Notes under the pieces: generated by a model
Told to the model about the DNA's origin: nothing
What the model saw: only the letters and a program-made list of their open reading frames with translations
Databases searched by the model: none
Part shown: positions 1 through 64,000 of the stretch, piece by piece
Layout of the letters: the number at the start of each line of letters is the position of its first letter
Numbering within the stretch: the stretch's first letter is position 1
Made by a program: the position numbers and the translations under genes
From: Trichosphaerium sp. ATCC 40318
Lineage: Eukaryota; Protista; Tubulinea
Direction: 5' to 3'
Length of the DNA stretch: 64,000 nt
NCBI GenBank assembly: GCA_038496445.1
Contig: JALMLS010000453.1
Span: forward strand, 233,875 to 297,874

Positions 1-392
1 CATATACTCAAATGACGAACACCACGTACACTCCTTAGTCCTGAGTCCGTTATGTTTTCATTCTGCCAAAGTACAAGTTGATGAACACCAGAAAGATAAG
101 CTAGATCTTTGTCTGTTGCTTCTGGAAACGATATAAATGATATTTGTGTATTTGAGAGTAGAGGGCTACCACTTAGACGATGGCAATCGTCAGTTGACCG
201 AATATCGATAAAATTGTATCCTATGTGATGGTGGATAACGTCAGCTAATACTTTACAGCTCTGAGCGACCCGGTATCTATCAGATACATCAACAAACGCC
301 AGTAAATGGGCGATTATCTCCAGTGGTATATCGAGCAGCTCAATATCGTCTAATTCTGTCGGTATTTGATAATCAGAGATGAGTTCAGTCAT
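1..392 (-). CDS. F-box/LRR protein (3' part runs off the window)
   Basis: Open frame from ATG at 392 to the window edge: MTELISDYQIPTELDDIELLDIPLEIIAHLLAFVDVSDRYRVAQSCKVL (F-box L..LP.EI...I..FL pattern), then LRR units ...DKDLAYLSGVHQLVLWQNENITDSGLRSVRGVRHLSI. Missing from the ORF track because there is no stop in the window. Confidence 0.8.
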   Translation of the reverse strand, partial: MTELISDYQIPTELDDIELLDIPLEIIAHLLAFVDVSDRYRVAQSCKVLADVIHHHIGYNFIDIRSTDDCHRLSGSPLLSNTQISFISFPEATDKDLAYLSGVHQLVLWQNENITDSGLRSVRGVRHLSI

Positions 393-723
393 AACGTTTG
401 AAGGTTGTTGTGACACACGTGCAAAAAATGTAACCGATTATTTTTGACTTTATTTCTGAGCACATCGATACTTTCGAGTGACACTACTTTCGTCGTGTTT
501 GACCGCGAGAGCTAAACAACAGAAGTAATTTTAATTGCAACCGAATAACACAACTGTCATCATCTGAAACGACATTTTACAGCGCAGTTCATCATTGTAA
601 CAAAACACAGTACGTTGTACACAACAGCTTTTTTCTAAATTAGATGCCTTAAGTAGCAAGCGAGGAAGGCTAATATTCTTTGCATCATAATATAGAGGTT
701 ATTTAGAAGTAGGAATTCACCAC

Positions 724-1809
724 TTACAATACACGCCCATATTTATTGGTTCGTTTTCTTTGCTCAATTAAATTTCCATTTTCATCCCACTGATAGCGAT
801 CTCCTTTTTTTCTACCATGGACATACTTACCCTGCTCTTTTAATTTACCATTAACATGCCACACCTTGAATTGTCCATGTTTTTTATCATGTAAATAGTT
901 ACAGTGTTCTTGCAATTTTCCATTCTTATACCAGCTCTTGAACTCTCCTTGTGCTACATTATTAACGAAATAATGCTTTAGACACATAACTCCGTTCTCA
1001 TACCATTCCTTACTTTCACCATGACGTTTATCATCAACCCACATACACTGTTTCTTAAGTTGTCCACCTTCATACTTGGCATACCAATGTTTTTCTTCTC
1101 CGTCCATTTTACCGTTAATGTAAACATACTGTTTAAGTAATTGACCACTTCCATGGCACCAATATTGACATAACCCATGTTGTACACCATTAGAATACTC
1201 CTCTGTTTTATCTAATCTACCTTTTATCCAGCTCTTACATACTCCGTCTAGTTTATCGTTTCTATACATGTACTGTAGAGCTAAAAGACCTTTCGTATAT
1301 TGTCTCAGGGGACCATTCTTTAACCCTAGAGAATAAACTTCGCTATGAACTAAAGAACCATTGTAAGAATACAAGGTCCATTTTCCTTCTTTTTTCCCAT
1401 TCTTGTAAGCTCCTTCAATTTCTTTTACACCATCTTCAAACCATGTCCTGTATTCACCATGAAGCTTATTATCTTTATAATATGATAGCACATGTTGTCT
1501 TCCATTTGGGTGATATTTTTTTGAAAGTTCCTTCTTCCCGCAATTCCAGTACTCTCGTTGTAGTATAACCTTTCTATCGCTATATTGAATCCATTTGCCG
1601 TGTTTATTGAGGTTGTTATCAAAACGTGTAGTTAAAGCAGCCTTAAGACATAATAAAGGCCATTTAACCGATAGCCACACGTCCAGTTCGATAATATCAA
1701 GTTGAATCTCTACGGGGAGGTCTGTAAGTACAAATCGCTCTTCGAACCCCTAAAAAGAAGCTCAGAAGCATAAAATAGTTCATCACAAAACCTCGTTGGT
1801 TCTGTCCAT
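724..1809 (-). CDS. F-box-like N-terminus plus MORN-variant (YwqK-like) repeat protein
   Basis: ORF 724-1680 has about a dozen G.(K/L)(H/N)G...WY.NG repeats. The frame extends upstream to LTDLPVEIQLDIIELD (F-box-like). A short first exon MDRTNE (ATG ~1809) joins through a GT-AG intron. Confidence 0.75.
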
Positions 1810-2574
1810 CGTGCTGAATAGATACCGTATCTATGTTTCCTTCAGAGAAAATTCCACTTTTTACGTTAAGTAGCACCGATCTTTAAGTTTTTAAAATCAT
1901 ATTCTACCAATCATGAGCTGTTTTGTATGCAACAAAGTACGTGCAAAACCTCCTTCAAACATAATGCTATCCATAATTATAAAACTAACAACTATTGCTG
2001 TTTGAGAAAGATAGTTGTAACAATAAATAACAGGAGAAGGGTGCTTGGAAAACTCAAGGAGATTAAGTGTGTTTATTTAGGTTAATTACAGTTGACCGGC
2101 GTGAGCCAGTCCGTACATTACAAATAAATATCCACTATGGCATGGTGCGTTTGAAAGCTAGTAATGTCCTGTCACCTCCGAAAATAAATTAGTGAAAACC
2201 AACGTAAAAGACAAGCGTTTAAACAATATCCACGGACAAAAAAACAAAATACGTTGATACGATGAACGCTCAAAATAGAGAAACAGATTTGTCAGCGATT
2301 CTGTCTCGGGCAATTTCGATTTCCCCTTTTTGTTTGCCTGAATGGCAAACTAGGTTTGTGATTGTAAGATAATCAAATGTTTCTTTGCAATGGAAATCTT
2401 TGTATGGTGCTGAAGCAGAAATACATGCGTGTGGTAATGGTTTATCCATCTGCCGCGCGTGTATAGCACAAACTACATGCTACAAAAACTGAAAAGTTTT
2501 TCATTGATACTGATTTATTGTGATATTAAGAGCCAGCTAGTCTGTCTGTTCTACAAGTTACATTCCGTGTGTGC

Positions 2575-5500
2575 TCAATTTGGACTTACAACAACATTTT
2601 GATTTCTAGCAGTAATAGAAGGTCCATCTGGTCTTTTTGGACCTCCCATCACGTTAACACCATCTCTAGTAGAAGCATCTTCTTGCTTGGTATCACTTGA
2701 CATTGTTACACCTGGAGAAGTATTCGATTGAGGTGTATCAGAAGTCTAAACAAGAATATGTAAGAACAAATCATAGCACAAGCCAAAAAAAATGAAATTA
2801 AAGGGAATGTATAACTCTCTTCTTCCTTCTACGTACATGAACATCTTGTTTCTTTGTTGCATAAACTACTCCACCAATTGCAGCAGCTACAACAGCAATA
2901 CCGACAACAGATCCTACAGCGATACCGGCAATAGCGCCAGCACCAAGACCACCAGAGGCAGCGGCTGCACCAGCACCACCAACTGCAGTAACAGCTACAG
3001 CTGGAGTTGCAGCAGCAACAGGTACAGACGACACCGCAACTAGTCAAAAAGTTAGTTGTCGTTTACTGTAAATAAAATAGTGTTCACTTACTTGATGAAG
3101 GAACAATACCACTTGCAGAAGCAATGTTTGAGCCAGATGTGATGATGTTTTGTAAATTCGAAACAATTGATATTGAAGATACACTCTTAGTACCAACAAC
3201 AGTCACTGAAACAGCTGTTGTTGCACCTGCAGCAGCTTGTCTTTTTGATGAAGTACATCCAGAGCCAACCAAGGTCATATCTGAAAGTTGATCTTCTGTG
3301 ATACCAAGCATTGTAATGAGACGTTCTCGCACAAATACTTCTGATGGACAACCGGAAATAACAAACTCAAGTTTTGACTCTGTAAGGAGTAAAACGTCCT
3401 TAAAGAAAGCAGAACCTTGACCACATAATCCAACACCACCGCCATCTGGGCTGATAGTAAATGTGTAATCATAGACCTTTACAAAGAAACATTAGATGAC
3501 AATTTGGGTTTGTTATATAGCATACGAAGTTAGTTCCAGCGATAGTAGTTTGGGTTCGTGTCCCGCCAGCAGCTTCCACTGACATTGTAATATCTTTCCA
3601 CTCGCCTACTGCCCAATCTACAGTTTGGTAATCCAATGCACCCTATGAAACAGTTACACTTCTCAAACCCGTCTTTCTACTTTTTTTCGTACACGTCGAC
3701 CCCAGTAGTATGTTTGACCAACTCTCATTTGGGTACTGCTCTCAGGTTCAATGTACAACATCAGTATAGCGTCTGGGAATTGTGTATTACCCATACTACA
3801 AAGATAAATCAATAAACAAAGCCTGTTAGTCAGCACTTACCCATATCCAATAGCAGCAAAAGTGGTTTCATCGCTTCTTAGAACAGATACAGCAATAGTC
3901 ATGGTACCACCAGGAAGGATTTCTTCAGTACTACGAATTTAAAGTTAGAACATTGAACAACTGCTGAAACATCTAAAAGCTAAAACGTACCCTTCCCATC
4001 GGATGCAATGTGGACTTGGTGCGTTTACTAAATCAATAGAATTCTGGGTAGAGGCTTCTTGAAATATTCTTGAAAAAAATAAATAAGAACACACGTGATT
4101 TTGTAAACAAGTATTGCTTAAAAAACCCAAACCATGTTAGTTACCTCCAATTGGCATCTGATCCTATTTTAAACGTTTTAAAAGATGGTTTCTCATTGAT
4201 AGGTTTTGGGTTGCAGTCTATTCCATCTCCTTCGTATCCAGTTACGCATTTACATTGTGGAGTTGATCCAGATAGATCGCATGTCGCTTGAGCATGACAT
4301 CCTTGACATGTGACACATTGGAAGTTTGAACACATTTCACCACTTACACAATCACCACAAACATGTCCAGGACATTCAGTAACGCCACCACACTCAATGT
4401 TTCTTGTTGTACAAAGTTCATCACATTCTGCGGGTGTGAGTGGATCAGGTGGTCTAAATACAGTTTTAGTATTAATCGAACTACACTTTTGGATCATACG
4501 GTGTAACACAAAGATTATTTTCACATTCTTGGCCTGCCTGGCAATTTCCGCAATCGAGAGTAGTTCCACATCCGTCATTAAGCATACCACAAGCTCCAGA
4601 ACAAGTATTGGATGGAATACACTCACAACGACCTGTACAAAAATTAGTACTTCTTTACCTCACATAACAAGAAAAGAACATTGGCTATAAAAGAATGTTG
4701 TCTACCTTCAGAAGAGCACGTGTTTGGACCACTACAAGATCCACAAGAAATATCTTCACATCCATCAAAAGCAGAACCACAATTCTGTCCTCGTTCTGTA
4801 CATACATTTGGATTACGGGTATTTGTGCATTCAAAGTCTATTCATTATTAGAATGAAATGCTATCTAGCTGTTGTAGTATTTTTGTTACTTACTACACTG
4901 GTCTACAGCAAATGGTCTTGCGTTGTAATTTTGGAATCGAGTGAATGCGCAATACATGAGGTGTCTGTCACCACATTGACGTTGGCTACATGCCATTTTG
5001 GTCTGGCTGTCAGAAACAATGATCCTTGCAAATAAAAATGTTAGATTCAAAATGAAAAAAAAGAAGATGGCTGTTTGAGGCTTTGTACGTACTTGTATCG
5101 CCATATGTAGTAATTTGCATTACCATCAGATGTATCAATTACATCAGTTTCGCAAGTCCATAAATGTTTTTTCTCTATTATCGTGGCAAGTTCATCAGCA
5201 ATGTTAAACTCACTATTACCATTTTCGTTTATATCGCCACCAATTGAAGGACGTTTCAGGCTTTCGGTGCAAGTGGTCAGGTATTCGTTAACTTGGGAAA
5301 GTAAATCTGTGTCCCATTCAACCGCATTAAGACCATATAAAGCTCTACAAAAAGGTGTTAATAAAAATAAGATTTTAAGGGACTAAAATCACTTTGAGTA
5401 CCTTTCATCATTTACAACTTGAAGAATATCTTGAGGAAATCCAGGTATAACCTCACACTTATCATTTCTACATTGACTTCCTGAAGCACAAGTACCACAA

Positions 5501-7651
5501 CCGTCGCTGTTACCGCAAGCGTCTGGACCACATTCTTTGGTACCACATTGTTGATCACATGGAACACATTGTCCATTCTTACATTCGTTAAGGCCTTGAC
5601 AGACTCCACATGACCTTCCAACACAGTTACTCGGACCACATTCTGTTGTTCCACAAGAAACAGTGCATCCTGAGTCAAAATCGACAAGGCAATTAATTGA
5701 ACTGATATGAGCACAAGCTGCAGTTCTACTATTTTGGGAGAAGCGATCATAGTCTGTCGAACTAAACAAAAAGTTAGCTCAAAAAAACCCAAGAACTTTT
5801 TTCGGGTTTGGAAAAAGAGAACGTACTCTCTGTTGTTTACACTTGGAAACATGATACCTATAATATATTGGTACGAAAGGTTGATTGTCTAAGGTAAATC
5901 CTAAATAGCTTACCTCCATTAGTGTCATCATGTGAGCAATCGAAGTTGTGACCAGTTTCATGACCAACAACACGATGAGCTGAATGTCGACTATTCAAGT
6001 GATTGGAAATACCTGAACCAACATTCTAGCACTATGTTACCAGTGAAACAAACTTGGTTTGCATACCGTTCTACATATGGTACCGACCCAAGCGAGTCCA
6101 ATAGTACCAGGAGATGGATAACAATTTGTCATGAGATGAAGAAGACCTGCATCAGGTTTGTTGTCTTGTTTCCATGCCGAGACTTGATCCAGTTTTGTTT
6201 CGATACCAGGACAACTGTTACCGAGTGTATTCCAATCTGGACCGCCAGGTGATTCGTTGATTTGAAGGGATTCAATTGTGAGATGAACATTCTATATTAC
6301 ACATTAGGACTAGTAATACAACTTGAAGGACAAAATCAAAACATGAGTGAAGAAAATAGCTTCAAAAAGCGTACAAATTCTCTTTCGTAGTACACGTTCA
6401 TATCCATCCATACTAAAGTTGAAATGAACTTTAACACAACGACACAAAAACACAAAAAGTTACCTTGTTCAATGTAGTCTGTCGCTTGTTGTGCTCCACC
6501 CACCACTGCAACAAACCCAGCATCTGTAACAACAGCCTAATTTAACTTTAACTACCTAAAACTAGTCAAGGGGTTACTTACCTGCATTAATTGTTTATTT
6601 GTTTGAGGACAAGGAGATGGCGCTGCAGATACCAGAGCTGGAACTATTGATTGGTCTTCAATGCTCCTGACGAGAAACCAATAAGTACCGCAAGTTGTTA
6701 CGTTTGGTGTAAATTACCTTTTAGGCATAACACTATGTTTATGTTCTCCAGTGCCGCATAAATGTTCACGTGTGTCTGGATCCATCATGCTTTCTCTAAA
6801 AAACAAAGTTAGCATTGGTTGGTTGGGTTATAAATAGTCAGTACCTGATGAGTACATATTTCCCTTCAGCAAGCTTTTCTACATGTCTCTTGCTCATAAA
6901 AGACTTGTGGCTAAGAAAACGGGTAAATTTTTAATTCGAGCGACGAAAACTCAATTTGAGTTTGTATTATCACGTGACGAAAACGGATAAGAAACAAAAC
7001 CACATACATGCGAAAAGTCACGTGAGAATTCATTTTTGAATACAAAAAATGCAGAAAGTTAAAAGCACGTGACAATGCAAAAATTGGCGTACTTGGAAGC
7101 AAGGTCAAATACAACTCTATCGCCATTAATGACAAAAGCACCTGAGAAGGTACCATCCTCATGAGCGATAAAACGGAGATCTTGGTGATTGCTTCCAATA
7201 CCCTTGTATCCATTTCTGGGTGGAGGGTAACTCGTAATTGTTCCATTGACTTGTACTTCAATCTAAAATACATCGTTTTAGGCAGAAAAAAGCTTTACGA
7301 GCGCTACCACCAACTTACCTCTGCATCAGGACCAAAAACAGAATAAGATCTGACTCGGAATACTTTCTTTTCATTGTTTGCTTTATGGATTACGAAACGT
7401 CTTTCAATACCACCACTGCGCTTGGAGAAGCGCGCTGGAGAAAGTTCCACTAGAATAAATTTGTAAGTATCAAAGTTTTGTAAAAGTGCTTGTGGAGTTC
7501 TAAGTCGTTTTTACTTGTAAACAACACGCATGTAGAAAAGTTTTAGCGTACTTTTGTAAGCAACATCATAATCATTCACTCTATCCCAGTACGCCTGTTC
7601 GTAACATGAAACAGATATTACAACAAGGCACAAAGCCAGGAGTTTCAACAT
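2575..7651 (-). CDS. Membrane-anchored M12B (reprolysin/ADAM-like) metalloprotease with CAP, Cys-rich and EGF domains, copy 1 (inverted)
   Basis: Multi-exon gene. Signal peptide MLKLLALCLVVISVS, prodomain with a Cys-switch-like YSCG, zinc motif HETGHNFDCSHD, Met-turn GIMFP, Cys-rich repeats, CAP-like segment (LQVVNDER..YGLNAVEWD...MACSQRQC...MYC), EGF (CHAQATC..CKCVTGYEGDG), beta-rich domain, TM GAIAGIAVGSVVGIAVVAAAIGGVVY, tail ending VVVSPN*. Confidence 0.85.
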
Positions 7652-9549
7652 TGTTGAAGAGATACTTGTGCTGTTTTGTGTTGGAATAATTAATGTATTG
7701 TTCACAAGTCCAGGAACTAGCGTCGCTACCAAAGTGTGTACATATCACTGAGCGCCGTCATGGCATTTTCTTATTACTATCGCGAGCATATAAGAAATTC
7801 GCCTGTAAATAGCTTGGGTTGCGAATATGTTATCGTCGAATATTTTTTGTTTAAAACACTGTATGAAAGCGATACAAGGCCAATAAATAAGTTGTCTGAA
7901 GTAGCTTTCTTTATATCGCTGTATTTGCGACATTGCCTCTTGTGGCCATATAATCATAAGTATACTGTTGATAGAACATTGTTTGATATTCCTTTTCCAC
8001 TCACAATATATATTCTGCTTTCTGTGGTCTCTGTACGCGCGAATTGAGTTATTCTGTAATAACGCTAAAAACCTGCCAAATCATTTATGGAATCTCTTGG
8101 CCTTACAGGCGCATGTTCTGTTTTTTCTGAAATCACGTGCGCAATGTATAGTGCAGCGCACTTCGGCAGGCGAATCTGATGGTTGGAAAAACGCGAAATT
8201 GGCCGAAAGTGTAAATAAATAACCTCATTTTTTGCGCGTAGACTTGTACAACTTTGCTATCGTATCCTACATTAAATTAGAAAGCTTGTGTGGGCTTTTA
8301 ACAAAATGGTAGTTCGACAAAGGAAAAAAATACGGTAATAAGTAGTCGCTATAATAATAAGTAGTACCATGCCTGTAAAGAGGCGCCAAAAGGGTTTTTT
8401 AGGATCACGTGACAAACATCAGGTATTTTTTTTTTTTTACACAAAGTAAGCCGTTATGGCATTGTTCTTTGTGACTTGTAGAGCTCCAAGTTGGCTGAGA
8501 AGCGAGTGGTAACCACCTTGACAAAAAAAGTTAGTTCGAGGTTAAAAACACTCAGGAGATACTATTTGTAGTTCCGTTTTGGAAGCTGGGCAAAAGCAAA
8601 CTCTAACGTAGTCTATTTTGAAGGCCTTTAGACAAAAATTTTGGTGTTTGTAAAGAGTTTTAGCCAAATACGCGAACGTACGTGTGGACATCATAATAGT
8701 CGTTGTCTCTTATCGCAGTCGGCCTGTAAGACGTAACAAGCTACCAATAGTTTCCTACAATAAGATATTAAGCCAAGAGTGTGGAGTGTTGAATGAGAAG
8801 AAGGAGAAGCTGTTTTTGTAAGTAATATTAACCACAAAATAAAAAGTACACACAACTTGTAACGACTAGCGTGCTAGCTTTTATACTAATATAACGTACG
8901 CCCAGGTCACAGGCATAGACGAAGGTACGTTTTACCATTTAAAACGCACAACTAACAAAAAAGAAAATGCCATACATACAAACTTCATCTAATGAAGTAC
9001 GGAGATGTGTTGATTTGTTGGGTGAATTAGCTTTGTTTAAATCGCTGTATTTACGACACAGCCGTCTTATATACGTACAATATGGTGGAACCTTATACGA
9101 CACAATCTATTGTTGTGCTATACCATTGTTTTCCAGAATACTTAGCGTTGTCCGAATTTCGTTTTAAGTTGGCAAAACAATCACGTGATTTTTTTTTCGA
9201 AATCAATAACAAAGCTCGCACATCCGCAAATACATGGCGAAAGCAATCAAGCTAAATGTTGCTGTCATAATTATTGAATACCAAGACCGAAGCTACGTGA
9301 ACTGAGCATGATTCGCCAGCCTCATGCGACTTTATTAATGAATACAGTTTCTCTTTCTTTGATTTTATACAAGGGCATGATTGTCTTTGCATAGCTGTAG
9401 GTAGACGTCCTTATATGACAGCCATGACGCTACTTACACTAAACATGTATTTTTAGGTGCTAATATAGTGCACATACCAACTACCCTGTGACAAAAAGAG
9501 GCAAACGTAGAACTGCTTCGAACGCTGTTTATTTTGTGCTATTGGCTCA

Positions 9550-12179
9550 CTAGTCAACACGTTAAGAAACTGAAAACCTGGGAGATATCTTCTTCATCCC
9601 CAACGGTGTCATACATGATTAAAAACGTTCAGAAACTGCCTGTTATATTAGGGAAAATTCTTCTTGATTTCAGAAAAGAAGAAGTTCGGAAAGTACACGA
9701 CACTGGCGGTTCACAATACAACGTATTTCCTTCACTACTATCACTGTAATAATTTAAAATATAACTATATTAAGTAAGAGCGGCGGTTAGTGTACAAGGT
9801 TATTAGGTTTAGACACAGCATGGCGTACGTTATCTTTTTTCTAGTAGTAAATTCTATTTTGTCACTACACAGCGCTTTCCTGTTGATATTTGTCGGTGTT
9901 TACGGCTATAACAAACTAAAATAACGTTTTTAGGGAGGAAAAAATAGATATCACATGTTTATTCACGTGCGACGCCGCGGAAGGAGTAGGTGAGCGTCTT
10001 TTTTGTATTGGGAGTTTTTTTTTTCCCCGTTAAAATTATTTGTCGATTTCTCTATCACGTGATTATATATCGAGATGCGATCCCTAGATCTCGATCTTTG
10101 GCTATTTTTATGTGTATTTAAGGTTATTATTCTAGATTTCTCAAAGGACTCCGCGATACCATTGCCTTGTTATTATTCTTCACTTCGTGACAAGTTAAAA
10201 GAATTGGGCGAATGTAGAAGAAATAAAATTATAAAGTGTATTGATTATAAAGACGTTGATGATGAGTTTGTGCGTATAGACCACGAGAAAGGTAAGTAAA
10301 TATGTTCGAATTGTTAAATTTAGTGTGTTATTCATGTTCGATGTAGATTGGGAGAACGCTTTGAAGCACATACAAAGGAACAAAATGACAATCTATTTAA
10401 AGATTTCTTATGATCTCATTCCCCAAAAGTTCTTGGATTTACAATCAGACTTGAATATTATACCGTATTCTGATTTCTCGGGTATAACAAGTATAAATGA
10501 AGGAGCATATGGAGCAGTTTATAAGGCGCAAAATATTACAGGTAAGGACTGAAAACGTTGTCAACTTTTAACCGAAAAAAAAAAAGGTGATGATGTTGCA
10601 ATGAAGAAGGTGAAGCAAGCTTTTTCGCTTAAATCTGATGAATTAAATAAAGCACAAAAAGACCTCTTCGAAGAGCTTAAAATACACAGGTAAGATGATA
10701 TAGGTTTCCATATAAACAAATTACTTTTTTTTTTCTTTATCGCTAATTTTAAAAGTAAGCTAGATGATCCAAACATAGTCAGATTCATCGGTGTCAGTAT
10801 GAGCGATGGTATATTACATATAATTAATGAGTATATGGAACATGGATGTCTTTCTGCGTTCCTTGAGAAGCATAGAAGGGACCTCTGTCCTACAATGTCT
10901 ATACATGTAGGTTTTGGTTTTTTTTTCGTAGCTAAACAACTTTGTCACGTGCAAATTTTTCTTTTTAGATAGCCACAGAGATTGCAAAAGGGATGAAGTA
11001 CCTCCACCTGCGAAATTCCCAAATTTTACATAGAGGTACGAGTACAAATGATTGAATCACTACAATCTTTTTTGACATATTTCCAGATTTGAATTCTGGT
11101 AATGTGCTTCTGGCAGGACCAATAGAACATTTGAGGGTATGTATTTCAGACTTTGGTTTATCTAGAGTATTACAGAATACAACTACAAGCAATTGGTATG
11201 CACTAAAAAACCTGACTTAAGGAAGATGTTCGAACTAGTTTTATTTAATACTTTCTTTATTCAATGACGCTTGTAGGTATTCTAAGTCTCGTTGTCATGA
11301 AGGATATATGCCTCCTGAGATTGTGAATTACAAAAGCGGCACAGACGTACCGTATAACAGTAGTGGTGATGTCTACGCTTACGGTATTTTAATGTATGAA
11401 ATATGGACTGGAGAAGCACCTTGGGCACGTGTAACAACCTCCGAATGGCAGAAAAAGGTACCATATAAACTTGATTATATGCTAGCTGATGCGCTAAATT
11501 TGAGGTTGCGAGTGGAGATCAATTTGATGATCCTAAAAACGCACCTGTTTGGTGGAATCGATTGACAAGGAATTGCATACAACAATTAAAAAAAGGTGGG
11601 AACTTTTGGTTTAAAAAATTAAATGATGCACTAACGTGTCTTATTAAGGACGGCACAGGCCTGCCTTCAAAGAGATAGTGTCGGTTTTAGAGCCTATTAA
11701 CAAGGCGTTTCCTTCGTCTATTGCGTACAAAGTTTGGGATAACTTCAAAGAAGGAAAGAACAAAGTGTTTGTTTTGTATGTCGCTTTTAAGCTAAGTCAT
11801 CAAGTTCTTTGTTGACGCTTTATTTAGCATTCTAATGGAAGGTAAACAACAATACAACTTATACTTTCAACAAATGAATACGGTTAAAAAACTGACCGTT
11901 GAAAGTATACGAATAGGTAAGTGCAAAGAAAGCAAAGCTGTGACTTTTCCCATTTTTTTCTGGAATAATCTTTAACTCTTTATGAAGGTAAAGAGTCTCA
12001 TATCAACATTACAGCAACTTGTGAAAATAAAAGGTATCAGCTATCTTCTTTTTTTTGTAATTTTAAAGTAAGAGCTAACACATCCGCATAGTTCAGTATT
12101 TAAAGGAAAGGATTTGAAGAGGCCAGCAAGATGGGTAAAATATCTTAATGTATTAGCCAAAAATAAAATTAAACGCTAA
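9550..12179 (+). CDS. TKL-group protein kinase with a C-terminal PH-like region (5' end uncertain)
   Basis: Spliced exons give INEGAYGAVYKA, VAMKK, DPNIVRFIG, EYMEHG, ILHR|DLNSGNVL, DFGLSR, YMPPE, DVYAYGILMYEIWTGEAPW, RPAFKEI. The C-terminus ends ...PARWVKYLNVLAKNKIKR*. Upstream exons may reach ~8300. Confidence 0.8.
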
Positions 12180-12643
12180 CACACATGCCCAACAGTATTA
12201 TTGTAGTAACAACAGTCTTGTCTTTATTTTGGTGTAATGGCAGTTCCCTTTTGGCATTGTCGGTTAGACTCTTTTTGAAAAACTGATGAGTGAAATCCAC
12301 CCATTTAGGTCAAGGTTATTGAATTAAGATGTACTAAAATCTTCGTACTGTTAATGTGATTGAAAACAAAAAAAAAATGCTTTTGTTTGATAATGTACGT
12401 TAATCGTCAGCGATCAGATAGTTATTTTGGATGTAATCGCTCCTTACACTTATTAGGATAAGGTAACTAGAAGATGAGTTGAGGCCTATTTTCTCAAATT
12501 GGTCATTGCTGTAGTTAATGTTGAACGCTGTTTGAGCCAGTTTTAGCTTTTATGCATTAGAATATCCAAAAGATGACCCCAGGCCTTGTTATTGTTAAAC
12601 TTTTGTTGCAATAAATCTAATATATTATTTGATATACATTTCT

Positions 12644-13796
12644 CTATGATTGGTCTGTTAACTCTGTGTCTGGTTCAGATGAATTCCAGTCTTGCGATGC
12701 AAGTTCGTATGAATTTCCATCTTCCTTTTTCCTCATCTTTCTGGCAATCTAAAATGTAGTTAGAATACACTCAATTTTACCACTAAAATACAGTAAAAAG
12801 CATAACTCATATTACAAACGGCATAGTTAATTTCAGAAAGAAGAACGAATGCAAACATTTTCGGATCGTTAACGATAAAAAAAATCATAAAGAACTCTTT
12901 GCTTACAGCATAGATTATCATAGCAAGAGCAATTCCGAGAGCAATACCCATAACGCCTGTAAGTATTATAACTATAACCCATATACTTATCCCATTCGCT
13001 GATGGCTGGGTGCCTTCAGAGCAAATTTTATAATTCTCCTAAGTTGCTATGTTATTTGTAGGTAAGTCGTAAAAAAACTTCTAAAAACAGCGTAGCATTG
13101 CGCGTGTTAACGACTTGCCATTATAATGCACCCTGGTCTATCTACCGTGCTAGGAATAGCAGGGGATTTATGCGTAATACAAGTGATCTCTTCAGCCTAA
13201 AACAAACATTTAAACTACGCACGTGCCTGTAAAACCTAGAATCACGTGACAAATTCAAAAAACGAAACGGTATCGAAAAAAAAAAAAGTATCGGTTTACC
13301 GTAGTGTCTATCGTCTTTCCTATTACTACTGCATCGTATACGCCCAAATACGATAAAGAGTAAACTCCAGAAGCTCCTGTAGCATAAAACAGTATTTTTT
13401 GTCCTTTCGTAACGGCATTTAGACAATCACCGCTACCAACGCCATGAGAAGAGAACCCAGATACCTAACACAATCCAAAAACAAATTAACATAAGCACTA
13501 AATTAAAACATACACGCACAGTTATTTCTTCGGCTGTACATCCTTTGTAAAGCTCTACGACGGATAATAAAGCAGTTGCTTCGAATCGACTTGATGTATT
13601 TACGGAAACAACCGTTGCTAAGCCAATAACTGTCGCTTTGTTTACGCGATCCTTTGTGGTATAATGAGGCGCTAGTAATGCTATCACAAACGAGGAAAAA
13701 CATTGTAGTTCTGCTAAGGACAATGTACATACCGTTATGAGGAGGTCTACAAGATAATACATAAGCAACCAATAACAAGATACCAAAGGCACGCAT
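12644..13796 (-). CDS. Type I membrane protein with an NtA (N-terminal agrin)/TIMP-like OB-fold ectodomain
   Basis: Spliced: signal MRAFGILLLVAYVLS, mature CRPPHN..TTKDRVNKATVIGLATVVSV..ALLSVVELYKGC..ITVSGF..GDCLNAVTKGQKILFYA. This follows the NtA pattern V..YLKG...V.SGF...C.N.V..G...IFF. TM ISMGIVIILTGVMGIALGIALAMIIYA; short tail ending ELTDQS*. Confidence 0.7.
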
Positions 13797-15165
13797 TCGA
13801 AGGATTTGTGGTTCTTTTTCGTTGTAGTCTATTCTAGTCTCACGAGCAAGAAAAATACCTATGATGTGCGAAGCTTCTAATATCCTTACAGTCCCACGCT
13901 AAACCAAAACCCAGTGTTGGTCCAATACTGAGTATCAACTACGACCACCCTTTCCTATCTAACACTTCTACAAAAATTACCTACATGCCCAAACCAGATA
14001 TGCACTTTCCAGCAAGTCCGCTTCACAATTTGTGTAGGAATTGAAATTTCCTAATCTAGCGTCAATAAAGTATCGAAGAATACAGTCAACAAACTTACAG
14101 AATTTTATCCTAAATCGGATAGATAATCGTTGTTGCCTCTGGTAGTGTTAAAGGGCGGTCTTGGCTTGATTATCAATTACTGCAATAACAATCACAATTT
14201 ATGAATGTTATCCAGCCGTTATCACCTAGTGGTTGCAGCGATAAAAAAGAACGACTGAGTTTAGAAGTATTAAAAAAAGTTGAAGTATAGATATTTGCAA
14301 TACGCTTACTATAAACGCGGAGGAACCAATTGAAGAACTAGTGTTATCATGCTGAGAAAATTACATAGAAGCCAAGATAGTGGCACACTCGAAAAGCAGT
14401 TCAATACTGTAACAGATCAAAAAGCTAACATACAAAAAACCCTGAAGTAGAGTATGGAATCAACGGGGCTAGAGGCTTACTACCAATGCGCTTTTATTCT
14501 AGGATCGCCTATCCTTATCAATGGCACTACTAGAGCAACTGTCCTAATCATTGAGTATTGATCGCTGCTAACGTGACATTATTTCAACTTGTAAAACCAG
14601 AAAATCAGAAAAGCAATTTACCTCTATAATCTCTCCTTTTAACTGTAACAAAACTTGTTAACCTCTTTGATATCGAACATGTATCTACTCACATTGATAG
14701 TATTTTCAAATGAAACGCGATGAAAGTAAACCAGCTAACTTGAAGTTTTATTTTATCTTTTTTTCGAGTAGTTCGCGCGAACTTGGTTTCTCCAAGTTCA
14801 TCTTAAGAAATTGCGTTTAGATACTTATCTGATCCATTGATAACTTTAGTGTCTTTTTATCACTTTCACTAGATTTCTCGTCATTTTATTTTAACCAATA
14901 CACAAAAATGAGATCACAAAAGTTTCCTGCTTTCTTGCTAGAATTTGAACTGTATCGACTTGCCTACTTTTAGAAGCCAATTCAAGAGCTACGGTACTTC
15001 CGTTATATTGTGAGGTGAAACCACATTAAACTGGGTACACTAAAAAAGCTGGTGAATTTTTGTCTGTTTTCAGTATGCCTACACTCTAGAGAATACAATT
15101 TAACTAACAAATTCTATAGCCCTAGCATCGCAGTACTATGAACCAGCAACGTTTTACCTCAAAGT

Positions 15166-15250
15166 TTTTACGACAAACAAAACAGACTCACGTGCCAAAT
15201 TGAGATTTTACGACAAACAAAACAGAGACTCACATGCCAATTGAATTTTT
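15166..15250 (+). repeat. Two-copy ~41 bp tandem duplication upstream of copy 2
   Basis: TTTTACGACAAACAAAACAGACTCACGTGCCAAATTGA followed by TTTTACGACAAACAAAACAGAGACTCACATGCCAATTGA. Confidence 0.85.
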
Positions 15251-15715
15251 GCGCACGTGATTATTTCGGAAAACATTAGCTTCCATCATTGAACTACTTG
15301 TAGCTTTAAACGTATTTTCGGGTTATCTCAGTTCGTATTTATATCCGTAGTACTTCACATTCTTGTGAGTGGAAAAGGGAATATCAAACAATCTTGTATC
15401 AATAGGATATATATTGATTATAGGCAATAAGAGACGGTGTTGCAAATACAGCGGTTTAAACAAAGCTAAGTCACCCAACAAAGTAACACTTTTCTTTTCG
15501 TCTAAAATTACCTCTGGAGCCTTTTTAGGTGTTCTTCTAATCGCAGTTAGTTAAGGCAAATTCTATGCCTGCTCGCTGTTTTAACGAAACCGTCAAAACA
15601 TCGTTCATTGCTGATTGTATGTGTGCTGTTTGCGCTAGCTCGCTAGCTCTTGAAGCATCGTGAACTTTTTTTATTATTATAATAGCACAACACCAGCATC
15701 TCATCTCGTTCAAAA

Positions 15716-18700
15716 ATGTTGAGACTCTTGGCTTTTTGTCTTGTTGTGGTATTGGTTTCCTGTTACGAGCAGGCATACTGGGATAGAGTCAATGATTATG
15801 ACGTTGCCTTTAAAAGTACGTTTCGAGTTATATTTAGGCATTGTATTTGCTTTTTTATTCCAGAAAAACCATTTATTTTATTGCAAGATAAGTTTCACGT
15901 ACAAGCTGTTGTATTTAACATCATCCTCTAGTGGATCTATCTCCAGCACGCTTCTCGAAGCGCAGTGGTGGTATTGAAAGACGTTTCGTAATCCATAAAG
16001 CGAACAATGAAAAGAAAGTATTCCGAGTCAGATCTTATTCTGTGTTTGGTACTGGTGCCGAGGTAAGTTCTCGTGATAGCATCTTGCTCGAAAAAGCTTT
16101 TCCATTTTAGCTACAATTTCTCTTTAGTAAAAGCCAAACCGATTGTTAACACTGTATTGTAGATTGAAGTACAAGTCAATGGAACAATTACAAGTTATCC
16201 TCCTCCCACAAACGGATACAAGGGTATTGGAAGCAATCACCAAGATCTTCGTTTTATTGCTCATGAGGATGGTACCTTCTCAGGTGCTTTTGTCATTAAT
16301 GGCGATAGAGTTGTATTTGACCTTGCTTCTAAGTACGCCAATTTTTGCATTGTCACGTGCTTTTAACTTTCTATTTTTTGTTTTCTTAACAAACTGTTTT
16401 TGGTTTTTTTTAAACAAAATGGCTCCCCACGTGACTTTTCGCGCGCATGTAGTGTTAAATATCACGCTTTCGCCGTGGGATATACAAAATCAAATTGAGT
16501 TTTCTCGCTGGTCGAATTAGAAATTTACCGTTTTCTTAGCCACAAGTCTTTTATGAGCAAGAGACATGTAGAAAAGCTCGCTGAAGGGAAATACGTACTC
16601 ATCAGGTACTGACTATTTATGACACAACCAACCAGCTCTAACTTCTTTTTTTAGAGAAAGCATGATGGATCCAGACCCACAGGATTATTCATGCGGTAGT
16701 GGAGAACATAAACATAGTGCTGTACCAAAGAGGTAACATACCAACCATTACCTACTTTGCATTTTGTGTTTATTTGTTTCTTTATAGGATGGTAGAAGAC
16801 CAATCAATAGTGCCACGTTTGACATCTGTAGCACCTTCTCCTTGTCCTCAAACAAATAAACAATTGTTGCAAGTAAGTTACCCCTTTGGTTATATTTAGG
16901 ATTAGTTTTAAAATACGTTTTAGGCTGTTATTACAGATGCTGGGTTTGTTGCAAAGTTGGGTGGAAGACAACCGGCGATTGACTTCATTAATCAAAGTAC
17001 TTTATTTTCGTTGTTCTGCTGTACGTTGTTGATTTTTAACTTAGTATGGATGGACATGAACGTGTACTATGAGAGAGAATTTGTACGCTTTACAACTTTA
17101 TTCCTTTTTAAGAATAGTTGTATTCGACCTGGTCTTTTTCTTCTTTGTTTTTTTTATATCTACTAATGTGCAAATGTAGAATGTTCATCTCACAATTGAA
17201 TCCCTTCAAATCAACGAATCACCTGGCGGTCCAAACTGGAATACCCTTGGTGGTAACAGTTGTCCTAGTATCGAAACAAAACTAGATCAAGTCTCGACAT
17301 GGAAACAAGACAACAAACCTGATGCAGGTCTTCTTCATCTCATGACAAACTGTTATCCATCTCCCGGTACAGTAGGATATGCTTGGCGGGGTGTGCTTTG
17401 TAGAAGGGTACATAAAAACGAAACTTTAGCTCACTTTGCTTTTTTTTGTTGTGGTCGATTAATACTCTATTATTAGACTGGTGCAGCTGTTTCAAATCAT
17501 TTGAATAGTCGACATTCAGCTCATCGTATTGTGGGCCACGAAACTGGTCACAACTTTGGTTGCCCACATGACGACGGTAATGGAGGTAAGCCATACTCCA
17601 ACTAGCCAGCTTCAAGATAAACAGTTAATTTTTAGGTATTATGTTTCCAAGTGTAAACAACAGAGTGTACGTTCTCTTTTTGAAACTCACTTCTTGTATT
17701 TTTTGATTTACCTTTTGTTAACACTACTTTATTTAGTTCAACGGACTATGATCGGTTCTCCCAAGTTAGTATTGGTCAAGCTTGTGCTCATATCAGTTCA
17801 ATTAATTGCCTTCTCGATTATGACTCAGGATGTACTGTTTCTTGTGGAACAAAAGAATGTGGTCCAAGTAACTGTGTTGGAAGGTCATGTGGATTCTGTC
17901 AAGGGCTTAACGAATGTAAGAATGGGCAATGTGTTCCATGTGATCAACAATGCGGTACCAAAGAATGTGGTCCAGACGCTTGCGGTAACAGCGACGGTTG
18001 TGGTACTTGTGATTCAGGAAGTCAATGTAGAAATGATAAGTGTGAGGTTATACCTCCATTTCCTCAAGATGTTCTTCAAGTTGTAAATGATGAAAGGTAC
18101 TTAGACTTTTAAATTCTGTGTTGCGAAGCTGTTTTCTAGGTGTTCAATCTTTTTGTAGATCTTTGTATGGTCTTAATGCGGTTGAATGGGACACAGATTT
18201 ACTTTCTCAAGTTAATGAATACTTGGCTACTTGCAACGAAAACCTGAAACGTTCTTCAATTGGTGGCGATATAAACGAAAATGGTAATAGTGAGTTTAAC
18301 ATCGCTGGTGAACTTGCCAAGATAATAAAGCAAAAACCTTTGTGGACTTGCGAAACTGATGTAATTGATACATCTGATAGTAATGCAAATTACTACATAT
18401 GGAGATACAAGTACGTACAAAGCCTCAAACAACAATTTACTTTTATTATGAATCTAATTCTGAATCTAACATTTTATTTGCAAGGATCATTGTTTCTGAC
18501 AGGCAGACCAAAATGGCATGTAGCCAACGTCAATGTGGTGATAGACATCTAATGTATTGTGCATTTTCTCGATTCCAAGGTTACAACACAAGACCGTTCC
18601 CTGAAGATCAGTGTAGTAAGTAAAAAAAAAACTACAACAGTTTGATAGTATTTCACTAATAATGAATAGACTTTGAATGCACAAATACACGTAATCCAAA

Positions 18701-20927
18701 CGTCTGTACAGAACGAGGAAAGAATTGTGGTTCTGCTTTTGATGGATGTGAAAATATTCCTTGTGGATCTTGTAGTGGTCCAAACACGTGCTCTTCTGAA
18801 GGTAACCTTCTATTTTTTTGTGAGTTGTGGTCGCTTACTTTTGTACAGGTCGTTGTGAGTGTATTCCATCCAATACTTGTTCTGGAGCTTGTGGTATGCT
18901 TAATGACGGATGTGGAACTACTCTCGATTGCGGAAATTGCCAGGCAGGCCAAGAATGTGAAAATAATCTTTGTGTTACACCGTATGATCAACCAAAAGTG
19001 TAGTTCGATTAATACTAAAACTGTATTTAGACCACCTGATCCACTCACACCCGCAGAATGTGATGAACTTTGTACAACAAGAAATATTGAGTGTGGTGGC
19101 GTTACTGAATGTCCTGGACATGTTTGTGGTGATTGTGTAAGTGGTGAAATGTGTTCAAACTTCCAATGTGTCACATGTCAAGGATGTCATGCTCAAGCGA
19201 CATGTGATCTATCTGGCTCAACTCCACAATGTAAATGCGTAACTGGATACGAAGGAGATGGAAGAGACTGCAACCCAAAACCTATCAATGAGAAACCATC
19301 TTTTAAAACGTTTAAAATAGGATCAGATGCCAATTGGAGGTAACTAACATGGTTTGGGTTTTTTAAGCAATACTTGTTCACAAAATCACGTGTGTTCTTA
19401 TTTCCTTTCTCAAGAATATTTCAAGAAGGCGCTATCAAGAATTCTATTGATTTAGTAAACGCACCAAGTCCACATTGCATCCGATGGGAAGGGTACGTTT
19501 TAGCTTTTAGCTGTTTCAACTATTGTTCAATGTTCTAACTTTGGGATTAACTTTATTCGTAGTACTGAAGAAATCCTTCCTGGTGGTACCATGACTATTG
19601 GTGTATCTGTTCTAAGAAGCGATGAAACCACTTTTGCTGCTATTGGATATGGGTAGGTGTTGAGTAACAGAATAGGCTTTGTTTATTGATTTATCTCTCT
19701 AGTATGGGTAATACACAATTCCCAGACGCTATACTGATGTTGTATATCGAACCTGAGAGTAGTACCCAAATGAGAGTTGGTCAAACATACTACTGGGGAC
19801 AACGTGTATGAAAAAAAGTAGAAAGACGGGTTTTGAGACGTGTAACTGTTTCATAGGGCTCATTGGATTACCGAACTGTAGATTGGGCAGTGGGCGAGTG
19901 GAAAGATATTACAATGTCAGTGGAAGCTGATGGCGGAACACGAACCCGAACTACTATCGCTGGAACTAACTTCGTATGCTACAAAACAAACCCAAATTGT
20001 CATCTAATGTCTTCTTTGTAAAAAGGTCTATGATTACACATACAATGTCAACCCAGACGGCGGTGCTGTTGGTTTTTGTGGTCAAGGTTCTGCTTTCTTT
20101 AAGGATGTTTTACTCCTTACAGAGTCAAAACTTGAGTTTGTTATTTCCGGTTGTCCATCAGAAGAATTTGTGCGACAACGTCTCAAGACAATGCTTGGTA
20201 TCACAGATGATCAACTTTCAGATATGACCTTGGTTGGCTCTGGATGTACTTCAACGAAAAGACAAGCCGCTGCAGGTGCAACAACAGCTGTTTCAGTGAC
20301 TGTTGTTGGTACTAAGAGTGTATCTTCAATATCAATTGTTTCGAATCTACAGAACATCATCACATCTGGCTCAAACATTGCTTCTGCAAGTGGTATTGTT
20401 CCTTCATCAAGTAAGTGAACATATTTTATTTACAGTAAACGACAACTAACTTTTTGACTAGTTGCGGTGTCGTCTGTACCTGTTGCTGCTGCAACTCCAG
20501 CTGTAGCTGTTACTGCAGTTGGTGGTGCTGGTGCAGCCGCTGCTTCTGGTGGTCTTGGTGCTGGCGCTATTGCCGGTATCGCTGTAGGATCTGTTGTCGG
20601 TATTGCTGTTGTAGCTGCTGCGATTGGTGGAGTAGTTTACGCCTCAAAGAAACAAGATGTTCATGTACGTAGAAGGCAGAAGAGAGTTATACATTCCCTT
20701 TAATTTCGTTTCTTATTGGCTTGTGCTATGATTTGTTCTTACATATTCTTGTTTAGACTTCTGATACACCTCAATCGAATACTTCTCCAGGTGTAACAAT
20801 GTCAAATGATACCAAACAAGAAGATGCTGCTGCGAGAGATGGTGTTAACGTGATGGGAGGTCCAAAAAGACCAGATGGACCTTCTATTACTGCTAGAAAT
20901 CAAAACGTTGTTGTAAGTCCAAATTGA
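15716..20927 (+). CDS. Membrane-anchored M12B metalloprotease-CAP-Cys-rich-EGF protein, copy 2
   Basis: Same exon structure as copy 1. HETGHNFGCPHD, Met-turn GIMFP. Spliced frame open from MLRLLAFCLVVVLVS to VVVSPN*. Confidence 0.9.
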
Positions 20928-21354
20928 GGATAGACAGACAAACTAGAACAGATCCAGATTAGCTGACTGTACTTTCATACCAATCACAATAAATCAGTAT
21001 TGCATTATTCTTAACAACTTTTCAGTTTCTTGTTGTAAACGCAACACGAGTACTTAACCAAGTGCTACAGAATAATTAGTTATATATCGCTCTAGCGTTG
21101 CACCTCGGAACTCAGGTTTCGAATCTAAGATCTTGCCTGAATAGCCTCATGTTACACTCACATAACTACTCAAATCATCTCTGATTTATACAGTGTTGGT
21201 TTTATAACAGAAATGTATTTTGAGCGGATCTCAGCAGGAACTTGACGTCTAAATCTTGTGAATCTAATTTGAAATATTTCGTAGAATCCATAGTGTGATA
21301 ATGAAAAGTATGTATAGAAGATAAGCATGTATTCTATTTTTATAATGTGATACT

Positions 21355-21780
21355 TCTTTATTGTGAATGCTATGGAGGTACATGATAATCTGTAGTCTTC
21401 AATTTGGACTTACAACACAATTTTGAGTTCTAGTAGCAGTTGAAGGTACATCTGGTTTTTTGGGATATTGATCATGGTGTTGTAAGTCCAAATTGAGGAC
21501 ATTTCACATTCACGTAGTAGCATGTTTTCTTTGGTATCACTTGACACTGTTGTACTTGTGGATAATCGATTGAATCGTCTAAGAAGGCTAAACAAGCAAC
21601 GTATGTAAGAACAGAATAGACATATCATAATCTCCTCTTCTTTTTTACGTACATAAATATCCTATTTCTGCATCCTATACCAATCACAGCAACAATCTCG
21701 AAAGCCGATGTAGCAATACTGGCAATAGCGCTGGCACCAGAACACCAGAGGCAGCGACTATACCGGCAACAGCAGTGATA
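21355..21780 (-). pseudogene. Degenerate inverted relic of the protease gene's 3' end (TM exon, last intron, last exon, 3' UTR)
   Basis: Reverse-complement similarity to ~20510-20995, e.g. GGCAATAGCGCTGGCACCAGAACACCAGAGGCAGCG and TATGTAAGAACA; many substitutions and indels. Confidence 0.85.
21395..21500. ncRNA. Candidate miRNA-like hairpin A
   Basis: Arms 21395-21418 GTCTTCAATTTGGACTTACAACAC and 21477-21500 GTGTTGTAAGTCCAAATTGAGGAC form a 24 bp stem (one G:U) with a 58 nt loop. Expression is not shown. Confidence 0.5.
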
Positions 21781-22881
21781 TAAACATTTTAAAGATTCAC
21801 TCACGTGGACCACAGGCTCACGTAAATGATAATTTGTTTCAAATGAAACATGGCGAAGTTCTGAATTTGGTTACAAACGTAGAATTTTAAGTTTTATGTT
21901 AAAACTCGGCCCGAGTATTTAGAGGAACTCAGTGTCAAAAATGTATCCTGATAAAATTGTCTTGACAGCAATATCTGAACCATTGATAGCTTTTCATGCC
22001 TTTGTATTACTTTCACTAGATTTCTCGTCATTTTTTTTGCAGCACTACAAAAAATGGGATTCAAAAGTTTCCGCGTTATAGAATTTGAGGCGTATTGAAC
22101 TGCCTACTATTCAATGTTCTAGAAGCTGTAACGGAACAGTTGTAACATTGATATATGTAAGAGCTATGGTACTTCCGCTATATTGTGAGCTGAAACCACA
22201 TTAAACTGGGTACACTAAAAAAGCGGAAAGGATTTATTGTAGCCTACATTCCAGATTACCAATAAAGTAAAATCTTTTACAGTGGATTTTTGTCTCGCAT
22301 TCATAGCCTGCACTTTGGAGAAATAACAACTTACACCCTTCATGGTAAGCACTATTTTTGCTATTGGTTTACAAACAAAACAGACTCGCCTGTAAACGGT
22401 GTAGGTTCACATACCGCAAACTGTGGCACTTTAATTCATGCTAAATTGAGTTTTGTGCTTTTGCACGTGATTTGTTTAGCATTGAAATATTTGTAGCGTT
22501 AAACATATTCTACGGTTATCTCAGTTCATAGTGATAGCCGAATGAAGTATACGTCACATTATTGTGAGTGGAAAAGGGAATATCAAGATTGTTTGTATCA
22601 ACATGATATATATTGATTATAGTGGCAATAAGAGACGGTGTTGCAAATACAGCGATTTAAACAAAGCTAAGTCACCCAACAAACGTGCATACACAAACTT
22701 TTCTCTGGCTTCTAATCATAGTTAGTTGAGGCAAACTCAATGCCTGCTCGCGGTTTTAACAAAGCCGTCAAAACATCTTACATTGCTTTTTGTGTATGTG
22801 TACGGTTTGCGCTAGCTCGCTAGCACTTGAAATCTCGTGAACTTTTTAACATAGCACATAACTAGCATCCTATCTTCAACA

Positions 22882-25800
22882 ATGCTGCGCCTCTTGTCTT
22901 TGGCTTTATGTCTTATTGTGGTAATGGTTTCGTGTTACGAACAGGCATATTGGGATAGAGTCAATGATTATGAGGTTGCCATTAAAAGTATGTTTCGAGT
23001 TTTGTTTCAACCACATACTTGCTTTTTTCTTTACCATGTCCAAAAAACCAAAACGAACTGTTATTGCAAGATACGTACAAGCCGGTGTATTGATTTTAAT
23101 CTTCTATTGTAGTGCATCTATCTCCAGCACGCTTCTCAAAGCGTAGTGGTGGCATTGAAAGACGTTTCGTGATCCATAAAGCGAACAATGAAAAGAAAGT
23201 ATTCCGAGTAAGATCGTATTCTGTGTTTGGTCCTGATGCAGAGGTAAGTTCTCGTGATAGCATCTTGCTCGAAAAAGCTTTTCCATTTTAGCTACAATTT
23301 CTCTTTAGTAAAAGCCAAACCGATTGTTAACACTGTATTGTAGATTGAAGTACAAGTCAATGGAACAATTACGAGTTATCCTCCTCCCACAAACGGATAC
23401 AAGGGTATTGGAAGCAATCACCAAGATCTTCGTTTTATCGCTCATGAGGATGGTACCTTCTCAGGTGCTTTTGTCATTAATGGCGATAGAGTTGTATTTG
23501 ACCTTGCTTCGAAGTACGTACAATTTTTGTGCTGTCATGTACTTTTTTTTCAAAATATTGTTTATTGTTCTGTAACGAAGCATCGGATGAAGCATACTTA
23601 CCTCGTTTTTAGCCACAAATCATTTATGAGCAAGAGACATGTAGAAAAGCTTGCTGAAGGGAAATATGTACTCATCAGGTACTGACTATTTTTGACACAA
23701 AACCAACCAGCTCTAACATCTTTTTTTAGAGAAAGCATGATGGATCCAGACCCACAGGATTATTCATGCGGCAGTGGAGAACATAAACATAGCGCTGTAC
23801 CTAAGAGGTAATATAAACCAAGCTGGCATACTTGCATGTTTATTCTCCCTAGGATGGTTGAAGACCAATCAATAGTGCCACGTTTGACATCTGTAGCACC
23901 TTCTCCTTGTCCTCAAACAAATAAGCAATTGTTGCAAGTAAGCTACCCTTGGTTTATTTAAGATTAGTTTTAAAATACGTTTTAGGCTGTTATTACAGAT
24001 GCTGGATTTGTTGCAAAGTTGGGTGGAAGACAACCAGCGATTGACCAAATTAATCAAAGTAACTTTTTTCTTTGTCCATGTTATTGATTTTTAACTTAGT
24101 ATGGATGGACATGAACGTGTACTATGAGAGAGATTTGGTGCGGTTTCTTCAGAATTTCTTGTATGCCTACTGATGCAAAATGTAGAATGTTCATCTCACA
24201 ATTGATTCCCTCCAAATCAATGAATCACCTGGCGGTCCAAACTGGAATACACTTGATAGCAATTGTCCTAATATAAGCATAAAACTGGATCAAGTCTCGG
24301 CATGGAAACAAGACAACAAACCTGATGCAGGTCTTATTCATCTCATGACAAACTGTTATGAGTTAAAGAATGTTGAAAGCGGTATAGTTGGACGGGCTTG
24401 GAACAGTGCACTATGCAGAAGGGTACGCATACAAAAATTCGTATAATTTCAGTTGTTGTTTTAAACATCAATAACATTGTGCTAGATGTATGGTGCAGGT
24501 GTTTCAAATCACTTGACTAGTCGACACACAGCTCATCGTATTGTTGGTCATGAGATTGGTCACAACTTTGGTTGCAATCATGATGAAGCTAATGGAGGTA
24601 CGACAACTTAAAAACAATCCACAACCAAACAATTCTTTCCAGGTATCTTGTTTCCAGATGTAAACCAAAGACCGTACGTTTCACTTTTACTGCCGATTTT
24701 TGAGGTAACATTCTGTAGTTCAACGGAATACGATCGGTTTTCCCAATTTAGTATTGGTCAAGCTTGTAGCCTTATCAGTTCAATTAGTTGCCTTGTCGAT
24801 TATGACTCAGGATGTACTGTTTCTTGTGGAACAAAAGAATGTGGACCAAGTAACTGTGTTGGAAGGCTATGCGGTCTGTCAAGGTCTTAACGAATGCAAG
24901 AATGGACAATGTGTTCCATGTGATCAACAATGCGGTACCAAAGAATGTGGTCCAGACGCTTGCGGTAACAGCGACGGTTGTGGTACTTGTGATTCAGGAA
25001 GTCAATGTAGAAATGATAAGTGTGAGGTTATACCTCCATTTCCTCAAGATGTTCTTCAAGTTGTAAATGATGAAAGGTACTTAGACTTTTAAATTCTGTG
25101 TTGCGAAGCTGTTTTCTAGGTGTTCAATCTTTTTGTAGATCTTTGTATGGTCTTAATGCTGTTGAATGGGACACAGATTTACTTTCCCAAGTTAATGAAT
25201 ATTTGGCGACTTGCACCGAAAACCGAAAACGTCCTTCAATTGGTGGCGATATAAACAAAAATGGTAATAGTGAGTTTAACATTGCTGGTGAACTTGCCAC
25301 GATGATAGAGAAAAAACATTTATGGACTTGCGAAACTGATGTAATTGATACATCTGATAGTAATGCAATTTACTACATATGGCGATACAAGTACGTACAA
25401 AGCCTCAAAGCCATCTTCTTTTTTTTCATTTTGAATCTAACATTTTTATTTGCAAGGATCATTGTTTCTGACAGCCAGACCAAAATGGCATGTAGCCAAC
25501 GCCAATGTGGTGACAGACACCTCATGTATTGTGCATTCACTCGATTCCAAAATTACGACGAAAGACCATTTCCTAAAGATCAGTGTAGTAAGTAACAAAA
25601 AAACTACAACAGCTTGTAGTATTTCATTCTAATAATGAATAGACTTTGAATGCACAAATACACGTAATCCAAACGTTTGTACAGAACGAGGACAGAATTG
25701 TGGTTCTGCTTTTGATGGATGTGAAGATGTTTCTTGCGGATCTTGTAGTGGTCCAAACACGTGCTCTTCTGAAGGTAGACAACATTCTTTTATAGTTTTG

Positions 25801-27882
25801 ATTGGTTACTTTTGCACAGGTCGTTGTGAGTGTACTCCATCCAATACTTGTTCTGGAGCTTGTGGTATGCTTAACGACGGATGTGGAACTACTCTCAATT
25901 GCGGAAATTGTTCAGCAGGCCAAGAATGTGAAAATAATCTTTGTGTTACACCGTATGATCAACCAAAAGTGTAGTTCGATTAATACTAAAACTGTATTTA
26001 GACCACCTGATCCACTCACACCCGCAGAATGTGATGAACTTTGTACAACAAGAAACATTGAGTGTGGTGGCGTTACTGAATGTCCTGGACATATTTGTGG
26101 TGCTTGTGTAAGTGGTGAAATGTGTTCAAACTTCCAATGTGTCACATGTCAAGGGTGTCATGCTCAAGCGACATGTGATCTATCTGGCTCATCTCCACAA
26201 TGTAAATGTGTCACTGGATACGAAGGAGATGGAATAGACTGCAACCCAAAACCTATCAATGAGAAACCATCTTTTAAAACGTTTAAAATAGGATCGGATG
26301 CCAATTGGAGGTAACGGTTTTTAAGCAATCTTATTTGCAAAATCACGTGTTCTATTTCTTACTTTTTTTCTTTTTTCAAGAATATTTCAAGAAGGCGCTA
26401 TCAAGAATTCTATTGATTTAGTAAATGCACCAAGTCCACATTGCATCCGATGGGAAGGGTACGTTTTAGCTTTTAGATGTTTCCACGTTCGAACTTTGAA
26501 ATGTTAACTTTATTCGTAGTACTGAAGAAATCCTTCCTGGTGGTACCATGACTATTGGTGTATCTGTTCTAAGAAGCGATGAAACCACTTTTGCTGCTAT
26601 TGGATATGGGTAAGTGCTGAGTAACAACAGGCTTTGTTTATTGATTTATCTTTGTAGTATGGGTAATACACAATTCCCAGACGCTATACTGATGTTGTAT
26701 ATTGAACCTGAGAGCAGTACCCAAATGAGAGTTGGTCAAACATACTACTGGGGTCGACGTGTACGAAAAAAAGTAGAAAGATGGGTTTTGAGACGTGTAA
26801 CTGTTTCATAGGGCTCATTGGATTACCGAACTGTAGATTGGGCAGTAGGCGAGTGGAAAGATATTACAATGTCAGTGGAAGCTGCTGGCGGAACGCGAAC
26901 CCGAACTAGTATAGGTGGAACTAACTTCGTATGCTATATAACAAACCCAAATTGTCATCTAATGTTTCTTTGTAAAAAGGTCTATGATTACACATACAAT
27001 GTCAACCCAGACGGCGGTGCTGTTGGTTTTTGTGGTCAAGGTTCTGCTTTCTTTAAGGACGTTTTACTCCTTACAGAGTCAAAACTTGAGTTTGTTATTT
27101 CCGGTTGTCCAACAGAAGAATTTGTGCGACAACGTCTCAAGACAATGCTTGGTATCACAGATGATCAACTTTCAGATATGACCTTAGTTGGCTCTGGATG
27201 TACTACAACGAAAAGACAAGCCGTTGCAGGTGCAACAACAGCTGTTTCAGTGACTGTTGTTGGTACTAAGAGTGTATCTTCAATATCAATTGTTTCGAAT
27301 CTACAGAACATCATCACATCCGGCTCAAACATTGCTTCTGCAAGTGGTATTGTTCCTTCATCAAGTACGGGAAACTATATTATTTCACAGTAAAGCTACG
27401 GATAATTAATTATCTGCCTAGTTGTGGTATCGTCTGTACCTGTTGCTGCTGCAACTCCAGCTGTAGCTGTTACTGCAGTTGGTGGTGCTGGTGCAGCCGC
27501 TGCCTCTGGTGGTCTTGGTGCTGGCGCTATTGCCGGTATCGCTGTAGGATCTGTTGTCGGTATTGCTGTTGTAGCTGCTGCAATTGGTGGAGTAGTTTAC
27601 GCCACAAAGAAACAAGATGTTCATGTACGTAATAACAACAAAGCATTTCCTTTTGTTAGAATAATTTGTATTGGCTTGTGCTATGATTTGTTCTTACATA
27701 TTCTTGTTTAGACTTCTGATACACCTCAATCGAATACTTCTCCAGGTGTAACAATGTCAAATGATACCAAACAAGAAGATGCTGCTGCGAGAGATGGTGT
27801 TAACGTGATGGGAGGTCCAAAAAGACCAGATGGACCTTCTATTACTGCTAGAAATCAAAATGTTGTTGTAAGTCCAAATTGA
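22882..27882 (+). CDS. M12B metalloprotease-CAP-Cys-rich-EGF protein, copy 3 (apparent 2-nt frameshift near 24875)
   Basis: HEIGHNFGCNHD, GILFP. TGCGGTCTGT here versus TGCGGAGTCTGT in copy 4 shifts the frame, so this is a pseudogene, truncated product or assembly error. Confidence 0.8.
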
Positions 27883-28454
27883 AGATAGTCAGACAAACTA
27901 GAACAGATCCAGATTAGCTGACTGTACTTTCATACCAATCACAATAAATCAGTATTGCTGCATAATGCTTAACTTTTCAGTTTCTTGCTATAAACGCCAC
28001 ACGAGTAATTAACCAAGTGCTACAGAATCATTAGTTTTTTATCGCTCTAACTACTCAAATCATCTCTGTTTATCCACGTTGGTTTTCTGACAGAAATGTG
28101 TTTTGCGAGGAAATCTCAGCAGGAATTGATGGCTAAATATTGTTGAAACTATTTCGTAGAGTTCAGTGAGACGAAAGTATGTCTAGAAGTGGCTGAAGAA
28201 AAGTTTAAAAGTATGTATCATATTTTGCTACAATACCTTTTTACTCCTTCTTAGCCAGCTTGCCATTACTAAACAGCTTTGGTTGTTTAGGGTACTCTGC
28301 TATGAAAAGCAGTGGTTGTAGGCTACCACGGTCTTCATAGGTATTAGCAATGTTATACTGCAATTTGCTGTGTACTTCTTTATACAATACAGGCTGTGGT
28401 GGCCGTCAACTATATTGTTACAAGAAACATTCAGGTTTGAGATTGTGATAATGC

Positions 28455-28865
28455 TTTATTGTGAATGATATGGAGGTACAAGATAATCTGTAGTCTTCAA
28501 TTTGGACTTACACCACAGTTTTGAGTTCTAGTAGCAATCGAAGTACATCTAAGTTTGGGATCTATATCATGTGCGGTGTTGTAAGTCCAAATTGAGGACA
28601 TTTCATATGATCTCACGAAGCATCTTTCTTTGGTATCGCTTGACTGTTGTACCTGAGAATAATCGATTGAATCGTCTTCGAAGGCTATACAAGCAACTTA
28701 TGTAAGAACAGAATAGACACGTAACATAATCTCTTTTTTACGTACCTAAATATGCGTGCATACTCCGCTTTGCCAATCACAGCAACAATATCGAAAGCCG
28801 ATGTAGCAATACTGGCAATAGCGCTGGCAGCAGACCTCCAGAGGCAGGCAACAGCAGTGATATAG
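28455..28865 (-). pseudogene. Second degenerate inverted relic of the protease 3' end
   Basis: Homologous to 21355-21780. Confidence 0.85.
28493..28599. ncRNA. Candidate miRNA-like hairpin B
   Basis: Arms GTCTTCAATTTGGACTTACA (28493-28512) and TGTAAGTCCAAATTGAGGAC (28580-28599) are identical to the core of hairpin A, while the loop has diverged. Confidence 0.5.
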
Positions 28866-29917
28866 ACATTTTGAAGATTCACTCACGTGGTACCACAGCC
28901 GCTCACGTAAATGATAATTTGTTTCAAATGAAACATGGCAACGCTTAAATGAAGTTCTGAATTTGGCTACAAACCCAGAATTTAAAGTTTTATGTTAAAC
29001 TCGGCCCGAGTTATTTAGAGGAACTCAGTGTCAAAACTACATCCTGATAAAATTGTCTTGACAGCAATATCTGAACCATTGATAGCTTTTAATGTCTTTG
29101 TATAACTTTCACTAGATTTCTCGTCATTTTTTTGCAGCACTACAAAAAATGGGATTCAAAAGTATCCTGCGTTATAGAATTTGAGGTATATTGAACTGAC
29201 TACTGTTCAATGTTCTAGAAGCAATCCGTGCGGTACTTCCGCTATATTGTGAGCTGAAACCACATTAAACTGGGTACACTAAAAAAGCTGGTGAATTTTT
29301 GTCTCGCATTCATAGCCTGCACTTTTGGGAATATTAAATAACAACTTACGCCCTTCATGGTTTGCGAAATAACACTATTTTTGCTGCTGTTTTACAAACA
29401 AACAGACTCGCCTGCCAACGGTGTAGGTTCACATACCGCAACCCGTGGCACTTTAATTCATGCCAAACTGATTTTTGTGCTTTTGCACGTGATTTGTTTA
29501 GCATCCAGCATTGAACTACTTGGGGCATTAACGTATTCTAGGATATCTTGGTTCATAGTGATAGCCTAATACGTATTACGTCACATTCTTGTGAATGGAA
29601 AAGGGAATATCAAACAATCTTGCATCAACAGTATACTTGTGATTATAATGGCACTAAGAGACGGTGCTGGAAATACAGCGGTTTAAAAAAAGCTAAGTCA
29701 CCCAACAAAGGTGCATACACAAACGTTTCTCTGACACCTAATCACAGCTAGCTAAGGCAAATTCTATGTCTGCCCGCGGTTTTAGCAAAGCCGTCAAAAT
29801 ATCTTAGATTGCTTTTGTGCATGTGTACGGTATTCGCTAGCACGCTAGCTCTTGAAATCTCGTGAACCTTTTAACATATTGAAACAATAGCACATAAAGC
29901 GCATCTCATCTTCAACA

Positions 29918-32900
29918 ATGTTGCGCCTCTTGGCTTTGGCTTTATATCTTATTGTGGTAATGGTTTCGTGTTACGAGCAGGCATACTGGGATAGAGTCAA
30001 TGATTATGACGTTGCCATTAAAAGTACATACTTGCTTTTTTCTGTACCATGTTCCAAAAAACCAAAACAAACTGTTTTATTGCAAGATACGTACAAGCCG
30101 GTTCATTGATTTTAACTTTCTATTGTAGTGGATCTATCTCCAGCACGCTTCTCAAAGCGTAGTGGTGGTATTGAAAGACGTTTCGTAATCCATAAAGCGA
30201 ACAATGAAAAGAAAGTATTCCGAGTCAGATCGTATTCTGTGTTTGGTCCTGATGCAGAGGTAAGTTCTCGTGATAGCATCTTGCTCGAAAAAGCTCTTCC
30301 ATTTTAGCCAGAATTTCTCTTTAGTAAGCCAAACCGATTGTTAACACTGTATTGTAGATTGAAGTACAAGTCAATGGAACAATTACAAGTTATCCTCCTC
30401 CCACAAACGGATACAAGGGTATTGGAAGCAATCACCAAGATCTCCGTTTTATCGCTCATGAGGATGGTACCTTCTCAGGTGCTTTTGTTATTGATGGCGA
30501 TAGAGTTGTATTTGACCTTGCTTCGAAGTACGCCAATTTTTGTGTTGTCACGTAATTTTTTAAAGCACGTGATAGGCAACTTTTTTAGTCAATTCTCAAC
30601 TTCGAAAAAAATGTTCTTTATTGTTCCGTACCGACTCGGATGAAGCATACTTACCTCTTTTTTTTAGCCACAAATCATTTATGAACAAGAGACATCTCGA
30701 AAAGCTTGCTGAAGGGAAATACGTACTCATCAGGTGGATAGTAATATGGCAAACCAACCATCTAACTTCTTTTTTAGAGAAAGCATGATGGATCCAGACC
30801 CACAGGATTATTCATGCGGCACTGGAGGTCATACACATAGCGCTATACCTAAGAGGTAACGTAAACCAAGAATGCATACTTGCATGTTTATTCTCCTTAG
30901 GATGGTTGAAGACCAATCAATAGTTCCACGTTTGACATCTGTAGCACCTTCTCCTTGTCCTCGAACAAATAAACAATTGATGCAAGTAAGTTACCCTTAG
31001 TTATATTTAGGATTAGTTTTAAAATACGTTTTAGGCTGTTATTACAGATGCTGGGTTTGTTGCAAAGTTGGGTGGAAGACAACCAGCGATTGACTTCATT
31101 AATCAAAGTACTTTATTTTCGTTGTTCTGCTGTACGTTGTTGATTTAAATTTAGTATGGATGGACATGAACGTGTACTATGAGAGAGATTTTGTGCGTTT
31201 TCTTTGTTATTTCTTGTTTTGCGCACTAATACATTACAATGTAGAACGTTCATCTCACAATTGAATCCCTTCAAATCAATGAATCACCTGGCGGTCCAAA
31301 TTGGAACACACTTGATACCAATTGTCCTGGTATCAGCACAAAACTGGATCAAATCTCGACATGGAAAGAAGACAACAAACCTGATGTAGGTCTTCTTCAT
31401 CTTATGACAAACTGTTATAGTGGTATAGTTGGAAAGGCTTGGATCGGCGTACTATGCAGAACAGTACGTACTAAAATTTTGTATAATTTCATATTTGTTT
31501 TTAACATCAATGTAACATTGCGCTAGGATGGTGCAGCTGTTTCAAATTATTTGGATAGTAGACACGCAGCCCATCGTATTGTTGGTCATGAAATTGGTCA
31601 TAACTTTGGTGGTAATCATGATGAAGCTAATGGAGGTGCGAAAACTTAAAAACAATCCACAACCAAACACTTTTTTCCAGGTATCTTGTTTCCAAGTGTA
31701 AACCATAGACCGTACGTTTCACTGTTACTTGCCGATTTTTGAGGTAACTTTCTGTAGTTCAACGGACTACGATCGGTTTTCCCAATTTAGTATTGGTCAA
31801 GCTTGTGCTCATATCAGTTCAATTAATTGCCTTGCCGATTATAACTCAGGATGTACTGTTTCTTGTGGAACAAAAGAGTGTGGTCCAAGTAACTGTGTTG
31901 GAAGGCTATGCGGAGTCTGTGAAGGGCTTAACGAATGTAAGAATGGGCAATGTGTTCCGTGTGATCAACAATGCGGTACCAAAGAATGTGGTCCAGACGC
32001 TTGCGGTAACAGTGACGGTTGTGGTACTTGTGATTCAGGAAGTCAATGTAGAAATGATAAGTGTGAGGTTATACCTCCATTTCCTCAAGATATTCTTCAA
32101 GTTGTAAATGATGAAAGGTACTCAAAGTGATTTAAGACCTTAAAATCTTATTTTTATTAACACCTTTTTTGTAGAGCTTTGTATGGTCTTAATGCTGTTG
32201 AATGGGACACAGATTTACTTTCCCAAGTTAATGAATACTTGGCTACTTGCAACGAAGACCTGAAACGTTATTCAATTGGTGGCGATATAAACGTAAAAGG
32301 TGATAGTGAGTTTAACATTGCTGGTGAACTTGCCAAGATGTTAGAGAAAAAACGTTTATGGACCTGTGATACTGATGTAATTGGACCATCTTATGATGGT
32401 AATGAAGATTTCTACATATGGCGATACAAGTACGTACAAAGCCTCAAACAACTATTTTTTTTCATTTTGAATCTAACATTTTATTTGCAAGGATCATTGT
32501 TTCTGACAGCCAGACTAAAATGGCATGTAGCCAACGCCAATGTGGTGACAGACACCTCATGTATTGTGCATTCACTAGATTCCAAAATTACGACGAAAGA
32601 CCGTTTCCTAAAGATCAGTGTAGTACGTAACAAAAAAACTACAACAGTTTGATAGTATTTCACTAATAATGAATAGACTTTGAATGCACAAATACCCGTA
32701 ATCCAAATGTCTGTACAGAACGAGGAAAGAATTGTGGTTCTACTTTTGATGGATGTGAAGATATTTCTTGTGGATCTTGTAGTGGTCCAAACACGTGCTC
32801 TTCTGAAGGTAGACAACATTCTTTTATAGTTTTGATTAGTTACTTTTGTACAGGTCGTTGTGAGTGTACTCCATCCAATACTTGTTCTGGAGCTTGTGGT

Positions 32901-34918
32901 ATGCTTAATGACGGATGTGGAACTACTCTCAATTGCGGAAATTGTTCAGCAGGCCAAGAATGTGAAAATAATCTTTGTGTTACGCCGTACGTGGCCACCA
33001 AAAGTGTAGTGTTCGATTAATACTAAAACTGTATTTAGACCACCTGATCCACTCACACCTGCAGAATGTGATGAACTTTGTACAACAAGAAACATTGAGT
33101 GTGGTGGCGTTACTGAATGTCCTGGACATATTTGTGGTGCTTGTGTAAGTGGTGAAATGTGTTCAAACTTCCAATGTGTCACATGTCAAGGATGTCATGC
33201 TCAAGCGACATGTGATCTATCTGGCTCAACTCCACAATGTAAATGCGTCACTGGATACGAAGGAGATGGAATAGACTGCAACCCAAAACCTATCAATGAG
33301 AAACCATCTTTTAAAACGTTTAAAATAGGATCAGATGCCAATTGGAGGTAACGGTTTTTAAGCAATCTTATTTGCAAAATCACGTGTTCTATTTCTTACT
33401 TTTTTTCTTTTTTCAAGAATATTTCAAGAAGGCGCTATCAAGAATTCTATTGATTTAGTAAACGCACCAAGTCCACATTGCATCCGATGGGAAGGGTACG
33501 TTTTAGCTTTTAGATGTTTCCACGTTTGAACGTTGAAATATTAACTTTATTCGTAGTACTGAAGAAATCCTTCCTGGTGGTACCATGACTATTGGTGTAT
33601 CTGTTCTAAGAAGTGATGAAACCACTTTTGCTGCTATTGGATATGGGTAAGTGTTGAGTAACAACAGGCTTGGTTTATTGATTTATCTTTGTAGTATGGG
33701 TAATACACAATACCCAGACGCTATACTGATGGTATACATTGAACCTGAGAGCAGCACCCAAATGAGAGTTGGTCAAACATACTACTGGGGTCGAAATCGC
33801 GTAAGGAGGAAGAAAGTCTTGAGGAGGTTTTTAAGAGTTAACTGTTTTATAGGGCTCATTGAATTACCGAACTGTAGATTGGGCAGTAGGCGAGTGGAAA
33901 GATATTACAATGTCAGTGGAAGCTGCTGGCGGAACGCGAACCCGAACTAGTATAGGCGGAACTAACTTCGTATGCTATAACAAACCCAAATTGTCATCTA
34001 ATGTTTCTTTGTAAAGGTCTATGATTACACATACAATGTCAACCCAGATGGCGGTGCTGTTGGATTTTGCGGTCAAGGTTCTGCTTTCTTTAAGGATGTT
34101 TTACTCCTTACAGAGTCAAAACTTGAGTTTGTTATTTCCGGTTGTCCATCAGAAGAATTTGTGCGACAACGTCTCAAGAATGCTTGGTATCACAGATGAT
34201 CAACTTTCAGATATGACCTTGGTTGGCTCTGGATGTACTTCATCAAAAAGACAAGCCGCTGCAGGTGCAACAACAGCTGTTTCAGTGACTGTTGTTGGTA
34301 CTAAGAGTGTATCTTCAATATCAATTGTTTCGAATCTACAGAACATCATCACATCTGGCTCAAACATTGCTTCTGCAAGTGGTATTGTTCCTTCATCAAG
34401 TACGGAAAACTATATTATTTCACAGTAAATCTACGGATAATTAATTATCTGCCTAGTTGCGGTATCGTCTGTACCTGTTGCTGCTGCAACTCCAGCTGTA
34501 GCTGTTACTGCAGTTGGTGGTGCTGGCGCAGCCGCTGCCTCTAGTGGTCTTGGTGCTGGCGCTATTGCCGGTATCGCTGTAGGATCTGTTGTCGGTATTG
34601 CTGTTGTAGCTGCTGCAATTGGTGGAGTAGTTTATGCAACAAAGAAACAAGATGTTCATGTACGTAGAAGGAATAAAGCATTTCCTTTTGTTAGAATAGT
34701 TTGTATTGGCTTTGTGCTATGATTTGTTCTTACATATTCTTGTTTAGACTTCTGACACACCTCAATCGAATACTTCTCCAGGTGTAACAATGTCAAATGA
34801 TACCAAGCAAGAAGATACTGCCACGAGAGATGGCGTTAACGTGATGGGAGGTCCAAAAAGACCAGATGGACCTTCTATTACTGCTAGAAATCAAAACGTT
34901 ATTGTAAGTCCAAATTGA
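29918..34918 (+). CDS. M12B metalloprotease-CAP-Cys-rich-EGF protein, copy 4 (apparent 2-nt frameshift near 34178)
   Basis: HEIGHNFGGNHD, GILFP. CTCAAGAATGCTT here versus CTCAAGACAATGCTT in copies 2 and 3. Confidence 0.8.
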
Positions 34919-35179
34919 GGACAGACAGACAAACTAGAACAGATCCAGATTAGCTGGCTGTACTTTCATACCAATCACAATAAATCATTATCACATTAAG
35001 CTATTTTTTGTTTCCTAATGTCCGTATTAACACAAGCCAAGTTCTCTTGGAAAGTCGGTAAAAGTCAGTTTGCAAACGTGTACAATACCTATGCTAACAA
35101 TCAACCCACTCTGGCAGTAAAACTACTTTAGCCCTTTAATTAAGTAGTTAGATATTCGCCACATTATGATTTTGATTGA

Positions 35180-35295
35180 ACTTCGAACACCACAGTTGCT
35201 CCGACTAGCCCCAACCATATTGCCACCAATTAGCACTTCACGTGTCCTATTTAGAAGCGTACTTATGCTAGTAGCTATAGTGCTTTCACTTTGAG
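35180..35295 (+). pseudogene. Relic of the 3' end of the GPI-type surface gene
   Basis: CACAGTTGCTCCGACT...CCACCAATTAGCACTTCACGTGTCCTATTTAGAAG...GTGCTTTCACTTTGAGA matches 36860-36970. Confidence 0.8.
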
Positions 35296-35501
35296 ACGCA
35301 TACAAATACCTTAATTAAAACAGGTTTCGCATGAGACAATATTAATGTTAAGTTTTTTCCATTGTATCAAGATGCCAACTTGCTAACAGAAAACCGCCAA
35401 TACAATGAAGCAGAGTCTTACCTTAGTACATTTTTTTTCAAGCCAGTGCTTAACATAATGCGCTCCCGGGTTTTGTTGCAAAACACCTTTTTTTAGCAAC
35501 G

Positions 35502-36968
35502 ATGGAAATATCTCACCTCTGTTTTCTGCTTGCCTTATGCATTTCAATCTCCACAGCCGCTATCCCTGAAACGTTTGACAGCTATGTAGTAGATTACGTA
35601 GAGAATCGGTTTACAGTCAATCAAACCAGTGGTATTCGTTTTTTAAACAGGGTGGATCCAACTCAAGTGCTTACTGGTACGTTTTAAAGCCGAAAACCTC
35701 CTCAGGAGCAAAACTATTTTATTCAAAAGTGAAAAGGGTCTAAACGTTTTACTAGAGTGTGCAGATGTCACCACAACGCGGTTTTATGATGTGGTGGGTG
35801 TCGCTGTACTACCAGATGACCGTATTGTGCTTTCTCGTGGTCCAACTATTGCCGGAGGGCTGGCTAGTGAATCAACGCTTGTATACGATAGAAACTGTAC
35901 ACAGGTACGCGGAGAGTTCGGTTTTCGGCAAAACGAGATTTTTTGTAGTATAGACCTTTTCTACGCGTATTACTCCACAATGCGCACGTCACTGCATTGG
36001 TAGCACCAAAAAACCCCGAAAACCCCAACAACTTAACCGTGCATAAACGCATGAAAAACGTTAGGACGCCGTTTTATAACACAACAGCCATTTTACAAGT
36101 GTTTACTCCCTCCTCATATGTTATTTAGTTAAAAGAGTGCAACATTAGCGCATACTCTTCATTGAGTGTTGATCCAACAACTGGGAAGTTGTTCATGTGG
36201 GGTGAAATTAAAGAAAGGTCATCTGTGGTCATAGGACTCGCAGAACTTGATGTAGATACTTGTAATGTAACAAAGAGATGTCCTGATATTGTCACAGGCA
36301 CTCCTGATACGCAACACGGTAAGTTAATATTGGTACAGTACAGAAAATGGACCTAATGTTGGGTTTTATAAAGTTGCTGTTATTGGTGATTTTCTGTATC
36401 GTATTGGTACCTCTGGTATGATCATGGAAGCTTCGATTCCTCAAGATAATCTCACTGCGAATTGTGAAACAACAAGAACTGAGTCATCCCCAAGTTTTTG
36501 TACAAACCCAAATGGTACGACTTCTTGCCGTTTATTATCTTGTTTGAATACAAACTTATCACTTTTCTAGGTTTGACAACACTGGATGTTGAAACTCTAC
36601 TTATTGTATGTGATAATTCATCAGTAGTGCTATTCAACATCACATCGTTCACATTCTCAGACATTGTCGAAAACAATGTTACTGTTGGTCTTTTTGACAT
36701 GGCCTTGTTTCCAAACCCAAGTATTGTACCTCCTCCACCAACCACTGTACCTCCTACTACCGTTGCTCCTACAACTGCTCCAACAACGACAGCACCAACT
36801 GCTGCTTCAAACACAACTGTTGCTCCAACAACGACAGCACCAACTGCTACTTCAAACACAACTGTTGCTCCAACTACAGCATCTCCAACCACATCGCCAC
36901 CAAGTAGCACTTCACGTGTTGTATTTGGAAGTTTACTTGTGCTATCAATGGTGATGCTTTCACTTTGA
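35502..36968 (+). CDS. Secreted, probably GPI-anchored surface protein (beta-rich/propeller-like domain plus Thr/Pro mucin stalk), paralogue A
   Basis: Signal MEISHLCFLLALCISISTA, exons with AVLPDDRIVLS and LSVDPTTGKLFMWG, stalk with a 45-nt tandem repeat (PTTTAPTA.SNTTVA x2), C-terminal SSTSRVVFGSLLVLSMVMLSL*. Confidence 0.8.
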
Positions 36969-37081
36969 GATACTAAAAACCAAAATCTAATAAACAAGTT
37001 TCGAGAATAGTTATGTACCGTTGGTTTTTGGGAAAGTTGATTGGACTGGAATTGCTTTTATTTACAAGTTGTATTACAAAA

Positions 37082-40000
37082 TTATGGTTTGTACTCCTTT
37101 AGTACTTGTATAACACGTTCAATTTCCCTCTTTGTTGTTGATTTACTTAAGGAGAATCGAATAGAGCTCTGAGCTTCCTTTGTCGTCCTACGGAAAGAAT
37201 GTCAGAACGCAATTTTGTGATTAAACATTCACGATTGTCTCTTTTGACGTTACCTTCCAATAGCAATAAGAACGTGGCTTGGTGTATTCTTTACACTAGA
37301 ACAAGCTGAACCTGCGGAGCAAAATATTTGATGTCGAGAAAGGTACTGGATAAGTCTCTCAGACTCCCATTTTGGGAAAACGATCTTAAGAAAAAAATAA
37401 GAATGGAATGTTACAAGTAAAAAAAACGCTAGACGGAGCTCTCTGAAGGGTACTACGTACATTCAAGTTATTGCATAGACGCTTATCATTACCAGATTTA
37501 ACAGATAATCCATTTATCTTGGCATTAGGTACAACCTCTTTAATACCATGGAACAACGAATCTCTCAAATCGGATACTTTTGAAACAAAAGAATCTCTGT
37601 CTATTTTTGCTGCTTCGCTGAACCCTACTATACCAGGAATATTTACAGTTCCAGACCTAATATTAAACTCTTGACCACCACCTGAAAACCAACAATAAGA
37701 TAAAAAATTGTACTTTAGTCTTACCATGAGCCATTGTTGATATTTTTGTCTTGTCTTTAACATACAAAGCACCAACACCTTTAGGTCCATGGATTTTATG
37801 TGCGTTTAGAGTCATGAGGTCAATATGTTGTTTAACGACGTCTATTTTTACTTTTGTAAAGCTCTGGCATGCGTCTGTATGAAACAATACGCCATGATCG
37901 TTACAAATCTTTCCAAGAGCTTCAAGGTCTTGAACAGTGCCGATTTCATTGTTTCCATGTACTAAAAGGAAAAAAAAAGTAAGCACAAAAATATGTGTTT
38001 CACGCATCACGTGTTTTTGAAAAATAGTCACGTGCCTACTGAAAATAAAATAGTTGATTCTTTTATACTTTCTTTAAGACGTTCAGGTGTCACAAGACCA
38101 GTTGAGGTGACAGGCAAAATAGTAGTCTCAACACTACAAAACAATTGAGCTAGTTTGAAAATACTAAACGAACATTGTATTACCCTTGCTTTTTTAGTGC
38201 GCCAACTGCCTTTAATACAGAGTCGTGTTCGATAGAAGTCGTAATGACATGCATAGGTTTACCTGTGTAAACGAAAGGATGAGGAACAAGCATGACGAAG
38301 TAATAATCTAACCTGGATTATTTTTCCTGTAAGCTGCTACTACACCACTGATAGCCAAGTTATTACTTTCTGTACCACCCGAGGTGAATATAATAGATGA
38401 AGATTTTGCATTAATAGCATTAGCAATAGTATCACGTGCTATGCCTGAACAGGAAAAGGACAGTAAGCAAAAAAAATTTAACGAAACAAACAAGATTAAT
38501 AATTTACCAACGGCATCCTTGGTCACTGCACCAAAAGCGTGAGGGGAATGCATGTTTCCGAAATCACTTGTAAAATAAGGTATCATTTTCTTGAGTATAT
38601 CTGCGTCAACAGGAGTAGTAGCTGCATTATCAAGGTAAACAACAGCGGAAGGTATCTGAGGAAGCGAAACCTATTGAACAAGTTAAAACTTCAGAACGGA
38701 TTTTTTTCGTTGCAAACAACCCTTACCTGCTCGTTTTGTGTTTCTCCAATACAAGTACGTTGTCTTTTGGCAGGACGTTCTATTTCTGATTCATCGTCAT
38801 TTCCATTAATTAAATTATTTACAATCTCTTCATCTTCATCAACGCCATCAATCTCCATGGGCTTAACCTTGAAACAGAAATTAAATTTGCGCGCCAAAGT
38901 CTATCCCTTCACATACCTCACTCTCTTTTTGTTCTTCTTCTTGAACGCCTTCGGGAATCCATGGACATACCTGTATGGTGTAAGAATTATATCAAGAAAG
39001 AGGTTGATAGAACTCACTGTGTTGTCAACAACTTGAATTTTTGGGCTGACCATTTCCCTCATCATTTGTACTTTTACTTCACCACCAACAGTAGTTATAG
39101 AAGTAATTTGAGCGCATTTTACTGCACGCGTCACAAGGCCATTTACATTTAAGTTATCCATGTATTTCTGTAGAGGCATCTAAACAAAATACACTTAACA
39201 CAAAAAAATAATAGTTTTAGAACAAAAACACACCTCTTCGCCTCTGAGATGAAGCGCTGGATGTTTACCCATAAAATAGGAACAACAATCACCATAAGGA
39301 AGTGTTGATAGGTCATAAGTTCCTATTTTTTCAGCAACTGATATAATCTCTTGCTTATTAAGACCTAAACGGAAAGAGTAAACTTTTTGTCCGAGGAAAA
39401 AAAACCAAGAAAAATAGTTTTGTTGAAGTGTTTGCTATTTGTACCTATGCAAGGAGCTAATATTGGTAGCTCTGATGATTTATATATAGCCTCAAGGTTT
39501 TTCAAAGTCTGGGATGCGACTTGACTGAAAGAATCTCCTGTACAGAGAAATGGTGCCTTGTGTTTGTATCCAATTCTTGAACCAATCTATTTTTACAAAA
39601 GTTAGTACTTTTTCTTATCCTGTATATGATGCTTTGTACCTTTGTCATAAAACGCCTGTATACAAGCATACGCTCATTTGCTGGTACTTTTTCTATAATT
39701 GCTGCTTGCACTTCAGCAAACGGCACAATATAAAGAAAAGTCCGGGTCTGAAAATGAGCAAGTTGTTCAGCAATTCTTTGAATCTTATCTTTAACTGCTT
39801 CTTCCATCTGTTACGTTTTTTATGTTAAATGTAGTCAAAAATCAGAAACACTTACTTGATTTTGGTTCTGATAATGTACTAGAATTACTCTCATACCACG
39901 CTTCATCATCAAATACGATGAAACAGGTGAATCCATTCCGCTACCAAAGATTTTAAAAAACTGAGATCATTTCATCTGTTGTGGGTACGTACCCGGACAA

Positions 40001-41721
40001 TAATGCCACGCATTTTTGCCCATCTTGTATAGGAAGTCCTCCAGGTCCACTAAGAATTTTGTCATAGATATCTAAACGAGGTTATGAGTTTGTTTCACGT
40101 AAAAATAAAAAAATATTTTGACTTATGCATACAAACATTATCTGCTGTTACGCGAATTTCTAGGCGTAAGTGACCTTCTCCCATATTTTTAACCTTTCTT
40201 ACTTCTCTATTAGGCCATTTTTTCTTAACAGCAGCTATCAATGGCGTCTTAAAGCTAGCTGTACTTTCTGTGAGCTGATGATATGGATCTTTGAAAACAA
40301 AATGGACTATAGACCACTCCTAAGCAAATGATTTAATCTACTATCCATAAAACGATTGCTATAAAGCTAGGTGGGTATAATTAGACGTATTTCGTACGTC
40401 TTCTTTCGTTTCTAGACGCTTTATAACTTGGTCAATGACAAGTTCTGTATCAAGATCAAATCGAGTTGCTTTCGCTACACGACTGACTCCAGGCACGCGA
40501 GAACATATAAGAGCTATTTTATCTGCATCGCTCCTTTTCTTTGGTACTACAAACATGTGATGGCCATTCTCGTTATTACCATCTAAAGAGGTTAACTCTT
40601 TCTTCGTTTACTTTTTTTTTTGAATGAAAAAAAGTTCATACTTGAGATTAGTGTTTTCGCCTTTGAACGGACATGTTGCATGAGTAATTGAGTCATAGCC
40701 GCTCTATTACCACCCTTTAAGTACTTTTTTAATGTTAAGGATAATTTTATATTAGAAGGAACAATAAAAAAAGCAAAAGGGTGCAAACTGTGCTGAACAT
40801 AAAAGAAAAAAAAGATACGAGCTCAGAAAACATAACAAGTATGATCACTTGGCCATCTGTAAACTTCTGATATGGACGTAAATGCTTAGGTTTGATCTCA
40901 TGGGTGGATATATAAGCTCTTTCCAATCCTATTTTTTTAATGTCAATGAACGAAAGGTACTACAAAAACAAACAAACATTTTCGAAAAAAAACAACAAGG
41001 TAACGTAAAAAACTGAAGGCAAAAAAAACGTTAAAACGTGCCTATTTCGACGTGGATCTTTAAGGTTTCTTTTGTTACTTTCTTTACAGCAGGTTTACCA
41101 TAAGCTGTCTGTATTTCCCCTTAAATAAACAGTTTGAGAATGAAAAAGACGTAAAGTCACTTTAAAATAATTAATTAAAGGTATAGTAATGATAAACGGA
41201 GGATTTATAACCGTACTACGTAAGAACTGGGGTTTCCGAAACGAATTACGTAAAAACTGTTACGAACAAAATTGCGTACTGTTGACAGTTGCGAAATATT
41301 CCTTTGCGACGCCTCCAAATTGTTTTCTAGGGCCTCTGAAGTCCAAATCCATCAATAAACGATAGTTTGAAAAGTTCTCGATTTCTTCACGAATAAACGT
41401 AATTATACTCCTTGATAATTCATTGGGTTCTATTGGTGCAGTGTTTACGATTGAGTAATTATCGATTACGCGCATTTTAGCGATTGTTTTCGCAAATCTC
41501 TCCATATCGTCTTGCGGTACAGTAGCAAGGATAAACTTGCCGTCAGTTCGGTGTTTGATACCCGCATTTGTAAGCTTTCGCCAAAACTTATTGGTACATT
41601 TGTCGTTGCTTCCTACAAACACCCTATCCTTGAACGATTTGTTTTGGCGCATAAGAATTACATTCTGTTCATGTATAGTTGATACAGAATCTCCACACAC
41701 GCTACTACCGCTATCCGCCAT
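37082..41721 (-). CDS. thiI-iscS: Fusion protein: degenerate NFLD-THUMP + ThiI tRNA 4-thiouridine synthetase + acidic/NLS linker + group I cysteine desulfurase (IscS/NifZ-like); ~22 exons, ~1050-1100 aa
   Basis: ThiI motifs after splicing: IILVMFSEL|YLKGGNR, SRVPGVS, LRLEIR, GPGGLP..GQKCVALLSG|GMDSPVSSYLMMKRG (PP-loop SGGxDS), LVYRRFM, TGDSFSQVASQTLKNL, PILAPCI|GLNKQEIISVAEKIGTYDLSTLPYGDCC. Desulfurase motifs: YLDNAATTP, FTSGGTESNN, TTSIEHDSV, HGNNEIGT, FHTDACQS, NAHKIHGPKGVG (PLP Lys), GGQE..RSGT, SAGSACSS (catalytic Cys), PSHVL, SIRFS. The linker exons join in phase 0 through canonical GT-AG introns with no stop. Confidence 0.9.
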
Positions 41722-42007
41722 GGTATAGTTACGTACAATAATATTAGGATATTAAGAAATGATAATAATCAAGTACAGCGAAAATTAGCAGAAAAAAAGC
41801 CGTTGTACTTTTTTACACACAAATACAAAATGCTCGTTATGACTTTCAAATTCTTGATCCTTTGAAAACACAGTTTGAATCAGCAGAATAAAACGTAAGA
41901 AATTCTGTAATTAGACCACCCAACTCGAATTGATAGCAACATAATTTCTTTTAATTATTTACAAGCAATGTACAAAGGGAGAAAAAAAATACGGTAATGA
42001 GACTTCT

Positions 42008-43585
42008 CTACCGGACAAGCTTCGCTGGAGAAGCAGTTAAACTCTCCACGTCGTCTCGCGTAGCATTCTTCGTCAATGGTTCAGGTGTAGTTGAGATAAG
42101 TTCTTCGCTAATAGATTCCAAGGATTTAGGTGAGCTAAGTGTCGCTTCTGCAATATTATCATATTCACCACCATCACAATAACCACTCTCTAACATTCTA
42201 CGCCTTGTAGACCAGCCACTTACTTTAGTACTCGCTTTGATATTCATATTTGTAGGTTCTTTAATAACAGCCTGGCTAACACCAACTGGGCTTGATAAAG
42301 AAGCTGCACCGAAACCAACAGATACTGGAGACAAGTTGGCGTAGAAACTTGGATTGAAACTCAAGAAAAACACCATAAATACAAGGCAAAATGCTGTAAC
42401 GGTCTAAAAAGAATAAATCAGTAAACGTGCTATACTCTGAAACGGTTTTTTTTTCGATAAATTAGTTTTTGAACACGTACCGCAGTTTTAGTTACCGCTG
42501 AGAAATTCATCACATCTGCGAAAAAGTTCTCTGTGTCAACATGGTTTTGCTGGGCTTTGAGCTCAGCATTTTCCTTTTCCAAAACTTTTACACGCTCTTG
42601 AAGAGCGGTTACGCGTGCTTGTAAATCTTGGTTCTGACTCTCCAAACTAAGAAGAAGCGTGTCAACACAAATGAACAATTAAAATGGTTTTTTGTAGATT
42701 GGGAAAAAATCTAAAAAGTTTTCTTCTTTTCATTCTATCGTTGTGTACGTACACTTTGTTTCGTGTAAGAGTCAATTCTAACTCCTTCTTCTTTACTTGT
42801 CTTGAACGACTTGCGTATTCACGATTTTTTACCTTACGACGTTGTTTCTTAATCTCCTTTGTCTCACTTGGTGTAAGGGTGCGTTCATTCATGAGTTTTT
42901 TGATACGAAGCTCAAAGTCTTGGCTAGATATTTGTAGGAGTTCTTGAGGCGTCAAAGTAACAGAACCAACATCTAAATAATTGTTTGAGACCGTGTTTTA
43001 GAAAAGCGATAATAAAAATAAAATTAGGCCGAGATTGGCTCGTACCTGTTTTTTGGGCTTCCTCGCGTGTTCTCTTACGCGTTTTAGGTTGCGTGGTCGT
43101 GCGTTTAGAAACTTTACTGCCGCGCGGTTGTTGGGCTCTTGTACGTCTGGTGGTTGGCTAATTATACTGTAAGAGTAATGTTTCGGGCATTTAAAAATAT
43201 AAATAAGCTTTTTACCCTTGTTGGTTCTTTTTTCACTTGTTTCAGGTTTTTCACTGGTTCAATGTATGGTGGTTGGTCATCCTCACTTACTGATCCAACG
43301 GTGCTATCACTTCGTAGGAGTTAGTTTCAAATAAAAGAATTACAACCATTACCATGAATCTGCTATTGAATCCTCAGTACTCGGCGAAAGAGGTGGATAG
43401 GCAGGTTGTAACGGAAATTCAGAGTCATAAACCTCAGCGAAGCCCAAGTCCGGTAAATCATCGGTTCCAAGGGTAGTATCGTAGCTACTGCTGTATTCTG
43501 CCATATTGATACTGTCGATAAATGGAGTATCAGCCATTAGAATATCTATGTTGCTATCAGACCAAAGCCCGTCAGTCGTTGCCAT
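42008..43585 (-). CDS. Membrane-tethered bZIP transcription factor (ATF6/CREB3/bZIP28-like)
   Basis: Acidic N-terminus, basic region KKQRRKVKNREYASRSRQVKK, leucine zipper LESQNQDLQARVTALQERVKVLEKENAELK, TM TVTAFCLVFMVFFLSF, luminal RRML (RxxL site-1 protease motif). Confidence 0.85.
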
Positions 43586-43890
43586 GTTTTTTTGGGGTTT
43601 TTTTAAATTGTAAAGTGCCGACGTCGGCAACTGAAATTTGGCGATTTTTCATTTACAGAACGCTTTCTTTGTGTAGTAATGACATACTGCCCAGAATACC
43701 TACAAATACGATTTGTTGTAGAATTACAGTTATTGATTACAAACGGCTTTTGGGGTTTGTTTACTACGTTTCCAACTGTGGAGCTAGCGAAGGGCGCTAT
43801 TCAGTACGTAGTAGCTGGCGTATTGACGTTGTTTTTACAACAATCCGCAAGTTGCCCAGTCAGCAATTACACAGATTTCTCAAAAATGTA

Positions 43891-44878
43891 AGTTTATTTT
43901 ACCATTAAACCCTCGTACAATGGTCCTCTTTCATCAACAATAGCGATCTGCTCTTGGCTAATGAAGAGTTTACGTTAAATAGTTTCAGACAAAAGTCAGT
44001 GTACCTCATCAAAACATCCGTCTGTAGAAGCCCAAGATCCTTTATAACACCAATCGAGACAACACTACACCGTCATGAGCCTAGAATCCTTCTTAAATCT
44101 ACGTACATCACCAATCCCAACTGATTCTTCCCAGTCTTCTTCACTATAGCTTTCGCCTTGGTAGCATCTAAAGCAAGCTATTCAGCGGACGAAAGTATAC
44201 GTCGATATTCCGTACCCAAGCCATAGCCAGCAATTGTACGGTCCTGCATGCGCTCAGTTAGCGAAATTAAACCAAACCAAATACGCCAAGTACACACCTG
44301 ATTCAGCGTCCCTGTATTGGATGCAATCTGGTCCACAGCATCTTGGTGGTGCGTTGCCACAGCAATATCCTGTTAATAACCACACAATAACCTGAAAAAG
44401 GGATTTCAGGTCCGCAAGTCAAACGAAAAGAATCAAGACTAAAGTGTCACATTTTGATTAAAACGGAAATGCTGGGACGTACCAGAATAATATCTAAAAA
44501 CAAGTTTGCTGCTACAGCTGCAACCAAAATAACTAACCAGAGCGGAAATAAAACGAGGAATGTGATTTTCCGGCATCTGTAAAGGCGTTAGTGCTTTGAT
44601 CAGTGTTATTGCGCGTACAGGTTACCACCTACGAAAATGGATAGCGCCCAGCGGTAGGCGTTCATCGCTAGTTGTAATTTAACGCATAAAAAGCACCTAC
44701 TACGCACAGTTATTGCAAACAAAGTCGGTATCTAGCGGAAACGGTGAGTCAGAAAAAAAAAGAGCACACAAAGCATACCACAACATCTAAACACACGAAG
44801 GAGAGGCATAATGTATATTCTACGCTATGAAGTGCTTTTTTTCTCGATTAAGGCAGTACACTTACTTGCTTGGTGTCA
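43891..44878 (-). CDS. Small multi-exon Cys-rich membrane protein, unknown function (model uncertain)
   Basis: Exon-like blocks with splice signals translate to VIVWLLTGYCCGNAPPRCCGPDCIQYRDAESG and CYQGESYSEEDWEESVGIGD. Ends not firmly resolved. Confidence 0.4.
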
Positions 44879-45141
44879 TTGTTGCAGTCACGTTTAAGCA
44901 GCGCTAGCATTTGAAGGTACAGTATTTGTATAGTTTTGTAACGAGTTCGTCGATTAGCATTTTTGAGTGTTTTTGTGACACTCTATGACGCATTAAATTA
45001 ATCTATGTTGCATGCTGGGCCTACTACACCACTATTTTCGTTCACATTGTAGCACATGCTGGAGCGTTTCAGAAAAGTATTTTACACCAAACTCTTTCTT
45101 TGAACTGTTACTTGTTGAAATTATCTTTTATCGCGAATACA

Positions 45142-45988
45142 ATGTCAGAGAGACATCACAACAGCTATTGTTTCGCGTTGGTGGTAGTACAACACCCTGT
45201 ACGCAAGCTGAAAATAAAAAAGAGACACCTTTGGCTTAAAATCGCTGTTTACGTTTTATGACGCTTAGTTAGAAGACAAAGAAGTTTCTTTTGGTAAATG
45301 AAACCCGGAATAGGGGATGGTGGTTACCAGGCGGCTGTACGCTTAATTCTTTCGCTTAATACATCTAACAGTGTGAGTAGCCGTTGACAAAGGAGAAACG
45401 TACTAGTGACTTCGATAGTTACCTGCCTCATTTACCAAAACAATAAAATAGGTTCCCCTACGCTGCTGTACGCGAAACAGAAGAGGAGGGAGGAATGAAC
45501 GTTGAATTAAAAGGTACGTGTTCGTCACACGAATCCAATCAGTAATATAAAAAAGGTATTCTGAGGATAGAAAGAACCCCAGAGCGGTCGAGCAAAGACC
45601 ACACCCGTATGAGGTAAGATAGGATTCATGTCGCACCTGTGTTGTTGTTTACAGCTTTAGAATCATATACTATGCTGAACCAATTGATTTGGATGCGCCT
45701 ATCAAGACAACTGAGGATGAACATTCAATTGAATCAAGGTTCAGAAAACTCGTTGTTTTTCAGTATCTATTTAACACCTTTGCAGATGGGTCACTGTTAA
45801 GGATCTAAGCAAATTGCCTCAAAGGGGAAGCGAGCCATTGGATTGGTTCACTTATGTAAACAATGGTGGGCCGGTATGGGCTACATAGTATTTACATAGG
45901 TTAAAGATATTTTTGTTTCTAGGTGTATCCTTTATCTTTGTACAAGACTAAGAAGAAGAAAAAAAAGATTGTAGCTAGTAAAAAGTAG
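45142..45988 (+). CDS. Nudix hydrolase (NUDT18-like)
   Basis: Spliced: MSERHHNSYCFALVVVQHP|KTKKFLLVNETRNRGWWLPGGSVDKGETFPYAAVRETEEEGGM (exact Nudix box GX5EX7REUXEEXGU), then GILRIE, IIYYAEP, DEHSIESRW, GGPVYPL. Missed by the ORF track. Confidence 0.85.
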
Positions 45989-47177
45989 AATAAATAGCGA
46001 TCATTGGGTTGTTGAATAACTGCCAGTATGAGTTGACATTTAATACTATCCCTGCGCCTGGTGTTGTGAGTACCTGTTGAACAAAAAGAACGATCATAGA
46101 CTGCTATGCAGCGCCTAGTTAAACTATCCGTGGCTCCTTTTAATTCAAATTCCCTTCAGTCGAACAGGTACAAAAAATATCAAGGAGGTACATTCCTAAA
46201 ATTACGTTTTATTAATCCAGTCTTGTACACATTGATTGTAAACATTAGAAGTACCTTACATCACGAGACAACGCCAATACCCCTTTGTAGCTACTGCTTT
46301 AATTGTATGGAGCTGCTTAATATCCGAGTACTTGGAGATACGTTTTCTATATGTAACAAAAACAAAAGTATCCTCCCTAGGTGAGGACACGGTATTTTTA
46401 TTTGTTTTCATTCAGATGCACTTCCTAGGTAAGGCCGCTGGTTTTTGTTTTTGAGAATTCTTTTTTTTTTTTGGGGTACCAAGTAAGTTCTATGTTCACC
46501 GATACTTTAAGATTCCGGAAGCCGCTCATAGATTTGTTACTTTTTTTTTTTTTTTTTTGGATTTTTTATTGGTTTTATAGACCGACCATTATGTGTCTAC
46601 TTTCGTCAGCCACTACGAAAGGTTTAAGGGTTTTATGTGAGTCGCTTCGGTTAGTCAAACCGAAACTAGCTGTGGAGAACTACTTCCATCTGATATCTAG
46701 AATATTTTCGTTTCTTTTTATACCCATAAAAACTACACAAAAATAAATTGTGGTATTAATAGAAGCTTCTAGAAGGTTACTTCACTGAAATTTCTATTTT
46801 AATTACTCAAATATGGATAATGCACATCTCAAAACGCTCCCAAAGGCCTGTGATAGTTATTTACACGCGTGGAAACCACAGTGGACAAGTTTTGTATCTA
46901 AAAGCGTGCAACTAAACGAGAACTTCTTTTTTTAGATACTCTTTCCTAATTACTCAAATATGGATAACGCTCATTTGGAAAACCACAAACCTTGTACTAG
47001 CTATTTTCATGTATTTAAAACTGTTTTGGCGGTATTTTATAAAAAATGTGGTGCTAGTGCAGGAAGAGGTAATCTTGAATCATAGCAATAACATTTTAAT
47101 CTTCTATTTTTTTTCTAAAAAGTAAACTTAAAGCTTTGAACATTTATTGGTCTCCCAAGTTGCTTGTGGCATAAATC

Positions 47178-48611
47178 TCAAACAGAGAGAATACCCATAG
47201 CCAACACAAGTACTACATCAAACAATACACGTGAAGTGCTGCTTGGAGGCGAAGTCGGCGCGACAGTAGGCGAAACAGTTGCTGCAATGGATGGATTTTG
47301 AGTGGATGTTGGTGTTGCAGTAGTAGGAGAATTGGTGTTAGGATTGGTAGGAGGCTCAGTTGGATGAGGAACAATGCTTGGGTTTGGATACAAAGCCATA
47401 TCATAGACGCCAACAGTAACGTTGTTTTCCAAAATGGGTGAAAACGCAAATAGTCCGATGTTGAAAACTATAACTGATGAGTTATCACATACAATGAGCA
47501 GAATTTCATCATCCAAGGTTGACAATCCTAGACAACATAATTAACATCCGATGGCTCACGATGCATAATCTAGCTTGAGAACTGAGTTGTTTACCTGTAG
47601 GTTGTGTACAAAAATCTGGCATTGATTCAGTTCTTGTTGTTTCACAATTCGCAGTGAGATTATCTTGAGGAATCGAAGCTTCCATGATCATACCAGAGGT
47701 ACCAATACGATACAAAAAAGTACCAATGACAGCAGCTTAAACGAGAGTGAGTACAAAACTTTGTTTAAATGTGCTTATAGCGTTCGTACCGTGCTGTGTG
47801 TCAGGAGTGCCTGTGACAATATCATGACATCTCTTTGTTACATTACAAGTATCGACATCAAGTTCAGCAAGGCCAATGTTCGTATTTGCGGATGACATTT
47901 CACCCCACATGAACAACTTTCCGGAAATGGGATCAACACTCAATGAAGTGTATGCGCTTACATCACATTCCTTCAACTAAAAACGCTTGGTAAGTAACTT
48001 GAAATGGTTCTAGTACTGTATAAAGCTACAATTTGTGTAATTTTTAATCATTGGTTTTTTTGCGGAGGTTTCTGGTTTACAACCCAGTGCGACGTATACT
48101 TCGGAAGACAGTGTTACGCTACACCAATACAAGTTGCAGTACCGGTAATATCACTTTGACAAAAGACAAAGAGCTCCAGAAAGTCTGAAAGTCAGATCAA
48201 AGTAATGTATAATTTTGACGAAAAAAGCATGTGTACCTTTGTGCAGTTTCTATCGTAAACAAACGTCGGGTCTCCGTCTTGCCCACCGAATCTTCTGCCA
48301 CGAGAAAGAACTATTCTGTTATCTGGTAGAACTGCGATACCCACAGTATCGTGAAAACGTCGAGTGGAGACGTTAGCACACTCTAGCAAATGTTTAGACA
48401 TTTTTGTTAGAAAAGGTGTGTTTTATCACGTGCCACCAATTATTTGAGTTGGATCAGTCCTGTTTAAAAAACGGATACCGCTAGTACCATCGACTGAATT
48501 CTCGTAGTCTACGATATAACTTTCGAAGGCGTCAGGAACGAGGATATCAAGCGAAAGAGCAACGGTGAGTGGAATGCACAGAGTAAGAAAACAATTGAGG
48601 TATGTTGCCAT
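47178..48611 (-). CDS. Probable GPI-anchored surface protein, paralogue B (inverted relative to A)
   Basis: Same exon pattern as A, with near-identical blocks (GLAELDVDTCNVTKRC.DIVTGTPDTQH; YRIGTSGMIMEASIPQDNLTANCETTRTES). C-terminal SSTSRVLFDVVLVLAMGILSV*. Confidence 0.8.
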
Positions 48612-49164
48612 TCTTGTTGAGAGTAAGTTGACTAAATGTGTTGCACAACTGTGTAACTGTGTAATGATGTCTCAACACGTGATTTCAAATAAAATATTCA
48701 ATACATGCCGTTTAAATAGACCGGTTTGCTATTGGTTACCTTTTTTTTTCTTTTTTTGTGTACACCACGTTTTACAGCCTTCCTTTTAAAGAAAAATAAA
48801 GCTGTATATCAATAATTGTATGTAGCTTGCCTAAATCAATAGTGTGCCAACATTTAGAATAACCACTTTCTATGGTTTGGGTTAAAAATCTTGTGAAAAG
48901 GTGTTACATTTTAATAATGACAACAACAGGTGGCAAGGTACGTCAATTTAAATGTTACATAATTGTCAGTGTTTTCTCGCTATCTCACGGATTCCCGTTA
49001 ATTCTCGGAGGGTTAGCTGAATATCTTCATTTGTTACAAAAAGCTTGCATTCTCGAAAAATCGGCCAGCTGATTCAGACTTAACTTACTTATTTTCCTTC
49101 TTTGGTTAAGCTATCATAGTGAAAAACATTAGAATCGTAAGTGTGCTTCTAAGTGTGAAGCCCT

Positions 49165-49415
49165 GTTAGTGATGAAATGGTTGGAGCAGTCGTTGTAGGA
49201 GCAATAGTGTTTGAAACTAGTGCCTCAGTGGGAGAGTATCAAGCAAAGTTTATTTGGTAGTAGCGTAATGGGGAGTATCAGATGTAGAGCGTTGGTGGTG
49301 GACTTGTTGGAGATACAATTGTAGGGATTGAGTAGGTGGTGGAAGCACAATACTTGGGTTTGGATACAAGGCATACCAAAGATAGCAACATTAACAGTTG
49401 CATTTTGAGAATGCA
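49165..49415 (-). pseudogene. Degenerate relic of the last exon of the GPI-type surface gene
   Basis: Reverse complement contains GCCTTGTATCCAAACCCAAGTATTGTGC and TCAAACACTATTGCTCCTACAACGACTGCTCCAACC, matching the stalk exon but broken. Confidence 0.7.
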
Positions 49416-49852
49416 AATGATGTGATACCTAATTCTCACGGAAGTCCAATCGGCATGATCACTCTATTTTAGATTGGGTGCGATCTTGTACGACAACAAC
49501 TTTTGGTTTCATTTGGAATGGGTCCACGTAAATCGATGAGAGTAAAAATCGTGTAATTTTTTTTGTAATTCAGTTCATTGAACGAGGCTTTGATCAAGTT
49601 AAGTGCTCGTATTTTGAACCTACCTTCTGTACAGATTGTCAAGATCAGAGCGCTCCAAAAAACCGAAATAGCGTAAATCACTTCATTGAAAAGATTTATA
49701 AAGTTTATTTGGAACTAACCGCTTCTAGTAATTTTCTTGATAAGACTATGAACTTGAAAAAAAATCATATCATAGAAACAAACGTACAAGCAACAACAAC
49801 AGCTTGAACAAAGAAAACAAACAACCCTCTATATCGTAACTTAAAAACGTGC

Positions 49853-51419
49853 ATGTCAAAGAACAAGAACAACAACGATAAAACTCACATTAATCTCGTT
49901 GTAATTGGTCATGTCGATGCAGGTAAATCAACAACATGCGGTCACTTGATCTTCAAATGTGGTGGTGTCGACAAGAGAAGAATGCAAGTATTGGAACAAA
50001 AGGCAGAAGAAAAGGGCATGAAGTCATTTGCTTACGCTTTCGTCATGGACAACACTGAAGAAGAACAATCTCGCGGTGTCACAATCCAAACAACAACCAA
50101 GCAATTCTTCACGAACAACTACCACGTAAGTCACTTTTGCTTTATTACAGCGCCTCTGGAACCTTTTTTTCTGACTTTGTTGTTTAGTTTACGATCATTG
50201 ATGCTCCTGGACACCAAGATTTCATCAAGAATATGATCACTGGTACCTCCCAAGCCGACTCGGCATTGCTTGTCGTGCCAGCAACAAAGGGAGAGTTCGA
50301 AACTTCCATCTCCGCAAATGGACAAACTCGCCAACATGCTTTGCTCGCTTACACTCTTGGTGTCAAGCAATTGATTGTTGGTGTAAACAAGATGGACGCA
50401 AAGACTGTCAACTACGCTGAATCCAGATACAAGGAAATTGTCGCTGAAGTCTCAGCCTTTTTGAAAAAGTACGCTCAACAACTTTACATCCATTTAGTGT
50501 TTTTTATCCACTAACATTTTGCACAGAATTGGGTTCAACATTAAGCGTGTTCCTTTCGTTCCAATCTCTGGATTCGCTGGTGATAACATGACGGAGAAAT
50601 CAAGCAACATGTCATGGTGGAAGGGCCCAACATTGCTCGAAGCACTTGACAACTTGAAGCCTCCAAAGCGTCCTACAAACAAGCCATTGAGAATGCCAAT
50701 TCAAAGTGTCTACAAAATCAACGGTGTCGGTACTGTTGTCGCTGGACGCATCGAAGCAGGTCTTATCAAAGTCGGCCAAAAGGTGAAACTCGCACCGTCT
50801 GGTTTAACGGCTGAAGTGAGATCTATTGAGATGCACCATACCCAGATGACGCAGGCCGGTCCCGGTGACAATGTAGGTGTAAACTTGAGAGGTGTCTCTG
50901 TAAAGCAAGTAGAACGTGGTACAGTCATTGGTGAGATTGGTGCTTCAGTACCTCTTGCTGAAGTGACTGAATTCGTTGCTCAAATCATCATCATGCACCA
51001 CCCAAAGAAGATCTTTGCTGGATACAGCCCGGTCCTTGGTAAGTTCTCTTTTTAGCTTTGGCTATTTTAATACTTACGTTTCTTCTTTTCTAGACATTCA
51101 CACTGCTCATATTGCGTGCCGCTTTGCCGAACTCTTGACAAAGCTTGATCGCAAGACGAACGAAGTGACAGAAAAGAACCCTGCTTACCTCAAAAAAGGT
51201 GACTCTGCAATGGTGCGCTTGATTCCTACCAAGCCACTTTGCTGTGAAGCCTTCAAGGATATGCCTCCTCTTGGTCGTTTTGCAATCCGTGATATGAACA
51301 AGGTACCATTTCTTTTGTTTAACTACTCATTGTTGTTCCTTCACGTGCTTACTTTTTAAATCTAGACTGTGGCTGTAGGTGTCATCAAATCAGTTACCAA
51401 GAAGGTTCAAGATGCTTGA
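49853..51419 (+). CDS. EEF1A: Divergent translation elongation factor EF-1alpha with an EFL-like segment (5 exons)
   Basis: [100 protein letters not shown]. Ends SVTKKVQDA*. Confidence 0.92.
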
Positions 51420-51740
51420 AAACCCGCAACGATTACATCTCAGTGCTTTTTGCTTTGGATCGTGTTCCTCAAAGCAAAATAGATCAAATAAACCTTTTTT
51501 TAGACCCTTAAACAATAGTTCCTTTTTGTTCGACTGTCACTTACTGCACCATGTAATGTTGCCGTTTTGTAACTGTGAAGACTAGTAGTTTATCTTTACA
51601 ATACAACAATAATATTTTGGGATACTGCAATTCTAACATAAGTGTAACCAAAATAGTACTTATCTAGAATTGCATTATGAATCTTTTTTGAGGTTCTATT
51701 CATTGTATCATTCACGCGCTTACAGTTATTTTCTTTGTTT

Positions 51741-52485
51741 TTATGGACTTATGCTGTTCAAGTGGCGGTTCATTAGATATACGACTGCCTCCAGCACGTT
51801 TTCTCCAGTCTTACTTGAGCACTCAAAGTATTTTAACGATTTTTCTTTAGCTAGAGCATTGACTTCATCCACGGAAACCGTGCGGCTTGCATTACAGTCC
51901 TAAAAAAAATCATTAATCTTCGAGCTAAAAAAAAGGTCATGTGTTCACGTGTCAAAATGTCTTGGCTTACACTATGTGTACCCACTAATATAGCTGTATG
52001 ATGTTGGTAACCATGTTTAGGCCATCTTTTTAATATATACTCGTAACTTGATCTATCTATGATAGAGAAACATATCAAGAAAACAGTAGGAGAAAAAGTT
52101 GACTTTTCACAAAATCTCGCTTTGAAGTCCTTTGCCTCAGGAACACTTCTTATCATCTTGTAGAGTAATTAAACCGTTAATTTGGAAGCACAAAAGGGTG
52201 TTTACCTGTTTTTCATCCACACTACACTGAGCTTGATCTCTAAACTGCTTATTCGGTTAAAAATACATCCACGACGCATGTAGCACCTTGTTCTTGCAAA
52301 ATCTAAGGGCTATAGACGTTTTACCAATACCTTCGCCTCCAAAGAACTTGAAAAACACAGTTTTGTTCGTAGAGATCTATTTAACGAGTTTTAGGTTTAA
52401 AAAAACCGTACAGCCATACCTGGGCGTAAGTGTAGTGCTTCTTTTTCCCTGACGACCAGTGGCCCATCCTTACGAACCTTGCCAT
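51741..52485 (-). CDS. Atypical Ras-superfamily (Rho/Rab-like) small GTPase
   Basis: P-loop GGEGIGKTS, VFLICFSIIDRSSY, ILVGTH.D, YFECSSKTGENV. No DTAG and no CAAX recognisable. Confidence 0.7.
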
Positions 52486-52823
52486 CTTTACCGTTAAACA
52501 GTTAGCGAGAACTACAATTTCGCTGAATCTGTTTTATTTAGTTGTATTTTAAATACTACAATTGACTGATTGATTGACACGCTACTGATTTAACTAGTTT
52601 GTTGTTATTTCTTCTCTTACACCAAAAGATCTCGAGGTGTCCACGTGATAGTTACTTTTATTGACCGTTACATAGCTTGATTATTACATGTCACAGGTGA
52701 TAATTACAGTGTTTTGCACAAATGTGCAACTATTTTTTCAATTACATTGACAACTGATAGATTCTCTCCTCCAATCTAGTAGTGTTGCACTTGCAGAACA
52801 AGTGAATCTAACATGATTAGTTT

Positions 52824-53371
52824 TGATTTCTTTATATTTTAGGCAGGCGCTAGGCCTGTACCCTCTTTATTTTTCAAAAGAGAGCAAGAGACGTTCAACA
52901 TGCCTATGCATTCGAACAACTTCCATTGACCCAATGTTCGCGGCTAAAAAAATAGAACGTCTCTCAGTTCTTGGGTGACCGTGAAGTCATATTTCAAAGA
53001 AGTTACTTTTAATCTCTACAAACAGTTTAATGTACACCTGTTTTGATAAAAAAAGTATGGAACATACATCTCAATTATCTTGTAATCATATATTCATTGA
53101 GGTGCTTGTTGCGGGCATTTAAACTGCCGATTTTGTTTACATGTATTATCCTTATTTTTTGTCAGTTTTCTATCACCCAGAAATATTTTCCTGTTCCCTA
53201 CTGATCCTCCTTAGCTCCCTTTCAGATGTACATTACGTATAAAGACACGTTTGTAAGTCTAAAGTCGTTTGATTTCGTGCAAAAACGCTTTGAAAGTTCT
53301 GAATGATAAGAAACAGCTTTCAAACTGTTTTTCACTGAATGTGCTCACTTCACAGTACTGTCTTTGCTTTA
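52824..53371 (+). repeat. Left arm of a ~550 bp inverted repeat
   Basis: Reverse complement of 58830-59378. Confidence 0.95.
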
Positions 53372-54033
53372 TAATAATAACTTGATAACTTTACAAAGAC
53401 TACTGGCACACTGACCGTGACCCACAAGCTTGTTACAAGCTAACTAAAACAAAAACTCAAAAAATTAACATCTGTTATTATAGGTTTAGGATTGCAGTTT
53501 AGTGTTTGTGTTACACCGAGTATTATTTAATGGACATGTGCAAAAGGGTGACATCTTCTCACGTACAACGGCCATCTTGAGTACTATCTCGTGCTCTCTA
53601 CGGGTAAAAAAGTTTCAAGAACATGTTTGAAGTACTTGAAATGTCTAAAGGATGTTTCCGTTATTGGAGAATCACACCGAGGGACAAGGTTTTGACATTA
53701 CTGCTCAAAACCTTGGATACTAAGAGGTTAGTATAATATGGTAGGCATATTTTTCATCAGTACTATCATAAAACTGTTAAAACGTGGAAACATTTGGTAC
53801 ACAAAACCGATTGGAAATAACTTTGGCTCGAAAATGTATCACATAATGCAAGCTTGTAAATAAATTACTGCATGTCGACATATGACGTTCTTTCATGAAC
53901 TGACATGCAACAGGCTTAAATATTGCTTGTAGGCTAGGTATTACCTTAAATTACAGGATTTTACAATTACGTAAAAGCACGAGAATACTTAACTCAATTT
54001 TCTCCCAAACCAAAAAAACACACTCGAAGAATC

Positions 54034-56458
54034 ATGTCTTCACGTGAAGAGTCTGTAGATAGCCAAACACTAGGTTCTATTGGTGATACAAGTACAATAC
54101 TAGACAACTACAACGTAGTATTAACATTAACCCGAAGAAAGCGCTTTAAAGCGATATTTAGCCAAAGCTCGAAAAAACACGTGCCCTCTTAACCTAGGCT
54201 TTGTTTATGGCGTTTTAGATACACTCCAATTACAATCTTATTCTGTACGCGTATAAACACGCCTAGCGTTAATCACGTGATAAAATACTAATGTTGTAAA
54301 AATCTAGTCGTTTACAACAGAATCATCAAGTACTGGCGAAGATGCTCAGATCTTGCTATTCTCAGTTTTAAAATATGCCGTGGATAAGGTGCTAGAAATG
54401 TTCAGTAAAGTGGAGATGCAGACAGAAACTAAAAGCACGTTCAAAAAAAAAAAGAAGATTAATTTCAACGTTCGAAATAATTGCTACACGTTGCTCTTTT
54501 GCGCTAATCTTATTTCAAGATGTTATAAATAGATTAAAGAATAACCTGAAGGTGATAAAAGAGGAAGTAGACGACCCTACAAAGGTACAATGAGCATTGA
54601 ATGTTCTGAACTTGTTAGGTTTTTAGTTTGAAGAAATTGACATTTTAACTTATTTAACAGAACCCTGGATTAGCTACTTGTTCTCTAATGTTTATTCTGG
54701 AATGTGCTTGTAATGATATCGAAACACTTCGCGAAAAAATCACTGGCCTTGTTCGATTAGGAGATAAGTACTTAAAGGTACAAAAAAAAACCAATTAAAA
54801 CTCTTCTCCCTGACTTCGATCAAAAGTGCTCTGTATTCAAAGGCGCTGAGCAAGCTTATAAAAGAGCATCTAATATAGTATTTCAACTGGAGTATAATAC
54901 CAATACAGGTAGTAACAAAAAAAACGTTTCAATACCAAATTTATCACTAAAACTCTGAAGCTGCACTTGGACTTGAAGTGAATATGATGGCCCCCATTGG
55001 CCTAGGAAACGCGTTATTTGCTCAAGGGAAATTTACAAAAGCAGGGGAAGTACGCCTAATTTCTCCAAAAAGATCGCTAAACAGTGCTAGAGCATTTCAA
55101 GAGGGATGAAATTATTTCCTTCTTTTGTAGCGTTTGACTTTAATCTCACCACAAATTTGAACATCCCTAAAGACTGTGTTAACAAATTAGAACAAGTACT
55201 AGATGACCCATCAGGTATTCAATAAAGACATAACAAAAGTCTAGTACTCTCTATTAATTCAGTTTTTAGCTTCTGTTCAAGAGCTTGTGTTGCTTGGTTA
55301 CATGTATTACTTCACAAACAGCGCAAGTAAGGCTGGAAAGGTAAGTTGACATTGCCGTAAGTACACTGAATTAGTTAGGTATTTGGGAAATGTTTACAAG
55401 CTAATGATCCGTACAAGACCGTTGCAGAGATTTTCCTAAATGCATTGGTACACTGAGATAATTTTTACATTCATGTGAACTCTGACACTCTGTTTTAACC
55501 CAGTCCGCTCGTAAATCAAAGGCTATAGCTAGAGCTCCTGGTACATGGACTAATGGACAAGCAAGAGATATAAATGATCCAGAAGCGGTAAGAATAACAC
55601 TCTGTGTGAACTTGCGCTAACATCTGTTTTTTGTTTTGTAGTTGACAGATATTGTTCAGCGTATGCTTGATCCAGTTACAGGTGTGAGTATAGAAGATAG
55701 AGATTACCATGGTAAAACATATCCAAGTGCATTTATTGGATCAGAACTTGTAGGATGGTTAATGAAAGCACTTCAACTTACATATCGAAAAGGAGGTCAA
55801 ATCCTTGGCCAACAAATTATGGTAAGTGCTGCTTACCACACGTGTTGTTCTTTTCTAAATTATTATGACTTTATGCCTCTCATATTATTAAATAGGACAA
55901 AGGTATGTTTCAACATAGTGCAAAAGCAAGAGCATTTGATGATGGTTACTATTTCTACAAGTACGCGCGTTGTTGTAATTTACACTACGAGTTTTTTAAC
56001 AGTGGTTTCGTAGTTTCGTCAAGGCAGCCATGATTGGTGATTCAATTAAGGAAGGTTACCTGTTCAAAAAGAATACTGGAGTATTCACAAGATGGCATAA
56101 ACGTTATTTTATCCTAAAGAAGAATAGATTTGCATGGGTTTCAGACGAGGTAAGAAAACAACAAAAAACTACCTTTTATCGTATTTTGATCTCAGTTTGT
56201 ACTTAGGCTATAAGATTCATTCCAATTCATAACGGTTTTGCCTTAAACAAGGTAAAAAAAATTATATCACGTGATAAATCATTTTAATTTTGGTGTTAGC
56301 TCGGCCCAGAGAAAAAAGAATATCCTTTCGAAGTTCTCTTTGGTGCAAATGTTTTCGTACTTGCTGCAGAATCAAACAAAGACAGAGAAGATTGGTTTGA
56401 TGCACTACAACAAGTGCAATCAAAGTACCTTCGATTCAAAGACACGCGATCATTATAA
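54034..56458 (+). CDS. Multi-exon signalling protein: helical/TPR-like N-terminal region plus DEP and PH domains
   Basis: DEP: MLDPVTGVSIEDRDYHGKTYPSAFIGSELVGWL...GQQIM...FDDGYYFY. PH: IKEGYLFKK..FTRWHKRYFILK...LAAESNKDREDWFDALQ. TPR-like IGLGNALFAQGKFTKA. Confidence 0.8.
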
Positions 56459-56608
56459 AGAACATACTGGACCGTACTCTATGCGAACAACAAAAAAAAG
56501 AAAACTGACTGATTTGTTTTTTCACGTAATCTACTTACGTTGACTTTTCCGGCAATAACTGAGTTTGTGTAACTTTAATTAAAAATATACTGTTAGAAAA
56601 TAACAACA

Positions 56609-58152
56609 ATGTCTTACGGAGGTTATAATCCAGGTTCATACCCACAACCGCAGAGAACGCAAAGTTATGCGTCAAATCCACAACAAACACCAAGTTACAG
56701 AGCACCACAACAGGCACCTAGTTATGCCGCTGCGCCTCAGCAAAGTTATGGAGCACCACAACAAACGCCAAGTTATGCTGCACCGCAACAATCACCTAGT
56801 TACACACCAAGCTACTCATCGCGTCCAGCTCCTGGAACAACGTATCCTCCACAACATCCCGGCCATACCCCGTCTTATTCATCACAACCGTCATATACAC
56901 CACAAGCTCCAGCCCCAGCGCCATCACAGCAATCTTGGGTACATCATTTAACGTTTTCCTAACTTTCTAGGGTTTAAAGTAATTAATTTAGCGCTAACCG
57001 CCAGTTTAGACCCAAGATCTGTACCGCCAGCTTTCACCACAACAAATACAAACATTACAAGCATGGTGCGTTTTGGAATTACGAAAATCGCACTATAAAT
57101 CATCATAAACGACTCTTCGCTAGTCAATAGTGCATTTTATTAGGTGCATACACATTTAACGAAACTAACCATTGTTTGAAGGTTTAATAGTGTAGATCGG
57201 GATCGCAGTGGTACAATAGAAGTACACGAACTACAACAAGGTAAAATATAAATCAAACAAGCTATTTGTCCGCGTATTTCATCAAACGCCCTAAAAACCC
57301 ACATTGATGACTGGTTTCGTTACTTCAAACTCAAACAAACCAGTATTGCCTTTTTTGACTTAACCGCCATTGTAAACTCTTGTTAACGCTGTTAGTTACG
57401 TTCAATGGCGTTCAGCTTGGTACTGTAGCTGCTGCAAAGCTCGTTAAAGTATTTGACAAGGATAGAAATGGTGCAATAGACTTTCCAGTACGTGTTGTAA
57501 AACAGAATGCTTTTCTTACAGAACAGTTGTTCTTGCACGTTCGTTTGCTTATGCTACTTGTAGGAGTATGCTTCTATGCATCAATTCATAAACAGGATGC
57601 GTACAGCCTTTATTACAGCGGATGCGGATCGTTCCGGTAGGATTGAAGCAAGAGAGATTCATTCCGCTTTGAACAATGTGAGTTTTGTTTGTTTTTTTTT
57701 CTTTACAGTTTGTTGGTCATAGACAGCCTGTTTCTTCAAATCCACTTTGTAAGAAAACCACAATTTTATTTTTTTCTATACACGTGTTTTGTGCTGATGT
57801 ATTCGAAGAAATTGATGACAAGTCAAGTTTTGAGTGTTTTTGTTAATTTTTTTTTGTAGGCTGGTTTTGGATTTGTTACGCTTGATACTACTCTTGAATT
57901 ACTTCATAAATATGATACATCTCGTACAGGATTATCTTGGAATGAATTCTTAATGGTAAGGTTATTTTTTGAACATTCTACTGACAGTACCATTCTCATT
58001 TTTTTCTCGCTTTCTGTTTTAACACTTTTATCTAGTTTGCGGCGCATATTGCACACTGTAGATCAATGTTTGAGTATAATGACAAGAATAGAAGTGGTTG
58101 GATAACTATTAATATGAACCAGTTAATACAATTGACATCATACCTCTCGTAA
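56609..58152 (+). CDS. Penta-EF-hand protein (ALG-2/peflin family) with a Pro/Gln/Tyr-rich N-terminus
   Basis: QQTPSY-type repeats; WFNSVDRDRSGTIEVHEL, FDKDRNGAIDFPE, ADADRSGRIEARE, DKNRSGWITINMNQL. Confidence 0.88.
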
Positions 58153-58829
58153 GTCAAAACAAGCAAAAAAAAAAACCGTAAAAAAAAAAAAGAATAGTAA
58201 ATTAGAACAATTGTACAAGCATCTACTCCTTCCTTTATTTCTTGTTTGTTAAATTCTCAAAAATAAAAGCGTCACGTGTATATATTAGTATCGTTAGCAA
58301 TTATTTACTGCTGGTAGGGGAGCATAAACTCTGTACCACGTTGTACGAACTGATGCGAAAAAGTTAGCGGTCTAGTTGCTTCGTTCATGCACACTAAGAA
58401 AAGTTCAATGGGGTTTGTAGGATGCTTGTAATAAAAGAGTTCAGACATGCTTTAGTGAGTTGAGGGAGTGGACTTGGATTTCTAACAAGTATGGTAGGAC
58501 ATAAAACAAGTTCATGTAAAGAACAAGGGTAGAGGTTCATGTGTATTCAATTGGTGATTCTCCAAGGTTTTATGCACCCTTAGAGTTTTTACTCAGACAT
58601 GCCCAGACTTTTGTTTTGAAGTTGGTAAAGCATAATAGACCCAATGAATTTCTAGTAATGGATCGAATTACAAATTATTGCTAAACAGTGTTTCAATTAT
58701 TTTCATTTGCCTGTTCAGTGTCGTGTCGTTTTAACTTATAACAATTTGGGTCACGTGTAGTCCTTGCATAGTCAGTGTCTTTGTTATAAAACCTTCTCAG
58801 GTAGCTTTTATTATAAAGCCAGAGAAGTT

Positions 58830-59378
58830 TAAAGCAAAGACAGTACTGTGAAGTGAGTACATTCAGTGAAAAACAGTTCAAAAGCTGTTTCTTATCATTC
58901 AGAACTTTCAAAGCGTTTTTGCACGAAATAACGACTTTAGACTTACAAACGTGTCTGAATATACGTAATACGCACCTGAAAGGGAGGTAAGGAGGATCAA
59001 TAGGGAACAGGAAAATATTTCTGGGTGATAGAAAACTGACAAAAATTAAGGATGATACATGTCAACAAAATCTGCCGTTTTAAATGCCTACAATAAACAC
59101 CTCAATGAATATATGATTACAAGATAATTGAGATGTATGTTCCATACTTTTTTTATCAAAACAGGTGTACATTAAACTGTTTGTAGAGATTAAAAGTAAC
59201 TTCTTTGAAATATGACTTCACGGTCACCCAAGAACTGAGAGACGTTCTATTTTTTTAGCCGCGAACATTGGGTCAATGGAAGTTGTTCGAATGCATAGGC
59301 ATGTTGAACGTCTCTTGCTCTCTTTTGAAAAATAAAGAGGGTACAGGCCTAGCGCCTGCCTATAATATAAAGAAATCA
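58830..59378 (-). repeat. Right arm of the ~550 bp inverted repeat
   Basis: Reverse complement of 52824-53371. Confidence 0.95.
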
Positions 59379-59529
59379 CAGCTTAAATCAAATGACATCT
59401 CCTTTCTTTGTCAACTACAGCTATGGCAGCAATGCCAACAAACTCAAGCGGTAACTCTTCAGTAAAAATTCGTTTACGATAGCATAACCTTGACCACTAT
59501 AAGCATTCGTCAAAATAAGAAAGTTAATT

Positions 59530-60320
59530 AATCCTTGCGTTCGAAATCAATAGAATTCTTGATAGCACTTTTTGGGAAGTTTCTCTTTATTTTTGTCTAC
59601 AAACGAGTTTGTATCTGTACTGCTTAATAATGTGGTTCAATAAATCTAAGTTTTTAAATTTCTAAAAAGTAACGAACATGTAACTGCAAAACTGGCCCAA
59701 TTAGCGGCTGAGAAGTTTAAACAACAGCCTCTCATTGATATGTATTTGGTTTGCAGTCTCTTTCCCATCTCCTTCGTTTTCAATTACACATTTACATTAT
59801 GGAGATGATCCAGAAAGATCACATGTTGCTTGAGCGTAATCCTTCATGTGACACATTGGCAAGTTTGAACACATTTCGCCGCTTACAAAAGCACCACAAA
59901 CATATCCGAGACATTCAATAACACCACCACAATCGATATTTCTTGTTGTACAAGTTCATCGCATTCCTAGGTGTGAGTGGGTCAGGTCTAATACGACTTT
60001 GTGCTAATCGAAAACGACCGAAAGGTTTTGGTTGATCCGTACAGATTTTCACATTCTTGGCCTGCTGGGCAAGCAAGAGTAGTTCCACATCAAACCACAA
60101 GCCAGAACAAGTGTTGGTTGGAGTACACTCACAAACTTTACAAGGGGTACGTCCTTACAGCATACGAAAGGTTTCTACCTTCAGAAGAACACTTGTTAGA
60201 TCAGCAAGAAATATCTTCACTCTGTTAAATAGCCAATTCTATCCTACCAGATGCGTATTAATAAGAAGACAACAGGGAAAGAACAAACTGACCCATTGTT
60301 TCGTTTGTATGTACACAAGC
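59530..60320 (-). pseudogene. Fifth, heavily degraded fragment of the metalloprotease gene (Cys-rich/EGF exons)
   Basis: Matches ~4030-4800 in the same orientation (AAATCAATAGAATTCT, CCATCTCCTTCG, CATGTGACACATTGG.AAGTTTGAACACATTTC, TTTTCACATTCTTGGCCTGC, TCTACCTTCAGAAGA) with many frameshifts. Confidence 0.85.
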
Positions 60321-61455
60321 AAAGATAATAACTTGTTGGGCGTTTAAATCGGTTTTTTAGCTCGGTCTATAATGATCACATGGTGTAGCTTTTGCTGGTA
60401 AGGATATTGATCTTTTCTCTCCACATTGTGTCATTCAGCAAAAACCCGATATCAGGTTAATGCAGCTAGAAGTTCCATGCTGTGCATAGTCTTAAGTTTT
60501 TCAAATCACGTGTTGACGCAAAGCGCCAATAAAATGTTGGTTGGTTCACATACAGCGAAGTAGGTTCAACTCACAATGGAAGTACCAAAGGAAAAACTGG
60601 CGCTACAATACCAACAGTAGGAGAATGCGGCTGTGTCTAGCGTGCCCTTTTTTTGTAGTATTACAATAACATAACGTGAAATCTAGTGAAGTGATACAAA
60701 CATTTTCAGGTAGCAACAGGCTAGACATCCGTCTAAAAATAAATTCTAGTTCGCTCGAAATACTTCATTTGGGAAAAAAAAATCTCAGTCTCAGACTACA
60801 CAGAAGCGAATTAAATATACTGAAGATAAAGCTACAAAAAAATTATTCTATTATCTAATGATTAAATATTAGCCTTGTACGTTGACGCGTGAACATAAAA
60901 GCAATTGGGCAAAAAAACTAAAACGCCACCAAAAAACGTACCTACGACTGATACATGGGCTATTGACGCACAAACACTGAAAGATAGTTTCATACCCGAG
61001 CGGAGAAATATTATTCAAATCACGCCACGTCGTATTTTTTGAAAGTTGGAAAATCTCGCTTAAACACGTGATTTTCACGCCACCTTTTTGGGGGTTGTTG
61101 GTTAGTCTAGTTTATATAAGTGTGTCTTTCGCTGTTGTGGTTGAATGCATCATTTACGAAGCCAATTCACAATGGACATTTTCTCAGACTGGCGCGTGCA
61201 GTACAAGCTTAAAAACCTGTTTTACAACATTAAGACCTCACTTTGTATTCACTTAGTCTGTGGTGGGGAGACAACGTTATATAGAACTGAAAACCTATGA
61301 ATCAGTTATCGCTAGTACTTTCTTTCACTGGTATTATCCTTACTTGCGTTGTATTCTTTCGTACGGTAACAATAGCAATTGAAAATAGGACCCGATGTTG
61401 AATTTACTCTTTAATGTAGTGCCGAGAAACTAGTACTCCTTGTATAGATGATTGT

Positions 61456-61869
61456 ATGGCTATCCTTGCTTCTGGTGCTTCTAGTGCGCAAAGAATAACA
61501 ATTCGCAACATGTGCGTTGTAGCTTGTAGCCAAGACCAAACAGATAAGCCTACAGATACGCTGACATATCAACCAAACGATGTGGTAACATCTGAAGACT
61601 CAGATATCAACTGGTTCGTCAGATGCCGACACAACTTCCAAGCGTGTTTTAAATCAAGTACTGTTGATGGTAGAAAGCAATGTTTGCGCGATTTTAAAGA
61701 TTGCCAAAAAGACTGTGACTCAAAATCAGCGCCACATCATACCTCAGACCCTGCACTACAACATACTTGTACTAAAGAGTACAATGATTGTAACGAAAAT
61801 GGTGAAGATCTTCAAGAATGTAGGGACGCCCTGCAAACGTGTCATTCAGATCAGCGTGATACGTTATAG
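61456..61869 (+). CDS. Cys-rich helical-repeat protein, last exon (upstream exons unresolved)
   Basis: Repeats of C...(F/Y)..C: CRHNFQAC, CLRDFKDCQKDC, CTKEYNDC, CRDALQTC. Confidence 0.5.
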   Translation: MAILASGASSAQRITIRNMCVVACSQDQTDKPTDTLTYQPNDVVTSEDSDINWFVRCRHNFQACFKSSTVDGRKQCLRDFKDCQKDCDSKSAPHHTSDPALQHTCTKEYNDCNENGEDLQECRDALQTCHSDQRDTL

Positions 61870-62266
61870 CGTCAGCCAACCAAAGGGTATCTGAGAAATG
61901 ATAATGGAGTTTAATCGATGCTACGAAATGGGATTGCGTTTGAGAGCGTGCCTAATATTGCTCGTTATTTTTTTTTGTATCATAAATAAACTAACACGTG
62001 TTTATTATTGTCTACCAGAATCGCATTTTATTTTTGTATCAGTCAAGTTTGTGTTAGATTGCTTTTTACCATTTTTAGCGGATATGGGAAGAATTGGCAT
62101 ACTACTCTTGCGTTCTCCTTCTTGCTTACTTTATGATGTACTACCGTTGTTATCGTTCTATTTGATTGCATTCATTCAATAGCCACTTACATAGCTCACT
62201 GCGTCACTTAAGGGAAGAAAAGTGACTATTTTTATTGTAACTTTGGTTTATAAGTTCAATCACGTG

Positions 62267-62788
62267 TAGAGGTGGCAAATACCGGTCCGATACCGGTCCG
62301 GTTTCAAGATATCGGTTTTCGGTCCGTAACCGGTCCGTGATTTAGAACAAGACCAGTATTCATTCAGTGAACATCAAAGTTGTTGGCTTCTTTTTGAACC
62401 ACCAGCTACTTTCTTTTGATTAAAACCTCTTTTATCTCTTTGTGCGCACATAGAAAAATGTAAAAAGGTGCATTACTTACGTGAAATAATAGTTTCAACT
62501 ATTTTAGCTTATGAAAAAAAATCCACCACAAAAGTGTACAGCCACCTTATGTGCATGCACACAGTGAGTAGGTTGATGGATGGATGCCTCTGAGATTTTG
62601 TGACGGGGACCGTTTGGACCGATAAAAATCCAAGGGAGTAGTACCCTTTGACAAAAGTCCCTTTTTCGGCTATTTTCCCGATTTTCCAAGGGTACTTCCT
62701 TTGACAACGGACCGTTTGGACCGTTTGGAGACCGGTCTTTTGCGTTTCAGTCTGGAACCGGTTCGGACTGGTATTTCTGCCATCTCTA
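62267..62788. mobile_element. 522 bp non-autonomous hAT-type MITE
   Basis: Exact 8 bp TSD ATCACGTG (62259-62266 and 62789-62796). Imperfect TIRs TAGAGGTGGCAAATACCGGTCCGA and (reverse complement) TAGAGATGGCAGAAATACCAGTCCGA. Subterminal CGGTCC/GGACCG repeats at both ends. Confidence 0.92.
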
Positions 62789-62849
62789 ATCACGTGACAT
62801 GATTCTATGCGCTGACAATTTTAACATCGACTTTGATTAAAAAGCGACA

Positions 62850-63600
62850 ATGGTCAGAGTTAGTACCTTGTTTAAAAACACGTGGGATGCGAAGGATACA
62901 ACCAAACTATTTAAGCAAGATATTCCACACTTGACGACATGTTTGAAATAGTTCAAAATTTAACGGTGGAGCTGAATTAAGCTCTGCATTCGTCAAAGTC
63001 AGGGATCTTCAGTTTTATTGGTAGTTTTATCACACTAACTTTTCGGATATTAGCTCCTGTCATAGTCTGACGGACGAAGGTATTAAAGCATTGAATGGTA
63101 TCCATACAATTAACCTTAATTTCTGTAAGTTTGTTACAGATGAAGGTGTAAAAGCACTGAGTGGCGTTCATACTATTAACCTCAACTACTGTCACAAGAT
63201 AAGCAATGCAGGTATCAAATCACTTGCTGGAGTTCACACTATTAAGCTTTCTGATTGCGATCATGCGACAGGTGAAAGTATCAAGACACTTAAAGTGCAC
63301 CATACTACCCTTGATAATTGTTTCGCAGTTAAGATGAGGGTATCAAAGCCTTAACTGGTGTTCATCAATCTGCTATCATTTGCCTTGACTGTTGCTCAGT
63401 GATAGATGAAGGAATAAAATCACTTGCAGGTGTTCACAATTGTTGTTGGAAATGACAACATGACAGACGTTGGTATAGAAGCACTAACAGGACTTGATAC
63501 TCTACAATATATAAAGGGAGGTATTTCAGATGAGTGCATTGATAGGATAAATGCTTGGTTCATGCAAAACCCAATGTTAAAATAAGTTAACCGTTTAGGT
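62850..63600 (+). pseudogene. Disrupted LRR gene (GVHTINL..C..ITD.GIK.L repeats)
   Basis: LRR units in 63091-63354 continue in other frames on both sides with stops and frameshifts. Same repeat type as the gene at 1-392. Confidence 0.7.
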
Positions 63601-63629
63601 GCTTAACCAGTTAAGAAAAATGAGCTTAG

Positions 63630-64000
63630 CTACCCATTTTGTAGATCCGTTCTTAGCTTAGCGAGGTCTGGCACAAACACAACGTATGTATCTGTCACGT
63701 CACAACAAGTTCTTGAGCGTTCAGAGCACCTCAGTTGCAAAGTAAGTATCATATGTAACACTGTTGTTGATGATTTGTATAGTTGGCGCTGAAGTTGGCT
63801 CAGTAGAAGTCTCTGCTGGAGCATTTGTTGGAGGTTCTGTAGGAATTACAGGGGTGCCACTTCTATCGATTGTTCCACATTTGTACCAGCAATCGGCAGC
63901 TAGGTTAGCACTAGTTGCAGAGTTCATACAAAAATTGTGACCATAGGTTATGTGCTCCTTCGTTGCAAGTATCTAAAGTTTTGTGGATGTATGATCAAGA
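63630..64000 (-). CDS. Internal exon of a probable surface protein with a Thr/Pro stalk (partial)
   Basis: ..ADCWYKCGTIDRSGTPVIPTEPPTNAPAETSTEPTSAPTIQIINNSVTYD. The 5' end is outside the window. Confidence 0.4.

Follow-up and report, generated by a model that had tools for sequence, protein, structure and literature searches.

Between the tandem copies of a protease gene lies an inverted repeat (21395-21500) that can be folded as RNA into a hairpin, one arm of which is complementary to the genes around it. Is it a small-RNA gene that sets the dosage of the family from which it was derived, as an earlier note on this DNA had proposed, or is it the trace of a rearrangement of the DNA between the genes? 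In what follows, the window is the whole stretch of DNA that was analysed (64 kb), and positions refer to it unless a contig is named.

Organization of the protease gene cluster

The window is eukaryotic and intron-rich, with a G+C content of ~38%, and it contains a protease gene of roughly 5 kb four times, as three direct tandem repeats and one inverted copy. The direct repeats make up a tandem array of three units with a period of ~7 kb (14737-35004). The gene copies are as follows.

2575 to ~7650, minus strand: gene copy 1, inverted
15716-20927, plus strand: gene copy 2, an intron-rich gene for an ADAM/reprolysin-like membrane metalloprotease
~22882-27882, plus strand: gene copy 3, in the tandem array
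~29918-34918, plus strand: gene copy 4, in the tandem array

The domains of the gene were read exon by exon. The metzincin motif HExGHNFGxxHD is found in copies 2-4, the active-site exon matches Reprolysin_4/5, and further exons encode an EGF-like domain and a single TM segment; on these grounds 'ADAM-like membrane metalloprotease' is a suitable name for the gene. The last codons of copy 2 read V-S-P-N-stop, and the stop of the gene is followed by a well conserved AATAAA, with plus-strand signals at 20988 (copy 2) and 27943 (copy 3). We considered whether the GTAAGT contained in the 17-mer across the stop codon might be the 5' splice site of an extra intron, and rejected this as the sequence after the candidate acceptor is not conserved among the paralogues; a plain stop codon followed by AATAAA is the simpler reading.

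Two paralogues lie outside the window, at C26:339351-339805 and C43:65775-66318. Their tails are 87% and 77% identical overall, and even in the 77% paralogue the last ~25 codons are ~95% identical at the nucleotide level. Downstream of either paralogue there is no relic or hairpin of the kind described below. Relatives of the last exon, sought in metagenome contigs, and of the EGF-like exon, sought in genome contigs, were not found.

The four copies in the window are 88-93% identical across the last-exon region, and identity between copies is mosaic, with stretches of 99% beside others of 62-76%. In the last intron, copy 2 resembles the inverted copy 1 and copy 3 resembles copy 4. The mosaic identity and these pairings together show gene conversion, or homogenisation, at work in the cluster, and the mosaic across the array suggests gene conversion plus fast divergence near the catalytic site. 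At a finer scale, the segment 17895-18194 is 99% identical to copy 3, yet 76% to copy 4, and 17478-17679, in the region of the active-site exon, is just 62% identical to copy 3.

Two other repeats were observed in the window. Copies of a short dispersed repeat, 80-89% identical, occur at 22560-22683, 7891-8008 (minus strand), 9014-9070 (minus strand), 15369-15554 and 29548-29751, which places them partly upstream of protease genes and partly at other points in the stretch from copy 1 to copy 2; this repeat holds a recurrent small ORF ending ...KRRCCKYSGLNKAKSPNK. Further along, a 305-nt inverted repeat (52819-53123 and 59079-59383), whose arms are 98% complementary and 6 kb apart, is probably an inverted gene-copy pair near EF-1alpha-like genes.

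Inverted relics of the gene's 3' end in the array spacers

The two array spacers each contain one relic, ~440 nt in size and antisense to the 3' end of the gene.

21338-21774, minus strand: relic A, in which the 3' end of the ADAM-like gene survives as an inverted pseudogene fragment
28436-28847, minus strand: relic B, paralogue of relic A in the next spacer

What remains of the gene in the relics is part of the TM exon, the last intron, splice sites included, and the last exon down to the stop codon, followed by a shortened 3' UTR and an AATAAA, a minus-strand signal at 21357 in relic A and at 28455 in relic B. At the DNA level they are 62-70% identical to the genes, and relic B is 82-84% identical to relic A. 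The relic belongs to the repeat unit, which means that it is older than the duplication that gave rise to spacers A and B. Nothing similar to the relic or its hairpin follows copy 4 or copy 1.

Two descriptions of the relics were considered and set aside. The first, a live small gene, is contradicted by the absence of an ATG and of a signal peptide, by the reading frame of relic A, which shifts after the 24-nt insert described below, and by the C-terminal reading, which differs between relics A and B. Six ORFs over the relics, looked up exactly in a protein collection, gave no match and no called protein. The second, a sharp shared breakpoint at which the end of the relic, the end of the unit and the poly(A) site coincide, does not agree with the homology past the poly(A) site, which fades gradually, nor with copy 1, which shares some of the flank.

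The ~330-nt spacer at 21010-21341 is unique, without another copy in the genome. Elsewhere, spacers A and B have in common blocks of 37-57 nt that are 100% identical (79% otherwise), at 21698-21736, 21945-21994, 22032-22068 and 22168-22224, and the segment 21972-22224 is also common to the region upstream of copy 2 (14826-15049). Such blocks may serve the gene copies downstream as promoter or regulatory elements, or they may be conversion patches.

A hairpin within each relic

Each relic contains a hairpin, the parts of which are arranged as follows.

21395-21418, plus strand: 5' arm of hairpin A, which is the stop-codon region of the relic itself and runs antisense to the protease mRNAs
21419-21476, plus strand: loop of hairpin A, 58 nt, an antisense relic of the gene's last ~20 codons
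21477-21500, plus strand: 3' arm of hairpin A, an added 24-nt piece in sense orientation
28493-28516, plus strand: 5' arm of hairpin B, in which one A-to-C change relative to A breaks a pair
28576-28599, plus strand: 3' arm of hairpin B, identical to that of hairpin A

Folding recovered the 24-bp stem that the earlier note had described at 21395-21500: hairpin A, 106 nt in total length, forms 24 consecutive pairs including one G.U, its arms being 23/24 complementary as DNA, with a ΔG of -46.7 kcal/mol and a z-score of -7.5 (0/200 shuffles equal). The stem persists when it is folded in a 401-nt context. The claim that a stem is retained at 28493-28599 around a different loop also held, as hairpin B consists of 20 bp, one mismatch and 3 bp (ΔG -39.8, z -4.75), and both loop and flanks differ between A and B. 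Both hairpins thus fold better than their shuffles; folding was one of the checks that had been proposed for them. When the minus strand is folded, the z-scores of the two hairpins are -5.8 and -5.6. The stem of 24 bp has no lower stem beneath it, and an upper helix predicted in A is absent from B.

Apart from two small overlapping palindromes (56256-56285 and 12858-12883), hairpins A and B are the sole local inverted repeats of at least 18 nt with a spacing of at most 150 nt in the 64 kb. Across the 70-Mb genome the hairpin was found only in the two array spacers, which argues that it is not a mobile element; a MITE or foldback transposon was rejected on this count (just two copies, both in array spacers) and on the derivation of the loop from the last exon of the gene. 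A search of Rfam gave no match, either at the gathering score or with E values as high as 1 allowed, and no tRNAs were found.

Proposed origin of the hairpin by a template switch

The earlier note had described a decayed antisense relic of the gene's 3' end to which a sense-oriented piece of ~24 nt had been added, and this description is confirmed by an eight-way alignment of the six gene tails with the two reverse-complemented relics, in which the six paralogues serve as an approximation of the ancestor. Both relics carry 24 nt in place of 11 nt of the six genes and are collinear with them, in antisense, on either side. Reverse-complemented, the 24-nt piece matches the stop-codon region of the relic itself, which lies 58 nt away, and there is a possible 3-nt microhomology, AAC, at the return junction. 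Extended homology to the genes is limited to the 5' arm, the loop and the right flank. We therefore rejected an inverted-duplication proto-MIR, in which both arms would come from the target: the homology of the 3' arm extends over just 22-24 nt.

The piece might instead have been copied directly from the stop region of the upstream gene, and here the arms themselves are informative. The base at the inner end of the stem is G in all four arms and T in all six genes; since the arms share this derived G, taking the relic's own arm as the source requires one step fewer than insertion from a gene. The relic's own arm is thus favoured by one step as the putative source, and direct copying from the upstream gene is one step less parsimonious. 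Of the later changes, a C-to-T in the 5' arm, which makes the G.U pair, is common to A and B, and the A-to-C is private to B.

We propose that a replication template switch of the quasi-palindrome type copied the adjoining stretch of the relic in inverted orientation, which would have produced a perfect 24-bp stem in one step, and that a tandem duplication of the entire unit afterwards gave hairpins A and B. Preservation of the arms thereafter would be due to chance, patchy gene conversion and/or repeated arm-to-arm template switching. Function as a small RNA would not be required at any of these steps, and the stem would nonetheless be a Dicer substrate if the spacer were transcribed. As a sequence history, this origin, from inverted relic through short template switch to tandem duplication, is well supported. 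After control for composition there is no strand-asymmetric transition bias.

In primates, more than 6,000 template-switch hairpins have given rise to at least 18 miRNA genes, the promoter being limiting (PMC10710096); the majority of hairpins made by template-switch mutations (TSMs) remain without function, and a few of those located in transcribed DNA turn into miRNA genes (PMC10710096). Weighing the evidence in this and the following sections, we consider that the hairpin is probably a scar of DNA rearrangement, one that folds well as an RNA hairpin and could in principle serve as a small-RNA precursor. The template-switch scar that had been named beforehand as the alternative to a small-RNA controller seems at least as well supported as the controller.

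Complementarity to the stop codons is inherited

A 17-mer that spans the stop codon has eight matches in the window, against 0.07 expected, at the four gene stop codons and in the four hairpin arms; one mismatch to it is present in the 5' arm of hairpin B, and the other arms are exact. The sites in the genes are as follows.

2575-2591, minus strand: 17-mer across the stop of copy 1, after which there is no relic
20911-20927, plus strand: 17-mer across the stop of copy 2
27866-27882, plus strand: 17-mer across the stop of copy 3
34902-34918, plus strand: 17-mer across the stop of copy 4, after which there is no relic

With exact sites at all four stop codons, the arm is complementary to the stop region of copies 1-4, as had been claimed. 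Elsewhere in the 70-Mb genome the only occurrences of the 17-mer, apart from one chance match, are at the stop codons of the C26 and C43 paralogues, each with one mismatch. In hairpin A, the 5' arm is an exact complement of the gene stop region over 19 nt, or over 23 nt with G.U pairs, and the 3' arm is identical to the stop region of the genes for 22 nt; over its full 24 nt the arm shows 1-3 differences from the genes. No other run of identity between relic and gene is as long as the 19-22 nt of the stop-region arm, for which a column shuffle gives P ~0.001-0.006, a value that is overstated as rate heterogeneity is ignored.

What does this complementarity say about function? The copies are so similar in the last exon, and homogenised there, that 50% of its 17-nt windows are invariant across all four. 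Since half of the windows would thus match every copy, and since the arm is the relic's own stop region, complementarity by itself is uninformative on function. The exact match to four copies is real, but it supports function more weakly than the earlier note supposed: on these comparisons, complementarity to the four genes is inherited and is not evidence of function.

Conservation of the arms

The two arms differ between A and B at 1 of 48 positions, and the rest of the relic at ~21%. Identity between A and B is 88% in the left flank, 71-84% in the right flank and 79% over the 1.8-kb spacer as a whole; in the loop it is 67% when counted by columns and ~81% by events. A naive Poisson calculation gives P ~0.002 for conservation of the arms. 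Because identity along the spacer is very heterogeneous, an empirical, window-based joint P for both arms comes to ~0.01-0.03: among 24-column windows of the spacer alignment, 5-8% are identical at 24/24 positions and 16-19% at 23/24 or better. The alignment of the 1.8-kb spacers contains 13 perfect runs of at least 24 nt, three of them within the relic and two of these three being the arms, and there are, besides the arms, 11 equally conserved blocks. Moreover, the conservation was noticed post hoc, and hairpins with decayed arms would have escaped flagging. The sole substitution since the duplication, the A-to-C in B, breaks a pair and is uncompensated, and no compensatory change is present.

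As to the expectation that the stem would be better conserved than its flanks, the arms have diverged less than the remainder of the relic, but the excess of conservation is marginal (P ~0.01-0.03). We regard the conservation as a signal that is real but modest. The 3' arm lies in a 31-nt identity island with indels on both sides, which seems to fit repeated template switching, or selection, better than ordinary conversion; template switching between imperfect inverted-repeat arms is described as able to homogenise them (PMC13100816).

Conserved arms might also be explained if the inverted repeat acted as DNA, for instance by binding a dimeric factor, by insulating the tandem genes from one another or by pausing replication between them. 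There is one copy per spacer, the arms are conserved, and promoter transcription factors of yeast use inverted repeats made by template switching (PMC13100816). The arm spacing of 58 nt is long for a dimer site, however, the motif has no other copies outside the gene family, and nothing specific speaks in favour of a DNA-level role, which we consider very improbable.

Could the hairpin be a small-RNA gene?

The enzymes that a small-RNA gene would depend on are encoded in this genome. An Argonaute locus with PAZ and Piwi domains lies at C37:385235-387255 and a second copy at C549:4784-6460; the Dicer-like locus on C34 has a PAZ and two RNase III domains. The suggested check for Dicer and Argonaute thus came out positive for both. 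The genome also has other RNase III genes, and RdRPs are encoded at no fewer than five loci. The PAZ matches of the two Argonaute loci score the same (41.7 bits) and the Piwi matches score 39.7 on C37 and 24.2 on C549; C549, a small contig where C37 is a large one, may hold an uncollapsed haplotype or a recent duplicate.

With this machinery, the local hairpin could be a small-RNA gene, young and under selection, of the miRNA-like or the hairpin-siRNA kind. A plus-strand transcript of the spacer, from read-through of the gene or from a start of its own, would fold, Dicer would free a single duplex of ~21-24 nt, and the strand from the 5' arm would guide Argonaute to the stop region of four (or six) protease mRNAs. 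RdRPs may amplify the response, and with one hairpin per spacer the dose of the regulator would track the dose of the gene. Several observations agree with such a gene: the hairpin is strong and present in two copies, its arms are 47/48 identical against ~79% for the rest of the relic, and, when read on the plus strand, A departs from Watson-Crick pairing at a single position, a G.U. That strand has no AATAAA between 20988 and 22200 (27943-29264 for B), and a read-through RNA would therefore cover the hairpin. On the minus strand, the AATAAA of the relic lies ~40 nt beyond the hairpin, and a transcript of either strand would give one arm antisense to the mRNA. The route of its birth also agrees with MEPIDAS and template-switch models (10.1101/682591; PMC10710096).

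The same evidence bears on the scar that we prefer, and some of it does so adversely. Arms that differ at a single position within a relic that has otherwise diverged by about a fifth sit uneasily with a scar, a gene-conversion island of 24 nt is mechanistically awkward, the stop-region arm is the longest run of identity to the genes, and the 3' arm lies in the 31-nt island. The presence of complete RNAi machinery, including the Argonaute, Dicer-like and RdRP loci, likewise counts for a small RNA and against a scar. So does the size of the hairpin: amoebozoan miRNAs (Edelbroek et al., 2024, PMC11014262) are mostly lineage-specific, young and intergenic, have plant-like precursors of 75-125 nt, a range that includes the 106 nt of hairpin A, and need Dicer and Argonaute.

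Against a selected small-RNA gene, the stem measures just 24 bp and lacks a lower stem, and B does not retain the upper helix of A. The only substitution since the duplication broke a pair and was not compensated, the conservation is marginal and was recognized post hoc, and there is no wobble or transition bias. No Rfam family covers the hairpin, and few template-switch hairpins become miRNA genes (PMC10710096). On balance we consider a small-RNA gene in the local hairpin unlikely.

Alternatively, the whole relic might be the functional unit and the short hairpin incidental to it. Transcripts of copies 2 and 3 that read through would fold back so that the relic pairs with the last exon and 3' UTR of the same RNA; the long, imperfect foldback, a hairpin of the classical inverted-duplication type, would yield heterogeneous siRNAs or destabilise the read-through RNA. 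When 20850-21560 is folded as one RNA, the duplex of gene tail and relic is indeed the minimum-energy fold (ΔG -216.7, z -9.2, 20 shuffles); in it, the 5' arm pairs with the stop region of the gene and not with the 3' arm, so that the foldback competes with the local stem, and the unique ~330-nt spacer at 21010-21341 forms its loop. RdRP, Dicer and Argonaute are available for this route as well. It needs, however, read-through beyond a well conserved AATAAA, and gene and relic are 62-70% identical as DNA, so that only the stop region contains perfect stretches as long as a Dicer product. Changes compatible with wobble pairing are not in excess: the raw count for the gene-tail/relic duplex, 50 G.U-type against 29 A.C-type (p 0.02), suggests a bias, and this is gone in gene-invariant columns normalised for composition, where there is no sequence sign of selection on the duplex. 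Such a role for the whole relic seems to us quite unlikely. Small-RNA function of either kind, by the local hairpin or by the read-through foldback, is doubtful when the two are taken together.

Significance and comparison with known systems

A target-derived small-RNA gene newly born in an amoeba, with one template switch having made the relic an autonomous Dicer substrate, strikes us as improbable, and the consequences would be considerable if it were real. The dose of silencing would scale with gene copy number, as there is one hairpin per spacer, and this would be the first documented case, beyond plants and animals, of a miRNA-like regulator arising from the gene that it targets, with two known birth routes combined. 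Were the hairpin processed, a small-RNA gene would have been caught at birth, its parent, relic, stem mutation and targets all within 20 kb, in a lineage with undocumented miRNA origins. Were it not, the locus would be a clean example of how relics at array junctions and template switching provide raw material for such genes, and of how a hairpin can become perfectly complementary to a gene family without having any function.

Plant MIR genes were reportedly traced by Allen et al. in 2004 to inverted duplication of their targets. In mouse oocytes, pseudogene siRNAs, and in Drosophila, hpRNAs, come from inverted or antisense pseudogene copies that give dsRNA silencing the parent family. Those hairpins extend over hundreds of bp and have been proven by sequencing, whereas the perfect stem described here measures 24 bp and the foldback is 62-70% identical.

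As in plant MIR genes and the MEPIDAS model, an antisense copy of the target combined with a partial inverted duplication has produced a stem-loop that is linked to the target and has one arm antisense to it (PMC3237417; 10.1101/682591). The locus differs from plant MIR genes in that extended homology is found in one arm and the loop, the other arm being a bare 24-nt copy, and in that the host of this putative precursor is an amoeba-like protist. The miRNAs of Amoebozoa, as described in the part of PMC11014262 used here, are defined by small-RNA sequencing with precise 5p and 3p products, which sets them apart from the candidate precursor described here; an origin from target genes is not reported in that part of the study (PMC11014262).

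The closest likeness is to TSM hairpins and the miRNA genes born from them (Monttinen, Frilander and Loytynoja, 2023, PMC10710096), in which the same single inverted-copy event replaces a few bases and leaves a perfect stem. Two features set the present case apart from those hairpins: what was copied is a pseudogene relic whose parent gene is multi-copy, so that the hairpin was born complementary to a family, and the ancestral state is deduced from paralogues and not from an outgroup genome. The hairpin falls within the known kinds of template-switch and of pseudogene- or target-derived hairpins and is not a new category.

Follow-up and report, generated by a model that had tools for sequence, protein, structure and literature searches.

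A spliced protist gene fusing a rhodanese-less ThiI to a NifS-like cysteine desulfurase: a candidate self-sufficient thiolase in Trichosphaerium

The stretch of DNA analysed here (the window; 64,000 nucleotides of contig JALMLS010000453.1 from Trichosphaerium sp. ATCC 40318) carries on its minus strand a gene of 22 exons, whose structure was set by contigs of spliced RNA drawn from four public runs. Its transcribed region covers 37041..41753 and yields an mRNA of ~3.3 kb after splicing: at the 5′ end (~41753) an X4 contig reaches 41753 and continues for 8 loose letters, which we take to be the tail of a template-switch oligo, and at the 3′ end (~37041) the X1 and X4 contigs stop at 37041-37044. 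The coding sequence (37082..41721; ATG at 41721, stop at 37082-37084) is composed of exons 1-8 (41721-41280, 41119-41042, 40928-40819, 40723-40642, 40582-40398, 40319-40133, 40071-39993, 39940-39856), exons 9-15 (39807-39640, 39586-39445, 39364-39234, 39179-39018, 38970-38917, 38867-38727, 38670-38508) and exons 16-22 (38444-38313, 38262-38184, 38133-38036, 37961-37725, 37681-37461, 37384-37254, 37187-37082), making a single open frame of 3213 nt free of stops and coding for 1070 amino acids (aa). Fifteen exon joints were listed from RNA, the others being placed by lengths of contig pieces and the GT/GC-AG rule; a 16-exon model obtained with a naive dynamic programme based on splice sites and codons proved wrong and was replaced by the RNA-guided one. 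An earlier note on this DNA had proposed a fusion of ThiI with a desulfurase in one frame, and the RNA-supported model reproduces its 22 exons, its end coordinates and all motifs quoted there; in place of the quoted peptide SAVYLD it reads SAVVYLDNAATTP. The phase-0 junctions EE/MPLQ, DNT/VCPW, ESE/VKPM and NEQ/VSLPQ, proposed in the same note, correspond to the RNA joints 39179>39234, 38968>39016, 38865>38915 and 38668>38725. The introns, 21 in total, are short and host-style; their supposed GT-AG type holds for 19, but two are GC-AG with donors at 41041 and 38035, both TAG/GCACGT.

A contig of run X1, 1650 nt long, begins in the 3′ UTR (37041), passes through all desulfurase exons and the linker up to 39179 and reaches ThiI exon 11, of which it includes 85 nt. 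In X4, one contig links exons 10, 11 and 12, and others cover the way from the 5′ end to exon 10. Since the 1650-nt contig crosses the linker into a ThiI exon, both parts are transcribed as one mRNA, and one gene with one mRNA is thereby confirmed for the fusion, as had been anticipated. Coding differences between strains, counted in related samples, amount to 14 synonymous versus 2 non-synonymous, and the gene is shown to be under purifying selection.

Database searches were run by remote tools using as queries either single exons or the relative from Pygsuia biforma as a stand-in for the spliced protein. The central part of the protein comprises ThiI’s own NFLD and THUMP domains (aa 197-365; 40061..40860, minus strand), delimited by HMM alignment and an audit of conserved columns, and the PP-loop (AANH) catalytic domain (aa 366-591; 39096..40060, minus strand), recognised by PF02568 and a HMM of stand-alone ThiI. 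ThiI motifs follow each other in frame: SELYLKGGNR (aa 208-217), GPGGLP (370-375), SGGMDS (387-392; 39997-39928, interrupted by an intron), MMKRG (399-403), TGDSFSQVASQTL (488-500) and IGTY..PYGDCC (533-547), with D545-C546-C547 encoded at 39290-39282. Against the HMM built from 114 stand-alone ThiI proteins this part scores 409.8 bits, and the profile check suggested earlier gave matches to PF02568 on exons 9 and 11 taken singly (E 6e-9 and 1.5e-9). From aa 372 on, only 2 of ~64 conserved ThiI columns differ, and C546 and C547 align with the invariant DCC columns (equivalent of E. coli C344). The NFLD and THUMP domains are present and collinear (HMM positions 6-165 on aa 202-365), with no Pfam THUMP or ThiI_fer match on single exons, and in the THUMP region the protein departs from the profile at five positions that at least 93% of the 114 proteins keep (F>S302, R>F308, K>P311, S>T319, G>I327) and that vary among the four relatives examined. 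As expected beforehand, the exon Pfam search places the linker and Aminotran_5 after the PP-loop domain with no rhodanese domain there, the relatives showing the same, and there is no CXXC in aa 197-591, where cysteines occupy positions 264, 382, 487, 518, 546, 547 and 585. The ThiI domain of the Pygsuia relative exceeds the NCBIfam ThiI equivalog-domain cut-off (299.6 versus 264.5), and the best match among solved structures is the rhodanese-less ThiI of Bacillus anthracis (2c5s). Judged by its sequence, the ThiI part is complete, rhodanese-less and intact in its catalytic residues.

The first ~190 aa form an extra module ahead of ThiI proper. This putative degenerate NFLD-THUMP-like module (aa 11-190, exons 1-3; 40879..41691, minus strand) is collinear, at 20.7 bits and a conditional E of 1e-8, with positions 9-165 of the same HMM of stand-alone ThiI, and its Pygsuia counterpart matches NFLD-THUMP in hhalign with a probability of 79% and E 1.7e-5. 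Exon 1 alone gave a weak hhalign match to the ThiI N-terminal profile (12.6%), exons 1, 3, 5, 6 and 12 searched singly had no Pfam match, and the low-confidence AF2 model of exon 1 (alignment of 6 rows, pLDDT 50) has the order beta-alpha-beta-beta-alpha-beta. Behind the PP-loop domain lie the C-terminal tail of ThiI and an acidic linker of ~100 aa in all (aa 592-689; 38650..39095, minus strand), defined by composition and by junctions in RNA; with 23 D/E versus 9 K/R in 98 aa it is probably disordered, and the NLS-like stretch RPAKRQR at 38777-38757 might conceivably act as a nuclear localisation signal.

The remainder is a short NifS-type class I cysteine desulfurase (aa 690-1069; 37088..38649, minus strand), assigned by PF00266 (Aminotran_5; E 2e-22 and 1e-13 on single exons) and by the HMM of 58 stand-alone NifS-type proteins (496.7 bits). 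It keeps the PLP lysine K895 (37797-37795), the catalytic C1020 in the SAGSACSS loop (37303-37301), H793, D869, Q872 and R1046, and, of the columns shared by at least 93% of these 58 proteins, all 33, so that with the conserved columns of the PP-loop domain the catalytic integrity proposed for both halves is borne out. The domain ends at HMM position 373, and alignment to this NifS-length model reveals no C-terminal tail (~20 aa) of IscS/Nfs1 type, again in agreement with the first reading. In NCBIfam the exons and the relatives score with the NifS model (TIGR03402) at least as high as with IscS models, all under equivalog cut-offs, and its one verified IscS (P0113, 658 bits) falls into a separate starred clade of the desulfurase tree, which holds no Nfs1 sequence; PDB ranking of the Pygsuia desulfurase domain gave scores that do not separate NifS, IscS and NFS1. 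Thus classed by sequence comparison, the desulfurase is supported as NifS-like rather than IscS-like.

The uniqueness implied by the earlier note was not upheld, the same ThiI-NifS order being found in Pygsuia biforma (EP00033_P000651, 1028 aa), Nonionella stella (EP01083_P075211, 1030 aa) and five environmental proteins (P0097, P0151, P0152 and P0397 among them), one of which lies on a contig looking eukaryotic. Pygsuia aligns collinearly with the window protein over aa 60-1069 (37% identity), Nonionella over aa 140-1069 (36% identity), and Pygsuia likewise has an N-terminal extension matching NFLD-THUMP. Overall these fusions are only 33-41% identical to the window protein, their linkers and N-terminal parts vary in length (1028 to 1668 aa in total), and no introns break the ORFs of the environmental members on their contigs, in contrast to the Trichosphaerium gene with its 21 introns. 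Separate phylogenies of the two halves, recommended beforehand, are compatible with each other: the ThiI halves of six same-order fusions, window protein included, form one clade (98% SH-aLRT), and for the NifS half the same clade is favoured and not rejected (held tree +79 lnL, p-AU 0.94), both trees being unrooted and built on a biased sample. Sequence thus shows the window protein to be one of a few protist ThiI-NifS fusions that make up a monophyletic group, a rare enzyme family known from sequence rather than a one-off. Each half finds its closest matches among prokaryotic proteins (DPANN-type ThiI ~43-47%, NifS 52%), the nearest stand-alone relatives of the ThiI half in the tree being archaeal (DPANN) sequences; a thiI-nifS adjacency that might have been a source of the fusion was not found beside the nearest stand-alone prokaryotic relatives P0293, P0300 and P0002. 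Within the limits of their biased sample and lack of a root, these trees agree with an old gene of prokaryotic derivation.

Reviews restrict s4U to bacteria and archaea: no eukaryote has been reported to contain it, and the ThiI homologues present in some eukaryotic genomes are not linked to a known product (PMC5372739, PMC7694415). In our literature search, neither a fusion of ThiI with a desulfurase nor eukaryotic s4U turned up in any paper. The closest parallel is offered by Bacillus subtilis, where NifZ plus a rhodanese-less ThiI is enough to form s4U8 (PMC5372745). As in the window protein, ThiI of B. subtilis and B. anthracis is devoid of rhodanese and CXXC and has the PYxDCC motif, and it is served by its own short desulfurase of NifS type; in Bacillus, however, these are two adjacent genes, nifZ then thiI, whereas here one polypeptide of predicted function has ThiI followed by the desulfurase. 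The ~100-aa acidic linker, the extra NFLD-THUMP-like module and the 22-exon eukaryotic gene are further differences from the Bacillus pair. E. coli ThiI, served by IscS, shares with the window protein the NFLD-THUMP-PP-loop core, the C344-equivalent cysteine and the position of a sulfur-donating domain C-terminal to the PP-loop domain, but this domain is a rhodanese persulfide carrier (C456) in E. coli and a whole PLP desulfurase here, so that an IscS-type partner is predicted to be unneeded and a thiamine role is not expected. The [Fe-S]-dependent ThiI/TtuI of methanogens (M. maripaludis) is rhodanese-less too, yet it has a cluster-ligating CXXC pair (plus a third cysteine), absent here, and takes sulfide as the sulfur source, in contrast to the cysteine desulfurase attached here.

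The best explanation, which we hold to be fairly probable, is a nuclear, intron-rich, expressed gene producing, as one 1070-aa polypeptide, a degenerate NFLD-THUMP module, a rhodanese-less ThiI and its dedicated NifS desulfurase. By analogy with the Bacillus pair, its function is most likely that of a self-sufficient cysteine-to-s4U tRNA thiolase, against which speaks the lack of any report of s4U from a eukaryote. The PLP domain would draw sulfur from free cysteine and form a persulfide on C1020; the long acidic linker would give the mobile Cys loop access to the PP-loop domain either in cis or across a NifS-type homodimer; one of the PYGDCC cysteines, C546 or C547, would receive the persulfide; and ThiI would adenylate the target uridine with ATP and swap its 4-oxygen for sulfur. 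We infer this relay, the substrate, the s4U product and a cytosolic or nuclear location of the enzyme. In characterised ThiI enzymes the target uridine is U8 of tRNA; here the substrate or the position may differ, because basic THUMP positions are lost (R>F308, K>P311) and an additional N-terminal module is present.

Taken further, this divergence leads to the assumption that the same fused enzyme has another target altogether, the diverged THUMP and the extra module redirecting thiolation to another position (e.g. U9) or another class of RNA (organellar tRNA, rRNA, snRNA or regulatory RNA). We consider it rather unlikely: the five substituted THUMP-region positions, the second NFLD-THUMP-like module shared with Pygsuia and the precedent of s4U9 in an archaeon (PMC5372739) speak in its favour, but the entire NFLD-THUMP-PP-loop layout is collinear with that of stand-alone tRNA ThiI at the bit score given above. 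An organellar target is further disfavoured by the N-terminus, the first 40 residues of which (2 basic, 5 acidic) have no obvious organelle-targeting character by this purely heuristic measure. Moreover, we know of no ThiI with a non-tRNA substrate. It is also conceivable, but improbable, that a desulfurase of its own is made from the locus, as an additional or even the main product, by an internal start inside exon 12, which opens with an ATG codon (M564), or shortly before it, with a linker-plus-NifS product serving general sulfur trafficking and the fusion mRNA being minor. X1 RNA depth indeed falls stepwise towards the 5′ end (34.6 over 37041-39318, then 10.8 and 4.4) and the X1 contig ends within exon 11; such a fall is nevertheless expected of 3′-biased libraries, and the profile fits 3′ bias while being compatible with an additional shorter transcript too. 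Against a separate product stand the in-frame passage of the contig across the exon 11/12 junction, the X4 linkage of exons 10, 11 and 12, the fused order retained in seven relatives and the RNA contig data, in which no pile-up of read starts is reported.

A role in cofactor sulfur metabolism (thiamine thiazole, Fe-S or Moco) instead of RNA thiolation appears very improbable. E. coli ThiI serves thiamine synthesis through its rhodanese domain, a part missing here, and a pure sulfur carrier would have no use for retained RNA-binding NFLD/THUMP domains with a full PP-loop adenylation site. The automatic database names of the relatives (ThiI/thiamine, ‘thiamine biosynthesis-like protein’) and the participation of E. 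coli ThiI in thiazole synthesis point towards thiamine, but the rhodanese-less ThiI of B. subtilis is dispensable for it (PMC5372745). As to prokaryotic contamination or an assembly chimera of two genes, the closeness of both halves to prokaryotic proteins might suggest it, but its probability is negligible: all 21 spliceosomal introns are spliced out in RNA contigs of four runs, the GC content of the gene matches that of the surrounding window, and the same junctions recur in independent samples with synonymous differences. Contamination and two-gene readings are ruled out by this RNA evidence, contamination also by the host-style short introns together with expression.

For the preferred reading, a fused and dedicated thiolase, we advance tentatively, as a possibility falling somewhat short of likely, that several unrelated protist lineages (an amoebozoan-like organism, breviates and foraminifera) owe to this family true s4U or a related 4-thiolation on nuclear-encoded RNA, with cysteine sulfur obtained without mitochondrial Nfs1 and with a tandem NFLD-THUMP imposing a substrate rule unlike that of bacterial ThiI. 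If true, this would overturn the textbook absence of s4U from eukaryotes. Because it is predicted to carry its own sulfur source, the fusion protein should work in isolation, and the question of eukaryotic s4U therefore becomes directly testable; as a naturally occurring single-chain counterpart of NifZ and ThiI, it could also settle how rhodanese-less ThiI enzymes receive sulfur.

Class I desulfurases and the ThiI PP-loop domain are joined in one chain elsewhere as well. A kinetoplastid representative (‘thiamine biosynthesis-like protein’ of Leptomonas seymouri, KPI89524.1, 794 aa) matches ThiI in the PP-loop part only (HMM 165-372), and the reverse NifS-ThiI order occurs in Rhodelphis, diplonemids (Diplonema), euglenids (Entosiphon) and bacteria. 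Since these proteins fall into clades separate from the window protein in both trees and have a PP-loop-only ThiI or the opposite domain order, they are independent fusions, which makes a clean case of recurrent joining of a desulfurase to a PP-loop thiolase. The bacterial example of reverse order, P0159, has hisF/hisH and infC-rpmI-type genes as its neighbours.

The gene model was built by aligning contigs from public sequencing runs (X1 to X4) to window 36900-41900 and letting their joints, together with the splice rule, define the exons; 15 of the 22 skips in the alignment are listed individually, the others being deduced from contig-piece lengths. The resulting minus-strand coding sequence runs from the ATG at 41721 to the stop codon at 37082-37084 and comprises 22 exons (3213 nt) in a single open frame of 1070 aa, while the GC content of the region (0.35-0.38) is like that of the remainder of the window. 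Nineteen introns are GT-AG (43-160 nt) and two are GC-AG, both of the latter being backed by RNA contigs (that at 41040-41041 via contig-piece lengths). These two share the identical minus-strand exon/donor context TAG|GCACGT, at 41040-41041 and 38034-38035. One X4 contig reaches 41753 and is followed by eight unmatched letters, presumably a template-switch oligo tail, which makes 41753 the probable 5′ end of the transcript; no ATG precedes the start codon within the transcript, and its 3′ end falls near 37041. In one X3 contig (window 38039-38213) the 50-nt intron 38134-38183 is left unspliced and differs from the window by three bases and an extra A, so that either the intron was retained or the library contained DNA.

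Record 1 of X1 (1650 nt, depth 34.6) extends from 37041 across all desulfurase exons and three linker exons, crosses the junction 39179|39234 and covers 85 nt of exon 11, the exon encoding the ThiI motif PYGDCC. Exons 12, 11, and 10 are joined in one X4 contig (depth 5.5), exons 4 to 10 in X4 record 14, the 5′ end to exon 3 in X4 record 15, and exons 3 and 4 by a further contig. Since these overlapping contigs span ThiI and desulfurase exons, the fused frame gives rise to a single spliced message, and does so in samples that bear the labels of three organisms or strains; the single transcript proposed in the earlier note is thereby borne out, and its fusion gene, right in nearly every detail, is real and expressed. 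Depth in X1 drops toward the 5′ end (34.6, 10.8, 4.4), which leaves room for an additional shorter isoform from the same locus, although the same drop fits 3′-biased libraries. Over window 36900-37066 X4 depth is 41 versus about 8 over the 3′ exons of the fusion gene, so a more highly expressed neighbor ends close by; the minus-strand frame at 36800-36960 is a repetitive V/G/A-rich ORF. Between the window and the X2, X3, and X4 contigs 16 coding sites differ, 14 synonymously and two not (H862R and I664M), and the gene is under purifying selection.

Single exons already matched ThiI (PF02568) and Aminotran_5 (PF00266) in Pfam, and the profile check suggested earlier was extended with HMMs of 114 ThiI and 58 NifS-type proteins, all stand-alone, placing a whole ThiI (NFLD, THUMP, PP-loop) at aa 197-591 (409.8 bits) and the desulfurase at aa 690-1069 (496.7 bits). 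A further match at aa 11-190 covers ThiI model positions 9-165 only, i.e., NFLD and THUMP (20.7 bits, conditional E 1e-8), and has a counterpart in the Pygsuia relative (hhalign probability 79%, E 1.7e-5, 147 columns), which together support an extra degenerate NFLD-THUMP module ahead of ThiI. Exon 1 alone matches the ThiI N-terminal profile weakly by hhalign, and its AF2 model, of low confidence, runs beta-alpha-beta-beta-alpha-beta as ferredoxin-like domains do. The linker (aa 592-689) counts 23 acidic versus 9 basic residues and contains RPAKRQR.

Of the 84 ThiI columns that at least 93% of the stand-alone proteins share, the window protein retains 70. The NFLD/THUMP region holds 12 of the 14 altered columns (including F>S302, R>F308, K>P311, S>T319, and G>I327); the sole changes from aa 372 on are A>S395 and A>G478, with SGGMDS, K523, and D545-C546-C547 preserved. 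In the desulfurase, none of the 33 conserved columns is altered, H793, D869, Q872, K895, C1020, and R1046 being among them. The protein contains no rhodanese domain and, as the earlier reading noted for the RRFM helix and a cysteine check confirmed, no CXXC; its desulfurase stops where short NifS proteins do, in agreement with the claimed lack of an Nfs1/IscS C-terminal extension. By a heuristic reading only, the charge of residues 1-40 (5 acidic, 2 basic) likewise speaks against a mitochondrial presequence.

When 1.84 billion representatives were searched exhaustively with exon 19 (78 aa), most hits were NifS-type proteins 370-400 aa long, alongside three long two-domain proteins; a word-indexed search with one of these, Pygsuia biforma EP00033_P000651, gave many proteins with both PF02568 and PF00266, which local domain mapping arranged in three groups. 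Group 1, a full ThiI followed by NifS, includes the window protein, Pygsuia (Breviatea), Nonionella stella (Foraminifera), and the environmental-assembly proteins P0097, P0151/P0266, P0152, and P0397; the contig of P0152 looks eukaryotic because it bears ankyrin and proteasome RPN1 fragments. P0152 (L001 10001-14944) and P0151 each form one unbroken ORF of about 1650 aa, in which the N-terminal region of ThiI contains long inserts and the linker measures about 240 aa, whereas the window gene has 21 introns. Group 2, the ThiI PP-loop only and then NifS, is represented by Leptomonas seymouri KPI89524.1 ("thiamine biosynthesis-like protein") and four environmental proteins. Group 3 has the reverse order (Rhodelphis marinus, Diplonema ambulator, Entosiphon sulcatum, and many environmental proteins), at least one member lying in a clearly bacterial gene neighborhood, and an ESM Atlas cluster with 76 bacterial members carries the same domain pair. 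The uniqueness implied earlier is thus not upheld: the window protein is one of about eight members that a rare protist family has among several billion database proteins; they were already in public data, though unannotated, and analogous fusions arose several times.

In a quick IQ-TREE analysis of 83 ThiI rows, which included six group 1 proteins (P0397 was found later), these form one clade (98% SH-aLRT) nested in stand-alone ThiI of Woesearchaeota, Nanoarchaeota, Diapherotrites, and some Verrucomicrobia-labelled MAGs, with the reverse-order fusions across the midpoint. In the NifS tree the group 1 desulfurase domains fall among NifS-type proteins in a part that is unresolved, and constraining five of them to stay together gave a better likelihood (+79 lnL, p-AU 0.94) than the unconstrained quick search; groups 2 and 3 each form a starred clade of their own. 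P0113, the sole verified IscS in that tree, sits in another starred clade. Both trees are unrooted, drawn from stand-alone sets picked by similarity and free of Nfs1 and Bacillus-type ThiI. In NCBIfam, NifS outscores IscS both for the relatives and in two of three window exons; PDB scores give no separation of NFS1 from NifS. Because of the two trees and the NCBIfam scores, group 1 probably had a single origin from NifS-like and archaeal-type rhodanese-less ThiI genes, independent of the other fusions; thiI and nifS are not adjacent in the nearest prokaryotic relatives inspected.

NifZ and rhodanese-less ThiI suffice for s4U8 in B. subtilis, the acceptor cysteine of this route being still undefined (PMC5372745). 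By analogy, the window enzyme is most likely a NifZ-ThiI pair acting in one chain. Among ThiI contexts, a 2014 survey lists DUF814 and TusA fusions and no desulfurase fusion (PMC4075521), and no publication on a ThiI-desulfurase fusion was found in the literature searched, largely outside subscription journals. According to two reviews, s4U has not been reported in eukaryotes, although some of their genomes contain ThiI homologues (PMC5372739; PMC7694415). The point of interest is the product, namely whether s4U is formed in these eukaryotes and which RNA would carry it.

Fusion of a class V desulfurase to its PP-loop or related thiolase appears to be a recurrent theme. The ESM Atlas also holds Aminotran_5 with ATP_bind_3 in arthropod-labelled eukaryotic clusters (1026-1339 aa), with MnmA (tRNA_Me_trans) in Myxococcota and with PAPS_reduct in methanogens. 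In P0040, a hypothetical Eimeria flavescens protein of 939 aa (KAL8439606.1), residues 460-849 form a NifS-type domain (43% identity to that of the window) behind some 450 residues without an assigned domain, and there is no ThiI domain. A large set of proteins annotated as Acidobacteriota/Vicinamibacterales (P0165-P0229, about 880-900 aa) joins a fructose-bisphosphate aldolase-type domain (PF01116, PF08013) to full THUMP-ThiI and makes its own clade in the ThiI tree.

Follow-up and report, generated by a model that had tools for sequence, protein, structure and literature searches.

A transcribed EF-1alpha paralogue with an EFL-like patch at the position of the eEF1B-alpha contact loop

The window, by which we mean the whole 64,000-nucleotide stretch of DNA analysed here, lies on contig C58 of a 70.3-Mb genome assembly (642 contigs). 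On its forward strand, at 49853-51419, it carries a gene of five exons that is spliced and transcribed and that encodes a 442-residue GTPase of the EF-1alpha family, a divergent paralogue that we label the W type. Translation of exon 1 (49853-50125, residues 1-91) gives the P-loop GHVDAGKST, switch I and a beta-hairpin, and exon 2 (50188-50468, residues 92-185) supplies DAPGH and NKMD; both match the Pfam family GTP_EFTU (6e-19 and 7e-24, respectively). Exon 3 (50527-51038) holds the end of the G domain together with domain II (GTP_EFTU_D2, 2e-17), exon 4 (51094-51302) domain III (GTP-eEF1A_C, 2e-24), and exon 5 (51366-51419) the final 17 residues and a TGA stop. The four introns are of the GT..AG type, with lengths of 62 nt (50126-50187, phase 0), 58 nt (50469-50526, phase 2), 55 nt (51039-51093, phase 1) and 63 nt (51303-51365, phase 0), all on the forward strand. 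Neighbouring genes have introns of the same short GT..AG type, and the composition of the surrounding 64 kb is uniform.

All four introns are spliced out in contigs of four public runs from at least three studies. Intron 1 is absent from contigs of runs X1, X2 and X7, where 50125 is joined to 50188, introns 2 and 3 are removed in all four runs, and intron 4 is removed in one contig of run X3. At intron 2 the joint appears to be shifted by one, as TA..GA, because position 50527 is A in the window and G in the sister copies. The contig of run X7 begins at 49772, directly preceded by the template-switch oligo tail GTATCAACGCAGAGTACGGG, which places the 5' end of the cDNA at 49772 and the 5' untranslated region at 49772-49852 of the forward strand; an X1 contig spanning 51364-51479 extends the transcript to at least 51479. 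The encoded protein has the domain order of EF-1alpha (GTP_EFTU, D2, eEF1A_C, from Pfam searches with the exon pieces), lacks an N-terminal extension and falls within the usual EF-1alpha length of about 440-460 residues. Its nucleotide-binding motifs (GHVDxGKST, RGxT, DxPGH, NKMD and SG, the last read directly as ISGF) are intact, with G1-G5 as in eEF1A. Since all of these motifs are preserved, the protein has most likely remained an active GTPase and a carrier of aminoacyl-tRNA.

The gene belongs to a small family within the genome. Four near-identical intact copies (about 99% identity) are found, one on C58, two on C86 and one on C419. A further copy on C134 is intact but relaxed, reading GHADAGKS, SHGVTI and GQTREHA, the copy on C388 is frameshifted by a 10-nt deletion in exon 4, and C28 carries relics of the W type. 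By blastn, the region in the window matches the copies on C86 (two), C419, C134 and C388 at 90-94.5% nucleotide identity, and does so over 49660-51560 (forward strand) only, a duplicated unit of only about 1.9 kb that consists of the gene with about 190 nt upstream and 140 nt downstream. Between the C58 gene and one of the C86 copies there are 21 synonymous and 3 non-synonymous differences (dN/dS 0.04), and dN/dS against the relaxed copy on C134 is 0.23. The intact copies are under strong purifying selection. Could the gene nevertheless be a decaying pseudogene copy, or an artefact of assembly or contamination? The relaxed state of C134, the deletion in C388 and the relics on C28 are what decay would leave behind. 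However, the copy in the window and three others are intact, spliced, transcribed and strongly selected, and the uniform window and the intron type common to its neighbours speak against a foreign or misassembled origin, so that we regard this explanation as very improbable.

The sequence-only reading had treated this gene as the EF-1alpha of the organism, whereas it is an additional paralogue. That reading had proposed searching the genome for canonical EF-1alpha, EFL and eEF1B, and the search returned a canonical EF-1alpha of 439 residues on C28, with five introns, none of them at a position used by the W-type gene, and the eEF1B-alpha exchange (GEF) domain PF00736 on both C97 and C112. An EFL query against the 70.3-Mb assembly found no EFL among the assembled contigs, returning only the W-type copies (as the best matches), canonical EF-1alpha and paralogues that are more remote. 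The canonical gene is also transcribed, since a loose contig end in runs X1 and X3 matches its sequence. A transcript level far below that of the main elongation factor is one mark of the divergent EF-1alphas of dual-EF organisms; here both genes are present in RNA-derived contigs, where contig depth gives no ranking between them. The effective number of codons is 43.5 for the W type, 34.9 for canonical EF-1alpha and 50.4 for background open reading frames, and the codon bias of the W type is of the same kind as that of the canonical gene (RSCU r = 0.71) but weaker. The W type is a functional, transcribed, multi-copy paralogue that exists beside canonical EF-1alpha and eEF1B-alpha.

What sets the W type apart is a patch in its G domain that resembles EFL. 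The patch covers residues 60-91 (50030-50125, forward strand), runs from SFAYAFVMD onward, and its 3' end coincides exactly with the boundary of exon 1. Its pattern, SFA.AF.MD followed by TTK.FFT.NYH, is the EFL pattern, and its 14-residue hairpin matches an EFL hairpin at 10 positions and the hairpin of canonical EF-1alpha at 5. The strings on which the sequence-only reading was based, drawn from 50020-50345, are present once the 62-nt intron at 50126-50187 is removed, as residues 58-100 (SFAYAFVMD..DAPGH) and as GQTRQHA at residues 136-142 (50320-50340). Its claim of an EFL-type switch-I segment has held up, in that residues 56-99 reach 70% identity with EFL, against a maximum of 52% with any EF-1alpha, and EFL-type residues cluster there beyond chance. 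It was also right that the remainder is EF-1alpha-like. EF-1alpha is nearer than EFL in every window past residue 132, and an alignment with four environmental EFLs, in which insertions Ins1-5 were checked, shows none of the EFL insertions in the W type, including the 8-residue insert ahead of GQTRQHA. EFL-type states outside the patch include P122 (codon CCA, 50278-50280, forward strand), T130, Q140 of GQTRQHA (codon CAA, 50332-50334, forward strand; E in C134 and C388, the relaxed copies) and N424.

The patch is not a uniform piece of EFL. The W type departs from canonical EF-1alpha at 35 of the 208 positions whose conservation in that family is 95% or more, and 9 of these 35 lie in residues 60-82. 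Three changes in the patch, K69E, R72Q and E73S, affect positions that do not vary in canonical EF-1alpha and that the EFL sample conserves as well; being foreign to both families, they would not be explained by an EFL donor. T80 and Q84 likewise match neither family, and between the EFL-type residues A60, F63 and M65 stand Y61 and V64, which are EF-1alpha-type.

We counted diagnostic sites along the protein, defined as positions at which canonical EF-1alpha and EFL have different residues, each conserved in 80% or more of the sequences. Scanning metagenome contigs with a DNA pattern provided 73 full-length EFL open reading frames, chosen by a motif. The motif, FYMDRQKEE, lies inside the patch, and because of this ascertainment bias we assembled an independent EFL set through a whole-protein word search with one EFL open reading frame. 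The two sets give the same outcome. With the motif-chosen set, EFL-type residues occupy 9 of the 15 diagnostic sites within residues 60-86 and 7 of 56 elsewhere (Fisher 4e-4; scan permutation 0.01). With the independent set the proportion is 7/10 inside (Fisher 7e-4), and the 45 sites elsewhere include 30 that are EF-1alpha-type and 6 that are EFL-type. A partition-free scan finds the best EFL-favouring run at residues 44-145 (permutation p 0.043); there, 10 of 16 sites are EFL-type in the independent set, compared with 3 of 39 in the rest of the protein (Fisher 5e-5). The mosaic is statistically real.

To place the protein among its relatives, we searched public databases exon by exon or with a 272-residue open frame of a sister copy (L004:1483-2301:-); the joined 442-residue sequence served for the alignments and trees. 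Against 1.84 billion cluster representatives, the best matches of exon 3 are canonical EF-1alphas at 56-59% identity, and a word search of 5.8 billion proteins with the sister-copy frame found no close orthologue, that is, none above 64% full-length identity. One sequence, P0151, seemed at first to be the nearest relative, and was rejected as a chimeric assembly of canonical EF-1alpha. Among the sequences found, only P0167, an orphan divergent EF-1alpha of 434 residues from a JGI metatranscriptome, has features specifically in common with the W type, among them FAIRDM, P122 and T130. It is sister to the W type in a FastTree phylogeny (support 99), a placement that is not rejected (delta lnL 2.4), although its overall identity to the W type is no higher than that of canonical EF-1alphas. 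P0167 differs in having GQTREHA and no EFL-type patch; its loop is remodelled in another way, to DISLCKMHT, and we counted from the alignment 15 changes in the 37 residues that correspond to the patch region. A word search for close kin of P0167 returned none.

Phylogenetic placement depends on which part of the protein is considered. Under the site-heterogeneous model LG+C20, with all columns included, the W type, EFL and EF-1alpha form an unresolved trichotomy. When residues 56-92 are removed, the W type joins the EF-1alpha clade (SH-aLRT 87). We also grafted the W type in turn onto all 95 branches of a single fixed backbone. Using all columns, the difference in log-likelihood is only 1.85. 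The 37-column patch is placed on the EFL side with a likelihood weight of 0.99, the EF-1alpha stem being 11.5 lnL worse (AU 0.020), and for the remaining 402 columns the EF-1alpha stem receives a weight of 0.88, the EFL stem being 9.4 lnL worse (AU 0.034); both AU values are optimistic, because the partition was set after the data had been seen. Within the EFL side, stem and crown are not separated for the patch, and its placement is split between the EFL stem, the sequence P0019 and the group L109/L115. For the segment alone, requiring the W type and EF-1alpha to lie on one side of a branch costs 0.98 lnL (AU 0.50), a constraint that still permits the W type to sit beside the EFL branch and so deprives the test of power. 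Partitioned trees were the test by which the sequence-only reading could have been refuted, and they do not refute it: the segment falls with EFL, the remainder of the protein with EF-1alpha.

One way to read the trichotomy is that the W type and P0167 make up an old third lineage, which branched near the split of EF-1alpha and EFL and retained ancestral states that EFL has also kept. Consistent with such an origin, M65, E70, K83 and partly V76 occur as well in the archaeal-like outgroup (P0026, P0027, P0060, P0087 and P0134) or in HBS1/eRF3, the W-type and canonical genes have no intron position in common, and a close orthologue is missing from the 5.8 billion proteins searched. However, a single history cannot yield EFL-type states at 7/10 sites in the patch and 6/45 elsewhere, and the W type joins the EF-1alpha clade as soon as the patch is taken out. 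F63 and F86, moreover, are derived in EFL, with the outgroup keeping W and E, yet the W type has them, and P0167 lacks the patch altogether. We therefore consider a third lineage improbable. The sequence-only reading had offered three explanations, and the mosaic signal behind them is borne out. A single intermediate lineage is disfavoured by the heterogeneity along the protein; of the other two, convergence now appears likelier than a chimera formed by recombination.

The alternative of a chimera would require that, in an ancestor possessing both factors, an ancient gene conversion or recombination overwrote about 100-140 bp of a divergent EF-1alpha paralogue (codons ~56-91) with EFL sequence, and that EFL was later lost while the tract diverged. 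The phylogenetic conflict itself is what this would produce, with the patch on the EFL stem or crown and the rest on the EF-1alpha stem. The tract is contiguous, its length is typical of ectopic conversion, its flanks are conserved in both families and its border is that of exon 1. Nearly all patch residues outside NTEEEQS occur in some natural EFL; by eye, the EFL of Spizellomyces in the supplement of PMC3699394 has FFTNNYHYT. Among Amoebozoa, too, EFL occurs, in Copromyxa protea at the least (PMC3699394). Against these points, the search of the assembly found no EFL, and the patch is not nested in any donor clade, its position being divided between the EFL stem and crown. A transplanted tract leaves unexplained the three substitutions foreign to both families, T80 and Q84, and the EF-1alpha-type Y61 and V64 in its interior. 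Nor does it reach P122, T130, Q140 and N424, which lie outside it, beyond the EF-1alpha-type residues T109 and T111, and the first two of these are already present in P0167, which is without the patch. The AU values on which the conflict is judged are optimistic and the partition post hoc. Finally, of 41 intron-containing environmental EFL genes, none has an intron at YH|YT, the position of intron 1 in the W-type gene; the introns of those loci fall at DAPG|H or follow TTK. Taken together, we see gene conversion as a possible but rather unlikely source of the patch.

A different view of the patch comes from where it falls on the protein. Numbering in the W type equals that of yeast eEF1A plus 5 (PDB 1f60), and residues 79-84, QTTTKQ, align with DIALWK at 74-79 of the yeast protein. 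The DIALWK loop forms hydrogen bonds with eEF1B-alpha and is the most striking contrast to EFL, which has aCTTKa in its place (Atkinson et al. 2014, PMC3938643). The numbering therefore maps the patch to this loop and puts EFL-like residues on the exchange-factor surface. A second site is A117, where the substitution A117V makes yeast eEF1A independent of eEF1B-alpha and where EFL has P117 (PMC3938643); the W type has P122 at this position, in common with EFL and P0167. At the sites of Q249, D250 and G255 the W type reads Q, S and N, so that the last two are altered. MR of eEF1A is MN in the W type and GN in EFL, DCHTAHI is mostly retained as DIHTAHI, and the contact sites D35 and T106 are unchanged and EF-1alpha-type. 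In all, only part of the set of conserved eEF1B-alpha docking residues is retained, and two EFL traits, the aCTTKa patch and GQTRQHA, are matched by QTTTKQ and GQTRQHA.

We consequently lean, by a modest degree, towards the view that the patch arose by parallel remodelling of the exchange-factor surface. The W-type paralogue would have been freed from recharging by eEF1B-alpha, along the route proposed for EFL, and parallel substitutions would then have rebuilt the docking surface for the exchange factor, at the DIALWK loop, A117, D250, G255 and the R of MR. Most of these substitutions would lead to residues carried by EFL, with no piece of an EFL gene having been transplanted. Convergence looks likelier than a chimera because no EFL donor was found in the assembly, because some of the changes are foreign to both families, because the EFL-type residues are interrupted by Y61 and V64, and because the same loop has been independently remodelled, in part to the same residues, in P0167 and in the EF-1alpha of Pythium ultimum. 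The W type is probably independent of eEF1B-alpha, as far as its residues at the contact sites indicate, and would exchange nucleotide without it, as has been proposed for EFL. It may serve as a second carrier of aminoacyl-tRNA or have a non-translational role; roles of the latter kind have been suggested for divergent EF-1alphas (PMC3699394).

Parallel remodelling faces difficulties of its own. Starting from the canonical codons, eight EFL-type replacements in 27 residues take at least some 14 nucleotide changes, which is a heavy load for convergence. The hairpin TTK.FFT.NYH is found in the W type and in no other non-EFL sequence that we retrieved, the identity between the patch and EFL (up to 70%) is about that between the rest of the protein and EF-1alpha, as a transplant would give, and the patch stops precisely at the exon 1 boundary. 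Independence from the exchange factor, for its part, is harder to reconcile with D35, T106 and most of DCHTAHI, which remain EF-1alpha-type.

Across eukaryotes EF-1alpha and EFL stand in for one another, and the pattern of this replacement has been under debate for twenty years. With its EFL-type contact loop and A117 site, in an otherwise EF-1alpha-like protein and in a genome that retains both the canonical factor and the exchange factor, the W type offers a small natural set of substitutions with which to address the question of exchange-factor independence. No natural eEF1A that is free of eEF1B-alpha has been reported (Atkinson et al. 2014, PMC3938643). Freedom from eEF1B-alpha has been proposed as the key difference of EFL and was never tested, because EFL resisted expression and failed to complement yeast (PMC3938643). 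A further-reaching proposal, which we put forward as doubtful, is that the W type might be a naturally occurring EF-1alpha able to recharge with GTP in the absence of eEF1B-alpha and active in translation alongside the canonical protein, with the 32-residue patch and P122 being responsible. If so, it would offer a present-day model for how an EF-1alpha-like protein first began to turn into EFL. If gene conversion should instead prove to be the origin, the patch would be a molecular trace of a lost EFL, supporting the existence of ancestors that had both factors.

Compared with canonical EF-1alpha (eEF1A; yeast TEF1, PDB 1F60/1IJE, and the copy on C28), the W type has the same three-domain architecture and length and is 58-64% identical over its full length to the best public members, differing by its replaced DIALWK loop, the change of A117 to P, the D250 and G255 sites, and GQTRQHA in place of GQTREHA. 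With EFL, the class defined by Keeling and Inagaki, it is alike at residues 60-91, P122, T130, Q140 and N424, and differs in that domains II and III are EF-1alpha-type (DIHTAHI rather than FVR.GR) and free of insertions.

The third comparison is with lineages that possess both factors and a divergent EF-1alpha, such as Pythium ultimum, Spizellomyces punctatus and Fragilariopsis (Kamikawa et al. 2013, PMC3699394). Sequences from the supplement of that paper were compared by eye only. As in the W type, change in these divergent EF-1alphas is accelerated at functional sites, and the DIALWK loop with its Trp has been remodelled, to DIACDK in Spizellomyces and DISHKN in Fragilariopsis. Pythium ultimum (supplement 3) reads SFAYAWVMDN and EVTMKEF, having A60, M65, T81 and K83 in common with the W type and EFL, and N67 in common with the W type too; Pythium, however, has an EFL of its own and is therefore not a clean example of parallelism. 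In the dual-EF lineages the divergent protein co-occurs with EFL and is the sole EF-1alpha, whereas the W type stands beside a canonical EF-1alpha and eEF1B-alpha in a genome in which we found no EFL. It is also multi-copy, and has moved much further towards the EFL sequence than the divergent EF-1alphas of those lineages.

The divergent EF-1alpha paralogue of the window, which we call the W type and which carries an EFL-like patch, also occurs in the assembly in relaxed or broken form. Exon 4 of the copy on C388 (L006) has lost 10 nt, a deletion that puts this copy out of frame. The reading frame of the copy on C134 (L005) is intact, yet some core residues differ: GHVD has A in place of V, and the R preceding GVTI is H. 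In addition, this copy has E rather than Q in GQTR.HA; compared with the window copy, it gives a dN/dS of 0.23. Decayed W-type fragments also lie on the minus strand of C28 (L020, 2087-2242 and 2785-2931), reading GQTCQHA and containing an in-frame stop within FAGGNMS*K. On the same strand, the canonical EF-1alpha gene (L020, 8202-6463) lies upstream of them at a distance of approximately 3.5 kb, and the fragments may be the leftover of a tandem arrangement of the canonical and W gene types.

A further family of EF-1alpha-like paralogues retains domain II and has broken nucleotide-binding motifs (C185, C206 and C194, L008-L010; C346 and C184, L012 and L017; C1 and C541, L018). Examples are GHVDNGTST with THMD and without DxPGH, GESDSGKST with IQDIPS and TQMD, and GPTETGKST; these look like pseudo-GTPases of EF-1alpha descent. 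The member on C6 (L015) retains GNVDAGKST and DAPGH. Paralogue matches often fall in identical or near-identical pairs on separate contigs (C22/C89, C346/C184, C1/C541 and, for the eEF1B-alpha exchange domain, C97/C112), which suggests separated haplotypes or recent segmental duplicates kept in the assembly, and copy counts are therefore possibly inflated.

In X1 and X3, two large public runs whose RNA-derived contigs matched the window gene, loose ends occur at 50194-50260 and 50731 of the window, and some contigs, which overlap at the conserved IIDAPGH and domain II stretches, stem from other EF genes. True EFL-type sequences (EFYTPNYHYT, DVLTGRVEQG) are among these contigs. Both runs look like mixed communities, so their EFL is probably from another organism; it is less likely that the amoeba has an EFL of its own that is absent from the assembly.

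Ordinary EF-1alpha relatives are also present. The gene on C22/C89 (L013/L014) looks like eRF3 and that on C57 (L019) like HBS1, and C94 (L016) carries a second eRF3/HBS1-like gene. Switch I of the eRF3-like gene (AFIMDTNEEER) is similar to that of the W type.
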